Assembly (NCBI RefSeq): GCF_030028105.1
Contig: NC_092374.1
Coordinates: forward strand, 176,538,057-176,602,056
Length of the DNA: 64,000 nt
Direction: 5' to 3'
Origin: Mobula birostris
Lineage: Eukaryota
Shown in pieces: positions 1 through 64,000 of this stretch (position 1 is the first letter of the stretch; every line of letters starts with the position of its first letter). The position numbers were made by a program, and so were the translations under genes. A model generated the notes under the pieces. It searched no databases and had not been told where the DNA came from. It saw only the letters and a program-made list of their open reading frames with translations.

Positions 1-414
1 GATCTCAAGCACCAGCCAATTGTGTTAATAACCAGACCACACAGTGTTGCTGAGCCTGACTGAGCAAGACACATCAGCTTCACTGACTACATGTTTTCTG
101 ATGTTCAATTTCATTCAGCATTTTGCTTTCTTGGAAATAACAACATTATTGATTATTAACAACAAACACATTGTCCAGTAGTGAGATCATTAATCAGTTT
201 ATTTTAATTCTGAACAACTACAGGAAAAAGAGTTCACACTTGAGGAGAAGAGATAGTTATGTTCCAGAGGAGATGTGGAATACCAGCCCAGGAGTTCACT
301 ACTTCATCTTCTGCTTTCCTCTTTTGTCTTCTTATATCATCTTTCCCTTTGCACTGCCATTGTTGGCTCTCTGGACCTATCCCCATTACTTCTCTCTTCT
401 AAGGGAACTTATGT

Positions 415-575
415 GCTGTTATTTAGGAAAAGCAGCAAAGACAATTCGGGAAACTACAGGCTAGTGAGTCTGACATTTGTGATTGGCAAGATGTACAAGG
501 GAATCTAAGAGGCAGGCCTACAAGTATCTGAATGGAAAAATCTCATTAATAATTGTCAGAAAAATTTTACTAGGT
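415..575 (+). mobile_element. Degenerate CR1 LINE ORF2 fragment
   Basis: Translates KSSKDNSGNYRLVSLTFVIGKM, matching the CR1 RT-proximal motif (PGNYRPVSLTSVVGK) seen in intact copies elsewhere in the window. Confidence 0.75.
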
Positions 576-1442
576 TCGGTGGGTACCTTAGTGGGATCGG
601 AGGCATTGGCTGAAGTGTTTGTTTCCTTGCTGGGTGACTCTACATCTCTCTGCATCATTATTTCCCTCTCTATGTCACCCTTACCCTTTCTCCATCAACT
701 CTGACTCTTTCAGATATACCACCAACTCTCAGTTGCCTTAGTCCTTGTTCTCCATTTGTCTGTGCTCTCTCCAGTGCAACTCGCTTCACTTTTCTCTGCT
801 CTGCTTTCTGCTTCTCCTTCTTTTTCTTGTCATCTCCTCTATCGCTTTTCCCTATGCCACTTCTCTCGACCCTTGTGACCCTTCCTTTGCTGATATTCTC
901 CTTTGGAACATTCACTTTGTCCCTTCGACCCTGTTTTGACCATGATTCAAGAAACATTGTACATTCCCCAAATTTGTGGCTTTTGGTCAGCCTGGGCATC
1001 TCAGAAAAGATCTTCCCAGTGAATTGACCCCAGATTGCACACAAGGTTTACTAATCAAACTTAGTTCATCAATAATTTTAAATTCACATATTTTGCTTCT
1101 ATTGGAGTAGGAAAGATGTTCATCATAAAGCAACATCTATCAAGATTACAGCTGTAATATACAATCACAAAAAATTAAAAATAATCAGAACAATGTTCCT
1201 TGGAATGTTACAGAATATTTCCAAATTGATTATGTAATGTTAAGAGATATGTAATTATCTTCAGGAGGAAGTGAGTGTAATAACAACAAATAACAACATC
1301 TCAAATGCCCAGAGTGCTACTTGGCAAATTAAATTAATTAGACAGGCAAAAGGAATACAGAAATGTTCACTGATTGACAAGGTTATAGACAATCTATAAT
1401 TATTTTCTGGGTATAGTAAGGCCAAGAGGATGAACATGGAAT

Positions 1443-2265
1443 ACTCACAACACGCTGGAGGAACTCAACAGGTCGGGCAGCATCTGTTGAAATGATCAGT
1501 GAACATTTCGGGCTGAAACTCTTCGTCAGGACTGAAGATGCAGGGGCAGAGGCCCTATAAAGAAGGTGGGGGGGACAGTGGGAAGGAGAAGGCTGGTAGG
1601 TTCCAGGTGAAAAACCAGTAAGGGGAAAGAAAAAGGGGTGGGGGAGGGGAAGCAGGGAGGTGACAGGCAGGAAAGGTGAAGAACGGACAGAATCTCCTGG
1701 TTGCCACCCACTTCAACTCTGCTTCCCACTCCCATTCAGTTATGTCCATACATGGCCTCCTCTACTGCCATGATGAGGCTAAACTCAGGTTGGAGGAGCA
1801 ACACCTTATATACCGTCTAGGTAGTCTCCAGCCCCTTGGTATGAACATAGAATTCTCCAACTTCTGGTAATTCCCTCCCCCTCCCTTCCTCTATCCCTAT
1901 GTCACTCTGCCCCCTCCCCTAGCTGCCTATCACCTCGCTCATGGTTCTGCCTCCTTCTACCACCCATTGTGTTTTCCCCTATTCTTTCTTCACCTTTCCT
2001 GCCTATCACCTCCCTGCCTCTCCTCCCCCAATCCTTTATCTTTCCCCTTACTGGTTTTTCACCTGGAACCTACCAGCCTTCTCCTTCCCACTCTCCCCCC
2101 ACCTTCTTTATAGGGCCACTGCCCCTTCCCTCTTCAGTCCTGACGAAGGGTTCTGGCCCAAAACGTTGACTGATCGTTTCCACGGATGCTGCCTGACCTG
2201 CTGAGTTCCTCCAGCGTTTTGTGAGTGTTGTTTTGACCCCAGCATCGTAGAGTTTTTGTGTTTAG
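1443..2265 (+). mobile_element. 5'-truncated Penelope-like element with inverted pseudo-LTR
   Basis: 1684..1870 encodes a GIY-YIG C-terminus (VATHFNSASHSHS...LEEQHLIYRLGSLQPLGMNIEFSNFW). Segment 1443..1684 is the reverse complement of 1985..2226. Confidence 0.88.
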
Positions 2266-3049
2266 GATAAACATGGAAACAGTAAGGGTGCATTGGAATC
2301 CAAACTCTGTGTGACGGCAGAAGATATACATTAGGTGACTTCATAGGACAATGATTATCATCTGTCATCACTAAAGGAAAGGACAGATTGTCGTTGGACG
2401 GCTGAGGTATGTTATAATTAAAAAAGTCATTAAATGTTGAAGAAATCATACTGATGGGCATACAGTATTCCCAGGGCTAGATGAGATATACCTAGGTTGA
2501 TATGTAATGTTACGGTGGAGAATATGGGGCCTCCGATAGAGTCTTTATCATATAAATATCCACAACTGATGTGTCAGTTTGACGAGGTACAATGAAATTT
2601 ACCCATTTATTTAAGAGGTGTATCAAAGAATAATCTGGTAATTACAAGGAAGCAATTCCAACTTGTGTAATAGGGAAGTTTTCAGAGCAAGAACCTAATT
2701 TCCCTCGGGATCAATAAAGTATGTCTATCTATCTATCTATCTAAATAGAAAAATTGAGTGACAAAATTAATGTACATTTGTATAGATAGTTATGAGTCAG
2801 TGAAATTCATAAAGTGATTGCTGAGAGGAAATTTTCATTGACAATTTTGGTAGGTTTTTTTGAAGAAATTATATTTATAAGGATCATGTGATCGGGGCCC
2901 ACATGATCCTGAAAAAAACTGAATGAAAATGGCCTTGGCAATAGAAGGCAGAAATCATGATATAGGATGGCTTTATGATTGAATCATAAGTCTTGTTGTT
3001 TACCACAGGAAACAGGGCTAGGGTCCTAACACTACTAGTTGTAAACGTT

Positions 3050-3930
3050 AATGACTTGGCTGTGAATGAGTAAATAGGATTAATAAGTTTGCAGCTGAAA
3101 TGAAAAAAATTGTTGATTGTAAGATGGTTAATCTTAAGCTCCTGTGTGGTCTGCTACATTTTGTGGGGCTGGCAGAGATATGGCAAGTTGAGTATAACCC
3201 TGTTAAGAGTGATGTTTGGGAAGACAAATATAGAGTAGGATGCACAAAATAATGCAGGGTCCTGGGGATATTGATAAAAAGATGTACCTTAATGTGGAAA
3301 TGCAAGGATTCCTGAGGTAATAACACAGATAGTGAAGAAGTCAAATGATACATTTATCTTCATTAGCTAGGTCATTGAATATAAGAACAAGTAGCTAACT
3401 GTACACTTTAAAAACATTGTCAAATAACAGTCAGAGTACTGTACCTGATTGTGCAGAGCAGAGAGAACAGTAAATTCATAAGGATATTTGCTGTGTTAGA
3501 GCATTACAATTCTGAGGAGATAGTGAATTCTATGGTTTCAATTCTCTGGAGCAGACAAGACAGTAGGGATTTTATTTAGGTGCAAAAATTCTGAGCAGCA
3601 GAGATGTGGTAAATAGCTCTAAGTTATTCTCTAAAAGAGACATCTTTAATACTACAAGGCATATGCTTCAGATAAGGGATAGGAGACTCAGAGGATATCT
3701 GAGGAAGATTTATTTTTCACCAGGAGGGTTGCTGGAGTCTGCAAAGTGCTGTCTGAGTTGGTCATGGGGAGAGAGACCCTTGAATTTAAGAAATATTTAG
3801 ATATTCTCTCGAGCCAGCAAAGATTAGAAGGTGAAAGACACTATTTGGGAAATGAGCGCAATTTACATGGTATTTAATAGCTGTAATGGACCCAATGTAC
3901 TGAACAGCCTGTTAGTCTGGTGTATGGCAT
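3050..3930 (+). mobile_element. Old, heavily mutated CR1 3' half
   Basis: Residual similarity to CR1 RT/3' sequence (e.g. aataagtttgcagctga, tcattgaatataagaacaag); many stops. Boundaries approximate. Confidence 0.6.
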
Positions 3931-6554
3931 AACTCCTTACGGACAGCTTCAGAGATATTGAACCATTTCCTCTATGGGGAGAGGCTACAGTTCTACTGGC
4001 CTTGCCACCACCGCCATCTGCTCACACTTGTCACCCTTTGAGATAAAGATACAGTTTCACTTCCAGACCAGCCAATGGCAATGATGTATTTCATGCTGCA
4101 CAGGCAGTGAGTGACCAAGTGGTAGGTCAACTACTGTTACTGAAGGTAGCTATTGCTTCTGCTCATAGCAATCACTGTTGCCCGTTCACTCTCTCTGCTT
4201 ATCATGCATTACCCAGCAACTGAATTTCATTGATCCTGTAGGGTTCCCCCAGAGGTAGACTGAGGTGTGGGTATGGAATAAACATGGATGCATCATTCAT
4301 CTCAGGGTCCAATAAGATACATCATTTCAGAATGGATGTGGCAGTATCCAATTAATGTCACAGTTTGGAAGAAGGCCATTCAGTCCATGGAGTCTTTACA
4401 AGAGCAGTGGAGCTTCTCTTGTTTTGTTTTTCAATGGTTTCCTACTGCAGTACAATTGTATCAGCTCTGAAATGAATTTATTCCAGTGGATGCTATACTG
4501 AGCTGGTACCTCACAGTAGGATATTGATATTTGGTACCTCAAAATCCCCCCTTTTATGTTGTGTTTGGAGTGCATGTGGAACAGCTGATTGGAATTTCCC
4601 TCAGTTTGGTTCTACTAAGAGAATATCTTTGGGAATTCTACCTGCATTTATTTGGTTACAGTGCCAAGGATATCAAATGTTGTATTTCCTTGGTAGTGAG
4701 TGCAGGGAGTGGAGAGGTGGGAGCTCAGTGTTGTCCTGCCTTATTTTATTGTTCCATTTTAGCGTAACGGGCAGTGCAAAGTAAAAGGTGTCCATGAGAT
4801 GAATCATCATTAAGGTGGCAATAATGTTTGAGCCTTGATGAAGCCCGTGCACTCTCTATTTCTTTAGCTGATGCTGGAGTTTTTGACTAGTTTCCTAAGT
4901 GACCTTGTGAGCATATTGGACCAATTGGGAAAACGGAACACAAGCGCAGTGGAAGTGTGGTAAAAGCCATGCAGATCTCAACTTATTCTCCCTGAAAACA
5001 AACCCAAAGTCATTAATCACATGTTTGAATGTAATGATGGAAAATGATGAAGACACTCACACTTTGGGTCACCCTTCTTCCTTTCCAGCATAAGCAAATG
5101 AGACTAATACCAGGTTCAAGAGATCGCTGTTGTGGTCAGGTTTGAATGGAGGTGATGTCTTGGTCGATGATTGAGGTGCAGCCTTATTCTTCCCAGAAAC
5201 TTTTCATGTTTATGACCTGATCTCCATGGATATTCCACTTCCACAACCTTCCCTGGCTGTGAATTTTCTGACACACTGGTGGTTGCTTCGGGGACGGATG
5301 CTTATCTTCAGTGCAGCTCTGAATAATGTTTTTTCTATTGCTCTCTTTGTTTTGTCCATGTCTGGTTTCAAGTTAGCCATCCTGTTGTGAATTGATCCAA
5401 CTTTTAATTTCTAGCATCTTCAAATTCTTGTTTCAAATTATCTAAACATAGTAGGAATTGTCTTATTTTTGTCATGCATCTTCCAAGCATTAAGCTTATC
5501 TACTTTGAATCTCTCCATTACCGTACTCATTTTAGGAATATGTCCATAAATTTACATTATACATTAGCAGCCTAACTGGCTACTGTAAACATTCCTGAGT
5601 GAAGGTGAGTGATAGGAGAATTAATCTCACAATAGAAAGTGCTGGTAAGTGCAGTTAACGTGTCGCGTCCTGACCATTAATGAGGAACTCCAATTTTATC
5701 ACATTTTGTCTGGTGTTGAGACATTGCACCCCAGTGAGTCTGAATATTCCAGTGAAGCTGCTGGATCTGAAACATGATCGGTACATTCTCTGCACAGATG
5801 CTGCCTGACCTGCTGAATGGTTTAAGCATTTCCCCTTTTTAATTTCAGATTTCAATTATCTGCAATTTATTCCTTTTCAGTTACTGCAAACCGAGTATGT
5901 TGATTGGTTTTTGACAAAGAAAGGCAACTATAAGGAATGTGGGGGAAATGGGATTAATTGTGTTGATATCAAGGCCGGCATAGTCTCAGAGGGCTGAACA
6001 GCCTCCTATATCCATTGAGAGAAGATGGAAAAGGCTTCCTTCCGATTTTCCATGCTTTCTAATTTGCTGCATTTCATATTAAGCACATCTATCCCTCACA
6101 CCAGACTATAAATTAGATACATTAGTGGTCAGGAAAAACAGGGAAAAGGGAAAAAAAATACCACCATTGGGTAGTTGTTGGAAAATATGTCTACTGACAG
6201 CATGGAGAGAGTGAGAAATGATGGCTGAGGTGGAAAGGAGTGCAGCCTCTATAGACAGAAAATGGACAACATTATTCTGATAATGATTTCTGTAACAGGT
6301 CCTAGATAGGAAGCAGGTAATTATGGAAGTAGATATTAGGAGCAGTCTATTAGTGCCTATGAATCTTCTGCATTGACTTGACCTGGGTGGTGCCAGGCAA
6401 TTAGACATCGAAGGGTAATATTGATGAAGGGAGTTGTTGGGTTAAACTCTGTTGGCATACGAAGGAAGAATATAAGTGTGAATTATAACATATTTGTTGG
6501 CTGACTGAAATATCTTCTTTCCATGTTGGAAACAGCTGAAATATTGTTCAGTTA

Positions 6555-6560
6555 TTTATT
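6555..6560 (-). promoter_or_regulatory. Candidate polyadenylation signal of the SNTX-GTPase gene
   Basis: AATAAA on the minus strand about 87 nt downstream of the stop codon at 6647..6649. Confidence 0.45.
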
Positions 6561-6646
6561 GAGAATGACCAAATTTAAATCAAAATTGAATCCCCAGGTT
6601 AGTAAAATATTCCAGGACATTTTCCCTTCTCTTTCTTCTCTTCCTC

Positions 6647-9600
6647 TCATGACTCTTCTTTTTTGGCAACTTTTTGTATTAACTTTGCCTTTTCCATTAC
6701 TGATCTCAGTGCCTCAATTCGATCCTTGAACCCAGGCTTTCTTTCTTCTTTCTCAAACTGTATCAGAAATTCAATATATTCCAAGTCAGATACTGGGCTT
6801 GGTCTTAGGGCTATTTCTCTAAGTCTTCTAATGCTCTGGGATATTTGTTCAATCAGCTTCTTCTCCTCATCCTCAACCTCAGATAACTCATGTTGAAGTT
6901 TCTTCTTGATCTTTGTCACTGTCATTTTCTCACCATAAGCTTTCTCATACTTTTTTTTTACATCATTGTATGTCCTCTTCTCTTTTTTAATTTTATCATA
7001 GAATTTGTATTGCTCATTAACGTGATTCGTATAGTTACACTTTTGAGGACAGACTTTGCAGTACCCCCACCAGTCCATTACTGTGCACATATATGCCATT
7101 ACACCATTTGCAGAGCTACAGGGACTGTGGCAAGTAAACTCACATTTCCGGCAGTTGTAATTATACGAATCTGTTTCCTTCTTTGCTCGAACTGTAGTGT
7201 CAACCTCATATTCAAAGTCCTTATTTGTTTCCAGCAATTCCTCGAATTGGTTCAGAGTTTGTGTTGTCTTCAAAAGTTCCACTGATTTGGTCACCCTGCT
7301 TTGAATTTGAAACTGCAGTCCTTCCACCATAGCCTCTAACTGCTTACGTTCCTTTAAAACTTCTTTGGTTAAACAGAGACTTTTTGCTTCCATTGTGTTC
7401 AGAACCCTAAAGAATTTCTTCATACTGCCAGCTCCCATCTTCCAGAACATTGCTTCAAAGTTATCATTGTCCTCTTCCACTTTGGATTTGGCATTGGAAC
7501 TCTCCTCATTGGCAGATTTTCCTGAGAATGGTCGCTGAGAAAATATGGCAGAATTGTTAAACTTGAAAAGTCTTGGGATCCCATTTTCATCTTTGCAACA
7601 CGGTACCTCAGATGCTTTCAAAGCCTCCAGAATAGGCGGTCGTTGTCCATCTGCGAAGGTCACCAGTATCTGAATGTTCTCTGCAATATCTTTCCCGAAA
7701 ATAGAGAGAATCGAATCAAAGATATATTTTTGTGCCTGGGTCAGGCGAGGCAAAGAAGATTGAACAACAAAGCACACTGCATCGACCTGATCAACGCCCC
7801 CTGGGGAAGTGAAAATCTCTCGAATTTGGTCAGTGATCACCTGGTCTTGGCGTATCCCTCTGGTATCTCCGAACCCAGGTGTATCTATGATGGTCAGAGC
7901 GTGATCGATTTTAAATCCAAACTGATGATGTATTTCGTAGGCTGTGACATAGGATGTCTGACTTTCAGCCTGAGATTTTCCTGTCTCTTCCAGTATTAAC
8001 TTGAACCTAAAGTTATCTCCCCATTCCACGCCCAAGATGTAGTTTATCATCCCATTGATGAGGGTTGACTTTCCTGAACCTGTTGCTCCCAGAAGCATAA
8101 TCGTCTTCATCGTGTGCTTTATGCTGGGGTTTCCCAGGCGGAATTTAACAAACTGTTTGGACTTACTGAATACCTCTTTCTGTAGCTCCAGCTTGTAAAT
8201 GGAAGGGTTTCCTTTGACAATTATATTAGATTCTTTGCATAGTTTTTGAGCGATTTTGTTTTCTACAATTTCTGTTTCACTGGACAATTTATCATGTGCT
8301 GCACTACAATCGGGTTCTGCACACTCAGCAGACACTTGAACTTCATGGCCGCCATAAGGTAATGTTCCATTCAATGAATCATCCTGGGACACCAGAGGAC
8401 TTTTAGAACCTGTGATGATACTGTTATAATCACTAGCCTTGCTGACCCCAACCTTTGTTACTGCTCTGTGTCGGAAACGATACTCCTTGTGTGGTTCTAA
8501 CCCTGCTATTGTAAACAAGTAGAATTTATCTGGTGTATCCAGAGTTGTCCATTCCTTTTGCTGAGGTCCCTTGTATTCTACCTTGTAACTCACAATCTCG
8601 GCGGCACCACATCTGGGTGGGTAAAACTGCAGTGTCACACTGTCCTGTGTTATTTCCCTAACCATTGGTCTCTCAGGCTGTGATGGAGGTTCATAGCAAC
8701 TGTTCTCTAGAAACCCTCCTTCGTACAGGTAAATAGATGCTCCTATGTTGCTGTCATCTTGCACAGCAGCAATAAGAAATTTTACATTCTCAACTGTTCT
8801 GTTTGTTGTGGCAAAGTCAAGGAATAATTGAGCTTTTTCTTTCATTTTTCTGCTTACAGCCTGTGAATGAAACCACTGCTCAACCTGTTGTGTTGCACAG
8901 GCTCCATCAGCAGGAACAGGTGTCTGTATTTTATGTGCTGTCTGAGTTTGGAGGTACTTAATTGCCTCTAATAGATAAAGATCCGCCTGATGTACTGTTG
9001 TAAATGTGAAGCAGACGACATAGTCTATTGCTGGTTCCATTAACTCTTCATTCAAATCACTCAATGATTTAACAATAGGAATGCCTTCCAATAGCCTGAG
9101 GTAAAACCTCACCACCTTCATCTCCTGTTCCTTGTCATCCAACCATCTGATTAGTGACTGGTGATTGAATGGAGAGTGCTTCATGTTCTTCAGTATATCC
9201 TGCAGTACCACTTCCTCCTTCCTACCTCCACGGATGGATGGCACAACACTTGCTAAACTTCTCTGGAAAACCATTTTGTATTCCAGACACATCTCCTGGA
9301 ATTGCAGTATCCTGTTGCAAATGTCAGGAAATAGATTGGCGACACTGTTATTCATCATATCATTGCATCTCATCACAGCATCACTAAGCTGTTCGAGGAC
9401 ACGCTGGCATTGATTGACCAAATGCACATTTATCTCTCTCACCAGTTGAGCAGCTTTTGAATCCAGATTCTTGAGAGGATGGAGCCAGACAGTAATAGGC
9501 ACTGAATTTTTTCCATCTGACCCCAGTAAGCTTGGGAGTCTCGCATAAATATTGACGGCATCTTGGAATGTAGTGGGATTGTTCTTCAGTGAGAAATCCC

Positions 9601-10125
9601 CATAAAATTTGCAGCTAAATTTCTCGACACTATGCTTTTGTTCTTTTGTCATTTCACCCTGAAATGCAAACTTGGGGAGACATTTAATCAATATCCCCAT
9701 GTTATACTCAATGTCTGGCAAGTTATCTGGTGAAGAATGTATTTGATCAAACACAAAGAAAGCTTGGGCTCCATACAACACTGCTGTAACAACATGTGTT
9801 GCAGACTCATTTTCAAAGACACTTGGGTAGGTAATATTTTGCTTTCCTAAGTGATTCATTGTCAGTTGTTCAAACCTGGTTGTTGTTTTGTACAGAAGGG
9901 CAACTCGGGCTTGTTGCTTGGATTTCTTTGCGTCATTGAGATATTTTGCAGATCCTTTCAGTTTCATTAATCCACTCAGGAAACTTGCTTTCAATGATCC
10001 TGTCATGTTGAGTGCATTGGCTTTCTCTTCTATGGAGTCTGAAGCGATGATTTCAAATTCAGTACTGGGCTGATCACTACTGTTAAGGTTTTGTTTAAGT
10101 GTCACTAAGTCCCACAAGGTGACAC
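6647..10125 (-). CDS. Coding exon 2 of SNTX/verrucotoxin-like MACPF + thioredoxin-like + FN3 + septin/AIG1-like GTPase + Cys/His cluster + coiled-coil protein (about 1188 aa with exon 1)
   Basis: Uninterrupted 1156-codon frame. Acceptor tgtag|GT GTC ACC TTG TGG at 10127/10125 completes SNTX-type IPGVTLWD. SNTX motifs HVVTAVLYGAQAFFVFD, FSCKFYGDF, PITVWLHPL, ASIYLYEGG. FN3 about 8410..8689. G1 GATGSGKS 8066..8089, G3 DTPG 7874..7885, G4-like TFAD 7649..7660. Cys/His cluster 7016..7153. Confidence 0.93.
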
Positions 10126-10221
10126 CTACAGAGCAAATCCAGAATAAAAATGCACATTAATGGCGGTAATTTGTGTAAGGTTAATCAACATTAATATTGG
10201 TTCATTGTAACCATTTTCTAT

Positions 10222-12064
10222 ACAGGTCGTGTTTTTTTTTGTAATATAATTTTTATTGAATTTTCAAAAAGAATACATGAAAAAATAGAATCTACCCTCC
10301 CCCCTCCCCTTAACCCTCCCCCCCCCATATATAGTCCTACCTAAAAACAAAGAAAGAAAAAAGAAAGAAAGAAAGAAAAGAACCGCCTGGGTATTGGAAG
10401 GTTTCCACATGCTCCATGGGATTCAAAATAAATTTGGTATAATTATTCGTTACTTTCCCCAAGTGACCAAAGTCTTTATCGGAGCACTTAAATATGCCAT
10501 CCTATCTTTTGTAAATAAGGGCGCCAAATATTCAAAAATGTTACATATTTATCTCTTAAATTATAAGTAATTTTTTTGAGTGGAATAGAACTAGCCATTT
10601 CATTATTCCAATGATCCATACTTAAATACGAATCAGATTTCCAAGTAACTGCTATAGTCTTCTTAGCTACTGCCAATGCAATTTTTATAAATTCTTTCTG
10701 ATATTTATTCAATTTAAGTTTCGGTTTTATCCCTTCAATATCACCTAATAGAAATAATACAGGGTTATGTGGAAGTTGAGTTCCAGTAATTTGTTCCAAT
10801 AAGATTCTTAAATTTATCTAAAAGGGTTGAATTTTAAAACAAGACCAAGTAGAATGTAAAAAAGTACCAATTTCTTGATTACACCGAAAACATTTATCAG
10901 ATAGATTTGAATGTAATCTATTTAGTTTTTGTGGTGTAATATATAATTGGTGTAAAAAATTATATTGTACTAATCTAGGTCGAACATTTATTGTATTTGT
11001 CATACTGTCAAGACAAAGTCTTGACCAATTTGTTTCATCAATATTAATATTCAGATCTGTTTCCCATTTTTGCTTTGACTTATGGGTTCCTTGTTTAATT
11101 GTCTGTTCTTGAATCAAATTATACATACAAGAAATAAATTTTTTAACTTTCCCTTTTCGTATTAAAATTTCAATTTCATTAGGTTTTGGCAAAAACATTG
11201 TTTGACCCAGCTTACCTTTTAAGTAAGCCCTTAATTGAAAGTAACAAAAGAAAGTATTATTAGATATTTTATATTTATCCTTTAATTGTTCAAATAACAT
11301 CAATATACCTCGTTCAAAACAATCTCCTATAAATTTAATCCCTTTTTGGTACCAATTATATAAAAGTTGATTGTCCATTGTAAAAGGAATAAGTCTGTTT
11401 TGGAACAAAGGTCTCCTTGCTAATAGAGATTTCTGTGTTTCATTATCAACATTTATCTTATTCCATAGATCAATCAAATGTGTTAATATAGGAGATTCTT
11501 TCTTTTCCCGTATCAATTTAGATTCCCATTTATATATAAAATCTTCAGGTCTATTTTCTTCTATCTTGTCTAGTTCTATTTTAATCCATGCTGGTTTTCG
11601 ATCATCGAAGAAAGATGCAATAAATCTAAGTTGATTTGCTTTATAATAGTTTTTAATGTTTGGAAGTTGTAACCCTCCTAACCCAAATTTACATGTCAAT
11701 TTTTCCAATGATATTCTTGACATTTTACCTTTCCAAAGAAATTTTCTCACACATTTATTTAACTCTTGAAAAAATTTCTGTGGCAATTGTATTGGTAATG
11801 TTTGAAACAAATACTGTAATCTAGGAAATATATTCATTTTTACAACATTGACTCTACCTACTAATGTTATTGGTAATATCATCCATTTGTCAAGATCTTC
11901 TTGAATTTTTTTCAATAGTGGTAAATAATTAAATTTATATAAATTCTTTACATCATTATCAAGTCTTATACCTAAATACTTTATACCATTTACCAGCCAT
12001 CTAAATTGGGTTACTAATCGACATTGACTATAGTCTCCTTTAGTAAGAGACAGGTCGTGTTTTT
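10222..12064 (-). mobile_element. 5'-truncated L1-clade LINE (about 1.8 kb) in the intron of the SNTX-GTPase gene
   Basis: ORF2 C-terminal half with zf-RVT-like CFRC...HSTWSC. ORFs 10818..11915 and 10488..10799 are in frame and separated by one TAG. Poly(A) at 10232..10240. TSD ACAGGTCGTGTTTTT at 10222..10236 and 12050..12064 (partly overlapping the tail). Confidence 0.93.
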
Positions 12065-13221
12065 GACTGAAAGTACATCATGCTAAATAGATTAGATTAG
12101 ATTATGAAGACACGCAGTTCTCTTCTATTGTCATTTAGTAATGCATGCGTTAAGAAGTGATACAATATTTCCTCCGGTGTGATATCACAAAACACAGGAG
12201 GAAATTAACTTGACTAATTAGTTCAATGGTGAGCTCATTGTGATATCTGTTTACCAGCCACTTTCTAAACTTAAACCTTTTTCCGCTCTTTGTGATGAGA
12301 CTGATTTCTGACAGATTCTGCTGCAGAAATGAGTTGTTTCATATAGTGACATGTTGAAAATGGAATAAAACATTGTTCAAGCATCCATAAACCTTTGCAC
12401 TTCTGACGTTATAAAAGGAAGGAAAGCCATTCAGGCAGGAATTGAAATTGGTTGGCCAGGAAACTGCCGTTGGGGACTATCTAGAGTTGCTGCTGGCATT
12501 TGACTACAGTGGAGAAGATGAGACTTGCCCTATCAGCAATATGAACATCTGACAGCTATATTAGATAGACCTTTGGCCCTCACCCTATCAGAAGTATTTC
12601 CCTTTGTGCTTTCAACACTCCCCATCCTTCTTTGTTATTAAGTTGTATTCTCTATTCCCCAGTTTTTAAAAAAAAGATATCTGACCAGAAACGTAAACGT
12701 GTTCTATTTCCAAAGATGCTAATTGACCTTCGTAGGCTGACGCATCAAGTGTTTCTAGCGATGAGTTACAAAACTTTGGGCCCTAATAACATCTCACTAG
12801 CCTCAGAATACTTCATTGTGCCCCGGAGATTTATCCAGCTATGTCCACAAATGTATCCTTTCTAGTGATAAAATTACCTGATATTCCACTATCACAATTA
12901 CTGATTTCTTCAGTCCAGTGAAAAATGTTCCAACCTGCACAGCTTCTTCCCATAATTTAGTTGCTTCAGTCCCTGCCTCACCCTTTTAAACCTCCTCTGT
13001 TATCTTTCCAGCTTAATGATGTTTTTCCAATGGCATGTTCATTGAAATTGAATATTCCAGCTGTGACATTCTTGTACACTGGCAACATAACACCACACCC
13101 ACTGTACTCAGCGACCTGATTGATGAAGACATTGTTTCAACACCCTGTCTACTTCAACGAATCGTGAACTTGTAATCATTGGGCAACACTTCCAAGGACA
13201 CTACCCTTCACTGCAAATGAC

Positions 13222-13287
13222 CTACAGTTCTGTGTATATATACATATATAAAACTAGGGTGTCTGATGATCTTTGCACAGTCCTGTA
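13222..13287. mobile_element. Possible tiny degenerate Tc1-type MITE
   Basis: TA-flanked imperfect inverted ends tacagttctgtg ... gcacagtcctgta. Confidence 0.4.
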
Positions 13288-14113
13288 TTTGTTAACATTG
13301 AGTGGAGAGGGAGTTTGTAATTCTGGCAGAAGGAAAATGTGTTGGGATAGCAACTGTGGAGTGCTGCGGGAGAACTGATGGACATGTGCTAGGGACAGGG
13401 GTAATGCAGGTGCAGACACACACAGGATAGAAATAGAAAGAAGTCAGCATTGAGTGTTGAGCCCTCCTCCTGTCGATGTCCAATTTATTACATGAGGGAC
13501 CATATTCTCTGTCCACTTGTTCATTTCAATTAATGTACTTAGAAAATCTCCTTCAATTCTCTTTAATTTTGCCTTCCAAAGCTATCTCATGACCTCCACC
13601 AACACTATTTACCCTTCTGATTTCCTTAAGTCCATTCCAACGACCACAAATTACTTCACAGATTCAATTGAACCCAACTGCCTAGACCAGGCTCAAGCCT
13701 CTGTCTTTTTTATGACAAGAGCCTTAATACACCTCATTAATGATTATTCCTTTCTCCTTCCACCTTTGGCCTTCACTCTAACAGGAACGCACATATATTT
13801 AACTCCCAAAACTCAATTTGAACAGCCACCCACTCTCTAGCATTGTCCTTCCCTGCAAATAGACTACTCCAGTCAACACTTGCTATGAGTTGGCTAATAT
13901 CATCAACATATGCATTGACATAATTTAAAAAAGGAGATGTTGAAATTGAAATTGGGCTGAGTACATCTGAGGAGCTGAGTTCCTAAATGATCCTGGTCAC
14001 TTTGCATAATTACTTTGAAACTTATGAAGTACTGGTCACTTCGTTGAGATAGGTAACCTGAATTTAACATGCTTCATGGATCAGCAGTGAGTCATGTGAT
14101 GGTAGAGCAATAC

Positions 14114-14201
14114 CTGGGATCAAAGCATCTGACCGGCAGTCGTACAGCATTCCCAATTGAAAAGGACGGCCCAGGGTAGGCAATTGAATGACCTCGTTCA
14201 T
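14114..14201 (-). CDS. Coding exon 1 of the SNTX-GTPase gene (exon 14114..14241)
   Basis: ATG at 14201 gives MNEVIQLPTLGRPFQLGMLYDCRSDALIP+G, the canonical SNTX N-terminal LGRPFxLGMLYD motif. Phase-1 donor G|GTATT at 14114/14113 matches the phase-1 acceptor at 10125. Upstream acceptor tttcag|G at 14242/14241. Confidence 0.93.
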
Positions 14202-14351
14202 CACTGCAGCAGGACCTGGAGACTCAGCAAACACCAGTATCCTGAAATGGAAGATATAATAAAATATACAATGCGGAATTCAGTTAGCATGGTTTACCGA
14301 TGTAATACTTGAGAGCAACCTTGTGATAGAATGCAGTGAGCTTCTTAAGTT

Positions 14352-15300
14352 CATAAGACCATAAGATATAGGAGCAGTACAGTGCCATGTGGCCCATTGA
14401 GCTTGCTCTGCTATTTCATTATGGCTGCTCCAATATTCCTCTCAGCCCCAATCTGATTTCTCTCTGTATCCCTTCATGCTCTGACCAGTCAGGAATCCAT
14501 CAACCTCTGCCGTAAATATAAGACCATAAAACCATAAGACAAAGGAGCAGAAGTCACCCATTCGGCCCATCCAGTCTGCTCCACCATTTTATCATCAGCT
14601 GATCCATTCTTTCATTTAGTCCAACTCCCCCGCCTTCTCACAATAAAGTTTGATGCCCTGGCTACTCAGATAGCTATCAATCTCTGCCTTAAATACACCC
14701 AATGACTTGACCTCCACTGCCGCCCGTGGCAACAAATTCCATAGATTCACCACCCTCTGGCTAAAAAAAAAAGTTATATACATAATGTCATGATCTCCAC
14801 ATCTGCCTGTGGCCAAGAGTTCTACAGATTCACTACTCTCTGGCCAAAGAAGCCATCTACATTCCTCCTCATCTCAATTCCAAAAGAATCACCCTCAATT
14901 ATAAGGCTGTGTCCTCTGGTCTTAGACTATCCCACCATAGGAAACATCCTCTGAACAACCTCTCTATCAAGGCTTTGATGGGTTTCAATGAGACCACCCC
15001 TCATTCTTCTGAATTCCGGTGAATACCGGTGCAGAGCCTTTAAACACTCTTCATGTAGCAAGCCATTCAATCATGGAGTCTTTTTCATGACCCCCTTTGA
15101 GCACTTTCTGGTTTCAGCACATCCCTTCTCAGATAAGGGGCTCAAGCCTCATCACAATACTCCAAGTGATGCCTCAAAAGTGTTTTAGTCTCAACATTAC
15201 ATCTTGCTTTTATGTTCTAAGTCTTCTTGAAATAAATGCTAACATTACCTTCCTCACTACAAACTTGGTTCTGATCTAGGATTGTGAAGGTCATGCAGAA
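14352..15300 (-). mobile_element. CR1 3' fragment with a younger CR1 3' fragment (about 14518..14772) nested in it
   Basis: Two (cataagac)-type tails at about 14352 and 14518. The outer element resumes at about 14775 (cataatgtcatgatctccac). Confidence 0.75.
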
Positions 15301-15589
15301 GGTTTTGTTTAGTCTCTGACCCCAGGTGAGGTTCTCAATGATTGGATAATCACTAATGTGGCTGAGCTATATCGGATTGATTGCAAGAATGTAGAAAATG
15401 TGCACGTGGTCCACTGATCACACTTGGAATTGATTAGGCCTCCTTTGCATGGATGTCTCCATAACTTTTGCTTGGACTTTTCATTTGGGCACGTTTTTGC
15501 ATCAGCAAACCTGGTTCGTCGCTCCCACTCTCTATGTTTCCCAGTGTGTACCATGGCTAACATCCTACAATTGTTTCTCCTCTACATAA

Positions 15590-16512
15590 TGTGAGGGGAT
15601 CCAGGAGTGCCCCTATTAACTATTTGAAGAGAGACAGAGAGAGAGTTATTTACCACTGATATGTTGCTTTTGAAAAGAGAGAGAGAGAGACGAAGATTAA
15701 CGGTTGGACTGTCACTTTGAGGCATTGGAAGTAATTTTGGATTTTTACTGAGTTTGGAGTTGGAGACAGCACCGAGCAGCTCATAAGTTGCTATGGTGAC
15801 TGAAGGTGGTGTTATTTAATGGACACTCGATGTTATGATTTCCAGCAGGTTGTTGATATTTCTTCAAGGACTTGTTGCCTGCTTATGCATTTCTTCACAG
15901 ACAAAGGAAGGAGGGACTCTTTGAATGACAGGTGATGCTCAGCACAGAGAAATAAATGGGAGGTCAGATGATACAGACCTCAGACACATGATCTGGACAC
16001 TGAATGAGCATTGTTGTGCCCACAGGGAAAGTGGGTTTTGGAGGATCGATCCAAATTGCTATTCCAACAGTGAAGAAGGGGTTGACTGGTGGGGAGTTGT
16101 CTATGTGTCCACCCTTGCCAGGGTGATAGCTCCACCACAGAAGACCGGTCCCCCTGGTTCAAGTCGCAATCGGTGACTTGTGAAGGATTTCGGAAGATGA
16201 CAAGAAGACTCAACTCACTCTCTCTCTCCATCACTACTCAACTAAGTACCACTAACTGAACTGAACTGAACTTTACTCAACATCGTAAGACTGTATCATT
16301 TTACCCCTAGACTTAAAGAAGCTTGGTTTTCTTACATATATATTCCACACTTACTTTTATATATAATCATTGCTAACCTGTGTGATTTATTTACATTGAT
16401 ATTACTGTATTGAGTAGTTACTAATAAATATCTTTAGTTTATAGCAAAACTGGACTCGAAAGTGGTTTCTATTTCTGCTGGTTTCTTAATCCCCATCACA
16501 GGGTACATGACA
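15590..16512 (+). mobile_element. Solo LTR (923 bp), probably Gypsy
   Basis: Starts TGTGA and ends TGACA. 4-bp TSD ATAA at 15586..15589 and 16513..16516. AATAAA near 16422. No coding capacity; flanked on both sides by remnants of a plus-strand CR1. Confidence 0.85.
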
Positions 16513-16759
16513 ATAATATGGCAGTGATGCTTTTGCTCAATGAGAAAAAGTTTGCAAATGTAAGCCAGAAACAAGGTGCCACATGGTTCAGTAATGGGAA
16601 CTTTGTTGCTTCAAGTTTATATAAATAATTTGGACATGATGTTTTGTTTGTATGCAGATGATACATAAATATATGCTGTTGTAAACAGGTTAGAAGTTTA
16701 CAAAATTTGCAGGCAGTTATTGATCAACTAGGCATGTTGCCTGACAGCCTAGGGCCGCT

Positions 16760-18900
16760 GCCTGTAAGGAGTATGAATGTTCACCTATGACAAGTCTAAT
16801 ACAAACTACTAATAGAGAAAGAAGAGATGTCCCTGTCTTGTTCTTGGACCTAGCCAATGCCTTTGGGCCGGTCTCACATAACCTCCTGTGGTCTTCATTT
16901 GAATTCTTCCATGTACCAGAATGTGTTGCAACCCTTGTCAAAGCCTACTTTAGAGATCTCCAGTTCTCATTGATAACCGCAGAGTTCAGCACAGCCTGGT
17001 AGCCTGTTGAGAATGGCTTAATGCAGGTTGCACCATCTCTGCACTGGCCTTTACCGTGGCAAGGGAAGTAAGCATTAGAGCTTCCAAATGGGTAGTAGGA
17101 GGAGAACAACTGAAGTTAGGACTATGCCTGCAACCAATCTGGGCAACGACGAACCCATGTACCAAACAGTTGCTTGGGAATGGGCTTCAATGATGATTAA
17201 AACAAAGAAGTCTAAGAACATTTCTACAGTCAAGGGAACGCTAGTCGACTATAAGTTCCATGTGGATGGGAACATAATTCCTACAATGTCTGCAATGCCT
17301 ATTAAAAGCTTTGTGTATTAGTGCGATGTAAACCTCAGTGATACAAATCAAATGAAACTGCTGAGAGAAGAAATCATCAAAGAGCTTAAAGACATCGATA
17401 AGACCTTACTAACAGAAAACCTCAAGCTTTGGTGCCTTCAGTTTGGATTGCTCCCTCGGGGGTTGTGGCCACTGACTCTGTATGAAGTCCCAATCACTCA
17501 TGTTGCAGCACTAGAGAGGACAGTTATTTCCTTCATTAAGAAGTGGATGGGCCTACCTAGATCGCTAAGTAACATCTAACTGTATGGCAAAGGAGCTCTG
17601 GAGTTGCCTGTCACGGGGCTAACTGAAGAGTTCAATTCTGCTGAGGTGAGGCTTGACATGACACTTCCAGAATCTCATAACAGTGCTGTCCAGGATACTG
17701 CACCCAGAACATTAACAGCGAGAAAGTGGTCTCAAGCAGAGTCAGTAAACAGGAAAAAAGCAGCACTCAAGTTTGCAGAACATTGTGTGCCAGGTGCAAT
17801 CTTGGAAGAGGGGGCTTTATCACAAGCTCAAATATGCCCAGATGGCAAAAGGTGACAACACAAAAGGTGACTATGGTGGTGGAGGAAGTACAGTGAGGAG
17901 CAGATTAGCTATACAAGAGCAGTGTCTCAGGCAAAACAGGGACAGTGCACAAGGTGGAAAAACACTGAGAAAAGAAAATTCAGGTGGAAAGACATGGGAA
18001 AAGTAAGGAAGAAAGATTAGCTCCCTGATAAGAGCTGTATATGATGTTCTCCCAACTCTCAAAAATCTGAAACTAGTGGCTCGGTGAAGACCCAACTTGT
18101 TCACTCTGTGAGAGAACGGCAAACCTCAAGCACATCCTCTCAACCTTTTCAAGGAAGATACACATGGAGGCACGACCAGGTTCTCATATGTTTGGCATCA
18201 ATTATAGAGAAGCAAAGGCTAAATAACAACTCCAAGCCCCATGTGTCTGGAAGAACCACCATCCTCTTTGTCTGGCAAGGACAGACAGTGTCACCCTCAG
18301 TGACATGGTTGGTATCAGGCATACTGGAGCCTTCTCGTGACTAGAACATGGCTGTTGACCTTGATAAAAGGCTAACATTTTCCCCAGAGCTTTATCCATC
18401 CTCAGGATTCTGAGATCCCACCATCCTCAGACTATATTTGGTCTTGTGGTGCATCAATCTGAAGGCTGTAGTAATCCTGCAGGTCACAGTGCCCTGGGAA
18501 GATGCAGTCTGTGAGGCAGATGAGCGGAACCATGTAGAGTATGCTGAGCTGGTGGGGATGGAAGGTCCAGATTTTGCAGTAGAAGTTGGCTGCAGACGAT
18601 TTGTGGCTACTTCTAATGGACAAATTGCTGAAGGGATTGGTTGTCCGAGGCCAGGGCCAGCAGCAAGCTTCAAAAGAACTCTTGGAGGGAGCCGAGTGAA
18701 GCAGCCACTGGCTATGGATGAAGAGGAGTGACGGCACCTGCACTCTAAAATGACCCATGGGAGGCCAGATGTGAAGGAGGCACGCCTGGGATGCCAGGTC
18801 GCAGCTTTGAGCCCTCTGCAGATGTAGTGGGCTTAAATTGACAAAACATCTAAGGGAGGCACCCACCAGAAGGCCCCTGGCAAAGAACTGCTACCAACTA
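16760..18900 (+). mobile_element. Degenerate non-LTR retrotransposon with restriction-like endonuclease (HERO/NeSL-type)
   Basis: Fragments LDLANAFGPVSH (RT), WASMMIKTKKS, LWCLQFGLLPR.LWPLTLYEVP, RYTWRHDQVL, VILQVTVPWE and VEVGCRRFVA, as expected for RT plus PD-(D/E)xK RLE elements; frameshifted. Confidence 0.75.
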
Positions 18901-19469
18901 AGCCCTACCTGAAGATCTCTATGCTATGACCCGAGATAGTATTGAAACATCTAGCCGTATGAGCTAGAACTTTGGAACGAACGAGACTGGGAGAGGGGGT
19001 AGATGGACTGAAATGATATACATATATTGAGAAGCATAGTTAAGGTAGTGAAAAGCTTCCCTAAAGGTATAGGTGAATATATTTATGATGAAGAACATGA
19101 AGTTCAGAAGGGAATTGAGGAAGATCTTTATTATCCAGAAGGTGTTTGAAATCTGGAACTCAACGTGTGAAGGAATAGAGGCAAAGACTCTGAGAACTTT
19201 TAAATAAGTACTTGAATAATCCCCAAATAATGGGATGGAATGTGGGTTAAGTGCAGCTACACGAGGGGCAGTGTGGACAGCGCAGGTCGAGTGGACTCTG
19301 CCATTTTGTATCATTTAATTACTGTGTTTGCAGCGGTGAAATTGGTTCACTGAGTCTTCCAGCATAATTTGGCCTCTGGGATTGTTGTTTACAGCCTTGC
19401 ATTCTGGTCATCTCACAGATACTATCAGATACTTTCCCATTGAACCGTGGCCAGAATTAGTGGGTTAAG

Positions 19470-19900
19470 TTAATGGCTGCAGCGTCAGGCAGCAAACGAA
19501 TCCGTTACAAACACTGTCTGCCAGTGTACTCGGATCACGTGATAAACCAGACCCACTTCTGCGACGTCATCGCGCAACGTTGCTTGCAACAATCTTCCGA
19601 TAACACTCAGAGACCTGTCCTAACACCTGACCGAACCTTCAAATACGTACCCAATGTACCCACCAGTTAGACAATAATGTAACTGGGAGATGTTTTTGAT
19701 AGGGAAAACAACATGACATCAACATAATAAAAACTAATCAATAAAATATATAAAACTAGAGCTCACAGTTAGAAGCAAATACACATAGGTATTTCTTTTA
19801 AATAAAAGATTCTCTAAATCCTTACTTTGTCTCTTTATTCCCGGATACAGCAAATTATTGTGTAACATTCGATTATTTGCTTTCCGCGCGGCGATACTGT
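19470..19900. promoter_or_regulatory. Non-repetitive-looking CpG-rich promoter-like segment
   Basis: ATCACGTGAT E-box palindrome 19534..19543, CRE-like GACGTCA 19563..19569, palindrome GCAACGTTGC 19574..19583; locally dense CpG. Confidence 0.45.
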
Positions 19901-20124
19901 ACAATGAAGGGAGTCTAATTAGTGCAATGTGTAGGATATATCTCTGTCTTTAGCACTTTTAGATGCTTCTGTTCTTGGGAGATGGAATGAAGCAGCATCT
20001 GCTTCCGTCAGTAGGGGATTGCGTTTCTATTTGTTGTATGGTACTAACTGCCGTGAGACGATGTGAATCCTAGATTAAAGTGTTCAGAAATGTCTAATCC
20101 GTCTGAACACACGGGGGTGGTGGG

Positions 20125-20875
20125 AGGTTAGTACAGGCAACACACATCAAAGTTGCTGGTGAACGCAGCAGGCCAAGCAGCATCTGCAGGAAGAGGTGCA
20201 GTCGACGTTTCAGGCCGAGACCCTTCGTCAGGACTAACTGAAGGAAGAGTGAGTAGGGGATTTGAAAGTTGGAGGGGGAGGGGGAGATCCAAAATGATAG
20301 GAGAAGACAGGAGGGGGAGGGATAGAGCCAAGAGCTGGACAGGTGATAGGCAAAAGGGGATACGAGAGGATCATGGGACAGGGGGTCCGGGAAGAAAGAC
20401 AAGGAGGGGCGGGGACCCAGAGGATGGGCAAGAGGTATATTCAGAGGGACAGAGGGAGAAAAAGGAGAGTAAGAGAAAGAATGTGTGCATAAAAATAAGT
20501 AACAGATGGGGTACGAGGGGGAGGTGGGGCCTTAGCGGAAGTTAGAGAAGTCGATGTTCATGCCATCAGGTTGGAGGCTACCCAGACGGAATATAAGGTG
20601 TTGTTCCTCCAACCTGAGTGTGGCTTCATCTTTACAGTAGAGGAGGCCGTAGATAGACATGTCAGAATGGGAATGGGATGTGGAATTAAAATGTGTGGCC
20701 ACTGGGAGATCCTACTTTCTCTGGCGGACAGAGCGTAGATGTTCAGCAAAGCGGTCTCCCAGTCTGCGTCGGGTCTTGCCAATATATAAAAGGCCACATC
20801 GGGAGCACCGGACGCAGTATATCACCCCAGTCGACTCACAGGTGAAGTGTTGCCTCACCTGGGAGGACTGTTAGT
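20125..20875 (-). mobile_element. 5'-truncated Penelope-like element (GIY-YIG end plus pseudo-LTR)
   Basis: Minus frame reads GVIYCVRCSRCGLLYIGKTRRRLGDRFAEHL...LEEQHLIFRLGSLQPDGMNIDFSNFR*, followed by the pseudo-LTR at about 20135..20530. Confidence 0.92.
20199..20236 (-). ncRNA. Minimal type I hammerhead ribozyme motif in a Penelope pseudo-LTR
   Basis: UAGUC-CUGACGA-AGGGUCUCGGCCU-GAA-ACGU-C-GACUG: stem I, catalytic core, stem II, palindromic vestigial stem III and a UC cleavage site. Confidence 0.7.
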
Positions 20876-22441
20876 ACTGTTAGTAGAAGGAGGTTAGTAC
20901 AGTACAGTTTTGGGGAACCTTCCTGTTACTCGCAGCAATGTATTTGCTACTACCTCTGAAGTCTGGAATTTCATTGGATACACCATGTGGTTGAAAGTTG
21001 TAGCACAATTCTGAATATTCGTCACTCTTAGGACAGGAGGTGCCAGACGGATTGACATTCCTGATTATTGGGAATTAACTAATTTCCCTAAAGCTAAAAA
21101 GATGTGTTTCGGCAGTATAATGTGCTTTATTATAAACCCGCTGAGATGAAACGGATCATTGGAAGCAGATTAAATAATGCGTGGGATTGTGTTCTCTCAA
21201 GGGTGGTTCAACCAATATGGTATTCTTTGTTCTGGTTTAATTGCGGTGTTCATGTAATAGCCGCAAACCAGCCGTTAATACTCTGATTCCATGCCCATAT
21301 AACCTCGCTCTGAACACCTTCCCATTGCTTTACACATTTACTTTGCACTTCTACGATTCTTGATAGATTTACTACTTAGAACATTATTCTAATATAAAAC
21401 AATACATAGACATGAGCACTGGTGACTATGGGCTGCATTTTTCTATGGAGTGTTTAACATTGGTTAATAAACCGGAAAAGGGCATATTTGTACAACTAAC
21501 TCACAAGCAGAAACATCTAGTAAAGCCAATAACCCGCGTGATGCCTCACAGAAATACTGACTGCCACATTCAACACCCCACGGTAATAGAAGTCACACGC
21601 TAACAGTGTTTCACACACAAACAGGGCCATCCTCGCACACAGTCGACACCGTACCCCATAAACTCACAGGTAGAAGAATTTTCACTCTGCAGCAGTAGCG
21701 TGAGTGGCACGTTAAGGATGGCACGAATGATCAGTCTGTGATCCTCTCCCTTGCTTTTAGTACGTAGCTCAGCCTCTAAGACTCGGTGGACTGATTGAAG
21801 TTCACATGCTGGGATGCTTATGTTCCGACGAGCATTCAGCAAATCCTACAGCTGTCAAAAAAATCAAGTGGTGATATCTGCAGGCAAAGAATATTCCGGA
21901 GCTCTATAAGAACTATCGTGGGTTGGTTCACCAGAGACTGATTCATAGTCGTTTAAATCATCTTTCTGTTTCGTTTTTACTACCCGGAAGCAGTGAATGA
22001 GAATTTACATTGCGTCAAAGCATAAAGATATATAATAAAGGTGGTGTATGTAAAGCACAGTGCAATCTGAGCCAATTTTTCTGCAGGGTTATGAGAGAGC
22101 GGACACCCTTTACGCATACTTAAAATTCTGCTTGTCACTGGGAATAAAAAACATCATGCTGCTATATATGTGGATTTTAAGTGTTCGGGAGAGACATAAC
22201 AAAGAATACCACCAATGACAAGAAAATCTGCAGGTCCGGCAGCACCAAAATCTGAAGCGCCCTGTACTTTTAGAGCATTACTGCATACTTAAACGTTACC
22301 TTTAAGAGTGCATTGATGAGTTTTTTCCTGCCAATGTACAAAATTTCAGGAACAGAGCTTACTCCTCTATCATCAGCTTTCAGAACCATCTTGGGCCCAT
22401 GAGCACTATCTTGTTATTCCTTTTATTTTCAGCCTATTTGT

Positions 22442-22606
22442 TTTAAGGCAGAGATTGATAGGTATCTGAGTAGCCAGGGCATCAAAGGTTATGGTGAGAA
22501 GGCGGGGGAGTGGGACTAAGTGGGAGAACGGATCAACTCATGATAAAATGGCGGAACAGACTCGATGGGTCGAATGACCGACTTCTGCTCCTTTGTCTTA
22601 TGGTCT
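22442..22606 (+). mobile_element. CR1 3'-end fragment
   Basis: Same family as 14518..14772 (tttaaggcagagattgatag...tcttatggtct). Confidence 0.8.
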
Positions 22607-23649
22607 ATTTATTGCTTTTCTAATTTGTAGACCTTTATGTCTTTATGCAAAACTTCTGCCGCAGAAAATAACATCACATAAATCAGTGCTAATAAATATT
22701 AATCGGATTCCGGAGAAAAAACGCTTGCATCACGCCTTAACCAATTTGGAGTGAAATTCTTGTCCCAGCTCAGCACTCAGTCTGAACAGAACACCCAGAC
22801 TGAACCCACACTCCAAATAAAACACAAGACTGCTTAAGGAATTAAGTAGGACCTGCTCTGAATTACATCTGCACTGTAAGGTTGATATTTTAATTTACAT
22901 GATAGAAAATAGTCTTTCCAGTGGAAGGGCAGCCAATATTAAAGGAAAGGAAAATGTTTTGGTCGAATACCTGCAATACAATAGTTATCAACTATCCTAT
23001 TCCTTTTGTGAATTTCCATCAAATCAAGCCTTGAATGTCACTATTCGCCCCGTCTGAGTAGTTGACAATTTATGTGCTGCTAAAACATTCTCCAAGAAAT
23101 ATTTAACTCCACTAAATTGCATATTTTCCTGTTTTGCAGAGATCAAGAACCTAAGGTCTCTCTAGAATTATAATGCTATGTTGAAGCATGAGAAGGCCTG
23201 GTGCATTTCCCCTAATCCTAGGCAGTCTTACCGATAATTATTAAGAGGGAGGGAAATATGGCTGCACAGATGAACTCCCGTGTAATGAACATCTTCACGT
23301 AAAAGTTAAAAAAGCATTTAAATGTTCAGTTAACACTAGACTAGGGAAATTTTATTCCACTCTGAACAAAGCCCTGTTACGTTGCAGAACATTGCATGTA
23401 AAATGATTATAATGGTCCAAATCAATGGCACAGACAACCCGACCGTGTGGTAACATTATCCGTGCTGTAACTTTAGCAACGTTAATATTATGGGAAAATT
23501 TTAAACAACTTAATTAGAGCTTGCATCATTTTGTACCTTCTTTTTGCAGCGTAACGTCAATCAATTGACAACGCTACCTCCCGACTTTCATTGCACTTTA
23601 CCAGACGCGTGCTGAAGTTCAAGCACACGACATATTTGCATTCTAAGAG

Positions 23650-23975
23650 ACAGGATCCATTCGCGGGACTTGGTTGCAGACGTTTCAGACGTGATAGAGC
23701 GAGAGGGATTTAAGGCAGAGGGGTGGTGTTAGTGGTCAGGAAAAATGTCACATCAGTGCTCAGTTAGGACAGACTGGAAAACTCGTCTAGTGAGGCTTTA
23801 TGAGTGGAACTGCGAAGTAAGAAAGGTATGGCCACGTTAATGGGGCTGCATCACACACCACCCAACAGTCCATTGTAAAGAAATCATAGACTATTGCAGG
23901 AAGCATAAGACTGTGACGGTAGGGGGATTTTAACTTTCCACATATTGACTGGAACGCCCATACTATAAAATGACT
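23650..23975 (+). mobile_element. CR1 ORF2 endonuclease fragment
   Basis: Translates approximately EALWVELRSKKG...VTVGDFNFPHIDW. Confidence 0.75.
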
Positions 23976-24049
23976 ACATAGCATAGGGTTTGTCAAATGT
24001 CCTTAATCAGTTATGCAAAACACAGTACATAGTAGGTAGAAGGTAAAAG

Positions 24050-24622
24050 TGCCTCAGCTCTCGCACCACCAGGTTCAGAACAGTTACTACCTCTCAAGCT
24101 TCAGGCTTTTGAACAAAAGTGGATAACTACACTCATTTAAGAACTTAAAAAAAAATCTTGTTATTTCATGCTTGTTGAACCGCACACACCGGAGGCTGTG
24201 GTAGAACAGACCCTACCGTGAATTCTGGAAATTCTGAAAAATGTTTCTCACCCTTTGCATGCCAGCTTGGCTGAATAGAGGATCATTTTCAGTAATAGAC
24301 TAAAACAACCACACTGCTCTGAACAACGTAATATCAGGCTATTCTTACCCTCGGCTATAACGCTGTATAATGAGTCAATCTATAGCTGGGGAAATGATGA
24401 CCCCTCCTGTTAGACTGTTTAAGGTAACTTATTTTTTTATTTCTTTTTCTTATTTCTCCTCTAATATTGTCTATCTGTGAACTTGTAATGCCCACTGTAA
24501 TACTGTAATTTCTTTTGGGATCAAAAAAGTATCTATCCATCTATTGCTATTTATTTATTATCTGTATTTGCACAATTTCTTTATAGTTTCTAGTTCCTGA
24601 TGTTTACAGTTTACAGATCCTG
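24050..24622 (+). mobile_element. Rex1/Babar-like LINE 3' remnants; host of the L1 insertion, resuming at 35705..35815
   Basis: accaccaggttcagaacagttactac motif and ttgggatcaaaaaagtatctatc tail. The 3' end continues after the L1 TSD and ends tactttgaacttt. Confidence 0.55.
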
Positions 24623-24687
24623 TTTTTTTTTAATACTTCATTTTCAAAATTTTCAAAAGACAATGAAATCAACAAGCTATAAGCTCA

Positions 24688-24924
24688 AGCAACACACATC
24701 AAAGTTGCTGGTGAACGCAGCAGACCAGGCAGCATCTCTACGAAGAGGTACAGTCGACGTTTCTGGACGAGACCCTTCGTCAGGACTAACTGAAAGAAGA
24801 GCTAGCTCAGCCCGAAACGTCGACTGTATCTCTTCCTAGAGATGCTGCCTGGCCTGCTGCGTTCACCAGCAACTTTCATCTGTGTTGCTGGAAATTTCAG
24901 CATCTGCAGATTTCCTCGTGTTTG
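24688..24924. repeat. Head-to-head Penelope pseudo-LTR hairpin inserted in the L1 3' UTR
   Basis: 76-bp arms 24688..24763 and 24814..24889 with 5 mismatches and a 50-nt loop. Confidence 0.85.
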
Positions 24925-27900
24925 CGAAGGTATAAACTCAGACATGTGCAAAAATAAAATAAGAGAAAAAAGGAACATAAAATTAGAGGGATGCCTATTG
25001 AACAAACTGCTCAGAAGTGCTAAACATTAAGTCTCAAGTAAGGGCCATGAGAAATCAGCTGGAGGGAAATTATTCATCTGCCCCCAGCCTCGTCTAGGTC
25101 AGCAAGAAATGGATCCCAGATAGCCGAAAATTTTATAACTGAATTGGTTCTCAAGAACCTAAGTCTGTCTATTGTATGACTGAGATCATGTCAGACATCC
25201 TTCTCCGAAAAGAAGGGGGAGAGGGTGATTTCCATTCCCTCAAAATAAGTCTTTTAGTGACAGTCAGCCCCAGCATCAGAGACTGTTCTATGGCTGTAGG
25301 GAGGCATAGAGTGGATTGTGAACAGCCGAAGGTGGTGAGACCAGCTTCCAACGGGAAGGATCTTTTATAGGCCTTTGAGTACCAGTCAAATATTTTGGAC
25401 CAAAATCCAGACAGTGATGGGCAAAACCAAAAGGTGTGTGACAACGTGCTCTCCATCCTTTGACATCTATCACACATTGGCAAGACAGAAGGGTAAATCC
25501 TGTGCAACCAGAGTTTAGAATAGTGAAGACGGTGGACAACTTTGAACTGGGTCAGTTGGTTTCTGCTGTTAACAGAGCAACCCTGTATCATAGACAAACT
25601 CTTGTCCCAGGCAGCTTCAGATAATTCAATGCCCAATTCCTCTCTCCAGGCCTCCCTGACCTTCACAGTAGAGGCTATATTACAGCCATTGAACAAACGT
25701 ACAAACTTAGAAACGAGATGCTTGGAGTCAAGAGGGTTCTTTAAGATATCAAAACATGTATGCTTCCCTGGAAGGATTTCAAAATTACAAATCTTAGATT
25801 GAATATAGTGCCTAATTTGTAAGTAACGAAAATACTGCGAATGAGGCAGCTCAAATTTCTCACTCAGCAGACTAGATGTGGCAAACCATCTATGTACAGG
25901 TCTTTGATAGAAACTAGACCCTTCTCCCTCCAAGCATGGTAGGTTTGATCTGACCATGAGGGTAGAAAGGAGTGATTGAAACAGATTGTTGATTGTACGG
26001 AGGTCTCTGGTAAATTCAGAACGCTCCTAAACTGATTTAGAATTCTGACAAAATTTTTCAAAACAAAACTTGAACTTTTTGAAATTCCAGGCTTTTCTAA
26101 TTTAGAGAACAGCATGGCTGGCAAGGAGGAATTGACAACAGAGCTAGACTCCATATATAGCCACAAGGGGGCCCCAGGTATTAAGTTATCCGGAGCTCCC
26201 TGTTGCCAAAACATTAGAGCCCTAACATTGACAGCCCAATAATAATGTCTGAATACAGGTAATCCCAGCCCTCCTTCAGACTTGGGCTTTTGCAAATGGA
26301 TTTTCGAAATCCTGTGATTTTTATAGTTCCAGATGTAAGACATAATTAAGGAGTCCAACTCTTTAAAGAAGGCTGGTGTAAGAAAAATGGGGAGATTTTG
26401 ACAAAGATAGAGAAACCTAGGAAGGGAAACATTTTAATTGAATTTATACGGCCAATCATGGACAGAGGTAAGGTTTTCCAACTTTCTATATTCTGTTTAA
26501 ATTTTGAGATAAACTCCGCGAAGTTTAATTTAAATATTAGTTTAGGATCTTTGGGTATTGCCAAACCAAGATAAGTAAAGTGATCTTTAACTACTTTAAA
26601 CGGGACACTTTCCAAAAAACCCGGCGTGTAGACGTCGGAGAGGGGCATGATGTCACTTTTTCTTCAATTGATTGAGTATGCTGATAGTCTACCAAAAGAT
26701 GTGAATATATCCAGAAGAAGGGGGACTGACTTCTCTGGGTTTTGTAAGTACAGTATCACATCGTCAGCATATAAACTAATAAGTGTTTCAATACCTCCCA
26801 CTTTCAAACCCACAATATTTGGGTGACTTCTTATTTTTAGGGCGAGGGGATCTACCGCGACGGCAAAGAGGGCCGACAAGAGGGGACAACCCTGCTGAAC
26901 TGAAAGGTGTAGAGTTGAATAGTTGAATAGTTGAATTGTCACCATTGGTTATAATACAACACATTGGGCTGGCATATATTAGTTTTACCCAGGATATAAA
27001 TGACTCACCAAACCCAAACCTGTACAGTGATTCAAACATGTAAGGCCACTCAATCTGGTCAAAAGCCTTCTGTGCATCAAGGGATAAAATTGCCGCCCCA
27101 CTAGCTTTCCCATGATCAGAATACATAGTATTAAGTAGGCACCTAACAGTGGAAAAAGAAAACCTGCCCGGGATGAATCCTGTCTGATCAGGATGAATGA
27201 TAGTTGACAAATGCTTATTTAGCCGGTTAGCTAGCATTTTAGTGGTTACTATTCTATTGAAGTTCTGGAGTGCAATGGCCCTATAGGTGTCCAGATCTAT
27301 TTCTTCTTTACCTTTCTTTAGAATGAGTGAAATGTTAGCCTCCTAGAACATTTTAGGCAAGGCTTTATCTCTCTTAGAGTAAGATATCATTCTGAGGAGA
27401 AGTGGGGCAAGAATATCACAAAATTCCTTATAAAATTCGAAGCCAAATCCATCTGGACCAGCTGCCTTGCCAGACGGAAATGACTTAATGGCAGAAGTTA
27501 TTTCTTCCAATGTGAAGTCAGAACCTAGGTCCTCCCTAGCAGCGTCACTAAGTTTCGGCATTACAAGAGAGTCAAAGAAGTCTTTCAAATCAGATTGAGT
27601 GGCATCGCATTTAGAAGTGTAGAGTGCACTGTAAAATTCTTTAAAACAGTCATTTACCTCCTTGGGGTTGACTAACAGGGTGCCCGCCCTCGATCTAATG
27701 CAATGGATTGTCCTGGACACTCCGAAGCTGCCATGCCAGGATCACCCCAGGCTTGCCCGCATTTCGAAATGCTTTTGTAGTCAAATAAATAACCTCCTCT
27801 TAAAATTGTTATTTATTTGACTACCCAAGATGCAATTGTACTCATATTTAAGCTTCATTATCTTATTGTAGTCTTCAGAGGATTTTGTGGTCTGGTATGT

Positions 27901-28354
27901 TGCTTCGAGGTTTCGGAGAGTATTCTCAATCTCTAATAATCGCCCCTCTCTCTGCCTCTTAGCAGCGGATTCATATGAAATTACATACCCACGAATTACA
28001 ACTTTTAATGTCTCCCAGAGTGTGGAATCTGACACCTCTCCGTTATCATTGATTTCTATAAAATGTTTTAATCTGTTGGTGATGTTTTCTATAAATTTCT
28101 TATCAGTGAGTAGGGAAGGGTTAAAACGCCAGAAAAAGATATGTTTGGGAAGGGAAAGATTTATGGACATTGTCAAGGGGCTATGGTCAGAGATTAATAT
28201 GTTATCATACTTTGTATTTGTAACATGAGAAATTAAATGACAATCAACAAAAAATAGTCTATTCTACTGCAGGATTTATGAACATGAGAATAATAAGAAT
28301 AGTCCTTGACGGTGGGATGTTGAACTCGCCAGATATCTACGAAATTCCTAGTTT

Positions 28355-29980
28355 GAAAAGGAGGAGGTGTTTGCTACATTGAGGCAAATTAAAGTGGATA
28401 AATCCCCAGGACCTGACAGGGTATTCCCTCGGACCTTGAAGGAGACTAGTATTGAAATTGCAGGGGCCCTGGCAGATATATTTATAATATCGTTGTCTAT
28501 GGGTGAGGTGCCGGAGGATTGGAAAATGGCTCATGTTGTTTCGTTGTTTAAAAAAGGATTGAAAAGTAATCCGGGAAATTATAGGCTGGTAAATTTGACG
28601 TCGGTAGTGGGTAAATTATTGGAAGGAGTACTAAGAGACAGAATCTACATGCATTTGGATAGACAGGACTTATTAGGGAGAGTCATCATGGCTTTGTGCG
28701 TGGGAGGTCATGTTTGACCAATCTATTGGAGTTTTTCGGGGAGGTTAACAGGAAAGTGGATGAAGGGAAGGCAGTGGATGTTGTCTACATGGACTTCAGT
28801 AAGGCCTTTGACAAGGTCCCGCATGGGAGGTTAGTTAGGAAAATTCAGTCACTAGGTATACATGGAGAGGTGGTAAATTGGATTAGACACTTGCTCAATG
28901 GAAGAAGCCAAAGAGTGGTAGTAGAGGATTGCTTCTCAGAGTGGAGGCCTGTGACTAGTGTTGTGACATAAGGATCAGTGCTGGGTCCATTGTTATTTGT
29001 CATCTATATCAATGATCTGGATGATAATGTGGTAAATTGGATCAGCAAATTTGCTGATGATACAAAGATTGGAGGTGTAGTGGACAGTGAGGAAGGTTTT
29101 CAAAGCTCGCAGAGGGATTTGGACCAGCTGGAAAAATGGGCTGAAAAATGGCAGATGGAGTTTAATACAGACAAGTGTGAGGTATTGTACTTTGGAAGGA
29201 CAATCCAAGGTAGAACATACAGGGTAAATGGCAAGGCACTGAGGAGTGCAGTAGAACAGAGAGATCTGGGAATACAAATACAAAATTCCCTAAAAGTGAC
29301 GTCACAGGTAGATAGGGTCGTAAAGAAAGCTTTTGGTACATTGGCCTTTATTAATCAAAGTACTGAGTATAAGAGCTGCAATGTAATGATGAGGTTGTAT
29401 AAGGCATTGGTGCGGCCGAATCTGGGGTATTGTGCTCAGTTTTGGTCAACAAATTACAGGAACTATATTAATAAGGTTGAAAGAGTGCAGAGGAGGTTTA
29501 CAAGGATGTTGCCGGGACTTGAGAAACTCAGTTACAGAGAAAGGTTGAATTGGTTAGGACTTTATTCCCTGGAGTGTAGAAGAATGAGGGGAGATTTGAT
29601 AGAGGTATATAAAATTATGATGGGTATAGATAGAGTAAATGCAAGCAGGCTTTTTCCACAGAGGCAAGGGGAGAAAAAAAAAGAGGGCATGGGTTAAGGG
29701 TGAAACGGGAAAAGTTTAAAGGGAACATTTGGGGGGTGGGGCTTCTTCACATAGAGAGTGTTGGGAGTGTGGAATGAGCTGCCAGACAAGGAGGTAAATG
29801 CGGGTTCTTTTTTAACATATAAGAATAAATTGGACAGATACATGGATGGAAGGTGTATGGAGGGATATGGTCCGTGTGCAGGTCAGTGGGACTAGGCGGA
29901 AAATGGTTCGACACAGCCAAGAAGGGCCAAAAGGCCTGTTTCTGTGCTGTAGTTTTTTCTATGGTTTCTATGGTTTCTAT
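28355..29980 (+). mobile_element. 5'-truncated CR1 inserted into L1 ORF2
   Basis: RT motifs YMDFSKAFDKVPH and FADDTK; (ttctatggt)n tail. The L1 frame IK|TRNFVDIWR is restored when it is removed. Confidence 0.93.
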
Positions 29981-31995
29981 TTAATAAAATTGTATAGCAC
30001 CTGCACTGACATGATATTTGAGGGCGGGCGGGAGGACAATCTATCAAAATATGGATCTAGGTAGCAATTCAAATCACCGCCGATTATTATATTTGAATTA
30101 CTGGCATTCCTAAAAATAAATGTCTCCTCTGTGTTTGGACAGTAAATATTAAGGATATTTAGCGGAAACGAATTAATGGTGCCAGACGCCATGATATACC
30201 TGCCGAGAGGATCCGTGGTCATGGAAGTTAGTTGAAATGGAATTTTTTTTCTAAAAAGGATAGCCACACCACGAGCATGAGAAGTCAATGGTGACTGGTA
30301 AACCTGCGATATCCAGCCAGACATCAATTTGCGTTGCTCAGTTACTTTGAAATGGGTTTCCTGTAGAAAAATCACATCTGCAGATAGAAATTTTAGATGG
30401 CTAAAAACTTTGTCATCTTAACAACAAGACCAAGCCCCTTAACATTCCAAGAGACTATTGTACTATCTTTGACCCCCAGCTGCGTTTTACCACGAGATCT
30501 CTGCATATGAGAATAAAAAAAAGAGATCATTACAGTTGACGGAAAACATAGTAAACAGGGCCAAATGGCTGGCAGCCTCATAAAAAAATAGCATACAAAA
30601 AAGAACATGTCTGAGCTATAAACAAGAACAACACACACACTAACCCACCCCACTTCGTGTCTCCCTAAACCAGACACATAGTTCCCCATTTCCATCCAAA
30701 AAGGAGCAGCTGGGCAGGTAACTAACATTACACAATTATCACAAACCCCCTCTCCGAGAAAATTTGTAACGCAAACTATATAATACCGTTAAAAAATGCT
30801 ATTATGGCTGGGGAGAGTTATCCAATATCCGCACCTGAAGCTGGGCATTCATAACACCAACTCAAAATTAACCATTGTAATAACAGACATATTTGAAACA
30901 TTCTCTGCAATTAAATCCCAGTGCAGCATACAGCATTGTAAAACTACATATAGCAAGCAGGTCCCTCCCCTTATCCCAACATGTAGACCGGCACAAGTAT
31001 AAGCTGAATAAACAGTGTCAGTATATCTACTCCCATTTGCGTGCGTTATACCTTTCAAAGAACCGTGCTGCTTCCTTCGGGTTGTCGTAGACTATAGCCG
31101 CTCCTCCGTCCTGATGACAAATATAGAGCCTGGCCGGGAACCGCAAGGTGTGCTTGAATCCTCCATCACGCAGAGTTTGCAGTACATCCCGAAAGGCAAG
31201 ACGTTGAGTCATCACCTCACTGGTATAGTCCGGGAAGATCAAGAACTTATTTCCCTTGTACTCCATGGGTCGTAGTCTGCCGCAGCGTAAAATCAGCTCT
31301 TTCAGTTGAAAATGGTGAATACGTGCCAAAATGGTACGCGGCTTAGCGCCGATGTCGGCTTCGGCTGGAGAGAGCGATGTCCACGATCAGCTTCAACCGG
31401 GTGCGGGATATGCTCTTCCCCGAGCAACTTGGGAATCAGTCTGGAAACAAATTCGGTGGCCGGGATTACCATCCTCCTCGCCTTCTTGTCGCCCTACAAT
31501 CTTAATGTTACGTCTCCGGGAACGGGCCTCTAAGTGAAGCACATTAGCTTGGAGCTGGCTATTTTGTCTCATTAGCTCTAAGTACTTAGCTTCAAGCGCG
31601 TGCTTCGAGGTCGCTAGCGGTTAGTTCTTGGTTAGCCACACGGGCTTGTAGATCGGCCTGTGAGGCAACAAGCGTCTGGAACTTGGTCTGAAAAACATCA
31701 AAGCGGTTGTTCATGCCGCGCGGAACTGACTCAGATGACAACTGATTCAGATGCCTAATTCCTTGCACATGGCGTAAGTTTTGTCCAGCGGTATCTCAGA
31801 GACGGAGAAGTTACTTACAGGTGCGTTGTCAGCATTAACACTAGCTCCGGTAGCTTGGCAGTCAGCGGTCTTAGCTTTGTTTGCCTTCGGCATTGTCAAA
31901 CTGTTCCATACACTTAGTACAGACAAAGAGTGTACACGCACACTGTTGGCCCATGAATAAATAAAATAACGGTATAATAGTAATAGTAATTTTAT

Positions 31996-34900
31996 AGAAC
32001 ATAGAACATAGAATAGTACAGCACAGTATAGGCCCCTTGGCTCACAATGCGCCGACCCTCAAACCCTACCTCCCATATAACCCCCCCCCCACACCTTAAA
32101 TTTCTCCATATGCCTGTCTAGTAGTCTCTTAAACTTTACTAGTATATCTGCCTCCACCACTGACTCAGGCAGTGCATTCCGCGCACTGACCACTGTCTGA
32201 GTAAAAAACCTTTCTATAATATCCCCTTTGAACTTCCCACCCCTTACATTAAAGCCATGTCCTCTTGTGTTGAGCAGTGGTGCCCTGGGGAAGAGGCGCT
32301 GGCTATCCACTCTATCGATTCCTCTTATTATTTTGTACACCTCTATGATGTCTCCTCTCATACTCCTTCTCTCCAAAGAGTAAAGCCCTAGCTCCCTTAA
32401 TCTCTGATCATAATGCATACTCTCTAAACCAGGCAGCATCCTGGTAAATCTCCTGGGTACCCTTTCCAATGCTCCCACATCCTTCCTATAGTGAGGCGAC
32501 CAGAACTGGACACAGTACTCCAAGTGTGGCCTAACCAGAGTTTTATAGAGCTGCATCATTAGATCGTGACACTTAAACTCTATCCCTCGACTTATGAAAG
32601 CTAACACCTGATAAGCTTTCTTAACTACCCTATCCAACTGTGAGGCAACTTTCAGGGATCTGTGGACATGTACCCCCAGATCTCTCTGCTCCTCCAAACG
32701 TCCCTGGATCCCATGCCTCCTGACTTTCTGAATAAGTCTACCGTGTGGAACCTTGTCAAATGCCTTACTAAAATCCATATAGATCAAATCCACTACACTA
32801 CCCTCATCTATATGTCTGGTCACGTCCTCAAAGAACTCTTTCAGGCTTGTTAGACACGATCTGCCCTTCACAAAGCCACGCTGACTGTCCCTGATCAGAC
32901 CATGATTCTCTAAATGCCCAGAGATCCTATCTCTAAGAATCTTTTCCAACAGCTTTCCCACCACAGACGTAAGGCTCACTGGTTTATAATTACCTGGACT
33001 ATCTCTACTACCTTTTTTGAACAACGGGACAACATTCGCCTCCCTCCAATCCTCCGGTACCATTCCCATGGACAACGAGAATATAAAGATCCTAGCCAGA
33101 GGCTCAGCAATCTCTTCCCTCGCCTCTTGCAGCAGTTGGGGAATATTCCGTCAGGCCCCGGGGCCTTATCTGTCCTAATATATTTTAACAACTCCAACAC
33201 CTCTTCTCCCTTAATATCAACATGCTCCAGAACATCAACCTCACTCATATTTCCTCACCTTCATCAAGTTCCCTCTCATTGCTGAATACCAAAGAGAAGT
33301 ATTCATTGAGGACCTTGCTCACTTCCACAGCCTCCAGGCACATCCTCCCACCTTTATCTCTAATCAGTCCTACCTTCACTCCTGTCATCCTTTTTTTTCT
33401 TCACATAACTGAAGAATGTCTTGGGGTTTTCCTGTACTCTATTTGCCAAAGCCTTCTCATTCCCCCTTCTTGCTCTTCTCAGCCCCTTCTTAAGCTCCTT
33501 TCTTGCTTCCCTATATTCCTCAATAGACCCATCTGATCCTTGCTTCCTAAACATCATGTATGCTGCCTTCTTCCACCTGAATAGATTTTCCACCTCACTT
33601 GTCACCCATGGTTCCTTCACCCTACCATTCTTTATCTTCCTCACCGGGACAAATCTATCCCTAACATCCTGCAAGAGATCTCTAAACATCGACCCCATGT
33701 CCATAGTACATTTCCCTGCAAAAACATCATCCCAATTCACACCCACAAGTTCTAGCCTTATAGCCTCATAATTTGCCCTTCCCCAATAAAAAATTTTGCT
33801 GTCCTCTCTGATTCTATCCTTTTCCATGATTATGGTAAAGGCCAGGGAGAGGTGGTCACTGTCCCCCAGATGCTCACCCACTGAGAGATCTGTGATCTGA
33901 CCCAGTTCATTACCAAGCACTAGATCTAGTATGGCATTGTCCCTAGTCGGCCTGTCCACATACTGTGACAGGAATCCATCCTGGACACACTTAACAAACT
34001 CTGCCCCATCTAAACCCTTGGAAATAGTCAGGTGCCAATCAATATTAGGGAAGTTAAAGTCAACCATGGTAACAACCCTGTTATTTTTGCACCTTTCCAA
34101 AATATGCCTCCTAATCTTCTCCTCTGTATGTCTGTTATATAGAATACCCTATTGGGGGCCTATAGAATACCCCCAGTAGGGTAACTGCTCTCTTTCTGTT
34201 CCTGATTTCCTCCCATACTGACTCAAAAGAGGATCCTGCTACATTACCCACCCTTTCTGTAGCTGTAATAGTATCCCTGACCAGTAATGCCACCCCTCCT
34301 TCCCTTTTTCCATCCTCTCTATCCCCTTTAATGTACTGAATTCCACAAATAATGAGAATCCGTTCCTGCCCTGGTGCCAGCCAAGTCTCTGTAATGGCCA
34401 CTACATCATAATTCCATGTATGTATCCAAGCTCTCAGTTCATCACATTTGTTCCTGATGCTTCTTGCATTGAGGTACACACACTTCAGCCCTTCTACCTT
34501 ACTGTCTTTACACCGTTTAGTCTGCTTCTCTTTCCTCAAAGCCTCTCTATATGTTAGATCTGGCTTTACTCCATACACTTCTTTCACTGCTCTATCGCTC
34601 TGGGTCCCATCCCCCTTGCAAATTAGTTTAAACCTTTCCGAACCATGCTAGCAAACCTACTTGCAAGGATATTGCTCCCCCTCGAGTTCAGGTGCAACTC
34701 ATCCAATTTGTACAGTTCCCACCTTCCCCAGAAGAGATCCCAATGATCCAAAATCTAAAACCCTGCCCCCTGCACCAACTCTTCAGCCACGCATTCAACT
34801 GCCATCTCCTCCAATTCTTACCATCACTGTCACGTAACTCTGGCAGCAATCCTGAGAACGCCATCCTTGAGGTCCTGTTCTTCAGTCTTCTGCCTAGTTC

Positions 34901-35634
34901 CCGAAACTCACACTTCAGGACCTCATCCCTCTTCCTGCCTATGTCGTTGGTCCCAACATGTATCACGGCTTCTGGTTGCTTTCCCTCTCATACCAGGATG
35001 TTGTGTACCCAGTCAGAGACATCCCGGACCCTGGCACCCGGGAGGCAACAACCCATGTGGGTGTCCTTCTCACGTCCACAAAATCTCCTGTCTGCTCCAC
35101 TGACTATAGAGTCTCCAATGACGACAGCTCTCCTCTTCTCCGTCCCACTCTTCTGCACCACAGGGTCAGAATTAGTGCCGGAGGCCCTGCCACCGTGGCT
35201 CACACCTGGTCGGTTGACCCCGCCAACAGTATCCAGGATGGTAAAATTACTATTCAGGGGAATGGCTACAGGGGTGCTCTGCACTACCTGCTGCTCACCT
35301 TCGCTTTCCCCCCTCTGACTGTCACCCAGTGATCTGCTTCCGACAGCCTAGGTGTGACTACCTCCCAGTAGCTCTCATCTATGACTGCTTCCTTCTTCCT
35401 TATGAGTTGATGGTCATCCAGCTGCTGCTCCCGATTCCTTACACTGTCTTCCAGATCGCCCAGCCGTATGCACTTCTGGCAGATGTGACTGCGGGAGAGG
35501 GGCGTTCCCCCAAGATTGCCACATCTCACATGAGAGGCACATCACCATCTCAGGAGGCATCGTAAAGACTAATTGCGTTCAAGCTTGTCCTCAGCCTCTT
35601 CTCGTCGAAGCCTCTCGAGTCAAAGCTTCAAAGC
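31996..35634 (-). mobile_element. CR1 with ORF1 (zinc finger + SGNH esterase) and internally deleted ORF2, inserted in the L1 5' UTR
   Basis: ORF1 HICQKC, VVIGDSIV, IHVGTNDIG. ORF2 YLNARSI, AITETWL, YMDFSKAFDKVPH. (agaacat)n tail at 31996. Possible TSD TTTAT at 31991..31995 and 35635..35639. Confidence 0.92.
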
Positions 35635-36249
35635 TTTATTGAGGCCTCGGAGAGGAACACTGAACAAACACAGCTAATCCATACACATGTGCACTGGCGC
35701 CCCATACAGATCCTGCTTACGTTATTGTTTTATGGATTTGCTACGCATGTCAGCAGGAAAAAAATATCTCAGGACACATATTTACTCTGATAACTAGTTT
35801 TACTTTGAACTTTCAAATTTCAACTCTGAGAAGTCCCAATTAGAGTGTCTGAAATATTTGATCTGCTATTAGGGGACGAGACGGGTACGGTGAGGGAAGT
35901 TTATGTAGGTGAACACCTTCCATCCAGTGATCATAAAGCCATGTGTTTTGAAGATAATTATGGAAAGAATAGGCCTGGCCATTGTGTTAAGATTCTAAAT
36001 CTGAAAAAGACCAATTTTGATGGTATCAGGAAGGATATATCCAGTATGGAATAGGGCAGGCTGTTTACTGGCAAAGGGATACTTTGTAAGTGGGAGAACT
36101 TGAAAAGTGAAAAATTCAGTATACGGACCTGGTACGTTGTATATTCCAAAGGCCCAGTCAGCAGTAGGTTGGTTTCCCGCAGGTCGGCGAAGCTTGTTTA
36201 GAAGGAAGGTTTCGCGGGCGTGCAGGGTCATTCTGAAGGGCCGAACAGC

Positions 36250-38800
36250 GGCAGGAACAGGGCACAATGGTGAGGTTTCTCGTAGGTCAGCTACGCTTGT
36301 TTAGAAGTACAGAAGGGGCATGTGGGGAGGCCACTACCACGGCGGCCATTGTTGGGGGTAGGCCAGTGGCGAAAGTAGGAGTGTCAGGCGTCGGTTCGAG
36401 AGAGGCGTTGGCTCTGTGTAAATTTCTGTTAAGGTTCCATTTTTATTTTCTCATACCGTACTTATAGCAGTAAATGGTTGATGTGTGATCTTCATGCTGG
36501 ATGTTGGAGTCCTAGGAGGCCCAAAGTCTCCCGGGGAATTACGTCTGTGTGAAGTGCATCCGGCGTCAACTCCTCGAACACCGTGTTAGAAATCTGGAGC
36601 AGCAGATACAGTGGTATGTAAAAGTTTGGACACCCCAGGTCAAAATTTTTATTCGCAGTAACAGCTAAGTGAGTAAAAGATGACCTGATTTCCAAAAGGC
36701 ATAAAGTTAAAGATGACACATTTCTTTAATATTTTAAGCAAGATTGCTTTTTTAATTTGCATCTTTTACGTTTTCAAAATAACAGAAATGGTAAAAGTCC
36801 TGAAGCAAAGGTTTGGGCACCCTGCGTGGTCAGTACTTAGTAACACCCCCCTTGGCAAGTATTACAGCTTGTAAACGCCTTCTGTAGCCAGCTAAGGTTC
36901 TTTCAATCCTTGTTTGGGGGATTTTCGCCCATTCTTCTTTGCAAAAGGCTTCTAGTTCTATGAGATTCTTGCATGCATCCTTTTTCCTTTGCTCATTGCA
37001 GCCTAAAAGTTCTAATTAACTTCATCAGTCCACAGGACTGGTTTCCAAAATGCATCAGGCTTGTTTAGATGTCCGTTTGCAAACTTCTGATGTTAAATTT
37101 TGTGGTAAGGATGCAGGAAATGTTTTCTTCTGATGTCTCCTCCATGAAGATCATATTTGTGCAGAAGTCGCTGCACAGTAGAACAGTGCACCACCACTCC
37201 AGAATCTGTTAAATCTTCCTGAAGGTCTTTTGCAGTCAAACGAGGGTTTTGATTTGCCTTTCTACCAATCCTACCAGCAGTTCTCTCAGAAAGTTTTCTT
37301 AGTCTTCCAGACCTCAACTTGACCTCCACCGTTCGTGTTGACTGCCATTTCTTAATTATATTATGTACTGAGGAAACGGCTATCTGAAAATGCTTTGCTA
37401 TCTTCTTATACCCCTCTCCTGTTTTATGGGCATCATTTATTTTAATTTTCAGAGTGCTCGACAGCTGCTTAGAGGAACCCATGGCTGGTGATTGTTGGGA
37501 CAAGGTTTGAGGAGTCAGGGTATTTATAAAGCTTTGATATTTGCATCACCTTGCCTTTCCTAACGATAATTGTAAACAGGCCATAGCCTGAAAAAGCTAA
37601 TTAAGGTCTGAGACCTTGGTAAAAGTTATCTGAGAGCTCAAATCTCTTGGGGTGCCCAAACTTTTGCATGGGGCACCTTTCCTTTTTTCACTCCAAAATT
37701 GTACAAGACAAAAATAATATATTAATCTTGCTTAAAATGTTGAAAAGAATATTTCATATTTAACTTTATGACTTTTGGAGATCGGTTACTCACTTAACTA
37801 CTCACAGTAACAGAAATTTTGACCAGGGGTGCCCAAACTTTTGCATGACTCTGTAGATGACCTTTCACTTGTATGGGAGAATGAGGAGAGAATCAGTCAG
37901 AGTTACAGGGAAGTAGTCATCATGAAGTTGCAGGAGGGGAGTAGCTGGTTGACTATCAGGAGAAACAGAAATTTAAATATGCAATTAGCGCAGAGCACCC
38001 ATGTGGCCATTCCCCTCAATAATAAGTATACTGTTTGGGATAGTGTTGAAGGGAATGACATCCCAGGAGAATGACATGGAGACCGGGATACTGACAATTA
38101 GCATAAGTCTGTGGTGCAGAAGGGAAAGAGGGAGAAGAAGGGAGCAGTAGTGATAGGGGATTCAGTAGTCTTAAAAACAGACTGGAAATTCTGTGGACGT
38201 GAACAGGATACCCGAATGATATGTTGCCTCCCATGTGCCAGGGTCAGGGACGTCTCGGATCGCGTCCTCAACATTTTGTATAGGGAGGGAGAGCAGCTTG
38301 ATGTCTTGGTACATATTGGCATCAATGACATAGGAAGGAAGATCAAAGAGGTCCTGATAAAGAAAATTTACAGAAGTGGACAGAAAGCTGAAAAACAGGA
38401 CTTCCAGGGTAGTGATTTCTGGATTGCTGCATGTGCCACGCGCCAGCAAGGGTAGATAGATGATGATTTGGCAAATTAATGTGTGGTTGTGAAGCAGGCA
38501 TTGGGATCTCTTCTTGGGAAGTATGACCCGTTCAAAAATAGTGGGTTGCACCTGAACCCGCGGAGAATCAATATGGTTTTAAACTAATTTGGTAGGTGGA
38601 TAGGAACCGGAGTGAAGGACTCAGGATAGTATGGATAGTAGAAAAGCAACACTCAAAGTATAATATCACAATGCACGGCATATAGAAAACATGATCTTGC
38701 TGCACTATTCCAGATTGTCAGGTATGATGTTGTGGCCATCACTGAATCGTGGCCGAAGGATTGTTGTATTTGGGAGATGAACGTCCAAGGATACACGTAT
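36250..38800 (+). mobile_element. CR1 5' portion (ORF1 zinc finger + esterase, start of ORF2) split by a Tc1 element
   Basis: YVCVKC...RNLEQQI|DDLSLVWENEE is joined across the Tc1; GAVVIGDSVV and HIGINDIG motifs. Boundaries approximate. Confidence 0.8.
36609..37853 (-). mobile_element. Internally deleted Tc1/mariner transposon, IR/DR type
   Basis: TA duplication at 36607..36608 and 37854..37855. Ends CAGTGGTATGTAAAAGTTTGGACACCCC and ggggtgcccaaacttttgcatgactctg. Inner direct repeats near 36805..36825 and 37647..37670. ORF 37093..37503 is the paired-like HTH (GEGYKKIAKHF...TVQRLLH); most of the DDE domain is missing. Confidence 0.93.
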
Positions 38801-39729
38801 TATCACATTCCCCAAAGACCAATCATTCACTGTAGAAATCCTATCTTGGTTTGCCTTCCAAAAATGCAATGTTTTGTTCTTATTTGAATTGAAAGCCATT
38901 TGCCAATCTTTGGCCTACTTACCCAGGTCACTTATATACCCTTGTAATTTTCGATTACCATCTTTACTTTCAGCAGTATCTCCTCTTTCATGGACAAATT
39001 ACAAATTATTTCTTGTAGTCCTTTATGAAACTCGTTCACATAAGTAACAGACAACAAATATTCCGTCAACCACCCCTGTGGCATCATAATGTTCCAGAGG
39101 CATCTAGTCCGAGTAATAACCTATTACTATCATTCTCTGATTCATACCATTGAGACAATTACGAAATACGGTTAAGTTTCTCTCCACGGACGACGATCAA
39201 TCTATAAAGTCCCGAGTCCCCTGCCACGTGAAATCTTGTAAAGGTCCTTCCAAGATTCCAAACAAGCAGCGTCCAATATCTTAGAGTCATCAATGATCAT
39301 GATTAACTCATGGAAAAAACTATTAACATATTTGGCAGACTTGTATTGCTGAAGCAATAGCCGTGCTGAATGAGTCCTACCGAAGGGTCTCAGCCCGAAA
39401 CGTCGACTATACTTTTGTTTTCCATATGCTGCCTAGCCTGCTGAGATCCTCCAGCATTTTGTGTGTGTAATTCTGATTTGACCTTGTCTATCCACATATG
39501 GATTGATTCAGTTCTACAGCATCCATTCCAGTTACTTACCCACTGCGGATATCAGACATGCTAGTTTTTTGCTTTTTTGCTCCCCTTCTTAAATAATGGT
39601 ACAGAATTAGCCGGCTTCCATTCTTTCAGAACTTCAGCTCCAAAGAAATATTAAGCACACATCGTTGCCAGAATTTCCACACCATTCCCTAGATTTCCAG
39701 ACGTTCAATGTATGCTCTTAGAAAGTCCA

Positions 39730-41420
39730 TAAGACCATAAGATATAGGAGACCATCGAGCCTGTTCTGCCATTGAATCATGGGCTGATCCACTTATTCCA
39801 GTCACCCCCACCCCCTGCTTTCACCCCATACCCTTTGATTCCCTGGCTAATCAAGAAACTATCTATCTCTGCCTTAAATACATCCAATTACTTGGCCTCC
39901 ACAACCGCTTGTGGCAACAAATTCCACAGATTTACCACCACTGACTAAAGTAATTTCTCCGCATCTCAGTTGTAAAAGGACGTCCTTCAATACTACAGTA
40001 GTGCTCTCTTGTCCAAGAATCCCCTACCATGGGAAAAAACTTTGCCATATCTAATCTGTTCAGTCCTTTTAACATACGGAATGTTCCTATGAGATCCCTC
40101 CTCATTCTGCTGAACTCCAAGGAATATAGCCCAAGAGCTGCCAGACGTTGTTTATACGGTAACACTTTAATTCCTGGAATCATTCTCGTGAATCTTCTCT
40201 GAATGCTCTCTAATATCAGTATATCCTTTCTAAAATAAGGAGATCAAAACTGCACACAATACTCCAAGTGTGGTCTCACGAGTGCCTTATAGAACCTCAA
40301 CATCACATTCCGGCTCTTATATTCTATACCTCTAGAAATTAATGCCAACATTGCATTCGTCTTCTTCACACCCGGCTCAACCTGGAGGTTCAACTTTAGG
40401 GTATCTTGCACAAGGACTCCCAAGTCCCTTTATATCTCTGTATTTTGAACTCTCTCCCCATCTTCCACCAAAGTGCATGGTATTTCATTTGCCACTTCTT
40501 TGCCCATTCCTCTAAACTATCTAAGTCTCTCTTTTGGCTGTCTGTTTCCTCAACACTACCCGCTCCTCCACCTATCTTTGTATCATTGGCAAATTTAGCC
40601 ACAAATTCATTAATACTGTATTCCAAATCCTTGATAGACATCATAAAAAGTAACGGTCCCAACACTGATCCCTGTGGAACTCCACTGGTAACCTGCAGCC
40701 AGCCAGAATAGGATGCCTTTATTCCTACTCCCTGCTTTCTGTCAACAAGCCAACGCTCTAGTCTCGTTAGTAATTTCCCTGTAATTCCATGGGCTCTTAT
40801 CTTGCTAAGCAGACTCACGTGCGGCACCTTGTCAAAGGCCTTCTGAAAATCCTAGTACACCACGTCTACTGCATCTCCTTTATCTACCCTGCTTGTAATT
40901 TCCTCAGGGAATTGTAGTAGGTTCGTCACGCAGGATTTTCCTTTCAGGAAACCATGCTGGCTTTGGCCTATCTTGCCACGTGTCTCCAAGTAGTCAGTAA
41001 TCTCTTCGCTAACAATCCATTCCAACAACTTCCCAACTACTGATGTCAGGCTAACAGCTCTATAGTTTTCCTTCTGCTGCCTCCCAACCTTCTTAAATAA
41101 CGGAGTAATATTTGCAATTTTCCAGTCATCCGGTACAACGGCAGTATCTATCGATTCTTGAAAGATCATCGTTAATGCCTCCGCAATCTATCCAGCTACT
41201 TCCTTCAGAAACCGAGGGTGCATTCCATCAGACCTAGGAGATTTATCCATCCCCAGGCCATTAAGCTTCCTGAGCACCTTCTCAGTCGTAATTTTCACTG
41301 CACAAAATTCACTTCCCTGACACTCTTGAATGTCCCGTAGTCTGCAAACTTCTCCGACTGTGAAGACTGATGCAAATTACGCATTCAGTTCCTCTGCCAT
41401 CTCTCCTTACCATATCTCCA
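39730..41420 (-). mobile_element. CR1 3' half with internal deletions
   Basis: cataagaccataagat tail; ORF fragments ENYRAVSLTSVVGKL, SGVPQGSVLGP, FANDTK. Confidence 0.88.
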
Positions 41421-41699
41421 GCGTCATTGCACTGGGCATAGATTAAATTTACTGAAAGAAAGAACGCCAATACATTCTCCCTGGAAATCTGTAAATAATC
41501 AGTAGCTTTTTTTTTGTGGAAACTGGCCTTAAGTAAATGCTCTTGCTCAGCTAGAGTTGGAGAATCGTTTCTTGTCGTAAGTGGGTCTTGATTTAAAAGC
41601 AAGCGGGCCCTATCAGGACATTCTGCTGATCTTGACCTTTGCAGTTTCAATTAATAGAAGTTATGTTGATGCTGAGCAACTGCTGTGGGAGGGGACAGA

Positions 41700-42474
41700 G
41701 TTAGAACGGGGAAATGAAGCTTTGGCTCAAGACCTGAGGTTTCCGTTAAGTTTCTGTTTCATTCTTTACTGGTGTCTTGCTGGAACATTCATAAAGTATT
41801 CCAGAGTAGTGTTCTGCGCCTCTTGCAAAATATGGGAGATATGGGAGATCTGGGAGATCGTCCCCGATTGCTACATCAAGAAATGAGCCCGGGCCCAGCT
41901 CCTTACGAACTGTATTTTATAACTTCATATGGGACTGCGTGCCCTACGCATCATTTGGGATAAGGAGGTATTGAGAGATGGGTGGTACGGCGAGGGAGGC
42001 ACATGTAAATTGCAGCAGATTGGATAGATGTGTGACTGCCCGGAGCGGGAAAGGGAAATACACATAGGGAAGAAGACCAGTGGCTGTTCCCCGCAATAAC
42101 AAGTACAGGTATGCCCGTTGCGTGAGCGGAGGTGGGGTGGGGGGGGGGGGTGTTGAAACTATCCGTGGAAAGCCGCTGCAAGCAAGTCTCTGGAACTGTC
42201 TGTCTCTGTGAATCAGAAGGGAGGCCTAGAGGAGGGGAGATGAAGTGATAGAGGATTGAATAATTACTGAAATAGATGCAAGATTCTATGGATAGTATAT
42301 TGTCTGTCATGTGCTAGTGTCAGAAGTATCTCAGGTCTCGTCTGCAGCATTCGTAATGCAGAGCGGATGCAGCCAAAATTTATGCTGCACATTGGAAGCA
42401 AAGATACAGGTAGAGAAAGGAATGAAGACCCGAAGACAGACCGTAGGGAATTATGTAAGCAGCTAGCTTAAAAG
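41700..42474 (+). mobile_element. Old CR1 ORF1 remnant, host of the young CR1
   Basis: RVVFCASCKIWE zinc-finger start with a 9-mer (atgggagat) repeated three times; degenerate MLHIGSKDTG. Resumes as KSRISGIVI after 44782. Confidence 0.6.
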
Positions 42475-44776
42475 AGGCCCTTTGGGTAAGAGTGACCATA
42501 ATATAGTGGAATTCTTCATTAAGATGGAGAGTGACATAGTTAATTCAGAAACAAAGGTTCTGAACTTAAAGAGGGGTAACTTTGAAGGTATGAGACGTGA
42601 ATTAGCTAAGATAGACTGGCAAATGACACTTAAAGGATTGATGGTGGATATGCAATGGCAAGCATTTAAAGGTTGCATGGATGAACTACAACAATTGTTC
42701 ATCCCAGTTTGGCAAAAGAATAAATGAAGGAAGGTAGTGCACCCGTGGCTGACAAGAGAAATTAGGGATAGTATCAATTCCAAAGAAGCAGCATACAAAT
42801 TAGCCAGAGAAAGTGGCTCACATGAGGACTGGGAGAAATTCAGAGTTCAGCAGAGGAGGGCAAAGGGCTTAATTAGGAAGGGGAAAAAAGATTATGAGAG
42901 AAAACTGGCAGGGAACATAAAAACTGACTGTAAAAGCTTTTATAGGTATGTAAAAAGGAAAAGACTGGTAAAGACAAATGTAGGTCCCCTGCAGACAGAA
43001 ACAGGTGAATTGATTATGGGGAGCAAGGACATGGCAGACCAATTGAATAATTACTTTGGTTCTGTCTTCACTAAGGAGGACATAAATAATCTTCCAGAAA
43101 TAGTAGGGGACAGAGGGTCCAGTGAGATGGAGGAACTGAGTGAAATACTTGTTAGTAGGGAAGTGGTGTTAGGTAAATTGAAGGGATTGAAGGCAGATAA
43201 ATCCCCAGGGCCAGGTGGTCTGCATCCTAGAGTGCTTAAGGAAGTAGCCCAAGAAATAGTGGATGCATTAGTGATAATTTTTCAAAACTCGTTAGATTCT
43301 GGACTAGTTCTTGACGATTGGAGGGTGGATAATGTAACCCCACGTTTTAAAAAAGGAGGGAGAGAGAAACCGGGGAATTATAGACCGGTTAGCCTAACGT
43401 CGGTGGTGGGGAAACTGCTGGAGTCAGTTATCAAGGATGTGATAAGAGCACATTTGGAAAGCGGTGAAATCATCGGACAAAGTCAGCATGGATTTGTGAA
43501 AGGAAAATCATGTCTGACGAATCTCATTGAATTTTTTGAGGATGTAACTAGTAGAGTGGATAGGGGAGAACCAGTGGATGTGGTATATTTGGATTTTCAA
43601 AAGACTTTTGACAAGGTCCCACACAGGAGATTAGTGTGCAAACTTAAAGCACATGGTATTGGGGGTAAGGTATTGATGTGGATGGAGAATTGGTTAGCAG
43701 ACAGGAAGCAAAGAGTGGGAATAAACGGGACCTTTTCAGAATGGCAGGCGGTGACTAGTGGGGTACCGCAAGGCTCAGTGCTGGGACCCCAGTTGTTTAC
43801 AATATATATTAATGACTTGGATGAGGGAATTAAATGCAGCATCTCCAAGTTTGCGGATGACACGAAGCTGGGTGGCAGTGTTAGCTGTGAGGAGGATGCT
43901 AAGAGGATGCAGAGTGACTTGGATAGGTTGGGTGACTGGGCAAATTCATGGCAGATGCAATTTAATGTGGATAAATGTGAAGTTATCCACTTTGGTGGCA
44001 AAAATAGGAAAACAGATTATTATCTGAATGGTGGCCGATTAGGAAAAGGGGAGGTGCAGCGAGACCTGGGTGTCATTATACACCAGTCATTGAAAGTGGG
44101 CATGCAGGTACAGCAGGCAGTGAAAAAGCCAAATGGTATGCTGGCATTTATAACGAGAGGATTTGAGTACAGGAGCAGGGAGGTACTACTGCAGTTGTAC
44201 AAGGCCTTGGTGAGACCACACCTGGAGTATTGTGTGCAGTTTTGGTCCCCTAATCTGAGGAAAGACATCCTTGCCATAGAGGGAGTACAAAGAAGGTTCA
44301 CCAGATTAATTCCTGGGATGGCAGGACTTTCATATGAAGAAAGACTGGATGAACTGGGCTTGTACTCGTTGGAATTTAGAAGATTGAGGGGGGATCTGAT
44401 TGAAACGTATAAAATCCTAAAGGGATTGGACAGGCTAGATGCAGGAAGATTGTTCCCGATGTTGGGGAAGTCCAGAACAAGGGGTCACAGTTTGAGGATA
44501 AAGGGGAAGCCTTTTAGGACCGAAATTAGGAAAAACTTCTTCACTCAGAGAGTGGTGAATCTGTGGAATTCTCTGCCACAGGAAGCAGTTGAGGCCAGTA
44601 CATTGGCTATATTTAAGAGGGAGTTAGATATGGCCCTTGTGGCTACGGGGATCAGGGGGTATGGAGGGAAGGCTGGGGCGGGGTTCTGAGTTGGATGATC
44701 AGCCATGATCATAATAAATGGCGGTGCAGGCTCGAAGGGCCGAATGGCCTACTCCTGCACCTATTTTCTATGTTTC
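42475..44776 (+). mobile_element. Young 5'-truncated CR1 with an intact 650-codon RT-containing frame
   Basis: ORF 42737..44689 with YLDFQKTFDKVPH, SGVPQGSVLGP and FADDTK. A single in-frame stop at 42725..42727. (ttctatgt) tail; possible TSD TAAAAG at 42469..42474 and 44777..44782. Confidence 0.95.
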
Positions 44777-44814
44777 TAAAAGCAGGATCTCAGGCATAGT
44801 AATTCTTCATTTCT

Positions 44815-45020
44815 TTTATTTACAGATACCGGACGTTAACAGGCCGTCTTGCTCCAAGGAGATGTACCGTCCATTTACACCATTGTGACAAATTAACTTA
44901 CTAACCAACACATCTCAGGAATGTGGGAGTAAACTAGGAAACCCACACGGTCATGGGGAGAATGTAAAACTCCTTTCAGACAACAGCGAATTGAAGCCAG
45001 CCGCTATGCTGCCGTGTCGC
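44815..45020 (-). mobile_element. Degenerate SINE (tRNA-derived HE1/V-SINE-like)
   Basis: ggaatgtgggagtaaactaggaaacccacacggtcatggggagaatgtaaaactcc resembles the reverse strand of a shark-type SINE body; recognised from memory. Confidence 0.55.
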
Positions 45021-46305
45021 TTGTAAATCTTCGGATTACTGCCTGCTCCACGCGTCCGGGAGGATAACAATAGGATGATATTTTATATAAAATATAAGTG
45101 GTTGAAGAATTGGTGCTGGGCACAACAATTCAGATCTGTTGATCATCAGGATCTCTTCTGGGAAATGTAGGACGTATACAGGTTTGTTAGAGTTGTTGGG
45201 AATATACTATATAAGACCATAGATTTAGGAGCAGAATTAGGCCATTCAGCTCATCGAGACTGCTCCGTTATTTCTTCATGGTGAACCCAGTTCACACAAC
45301 CCATACACCTGCTTTCTCTCCATATCCTTTGATGCACTGACCGATTAGGAAACGATCAACCTCTGCCTTAAATATACTCACGGCCTTGACAACCACCGCA
45401 GTCTGTGGGTAGAATATTCCACAAATTCACTACTCTCTGGCTAAAAATAAATCTGAACTACCCCTGTTTTGTGCCCTCTAGTTCTGGACACCTCCACCAC
45501 AGGAAACATAGGATTTCGATATTCTGTAACGTTTCCAAACGTTTCCGACGCAGCAAAATACGTTATACTGAAGTTGGCGGAATCGTGAATACGGATTCAA
45601 AGATTTGCAATATTGAATTAATGGAGTTAAATCTAACAGGATCACTGTTCTAGTTCTATTCATTTTCTGTCTCAGTAATTAGTGGAATCCCGTACATGGT
45701 TTTTATTAAATAATCCTACCAGTATTAGGAGTGAAGCTAATTCTCGTCGAGGACACAGTGTATAATTGCCAATTTATTGAAATAGGCAGAGCGCATCTAA
45801 AACCAAAACATTCAATCTTTTTGTATTTTTTGTGAGTGATAGATACAATTGAGTCAATAAATATGTGAGCGTACTTGGATATGATTCATAACAAACCAAC
45901 AAAACAGGAAGCAGGAGAAGGCCGAGGTCATTGGGTCCTTCAAATCTGATCCATCATTCAATATTGGAATGATTGATCTCTGCAGACCTATACTAGTTTC
46001 GTATTACGTTCAATTCTCCCGATTTTTATTTTTTCTTTAATGGCTCCCCCCTTTTGATACATCGATCGGTTTGTCCTTCACTATTATCTGAGGGGAAAAT
46101 GCAGAGATCCTCCACACTCAGAGAAATGGAATTTTAACGCACCTCAGTTCTCGAATTCGCAGTTTATACGTCCAAACTTAACGTGAAACGTGAAGACTCG
46201 AAGTTTCTATGTACGTTAATTCCGTATTCTCTCTGCATAAGATGTCCGTTCAGATTTACTTTCATATAAATTATAGAACACTTGAACATTCATGCACGCA
46301 AATTT

Positions 46306-47237
46306 TTAACGTATGATGTGAGTAATCTTTCTTTCCTGTATTATGTCACGAAAAAGAACAAGCGGACGTTTAATTATCTTCTTCATTTCAATCCTGAATT
46401 TGCTCTGGGACACGACATATATGAATGTATTTGTACAAGAACTTAAACATCTCAGCATATAACCAGATTGTTCCGCAATAGTGAACGGGTCGTTGTAATT
46501 CCCTTCCAAAAATGTTGTGTCTGTAAACTGTACGAAAATGAAACAAACAAAAATCACCATCCAGAGAAAGATAAACGAACCAGATATAGAGAGGAGCAGA
46601 GAAATTGACTTCCTTCTGTTTGTCATCTCTGGGTCATTACTATTCCCAGCTTTCGTTTCTTCCCGGAGACAGCTCCTCACTCTGTTGGCGAGGACGATGT
46701 GCCTGATTGTCAGCGCATTCAAAAGGACGATCAAAACAAACGGCATAAAAGGGGTTAAAATTGTATCTAGCCATAAAAATGTTGTCCAGATAGGCAATGT
46801 ATAGAAGCTTGGTTTTACAATGCAAGACCAGGGCGATTTGTCAATTATTTCCCGTGGTTCATATATCGAATATATCGGTGCGTTTTCTGAAATACTTGAG
46901 AGGCACACTACGGCTACCACCACAGCAGAAGTTTTTTCGGTGCAATATCTTGCTCGTAACGTTTGGCAACGAATGGCAACGAATCGATCAAAAGTAAATG
47001 CCACTGTTAACCAGACAGAGCAATCAAGGGAAACAAAAAGAAGAGTCAGGTTAAGGCTACAGACTGGAGTATAATTCAAAAATGAATGTGGGAAATAACT
47101 ATCTTTAATCTCGTAGAGAATTACTTCAAATATCAGAACCATTAGGTCAGCTACTGCCATGGACAGCAGATACCGGGTGATACATTTTGAGAGACCGCAT
47201 TTTCCACGACAGAGGATGAGAATTGCCATCGCATTTG
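46306..47237 (-). CDS. Exon 2 of GPR139/142-like class A GPCR paralogue 1 (333 aa spliced)
   Basis: Acceptor ttttgtag|CA AAT GCG ATG at 47238/47237. TM2 MAVADL, TM3 Cys and DRF, ECL2 WSC, TM7 NTFIY; seven hydrophobic segments once exon 1 is added. Confidence 0.92.
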
Positions 47238-47579
47238 CTACAAAAAGAACAAAAGAATAAAACGAGTAGTTGATGATAATTTGTCATATTTATTTCTGTG
47301 TGAATTGTTATGAAATTTTGGTGCTTTAATTCTATTAACAATTATATCGATTATAAGAATCCCTATTGGTTGAATAAAATCAGAACATTGTATATCATGG
47401 TATTCTACAAGATGCAAATCTTGCTATAATGAAACATCATGATTTTGAATGTTTTTCTTTATATAGTGTTTGGAATCAAAACTGTCCGAAATCACGTCAA
47501 TTAGTTCAATTAATATTTGAGCAAGAACAAGAACATATATTTTCGGGATTGTTTTAACTTCTGAAAAAAAACTTAATGC

Positions 47580-47720
47580 AAATAATACAAACACGGAGAA
47601 GTCTGCAGATGCTGGAAATTCAAGCAACACACACAAAATGTTGGTGGAACGCAGCAGGCCAGGCAGCATCTATAGGAAGCTGTGCAGTGGACGTTTCGGG
47701 CCGAGACCCTTCGTCAGGAC
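47580..47720 (-). mobile_element. Penelope pseudo-LTR fragment with hammerhead core in the GPCR1 intron
   Basis: Minus strand CUGACGA-AGGGUCUCGGCCC-GAAACGUC (about 47686..47720); stem I is disrupted. Confidence 0.75.
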
Positions 47721-48092
47721 ATTTCTGAGTATATTTGAATACTTTTCTTTTGTTGTTTGTTTTACCCTTTCTCCGGGTATTACTAATTAAAGGGAAATAA
47801 TTCATGCATCGCAAACACCGTACTGCTTTACTCCACACGTTGATGATGCAAACGGGAAGGCAGAAAAAAAACACAGCATTTCTATATTCCCTCCCGTACA
47901 GGAGTGCTTCGTCTTCCCGGGCGAATGTTCCCAAATTAGCCGTTCAGCCTGTCATATAACAGGTAAAACGATAACATTGTCAGCAAATTCCGTGGCATGG
48001 CTATGAAGAAATATATCAACTAATTTGCGCTGAATTATGAGTTATGAATGAACATAAATTAACTGACGAACATCTGACATTAATCAACTTAC

Positions 48093-48162
48093 CAGGAACG
48101 CCAAGTATTGCAAGAATAGGATAGTAAATGTTTTCCACTTGTATGACTACCGGCTGTTCCAT
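48093..48162 (-). CDS. Exon 1 of GPCR paralogue 1
   Basis: ATG at 48162, MEQPVVIQVENIYYPILAILGVP+G|gtaag; the phase-1 join gives GVPANAM (compare GPR139 GLPANIL). Confidence 0.92.
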
Positions 48163-48561
48163 ACTGGAGTGAAACGCCGCTGAACATGGAAATGAATATA
48201 TTTATTTCTCAGAGTAAAACCCCATTTATAGCAGACAAAACCCCAAGTGGCACAGGATTATTGTGATGTCCATATATAGAGCCGCCTCTTAGGCTGTTAG
48301 AAGAGGGTATTTGCTATAACCAGAGAAGTAATTTGGCAAAGTTCTACCAGGCGATGTGCTGCATCATTCTGTACTCCACGTGTTCTGTTATTTCAGCTTT
48401 GGCATTTCAGTTCCCAATGATAAATGCAACATCATTTTTTGGTGTCGTATACAGGAGGAACTTCATAAAACAGAATAATTTCATTCTCTTTGGCATCTGT
48501 GGTTGGAGCATAAACTTGGATCACTGTGATGTTGAAAGACTTGCCTTGAAGTCGTATTGCG

Positions 48562-48670
48562 ATCATTCTGATGAAGTGTCTCGGCCCGAAGCGTCGACTA
48601 TACCTCTTCCTAGTGTTGCTGCCTGACCTGCTGCGTTCATCAGCAACTTATATGTGTGTTGCTTGCGATC
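48562..48670 (+). mobile_element. Penelope pseudo-LTR fragment about 400 bp upstream of the GPCR1 start
   Basis: ctgatgaagtgtctcggcccgaagcgtcgac...gctgcctgacctgctgcgttc; GAAA box mutated to GAAG. Confidence 0.7.
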
Positions 48671-49939
48671 GTTCTAACATTTTTGGGGTTTTATCCAATC
48701 ACCGATTTGGATGCTCTTTTCTTGACAATTAAAGCCACTCAATTCTTTCTACAGATTTCCTGCCCACAGTAGAAGATCTGATAATTGACCCATTTCAGTC
48801 TACTTTAGTACGTAATTCCCAATATGTCAATCACGTTTGTGACCACATCTAGTTTGCTTTGATACGTGAATCTCAATCTCCAATGCTGTATTCCACATTC
48901 CGTTTTACTTTTAATTTCTTTTTATTACATTAGTATCGTTCCTTAAGGTTGTTGTAGCTGGGTGGTAATGTCAAGAAGCTCACACTACCTATTAAATGCT
49001 CCCAATGGCGAGAGCCCATTTCCCGGTCTTCATGTGTGGTTCAGTTATTAAGCTCTGCGGAATCGTTTCTACTGACAGGAGAAGAGTTAAAGGCGGGTTA
49101 CTAGTGCCTTAAACCCTGACGCTTCTGGCAGATAGGGCTTGTTAGCTGGGTTTGAAAGCTCGTATAAGAAAAAAAACAACCCTGATCTCAAGCCTTCGCT
49201 GCCTCTCGGTTATATTCTCTCAAGGAGATGGCTTCGGGAGTAAACCCCGAGGGAGAAATCAGGAGCTGGAGTGCATATGACAGTCCTTCATAGAACTTAA
49301 TGTTGACTGGCAACTCCTGCAGCATTGCAGGTATCAAACTGTATCGGCCCCTATCGTAGCATTAGGTTCAAGGATGCGTGGAGAGGGAGGAGCTTACTAA
49401 ATTTCCAACAGCTTGTTCTTCATATCGTGCTGGTACTGCCCAGGCTTGCATATGTAGACAGCTAGGTTGAAATATCCATGGTCATCTCTGACCGACGGAG
49501 GCCTTTTACTCACCTCATCTCACCTCACCTCAATATATCCCGGAAATGTTTGATGTGACTGGCTGGCATGCACGTAAACACATTTCAATGTATTTCGGGA
49601 CATGTGGCAATAAAAATCCACCAAACCAATTTTTGTTACAGGTGGTAACGAGCTCTCTCAGCGCCTCGATACAGTGCTGGTACATTGTATCTATCTGAGA
49701 TCCAATTCTGGTTGGAGAGTTAATAAAAAACAGATTAGTTTGGCCTGTACAGTGCACTTGACAAGGATAATGAATACAACTAAACTAAGACTAGTGTTGT
49801 AATGTCTGAAACGGCTCTGTATCAGGGCAAAAACAACCGTGAACAAATTGTACATCCCTCTTTTCATTCAGTCTGACGTTCGCTCCTTTTGATAAAGCTG
49901 AGGGAGGAAATTAAACGCATTTGGTCTAACGACTGGAAA

Positions 49940-51270
49940 AAAGATCTGGAATCAACAACATAAAAGCACAGTCGAAGTTTCGGGTCCGTTCACTTCGGCA
50001 GGACTGGACAAAAATGAGGTTTGATTTAAAAGGTGGAGGAAGGGAGGAAGAAACACAACGTGGTAAGAGTGAAACCGGGAGGAGGAGTGGTGAAGTATAA
50101 AGGTGGGGAGGTGATTGGTGAAAGAGATACAGAGCTGGAGAAGGGGGAGTGGACAGAAATTCATGGAAGAAAGAAAAGGGATAAGGAACATCCAAGGGAG
50201 GCGATGAACAGGCAAGGAGATAAGGTGAGAGAGGGAAAGGGGGATGGGGAATGGTGGTGGAGAAGGGGGAGCATTACCGGACTTTCAAGAAACCGTTATC
50301 CATGCCATCAGGTTGGAGCCTGTTCAAACGGTATATAAGGTGTTGTTCCTACAACCTGAGAGTTGCCTTATCGCGACAACAGAGTCGGATGAGGATCGAC
50401 ATATCGAAATGTGAATGGAAAGTGGAATTACAATGGGCTGCCACCAGGCAGATCCAGCTTCTTCTTTCAGAAATGCAGATATGAGTTTAGTGGGAGTGGG
50501 AACAAGCTGGATAAATAGATCTAGCTGGACAAAGGAGGTTGTGGATCATGGGTAGGTGGTAGAAACAGGCGTTGCGGAGTGCGGGATCTATTAGATTGGT
50601 GGCAGTGATGGGAGCTCTCCAGAAGTAATAAGGTCAGTGATGGTGTGCGAAATAATGGCCTGGTCTTCCGTAGTGGGACTCTGTTCGAGGGGTAAGAGAA
50701 GGAGGCTGAGAGTTGTTGCTGCGCCTCAGCAAAGCAGAAGACGGTCCACTGAACTAATTCAGCGCCCCTGTTATCTGCAGGTTTGATGATGAGTTTAGAA
50801 TCAATGTGGAAGGAGTGGAGAGTAGAAGGGGGTCAGGTTGGAATTGGAGAGAGGAGTGTTGACGTTGATACGGTTGATGTCCTGCTGGCAGTTGGCAAAT
50901 GGAAAGGTCCAGAGCAGCAGAAGACCTGGGCGAGGTGTCCAAGAAGCGGAGGAGGGTTGAGGATGGGAGAAGGGGTAATTGGTGTGAGGTGGAGAATCCT
51001 TGCCAAAGAAGTAGACTTGGAAACGGAGGCAGCAGTCCAGATAGAAACGGAGAGCTCTAAGGCCTTCCTGGTGACGGATGGATGTGTATAGGGATTGGAC
51101 ATCTATATTGAAAATAAGATGGTGGTGTTGGTGGGGTGTGGGGGACACGCAGTAAAAAACGGGGAGCTTTGTATCTTTCCTGGGGAGGAGGAGGGGAGCG
51201 GAGATAGAGGTGTATAGGGACTGGCCATACATAGTAAAAATAAGATGAGGGTAGCCATAGTGCATTGTTG
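49940..51270 (-). mobile_element. Rearranged Penelope-like element fragments (RT, GIY-YIG end, pseudo-LTR)
   Basis: RT motif appears twice (FNIDVQSLYTSIRHQEGLRAL; FTMYGQSLYTSI). C-terminal LYRLNRLQPDGM; degenerate pseudo-LTR. Confidence 0.8.
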
Positions 51271-52149
51271 AAGTTCCTATCTATTTCTGACATGTTATGT
51301 GACAGACAGTGATATTCAACACAAGAGGTTGGTTGTTCTCAGAGTTGGAGTTGGATCTCCAATAGGGTTGAAGAAGCACTAGTGTTAAATTGAAATTCAT
51401 GCAATTCTTATTTCAATTTCATTTCATTGACTTCCTGTTTTGAGCATGGTGATTATTAACTGGTATGACTTTAAAGCTAGATTCAGAAGCTTTGTGATAT
51501 CGTCTATTGCTCGACTGAACAATCAATCAGCCTGCTGTTGAAAATACGGGGATAAAACCTTCCCAATGGATTGAATATCTGAAAATTTACTAGATATTTT
51601 CAATATTTCAGGTACATTTCAGAGTTCCTATCATTTATACCTATCTGAATATCCAAATATTTTGATTTTTTTTGTAGCTAAGACTGCATTATACGTCATC
51701 CTGTAAAGTTAAACTCTATACCACTCAGCCGACCACTGACCAACGAAGATAAATCATTTTCTTCCTTTCTGTTCAAAGCTCTCAATGAATTAGAGCTTAA
51801 TGATCTGCTTTACCAGCACTCATCTTGATTCACATTGTGCAATGCTTAAGAAAAGCAAAGAGCCATTAATCATAGAACTCTACGACAGCCAAATACGTCA
51901 ATGGCAAACAAGATGCATAATATACTAGTTCCATTTGCCTGTCTGTATAACTGTACACATGTCTTCAAAATATCTTAATTAGATTCACTGCCACAAGTTC
52001 CTCAAACAGATAGTTTCATCTACTCACCGTCCACTGAGTGGAAAACTGGCTTCGGCGAGGTAAAGTATCCGGCAAGTTTCTCATGTTTTATTCTTATTGT
52101 TCTATACCTTGTCTGTTATGGCATAATATTGCAGTGATATATATTGTGC

Positions 52150-53800
52150 GTGTGATGTGTGAAGTCTTACAGACCTCCAGTTTCCAGGATCAACGCATCT
52201 GTACCAGGTGCACCCAGCTGCAGCCCCCGAGTAAACGCATACAGGAACAGAAACTGCAGCTAGATGACCGTTGACTGATAGGGGAAAATAAGGAGGTACT
52301 AAGTAGGAACCACAGGGAGGTAGTCACCCACCCCAAAGTTGCAGGCGCAAGGTAACTGGGTGACGGTCGGGAGGAGCAAGGGAAATGCATAGCCAGTGCA
52401 GTGTACACTTCCACTCAATAATAAGCATTCAAATTTAGATACTGTTGAGGGAAACAACAAACCGTAGGGAGACACAGTGACTGGATTTTTGGTGCCAAGT
52501 CTCATGCTGTGGCTCAGGAGAGCAAAGAGGTGAAGGCGATTACAGTCTTGATAGGAATTCCACAGTAAGAGAAAAAGAGACTAGAGTTTGTGACCCGATG
52601 GGGCCTGGATGGTATATTGCCTCCCTGGTTCAGGGATGTCTCTGATCTGGTCCATGCCATTCTCAGGGCTGAGAGTGAGCAGCCAGTATTCTTGGTGCAT
52701 GTCAGCACAAATGACATTAGTGGACAATGTAAGGTGGACCTGAGGAGACTGTTTAAGGAGCTAGGTAGAAAGGTGAAAGACAGGACCTCCAAGGTAGCAA
52801 TCTGCGGACTGCTTCCTGTGCAGCGTGCCAGTGTATGGATCATGGGATCACTTCAGGAGAATATGTAACTTATACAAATGTGATGTGTTACACCTGAACC
52901 TGAGATGGACTGATATCTTTGCAGGCTGGTTTGTTAGAGTTGTTCTGGAGGATGTAAGCTAATTTGGCAGGGGTTTGCGAGTGAGACTGCTGAAGATGAG
53001 GCAGTTCGTTTACAAGCAAGGGCAATGTGTAGTTAGACTTCTATCAAGGAAAGGCTGATGATAGGGCAAACTTGCAGTCAAAAGAATGAGCTGTAATGTG
53101 AACGGCGAGTAGAAGGGTAAATACAGGATTGAAAGTGTTATATTTGAATACGAGCAGTGGACAGAATAAGGTCATTGAACGTAGCACACTTACCGAATGA
53201 CATGGTGGATATTGCAGTCATCACTGAATCGTGGCTGACAGATGATAGCTGAGTGCTTAACGTTCAAGGATACATTACATATTGTACCGAAAGGACAGGC
53301 AGGTAGGCTGACGGGGTGACACGGCACTCTGAGTAAAAATGAAATCAAGTTATTAGAAAAAAGTGAAGGAGTTGGAGCATTGCCGGTAGAGCAAAGGAAA
53401 TGCAAGAATAAAAAGACACTGATGGGAGTTATATACATACCCCCCAAAATAGTAAGAATATCATCAATAAGCTGCCACGAGTGACAGAAATGCATGCTAA
53501 AGTGCAATGCTACCACAGTCATAGGGGATTTCAATATCCAGGTAGGTTGGGAAAATCAATTTGGTGCTCGATTCCACGAGAGGGAATTTCTAGAACGCCT
53601 GCGAGATGGCTTTTTTAGAGCTACTCCTGTTTGAGCCCACTAGGGAATTATTTATTCTGGATTGGGTGCTGTGCAATGAGCCGGAATGACTTTAGAGCTC
53701 AAGGTAAATGAGTGCTTAGGAGTAACTGACGATAATTGGACCGAAATCACCTTGAGAGTGAGAAGCTAAAGTCCTATGTCTCAGCATTACAGTGGAGTAA
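52150..53800 (+). mobile_element. Degenerate CR1 ORF1 and endonuclease remnants
   Basis: RICTRCTQLQ, LVHVSTNDIS, and a gggggatttcaatatccagg (GDFN) segment. Confidence 0.7.
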
Positions 53801-53811
53801 AGAGAATTATA

Positions 53812-54170
53812 AGACCATAAGACCATAAGATGTAGGAGCAGAGGTAGGCCATTCAATCATGTTCTGATCAAATGTTTCCAGTCATCCCTACCTCCACCTT
53901 TTGCCCATACCCTTTGATGCCCTGGCTAATCAAGAACCCATCTATCCCCGCCTTTAATACACACAATGACTGCCTCCACAGCTGCTCGAGGCAACAAATT
54001 CCACAGATCTACCTCCCTCTGGCTAAAGTAATTTCTCCACATCTTTGTTCTAAATGGACGTTCTTCAATGCTGACGTCTTGCTCTCTTGTTGAAGATTCC
54101 CCTACAATGGGAAATAACTTGGCCATATATAATCTGTTTAGACCTTTTAACATTCTGTTTTACTCCTGTA
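53812..54170 (-). mobile_element. CR1 3' fragment
   Basis: (aagaccat)n tail; frame FSQREVDLWNLLPRAAVEA. Confidence 0.8.
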
Positions 54171-54239
54171 GGCCTTCTAGTCAAGTTTTGCGAACAATAT
54201 TGGTGTCATGATCAATTTTACAGATAGCGTATAAACTGT

Positions 54240-55190
54240 CCTAGCTTCGGCAGGAGTTTATTCTATCCATGAACATTCTCGTATTGCACGACATCGCTGT
54301 TAATAAGAGTGCCACTGGACGATTGCCGTGGAAACAGTTCATGCTGCCCTTTATGGGCACCAGTATTTTATGCCCTTTTGTTTTCAGAATACCAGATATT
54401 TCATTGTCGATTTTAGCGAAGTGGAAAATATGAAAATTAAATAGCCTAACTGAATAATTAAATAGAATAATTGAGCGAATTGCAGTATACCAGACTTCAT
54501 GGCAAAACAACCATTGAATGATTGGTCCAGGCATTCGATGCATACGGCTTCATATATGGGCCCCGGCACTTCAAAGTGCCCATTCATGTTCTTCCTTTAG
54601 CACATCATGTCATTAGGTATCACTCAGTCAGTTCAACTCTCAACACTGCCATGTCTTCCTCTCCGCAGCTCTGACTTAAAAAAAAAAGGTCCGTCCACAG
54701 TTCTTTAGGGATGTTGATGCACGTGAAACTGTTCATCCTTTCCGCCGATGATTCCTCGATGTGGACTTGTGTGTAATCCCCCGACTTCCACTTCCTGATA
54801 TCCACCATCAATGCCTTCGTCCCACAGACGGTGTGTGCAGGGTTGTTGCTGCAGTAACACACGAGCAGCAGATCTATCTCACTCCTGTACATCTCCTCGA
54901 CACCACATGAAACTCTGCAATAACAGTTGGTTCATCTATAAATTTATAGATGACATTTGATCTGTGTCTAGCCGCACTTTCATGGGTTTACAGAGCGTAA
55001 AACAGTGGGCTAAGCACACATCCTTGAACTGCGTTTGTGTTGATTATCAGAGAGGAGGAGATGTTATTTCTGATCCCTGTTGACTGTGGTCTCCTGATGA
55101 GGAAGGCAAGGATCCAATTGCAGAGGGAGTTACAGAAGCCTGTATTTTGGAGCTTGTTGATTAGAACTGAGGGTGTAATTTTGTACAACA
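54240..55190 (-). mobile_element. Rex1/Babar-like RT fragments
   Basis: LCNWILAFLIRRPQ...QGCVLSPLFYAL and RPVALL...M motifs; rearranged. Confidence 0.65.
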
Positions 55191-56456
55191 GATTCTAGTT
55201 TATGGAAGTATTAAGACGAAACACAACATTTACACTAGACAAACTTTCAAATTTCAGAAGGCATGTATGTAAAGTGGTTGGGAAAAAAAGATGTAATGAA
55301 GAGCGGGTCAAGTTTCATTCGAACATAGAACTTTAACTCCAGGGAGCACGATGTCAATGTTTGTAGTGAAATCAGTTCTGATAGTAGTGTACAGATTTTT
55401 TTAGATAGGTACGTTAATAATGCAGTATTGGAAGTAACGTGGAACATGATTTGAATAATTTAGTATCTTTCCCAGCATTGATATCTAAGACTGAATGGCC
55501 ACCTTCTGCGCTGTAGGGTTGTATGTGCTAATTATTTGCAGAGGCTGCATTCTAATCTTGCTAAACCACCAGTGGTTTTGAAAGATCTGTCTTACATTAT
55601 TTTACAAGCTTCTATTAGATCTTTCTTCAGCAGTCAAATCCCCAGAGAAAACAAGAAACGTTTGGCAAACTTTTCTTTATACCGAAGAAGATACCCTCCA
55701 ATCCAGGTGAACCTCTTCTGCAACATTTCCAAAACCGCAATAGCCTTCTTTAACTGGGGATGGCGTTATCTTAATTTTTAATTAATGCCCTGAATCAAGT
55801 TTCTGCTTTCGCAAAAGATCCGGACTTAACGATATTGACAACAACGTTAAAACTTAAGTAATTGTTATTCTCCAAACTCTCTACTCAAAGTGAGCCACAT
55901 GTCAGCCTCATTTTGACAATCAATATAGTAATTTCCCACCACTATTTGGAAATTGTACTGTTTCAAGAATGCCTCTACGATGAACTCTATAAATCCTGCC
56001 CTGTCTAATTGCATTTCCTCTACTGTTCTCGCTGCTCTTTCTGTAAAGAGCTAGGCAGGGAGTTACACTCCTCAAAAATCACCTGTAGGGGAAGCTTTCT
56101 TCGGGAATTTTAATGAGAGGCCTTCGTGAATCTCCAGAAAGTTAGGCTAAACACGTATTAGATTCAACGCAGAATCCTTAATATACAAATATTATCGATT
56201 ATTCTGAGGATCAGCGTTCAACAAGGTTGTACACAGAGCAATATCAAAATTCCATGAACATTACTGTGAATAGTAGACCACAGGTGCATTGATGCCTAGA
56301 CTCTAGAGCGGAGGTTTCTTTTTTCAGCAATTACAGCCAGTTTAAGTCTCTTTATTTCGTATTTTTGAATATCTTCATAGATACAGTTAAAATTCAGAAC
56401 ACATGAACATCAAGGAAAGTTTTACTTCAAACATTTGTGAATCAATTAACTTTATT

Positions 56457-57361
56457 TTACGGTTTTTGATTATTAAGTCGTTGCAGGGGACATTTAATGA
56501 CGTTCGTCAGTTCATTTCTAAATTTTCTCTGAGACACTGCATAGATAAAGGTATTTGTGCAGGAACTCAAACTTCTGAGCATATAACCAGATTGTTCTGC
56601 AATAGTAAATGGGTCATTGTAATTCTCTTCTAAAAATTGAGCATTTGAAAATTGCACGGAAATGTAAGAACAAAAAGTTACCATCCATAGCAGGAGAAAC
56701 GAACCAGATATAGACAGTAGTAAAGTAATTGATTTTCTGCGATTCACTATCTCTGGATCAATGTTCTTCCCATCGTTACTCCCTTTCCGAAGACCGCTCC
56801 TCGTTCTATTGGCCAGTACAATGTGTCTGATTGTCAAGCCATTGAACAGAATAATTAAAACAAATGGCAAAATCGGGGTTAAAATTGTATCTATCCATAA
56901 GTGTGTTATCCATATGGGTAAAGTATAGAAACTTGATTTTACAACGCAAGACCATGGCACTTTGTCAATTATTTCCCGAGTTTCATATATAAAGAATGTC
57001 GGAATATTTTGTGAAATGCTTAAGAGGCAGGCCACAGTAACAACCACAGATGCTGTTTTCTCGTTGCAATATCTTCCTCGTAACATATGACATCGAATTG
57101 CCACGAATCGATCGAAGGTAAATGCCACAGTTAACCAGACAGAACAATCAATGGAAACAAATAGTACGGTCAGATTAAGTCGACAAATTGGAGTATAGTT
57201 TAGGATTGAATATGGAAAGTAACTATCTTTAATCTCAAAGAGAATAACTTCAAATATGAGCACCATTAGGTCAGCGACAGCCATGGACAACAGGTATCGG
57301 GTGATGCATTTGGTGAGACCGCAGTTCCCCCGACAGAGAATGAGGATTGCCATCAAATTAG
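56457..57361 (-). CDS. Exon 2 of GPR139/142-like GPCR paralogue 2 (324 aa spliced)
   Basis: Acceptor ttttgcag|CT AAT TTG ATG at 57362/57361; same motifs as paralogue 1 (MAVADL, DRF, WSC, NTFIY). Confidence 0.92.
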
Positions 57362-58775
57362 CTGCAAAATGCAAAGAAACATGGTTATCGTTACAACTTG
57401 GAAGTGTATCAAACGAAATTTCTTTCTGTGAATTGTAATGAAATTATGAAGTAATATTGTGATTCACAAACATTACAATTATACAATCTTCCAAAAACCT
57501 GGAACAAGTAGTATATATTTAGCCTGCTTTTGGTGCAGTGACATCAGAACTGGACTTCGAAGCGAGTTGTCCCAAATGCGAATCCAACTGGCTTGTGGCT
57601 CGCTTTCTACCTGTGCTGGGTTGAGCGTCGCATTAACAGATTTGCATGTAAACACACAGTCATATGCTACAGAAACGGCAAAAAATGCCACTCGATGCGC
57701 CCCAAAGCGTGGAATGGAAAAACACACAACAATGAATATTATTGGCGACAAAAATGTGGCCCTGATGAAACAGCAAGGTGTTGAGTTTTGCAATGTAGCA
57801 TTCTGCCCCATGCTCGGTAGCAAGTCGGCTATATTTCTATATCCATTGTTATTGGAACAGAAAGGTCTACAACTATGTTGTGGGACTGGTTTTGCTCCTA
57901 ACAAAAGTGTAGGAAGAAACCAATCACAATTCGGAAATGTATCCATATTTCCCTCTTGTCCTATTATCTTTACCAACACTTCAGTGCTGTTTCTGAAGTG
58001 ACAGTGGGACAGCCTATGTACTCTATACATGTCAATATCACTTCTCAGTATATCAGCAGCTGCATTTCGCTTTAACGTTTTATAAATTAATCTCTAATTT
58101 TGGTGGGTAGAATCACGTTATTTCATTGATAACATCGAACTCCGATTCAAACGTCTTACAGAATTGAATGGACTTGGAATAGGGATCATAATTTGTTTTG
58201 TACATTCTAGGCATCAGAATGATAGAGATTTAGCATGGTTACCTGACATCCATCATTCTATACGTTGTTACCTTTAAGAGTCAAAGTAATTATCTGGGTC
58301 TTATATCTTACTGTGTAGTTTTACAGTGACATAAACGCACCATAATGATAACTTTACTCTTTTCCCCTTGCAGGCATTTACAGGAAAATTAAGAAATAGA
58401 ATAGAATCTATGAAAAAGCTATACATAAATAAAGATAGCCACACGATCATGATATTATTAGAATTGTCTAGAGCAAAAACAGATAACTTCTCCAACTATC
58501 TGAGTCTACTCAAAATCACTGGCAAAGCGTTCTCCATCACATAATGCAAATGAGATGTTCAGAATTATTTGTGCTGCATAGTGAGTCCGCAGTAAGACAG
58601 ACAAATACAGTCACTGGAGTTAAACATTTCATACAGTTATGAGTATATTACCCGATTGCCAAATATTAACTTATGAACAGCTGTTGTGCGAAAATTTTGA
58701 CACCGTGCTGTGCTGAAGATATGGATGACACAGGGGAGTTCTAACAGTGAAAACATCTGCAGATATTAAACTTAC

Positions 58776-58845
58776 CAGGAACGCCAATTATTCCAAGAAT
58801 AGGATAGTAAACATTTTTCACTTGCTGGATTACTGGCTGTTCCAT
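58776..58845 (-). CDS. Exon 1 of GPCR paralogue 2
   Basis: ATG at 58845, MEQPVIQQVKNVYYPILGIIGVP+G|gtaag; 70 bp and phase 1, like paralogue 1. Confidence 0.92.
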
Positions 58846-59449
58846 GTTTAGAAAGAGACTCTTCTGACCTCGATTGCAGTGAGAACGCTGTTTCTTTTTC
58901 TTTCTTCTAACGGATTATTTATTTATAGGGGATAGAATTCCCAGCTGGAACAGAAACATTGCACAACTGCGACTACTTATGCCTTTGAACAAACAAATTA
59001 GGAAGGATTACACTTGTTGCTGTTAATCAAGAAATTTTGGTGTTCTGCCGCCAGTGAAAACGTGTTAAATCTTTACACATTCTAAAAAATAAGTTACTTT
59101 CACTCACTCCACAATAGTAGAAACTCACGAGAATATTGTTGTATTTTTGCTTGTATATTTCCAGTTTGTAATGAAGAAAACCGGCGAAGTTTTTATCGAA
59201 ACACTTGATTATATGAAAAATATTGTTTTGAGACTTTAGTTGTTTTGTTTATCTTCACGATTTATCCAAAAGAAAATCAAAACAATATGTGAAGATATGA
59301 AAAATATATATAGGTACATGATATACAAGTTCTTTGATCAGACGTCAACTTTAAAAAATGTCAATTACAACACATCTACGAAGCCTATTTTGAATTTTAT
59401 TATGCTATAAATTTATATGAAAACCTTTTTTACTGGGCATCTCCAGAGA

Positions 59450-60161
59450 TGCGACTCGTTAGCTCGGGTCCCACCAAACTGCTGAGGTTGGAATTGCTGA
59501 CCGACACAGACTCCAGTTTGTGTGACTACTGTGTGATTTACTGCCCCATACAATCGCCCGTTGGCAAGAAATAATAGATTATATACTGCTAAAACTTATA
59601 AAGAAAATATATGAATGTTAACTTAAAGAGTTGTAAAAGTGAAGAAAGAAAATAAACAAAAAGAAAATCAAACTGTCAAATGTGCACAAGGTGGAACTCA
59701 ACTCTTCCAAAAGCCGACGTGTCCGATGCACTCACGGCACCAACTCATATTCACCGTTCCTGGTAGAATTCAACCCCTTGGTCCCCGCTGAATCGCGTAT
59801 TCCCTCCTGATTGAATCCTACTGCCTGCTCTCTCTGTCTATCTCCCGCCGAGAAAGACCTCGACCAGTCGGTGTCCGTCATAAAACATCCCCGCCGGCGT
59901 TCCCATGACCTTCTCCCAGTATTACCCTCCTTATTGGATGATACGACATTCCTAAGCTTCCTTATCTTTAATGGTAACCCAAACACAGCTTCTCCAGAAA
60001 ACCATTACGTGAAATACCCTGCAACATTAGCATTAAAATCTTTACCAGAGAGTTACACTCTTTCCACACACAAAATAGCTATGTCCTCAGGACATTGAAA
60101 TTTATAAATCCATCATTTATAACCGAGATTTCAAAGGAATTCCGTAATGTTCGGACTTACA
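59450..60161 (-). mobile_element. Probable LTR adjoining a Gypsy internal remnant
   Basis: Minus strand starts TGTAAG at 60161; contains a CCAAT box and an LTR-like composition. Far end and TSD not resolved. Confidence 0.5.
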
Positions 60162-60169
60162 ATCCATTT

Positions 60170-62520
60170 GTAACTGTAGTGACATATGTCATTAGAGGGA
60201 TAGGCACAGCACTGTTCCTCTGGCCAGCCTATCTGGGGTTTCCTGACTCTTGACACCTCCTTATCCCATCATCTACTTCTTCAGTCACGGACTCTCCTTG
60301 GGATCTTTCCTGTCTCCTGAAAGAGGCGTTCCCCTGTCCATTGCTCACTCTATACAGCAACACATGCCCACCTTGTACTTGACTGAGCTAAGCTTCATCC
60401 TCAGTTACCTTGCAGCCTATTTTCTGTTTACTGTCTAACCACATGCCTGTCTGTCCACTGACTCACCCACCCCCACCCTCCGTTGCATCTGCATCAGCCT
60501 TGGGAGGTTCGGAAAACTCTTCAACAATTTCCTTTTGTTGTGTGCCATACTCTGCCAGAGTCTCGGAGACCACTTTTTCAAGAGCTTGTCTTGGAGGAAA
60601 GATTCTGTGAGCGGTCCCCCACATCCTTCTCACGGCCTAGTTTTTCTTTACGAGATCGAGTTGCGAGCTCGACACTCAACCCAGCACGGATGGAAAGCGT
60701 GCCATGGAGCGTCCTGACTGGATTCGATCTCCGGAACTTTGCTTCGGAAGCTGGCGCTGATGTCACTGGGCCACCAGCCGGCCTCATCAATTATTTGGGT
60801 GTTCGAAATGGAAACGTATACCACACTTCCAGTTCTTCATCTTCTGAATCCATACAACATTCAGTGCATTGGATCCCTTCAGGTCACTCCACTGTTTGCA
60901 TTTCTGTTTTCTCATGTCGCTGCAGAGACCTCCTACTAGGTGTAGGGTCCATGCCAATCTCTAGGTCAACAAGTACCTCTTGCCCGAGAAGTAAAAGTGG
61001 TTCCGATGGAGAACTTTGACTTGTCCATTCTCGTCTTCTGGTTTTATCTGAAACGTTGGGATATTTGGCATCTGGTTCTCTACTTCATACAGCGTAGGCA
61101 CCCAGCGATCAACCAGCTTATGCTTCCCTGGTGGCCACAAATTCGTCATGAGATTTCTGCCTCCAGGGATCAGATGGGAGCTCCTAATATTTTGATCATA
61201 CCTCCTTTTAATTCCTTGATTCTGCTTGGTAGCAGAGACCACTGCTAGTACATAAGGCGTTTTTTTAAAAAATTCTCTCCTTAAGTCAGACACATACTTA
61301 TGGTCGATCTTCTGTGGTAAATCTTCACCACCAGACAATGTAGAGGTCTACAGGAAATCTTACTTCGCGCCTAAATATCAAATAATCTGGCGAGTATCCA
61401 GTAGCTTCATTCTCTGATCAGTTGTAGCAGTGGTTCCAAATATGCCCAGCAATGTCCAATTGAACCTTTCGTGCTGGGGATCAGCCTGAAGGTGATAAAG
61501 TGAAGTTCACGACTTCTTGAATCCAGGCAATCTCATTTCATCATGTATAAGCCTACCTCAAAACTGTTTCCTGATCACTATGTATCCGTCTGGGTAGACC
61601 AAAAAAAAGAAATAATTTTCCCATAACACTCTGGCCACGGTGGATGTCCTTTGATCCTTTGTAGGGAACGCTTGAGCATATCTGATGTAGTGATTATTAA
61701 TAACCAAGACATTCACCGTGTTGAAGGAATCAGGCTCTATGGAGAAGAAATACATTCATACTAGATCAAATAGCCCAGCACTCTGCAAATGGGATAAACA
61801 AACGGCCATAGTAGGCAGCGTCTTCATTCGAATACATCGAATGCACGACTTACAGTACTCTTTGACCTCAGGCCAGTAGAGCTAAAAACCTGTAGACTTT
61901 GTCAAACGCTAAATGTTTTGAACCATCATGGAGTGCTTAAGCACAATCCTCCTATGCTTCTCAGCTAAAACCAGCTGGGAACGCCGAGCCCTGCCTGGAG
62001 GAGACATGATCCGGTATACAACCTTATTCCTAACTCCAGTTTGTTCCATTCACTCAGAATTAGAGGCATGTCAGGGTGTTTCGTCATTCCAGCTTGCGCC
62101 ATATCCTCTTTCGCAACAGTTGACCGGACCGTACCTATACAAGTGTCATTCCGCTAAGCGGAGGTAACTTCCCCATGACTCAACGTCGGCAACTGCTTCG
62201 TATTCAGAGCGGCCAGTTTACAGCAAACTTGTGGAATGGGACAGCCAGAAGTACCCAGATGACCCACCTCTCCATCCTGCCCGGGACTTGCTTCTGATTT
62301 CGCCGTGGAAGAAGGCTGGCACCTTGCTTTAACTCCAGGTACAGGAATGCGCCCCCACTCTTCGTCCTTTTCCAGCCCTTCCTGTGCACGTCGGACAATG
62401 CATCGCCATCAATGTTCCGTCTCCCCGGCTGGTAGCTCAGACTGAAATCATTGGCAGGTAACTCCACCAACCGATCCCGGCCCTGATAAATAAGGCCCCC
62501 TAAGCCCCTTCTGCTGACGT
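60170..62520 (-). mobile_element. Degenerate Gypsy pol remnant (RNase H, integrase)
   Basis: HTDVSRRGLG and YQPGRRNIDGDALS (RNase H), YAQAFPTKDQRTSTVARVLWE (integrase core), GKHKLVDRW...VLHRNH (GPY/F), terminal RVRKPPDRL. Confidence 0.88.
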
Positions 62521-64000
62521 CTGTATGCAATATATACAGGCCCTCTTCTCATTGTTACTGTTAACAGAAACCAGAAAGCACACACTCAGCAATATAAGGT
62601 CAGCTTCTGCCCTTCTTCCATCCGATTTCGGAATGTACATTGCAACCATGAACAGTACATCACTACTTTTTCCTTATTTCTCTTTTTGCACTGCACTACC
62701 TATCTTAAATTATCTTATCTGGGAGACAAATACCGTTATTTAGTGCACAAGACAGCTGAAAGGTAAATATATCCAATTCTGTCTTATACACGTCATGAAC
62801 CCTTTCAAATATCGTGGTCGTAGTTATTTAATATAATACTGAAATGTTGGAGCTAATCCAGGTGAATCAATTTTGTTTCAGTTACACATTGAATGGAGAT
62901 GCTGTAAATTCAGGCAACATGCGCAAACTGGAGGTACTCAGAAGGCCAAGCAACATCTATCGAAACAAATACAGTCGGCGTTTCTTGTTGAAACACTTCG
63001 GCCAGAGAGAAGGTCTGTACTTTTCTCCATAGATACTCCCTGGCCTGCTCTATTCCTCCGGTTTTCTTGTCTGTTAGTCCCACGATATTGTTGGTCCTTC
63101 CTTCTTAAAGCCGTTTATCTGGGCAAAGCACATCGTCCAACAGGGACGGCACCTCAGCTATATTTCCTGCTGTCTACTCCCAGCCCCGCCAACAAAGAAC
63201 TTCAACCCAGTTTCTCCAGACCTTTCTCACAATTCCTCGATCCTGATTGGCTGAGAGCACATTCCTAATTTGCGCAACAATGTTTCTCATCGCAGCTCAC
63301 ACCCAAAAAAGCCGAGAGCATTGCAGTTTGTTTTTACAAAACTGAAATACCTACAGTATAGCAGTAACAATCTTAACCAGGGCGTAGCATAACTGATTAT
63401 AAATTAATGGTATTTCGTATTCTTGTCCAGGTCAGAATATTGAGCACAATTCTTCTCTTCAAATCACAACGTCTCGGCAAAGAAATATTTGCGAACGAAT
63501 ATTCAGTATTTCTTCGAATACCGCATTACTTGGTCATATTAAACTTTCCTGTGCAGTTTAGCGAGGTGCTAGAAGCATAGGGAAGAAAGTTGATAAATTT
63601 ATGTTATAAAAACTGTGTTGATAAATACAAGGAACAATTCAGAAGGTAGTTATCAGAATGCTGCCTGAATCAGAAGGCTTGAGCCATACGAAGAAGTTGG
63701 GTCATTTTAGATTGTATTCTCTGAAGCGTTGAAGGCTTTAGGGAAACAGATACAAGTTTAACAATTTAAGACAGGCATACACTGCGGAATATCTTGAACA
63801 TCCTCCAAGGATATTTTTTTGGGGGGGATTGCAAAGGACTTGTAATTAAAGTGAGAGGTGAAACATTGAAATTAAATTTGCGAGAATTTTCAGTTAAACA
63901 GAGTGACAAGTGCATAGAACATAGTATCATGGGTTATAGTGGAACCTGGTATGGTGGTGTCTTCAAGAATCTTTTCGATACGCACATTAATATGCAGTAT

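Follow-up and report, generated by a model that had tools for sequence, protein, structure and literature searches.

The best-described relatives of the protein considered here are stonustoxin (SNTX) and (neo)verrucotoxin. The SNTX venom toxins are alpha/beta heterodimers that are expressed in the venom gland and form haemolytic pores, and SNTX acts outside cells even though it has no signal peptide. The MACPF/CDC pore-formers of animal defence (perforin, complement C9 and perforin-2) travel through the secretory pathway, and pH, proteolysis or partner proteins keep them in check; we know of none that is joined to a nucleotide switch. MACPF domains can also serve non-lytic roles. The stonefish genome paper reports long two-exon sntx-like genes on chromosome 6, with full-length Iso-seq transcripts, and leaves their extra domains undescribed (PMC10566576). 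In studies that leave the architecture unspecified, fish genes with an SNTX-like annotation respond to infection or are associated with it (PMC5684396, PMC7316828, PMC12107551). In the literature searched, we found no description of a fusion of stonustoxin with a GTPase or FN3 domain, and likewise none of the zebrafish locus si:ch73-170d6.2.

The gene described here lies in a 64-kb stretch of DNA from the ray Mobula birostris, the whole of which is referred to as the window. Its product shares with stonustoxin and (neo)verrucotoxin (PDB 4WVM) a MACPF/CDC, a FAT-like and a thioredoxin-like domain in the same order, likewise without a signal peptide, and the first two exons of SNTX genes and of the ray gene are laid out alike (PMC10566576). 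The homology ends with the thioredoxin-like domain. The venom toxins end in a PRY/SPRY (B30.2) domain within a subunit of ~700 aa, whereas the ray protein has neither that end nor that size and continues with an FN3 domain, an FN3 remnant, a GTPase and a Cys/helical module; Pfam gave no PRY or SPRY match anywhere in its 1188 residues. It has no venom context and gives no sign of an alpha/beta pair; tblastn found one copy in the window and no tandem paralogue within the 64 kb. We are nearly certain that the gene is an intact, single-copy, two-exon member, in a myliobatiform ray, of a conserved and functionally uncharacterised SNTX-FN3-GTPase-Cys8His family in which other modules stand where stonustoxin has PRY/SPRY.

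An intact two-exon gene

The coding span (6647..14201) lies on the minus strand, as do all features given below, and runs from the ATG at 14201 to the stop codon at 6647-6649 in two coding exons with canonical splice sites. Exon 1 (14114..14201) comprises 88 nt, that is 29 codons plus one base, and codes for the MACPF/CDC domain's conserved N-terminal strand. In the splice model its donor (CAG/GTATTG) opens a phase-1 GT..AG intron (10126..14113), which closes at the acceptor CTGTAG/GT of exon 2 (10125..6647); most of exon 2 is the 1156-aa ORF at 6647..10117 of the ORF list. The original prediction spoke of an intact spliced protein of about 1188 aa, and joining the two exons gave exactly 1188 aa with no internal stop. 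The first 36 residues are identical to those of the 1188-aa RefSeq model P0001 from Mobula hypostoma, to which the spliced protein is 96% identical overall, and the skate paralogue L001 shares both the 88-nt exon 1 and the phase-1 intron. A candidate poly(A) signal, AATAAA, recognised from sequence only, is located 86 nt 3' of the stop codon (6555..6560). A gene-model artefact in which two genes are read through as one was rejected for this locus because both halves sit in one uninterrupted exon.

The surroundings of the gene are repeat-rich, and two nearby GPCR ORFs have only distant relatives in the PDB. The intron contains an ORF fragment in sense orientation (10818..11915; GC 0.29; no Pfam match) that is, from a reading of its translation by eye, L1-like retrotransposon sequence outside the protein. 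An A-run and an AATAAA precede the exon-2 acceptor by ~100 nt.

A stonustoxin-type N-terminal module

Pfam and motif coordinates confirmed the predicted order of SNTX MACPF/CDC, helical, thioredoxin-like, FN3, GTPase and Cys/His regions. Phmmer aligned residues 7-483 to residues 37-511 of the solved SNTX 4wvm_A (E 6.8e-96) with gaps of at most 5 residues, and a further match to the stonustoxin/(neo)verrucotoxin subunits had E 2e-90. The exon-2 part of the SNTX-type MACPF/CDC domain occupies 9401..10125 (spliced residues ~30-271, by phmmer to 4wvm_A). It is followed by the stonustoxin helical (FAT-like) domain at 9116..9400 (PF21109, 117.5 bits; pLDDT 80-92) and by the SNTX thioredoxin-like domain (Thioredoxin_11) at 8687..9085 (PF18078, 119.5 bits), in which a CxxC scan detected no CxxC motif. 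The MACPF_SNTX profile (PF24674) scored 20.1 bits on exon 2 alone, under the Pfam cut-off of 27, and 33.0 bits against the same cut-off on the full-length orthologue P0001. SNTX was the best structural match of the whole AF2 model in Foldseek. The MACPF part of that model, which was built for the 1158-aa exon-2 protein with 49 relatives in the alignment, had a pLDDT of 25-46. Because confidence is low there, the MACPF assignment is carried by the homology to 4WVM, and the state of the two pore-forming helix clusters cannot be read off the model. Judged by this homology, the N-terminal module is a MACPF/CDC, FAT-like and thioredoxin-like unit of the SNTX type.

FN3 region and GTPase domain

The FN3 domain (8429..8683; PF00041, 38.5 bits) matched FN3 domains of titin and Robo3 both in sequence (E 1.5e-9 to 7.7e-16) and in fold (Foldseek TM 0.83-0.85, rmsd about 2 Å). 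Two FN3 domains are the rule in relatives, and the ray protein has one plus a remnant of the second. The remnant is a low-confidence linker at 8228..8428 (AF2 pLDDT below 50 at exon-2 residues 573-622) that is ~53 residues shorter than in 46 of the 48 aligned relatives; across this set the gap is common only to this gene, P0001 and P0002.

A septin/AIG1-class (TRAFAC) GTPase domain was predicted at 7538..8113 from Pfam, motifs and Foldseek. The P-loop GATGSGKS (G1, 8063-8089), the switch II DTPGFGD (DTPG, G3, 7865-7885) and the G4 TFAD (7649-7660) were all checked by motif coordinates, and the predicted domain has the G1, the G3 DxxG and the G4 with a guanine-specifying Asp by which P-loop GTPases are recognised. 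Pfam scores were 38 bits for AIG1, 30.8 for Septin and 28.5 for MMR_HSR1. The AIG1 (PF04548; cut-off 27) and Septin (PF00735) scores both exceed their cut-offs, yet the AIG1 match covers positions 1-127 of the 212 in the profile, and the Septin match covers positions 6-76 of 280. The septin-specific C-terminal part was not matched by PF00735, and a family profile run against the PDB aligned with septins only in short P-loop/switch II matches. The top Foldseek matches of the G domain were GIMAP7, GIMAP2, Toc34 and septin-2, with E values from 3e-8 to 1e-5 and a target TM of 0.5-0.6; identity to the two GIMAPs was 17-18%. In 49 relatives from chimaera to ostrich, G1 (GxxxxGK[ST]), DTPG, TFAD and a Q-T pair in the putative switch I are invariant or nearly so. 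Two parts of the protein are kept best: the G domain, with 69-71% identity to chimaera and ostrich, and the MACPF domain, with 53-57%.

C-terminal Cys8His/helical module

The C-terminal module (6650..7462) was modelled by AF2 as long helices around a long beta-hairpin region, with a pLDDT of ~80-90. A C-terminal coiled coil had been predicted for this part; the long helices are there, and a crude heptad count detected no canonical coiled-coil register, no window having at least 7 of 8 hydrophobic a/d positions. A Cys/His cluster at 7022-7153 contains eight Cys and one His that are invariant in the family alignment, and is probably a two-metal site. The module gave no significant match in Pfam (E up to 10), NCBIfam, the PDB (by sequence and by family profile) or PADLOC; these searches returned only matches at the level of the P-loop, such as LeoBC (5e-6). 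When the model of the GTPase plus C-terminal module was submitted to Foldseek, G-domain matches dominated and no clear counterpart for the Cys/helical part was detected. The GTPase plus C-terminal module has 1888 representatives, and in nearly all of the 150 that were listed it lies near the C-terminus.

Distribution and origin of the family

Similar fusions had been suspected to lie uncharacterised in fish databases, and the database survey found them there and far beyond fish. Hundreds of proteins labelled "uncharacterized" from chimaera, sharks, teleosts, sturgeon, turtles and ratite birds have the same architecture, and many of those listed, of 1188-1400 aa, align over ~100% of the query. 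Many paralogues occur per genome, several of them on one chromosome or scaffold. The ray gene has the domain order, two exons, G motifs and Cys8His cluster of this long form, and differs in having one FN3 domain plus a remnant where the long form has two. Its own orthogroup was present, among the matches listed, only in myliobatiform rays (Mobula, Hypanus).

Two Daphnia species also encode SNTX-like-FN3-GTPase fusions, and the ray and Daphnia sequences are 44% identical over the GTPase and C-terminal module. This cassette, usually with FN3 in front, is pan-bilaterian. Its partners include CARD (Owenia, without FN3), B-box (Mya, Dreissena), SNTX-like MACPF (Daphnia) and plain FN3 arrays. The chimaera Callorhinchus has SNTX-PRY/SPRY proteins of ~700 aa beside the long SNTX-FN3-GTPase form. 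The original prediction held that the targeting domain had been replaced by FN3 plus a GTPase. As worded, that claim was not supported: because both forms coexist in Callorhinchus, the cassette is an independent bilaterian module and Daphnia has fusions of its own, the change between PRY/SPRY and FN3-GTPase has no established direction.

Proposed mechanism and alternatives

The SNTX-FN3-GTPase form is a real, conserved and uncharacterised variant of the SNTX family, for which a mechanism can plausibly be put forward. As predicted, no signal peptide follows the ATG, and no TM segment was found either (highest 19-residue Kyte-Doolittle mean 1.35). Absence of a signal peptide is no proof of intracellular action, because SNTX lacks one and acts outside cells. 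A GTPase and a Cys-rich metal site suit a cytosolic protein, and we infer that the SNTX-FN3-GTPase protein stays in the cytosol. There, the GTPase and C-terminal cassette would serve as a nucleotide-dependent switch or assembly platform; in its closest structural relatives, GIMAPs, Toc34 and septins, the nucleotide site is where the proteins dimerise or polymerise. Assembly of the cassette would gather the N-terminal MACPF/CDC modules, which could then assemble into a ring that inserts in a target membrane, and the outcome might be a cell-autonomous defence or cell-death effector akin to NTPase-driven executioners, whose conserved NTPase carries a variable N-terminal effector. Homology and partner domains suggest that the protein may bind or be gated by GTP, form pores and serve in immunity, the partners CARD, B-box and SNTX-like MACPF being typical of cell-death and innate-immune proteins. 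We tentatively favour a GTPase-assembled cytosolic pore-former, acting as a cell-autonomous effector, as the most likely mechanism. Several points count against it: the G domain is 16-18% identical to GIMAP, Toc and septin structures, AF2 gave the MACPF part low confidence, MACPF domains can be non-lytic, and this orthogroup lacks a C-terminal tail of ~31 residues in addition to its FN3 loss.

The MACPF/CDC module might instead be non-lytic and bind membrane or protein, which would make the protein a GTPase scaffold or membrane remodeller that works on organelles or lipid droplets as a septin or GIMAP does. The proximity of the G domain to GIMAP and septin folds, the occurrence of the cassette behind plain FN3 arrays without an effector domain and the absence of a confident MACPF fold in AF2 would all suit such a role. 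However, the MACPF domain is the second best conserved part of the protein and aligns to lytic SNTX without large indels, and the CARD and B-box partners found elsewhere suggest signalling or effector functions over a pure scaffold; we consider a non-lytic role unlikely. Somewhat less likely again is a defensive cytolysin that escapes by a non-classical route or when cells rupture, in the skin or spine epithelium of rays for instance, that acts outside the cell, and that the GTPase only stores, restrains or sorts inside the producer. Many lineages without venom have the long form (turtles, ratites, sturgeon, chimaera), although the protein has homology to a venom toxin likewise devoid of a signal peptide and its orthogroup is confined, among the matches listed, to myliobatiform rays, a tail-spined group. 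Moreover, a stingray venom transcriptome paper names SNTX only in its table of bony-fish venom components, and in stonefish the proteome of the venom maps to SNTX genes of 700 aa, with just one peptide for each of two SNTX-like proteins in that 8-gene cluster (PMC10566576).

Two explanations concern the gene itself. The locus could comprise two units whose real products, SNTX-FN3 and GTPase-only, arise separately through an internal promoter, internal polyadenylation or processing, and the full 1188-aa chain would be made rarely or never. Databases do contain numerous SNTX-FN3 models (600-800 aa) and GTPase-only models (500-800 aa), and an adjoining pair of this sort, on the same strand, is found at the skate locus L002. 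We nevertheless regard this arrangement as improbable here, as both halves form one uninterrupted 3.48-kb exon, length and frame are kept in two further species and the long sntx-like genes of stonefish have full-length Iso-seq transcripts (PMC10566576). Alternatively, loss of the second FN3 domain and of the tail might mark a decaying paralogue without function, a pseudogene in the making. The lineage-specific losses of ~53 and ~31 residues and the repeat-rich neighbourhood, with an L1-like insertion in the intron, would be in keeping with decay, but the orthologues of Mobula hypostoma and Hypanus sabinus have both losses, and each of the three species keeps an intact ORF of 1188 aa. With identity to Hypanus at 79-92% by domain and all catalytic-type motifs kept, decay is very improbable.

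If the GTPase-assembled pore-former is correct, it would be a new means of arming and restraining a pore-former within the cell's own cytosol. The long form extends from chimaera to ostrich with many copies per genome, and its C-terminal chassis is common to invertebrate CARD and B-box proteins; a large bilaterian GTPase family so far without a function would gain one, and the venom stonustoxins would be one offshoot of an older intracellular family. A wider proposal is possible, if rather doubtful: SNTX-FN3-GTPase proteins may constitute an unrecognised class of cytosolic nucleotide-switched pore-formers, old, present from crustaceans to ratites and apparently not in therian mammals, whose cassette is a bilaterian executioner chassis that also carries CARD and B-box heads. 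In this proposal the GTPase and its Cys8His/helical partner would respond to a cue and, by assembling with GTP, would set up a MACPF ring on a target membrane inside the cell. Should the mechanism prove wrong, the survey would still be useful for annotation. Many of the "stonustoxin-like" genes of fish immune transcriptomics and of horizontal-transfer studies may be of the long form, and this form needs an annotation of its own, distinct from that of the 700-aa toxins.

Comparison with known systems

The stonefish chromosome 6 sntx-like genes and LOC134347306 of Mobula hypostoma are of the same kind as the ray gene, with an exon 2 that reaches the stop codon. The proteins of Owenia, Mya, Dreissena and Daphnia and that of zebrafish si:ch73-170d6.2 have the same GTPase and C-terminal module, their N-terminal partner varies, and all are uncharacterised. 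GIMAP/AIG1, Toc34/33 and septins match the predicted G-domain fold of the ray protein in Foldseek, and the switch II DTPGFGD is identical in alignments with yeast and human septins; the ray protein differs from these GTPases in its own conserved Cys8His/helical C-terminal module. Perforin-2/MPEG1 and perforin, in which a MACPF domain serves host defence, resemble it by analogy, and perforins, which lack an NTPase, are secretory or luminal. NLR/STAND executioners differ from the ray protein, which is a TRAFAC GTPase and has no LRR, WD or TPR sensor; what the two would share, by analogy only, is a membrane-attacking N-terminal domain mounted on a nucleotide-switch chassis.

Gene structure and genomic setting

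The gene originally predicted at this locus proved to be real, with a spliced minus-strand protein of 1188 amino acids that contains no internal stop. A scan of the window for open reading frames gave a 1156-amino acid frame on the minus strand, running from 10117 down to 6647. The first coding exon starts with the ATG at 14201 and extends for 88 nt to 14114 on the same strand, with a donor (CAG/GTATTG) at 14114/14113, and the exon-2 acceptor (CTGTAG/GT) at 10126/10125 puts the reading frame back. When joined, the two exons comprise 3567 nt, corresponding to 1188 codons and a stop. The N-terminal 36 residues are identical to those of the 1188-amino acid RefSeq orthologue from Mobula hypostoma (P0001), and the two proteins are 96% identical overall. 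A skate paralogue (L001) has an exon 1 of the same 88-nt length and a phase-1 intron at the identical position; because the intron is common to relatives, it was not picked just for bridging a gap. An AATAAA sequence is found on the minus strand 86 nt past the stop codon. The window contains no N and one copy of the gene.

The sole intron (10126-14113) carries a sense-oriented ORF fragment (10818-11915, minus strand) that has no Pfam match and that reads as L1-like from its translation. Its A-rich tail and an AATAAA come to within about 100 nt of the exon-2 acceptor, on the upstream side. GC content within the intron falls to 0.29, and compared with Mobula hypostoma the gene covers about 1.8 kb more. 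The remaining window is repeat-rich, and 26788-44689 is dense in transposon ORF fragments, including LINE reverse-transcriptase and endonuclease pieces on both strands, a 650-amino acid RVT_1 ORF (42737-44689, plus strand), and a Tc1/mariner HTH fragment (37093-37503, minus strand). Strong swings in GC skew at 28-30, 32-36, and 42-44 kb coincide with such fragments. Apart from this gene, the window holds just one pair of host-like genes, class-A GPCR ORFs (7tm_1) that lack introns and lie in tandem on the minus strand (46306-47229 and 56457-57374). The two are 76% identical to each other, and even the nearest solved proteins are remote from them (vasopressin V2, AT2, and GPR139; E ~4e-8 to 1e-6).

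A stonustoxin-type N-terminal half

Pfam searches with exon 2 returned Stonustoxin_helical (117.5 bits), Thioredoxin_11 (8687-9085, 119.5 bits), and fn3 (8429-8683, 38.5 bits), all on the minus strand, and the positions first proposed for the thioredoxin-like and FN3 domains were correct to about 20 nt. For MACPF_SNTX the score was 20.1 bits against a cut-off of 27 when exon 2 was used without exon 1, and 33.0 bits against the same cut-off in full-length P0001 (residues 5-175). The exon-2 protein matched both chains of solved stonustoxin (4WVM) among PDB sequences, with E values of 6.8e-96 for the alpha and 2e-90 for the beta subunit. The alignment to the alpha chain covers its residues 37-511 with a longest gap of at most 5 and ends where the thioredoxin-like domain ends. 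In SNTX, the MACPF/CDC domain spans residues 1-265 and the FAT domain residues 266-385 (review, PMC8704401). AF2 gave no confident fold prediction for the MACPF part, and a motif scan of the thioredoxin-like domain found no CxxC motif.

A second FN3 domain is present in 46 of the 48 aligned relatives. The window protein, P0001, and the orthologue from Hypanus sabinus (P0002) have in common a gap of about 53 residues in this domain (window 8228-8428), and all three are missing a tail of about 31 residues at the C-terminus (the protein ends at 6650); nearly all other family members retain both segments. The remnant of the second FN3 was modelled with pLDDT below 50 (exon-2 residues 573-622). Since the gap is common to the Mobula and Hypanus proteins, the deletion predates the split between these genera, and the ORF has been open ever since.

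A distinct GTPase followed by a Cys/His module

Exon 2 also matched AIG1, Septin, and MMR_HSR1 (Pfam; 38.0, 30.8, and 28.5 bits, minus strand). The corresponding motifs, all on the minus strand, are a P-loop (GATGSGKS, 8063-8089), switch II (DTPGFGD, 7865-7885), and G4 (TFAD, 7649-7660), and a conserved Q-T pair lies in the likely switch I. In an alignment of 49 relatives from chimaera to ostrich, these motifs and the Q-T pair are invariant or nearly so. Conservation across the alignment is highest in two parts: the G domain, with 69-71% identity to its chimaera and ostrich counterparts, and the MACPF domain, with 53-57%. Among solved proteins, septins and Toc34 come nearest in sequence, with weak matches that extend only over the P-loop and switch II (E 4e-4 at best with the single protein, 7.5e-5 with a family profile). 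The GTPase and C-terminal module were modelled with AF2 from 52 input sequences (mean pLDDT 79.6), and this model was closest in fold to GIMAP7 (E 2.8e-8), GIMAP2, Toc34/33, and septin-2; these GIMAP, Toc, and septin matches had target TM-scores of 0.5-0.6 at 16-18% identity. The G domain thus represents a family of its own among the TRAFAC GTPases of the septin/AIG1/Toc group, one that probably lies outside the septin, AIG1, and Toc families themselves.

The module that follows was unrecognised by every library searched. In the AF2 model, an acidic linker of low conservation precedes two helices, of 22 and about 40-50 residues, and a long beta-hairpin; behind these lie a Cys-rich stretch, another pair of long strands, and then a further four helices. 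The original prediction had placed a coiled coil at the C-terminus, and a heptad test did not support a canonical one. The family alignment shows nine invariant positions, eight Cys and one His, with the spacing C-x2-C-x3-C-x3-C-x10-C-x8-C-x2-C-x3-C-x4-H; divergent relatives retain this set, and it is visible also in the Daphnia alignment. This invariance suggests two putative metal sites, with zinc or an iron-sulfur cluster as candidate occupants.

Distribution and origin of the architecture

The window protein matched 1531 database proteins, with full-length coverage for many of the best 120; taxon statements here rest on the best 120-150 matches per search. Among those best 120, the long form (SNTX-type half, FN3, GTPase, and Cys8His module) occurs in rays, skates, sawfish, many sharks, and Callorhinchus; in sturgeon, mormyrids, many percomorphs, and salamanders; and in turtles, alligator, lizards, tuatara, ostrich, and rhea. 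Almost all long-form matches listed are named 'uncharacterized protein'. Paralogues lie on one chromosome or scaffold in Mobula birostris (five), Pristis, Amblyraja, and Leucoraja (several each). Therian mammals were not found among the best 120 matches of any of three protein searches; the relative found in echidna is GTPase-only. Fishes, amphibians, and reptiles commonly have the GTPase module as a stand-alone protein of 500-800 amino acids. At an Amblyraja radiata locus (L002), an SNTX-FN3 model of 651 amino acids (5835-9945) and a GTPase-only model of 509 amino acids (10001-11530) lie 55 nt apart on the same strand, and because they adjoin, a long-form gene may have been split in two to give some of the 'short' and 'GTPase-only' entries in databases.

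With the 279-residue C-terminal piece as query, we retrieved 1888 representative proteins (50% clustering), of which 419 reached E ≤1e-30. The piece sits near the C-terminus of almost every one of the 150 representatives listed, whose lengths range from 242 to 2324 amino acids. The 34 long representatives scanned all contain a septin-like G domain, 25 contain FN3, and 19 the stonustoxin helical domain. Daphnia carinata (P0315) combines two SNTX-like units with FN3 and GTPase, and Daphnia sinensis (P0341) has SNTX-like, FN3, and GTPase. The cassette of GTPase and Cys8His/helical module follows a CARD in the annelid Owenia fusiformis (P0335) and B-box zinc fingers plus FN3 in the bivalves Mya arenaria (P0355) and Dreissena polymorpha (P0386); other proteins have 8-10 FN3 repeats ahead of the GTPase. 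Identity between ray and Daphnia is 44% in the GTPase module (E 9e-126) and about 25% in the MACPF part, an unevenness that could reflect strong constraint or transfer.

Callorhinchus has both the long form and SNTX-PRY/SPRY proteins of about 700 amino acids, so both architectures must be at least as old as the ancestor of jawed vertebrates; because Daphnia fusions exist, the long form may be the older of the two. The earlier proposal that FN3 and a GTPase replaced the targeting domain describes the difference between the architectures fairly, but as an account of their history it is not supported.

No paper describing a MACPF-GTPase fusion, or naming the long-form family, was found in the literature searched. 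A stonefish genome paper describes the difference between the two architectures at gene level and saw long genes, whose domains it does not describe (PMC10566576). In a study of horizontal transfer in teleosts, the alignment for an orthogroup named 'stonustoxin subunit alpha' is 3804 bp long, which is the length of the long form (PMC12107551). 'Stonustoxin subunit alpha' was up in sea bass leukocytes facing nodavirus-infected cells (PMC5684396), and sntx beta-like expression was linked to viral load in a salmon QTL study (PMC7316828); the architecture is unresolved in both.

Localisation and possible mechanism

The predicted lack of a signal peptide was borne out, as the N-terminus is not hydrophobic; the 19-residue Kyte-Doolittle mean reaches a maximum of 1.35 over the whole protein. 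The GTPase and the putative cysteine-metal site suit the cytosol and point to a location there, with the caveat that venom SNTX likewise has no signal peptide. A released cytolysin, which the example of venom SNTX would allow, is distinctly unlikely. That the protein is a non-lytic scaffold is rather unlikely; the cassette occurs with CARD and B-box partners, and the MACPF domain is among the best conserved parts of this family. The adjoining Amblyraja models would fit one locus with two separate products, which we consider very improbable for a gene whose single frame spans both halves. A decaying copy is hardly credible: although the protein has lost FN3 and tail segments, its frame is intact.

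The best-supported reading, which we hold tentatively, is a cytosolic effector in which the cassette would control the pore-forming module, and all of its functional steps we infer from homology and from the joint conservation of the protein's two ends. The N-terminal module would form pores, and the conserved GTPase and C-terminal cassette would serve it both as a switch and as a platform for assembly. This cytosolic-effector reading draws further on the partners with which the cassette is found (CARD, B-box, and MACPF) and on the nearest relatives of the G domain, which dimerise in a nucleotide-dependent manner.
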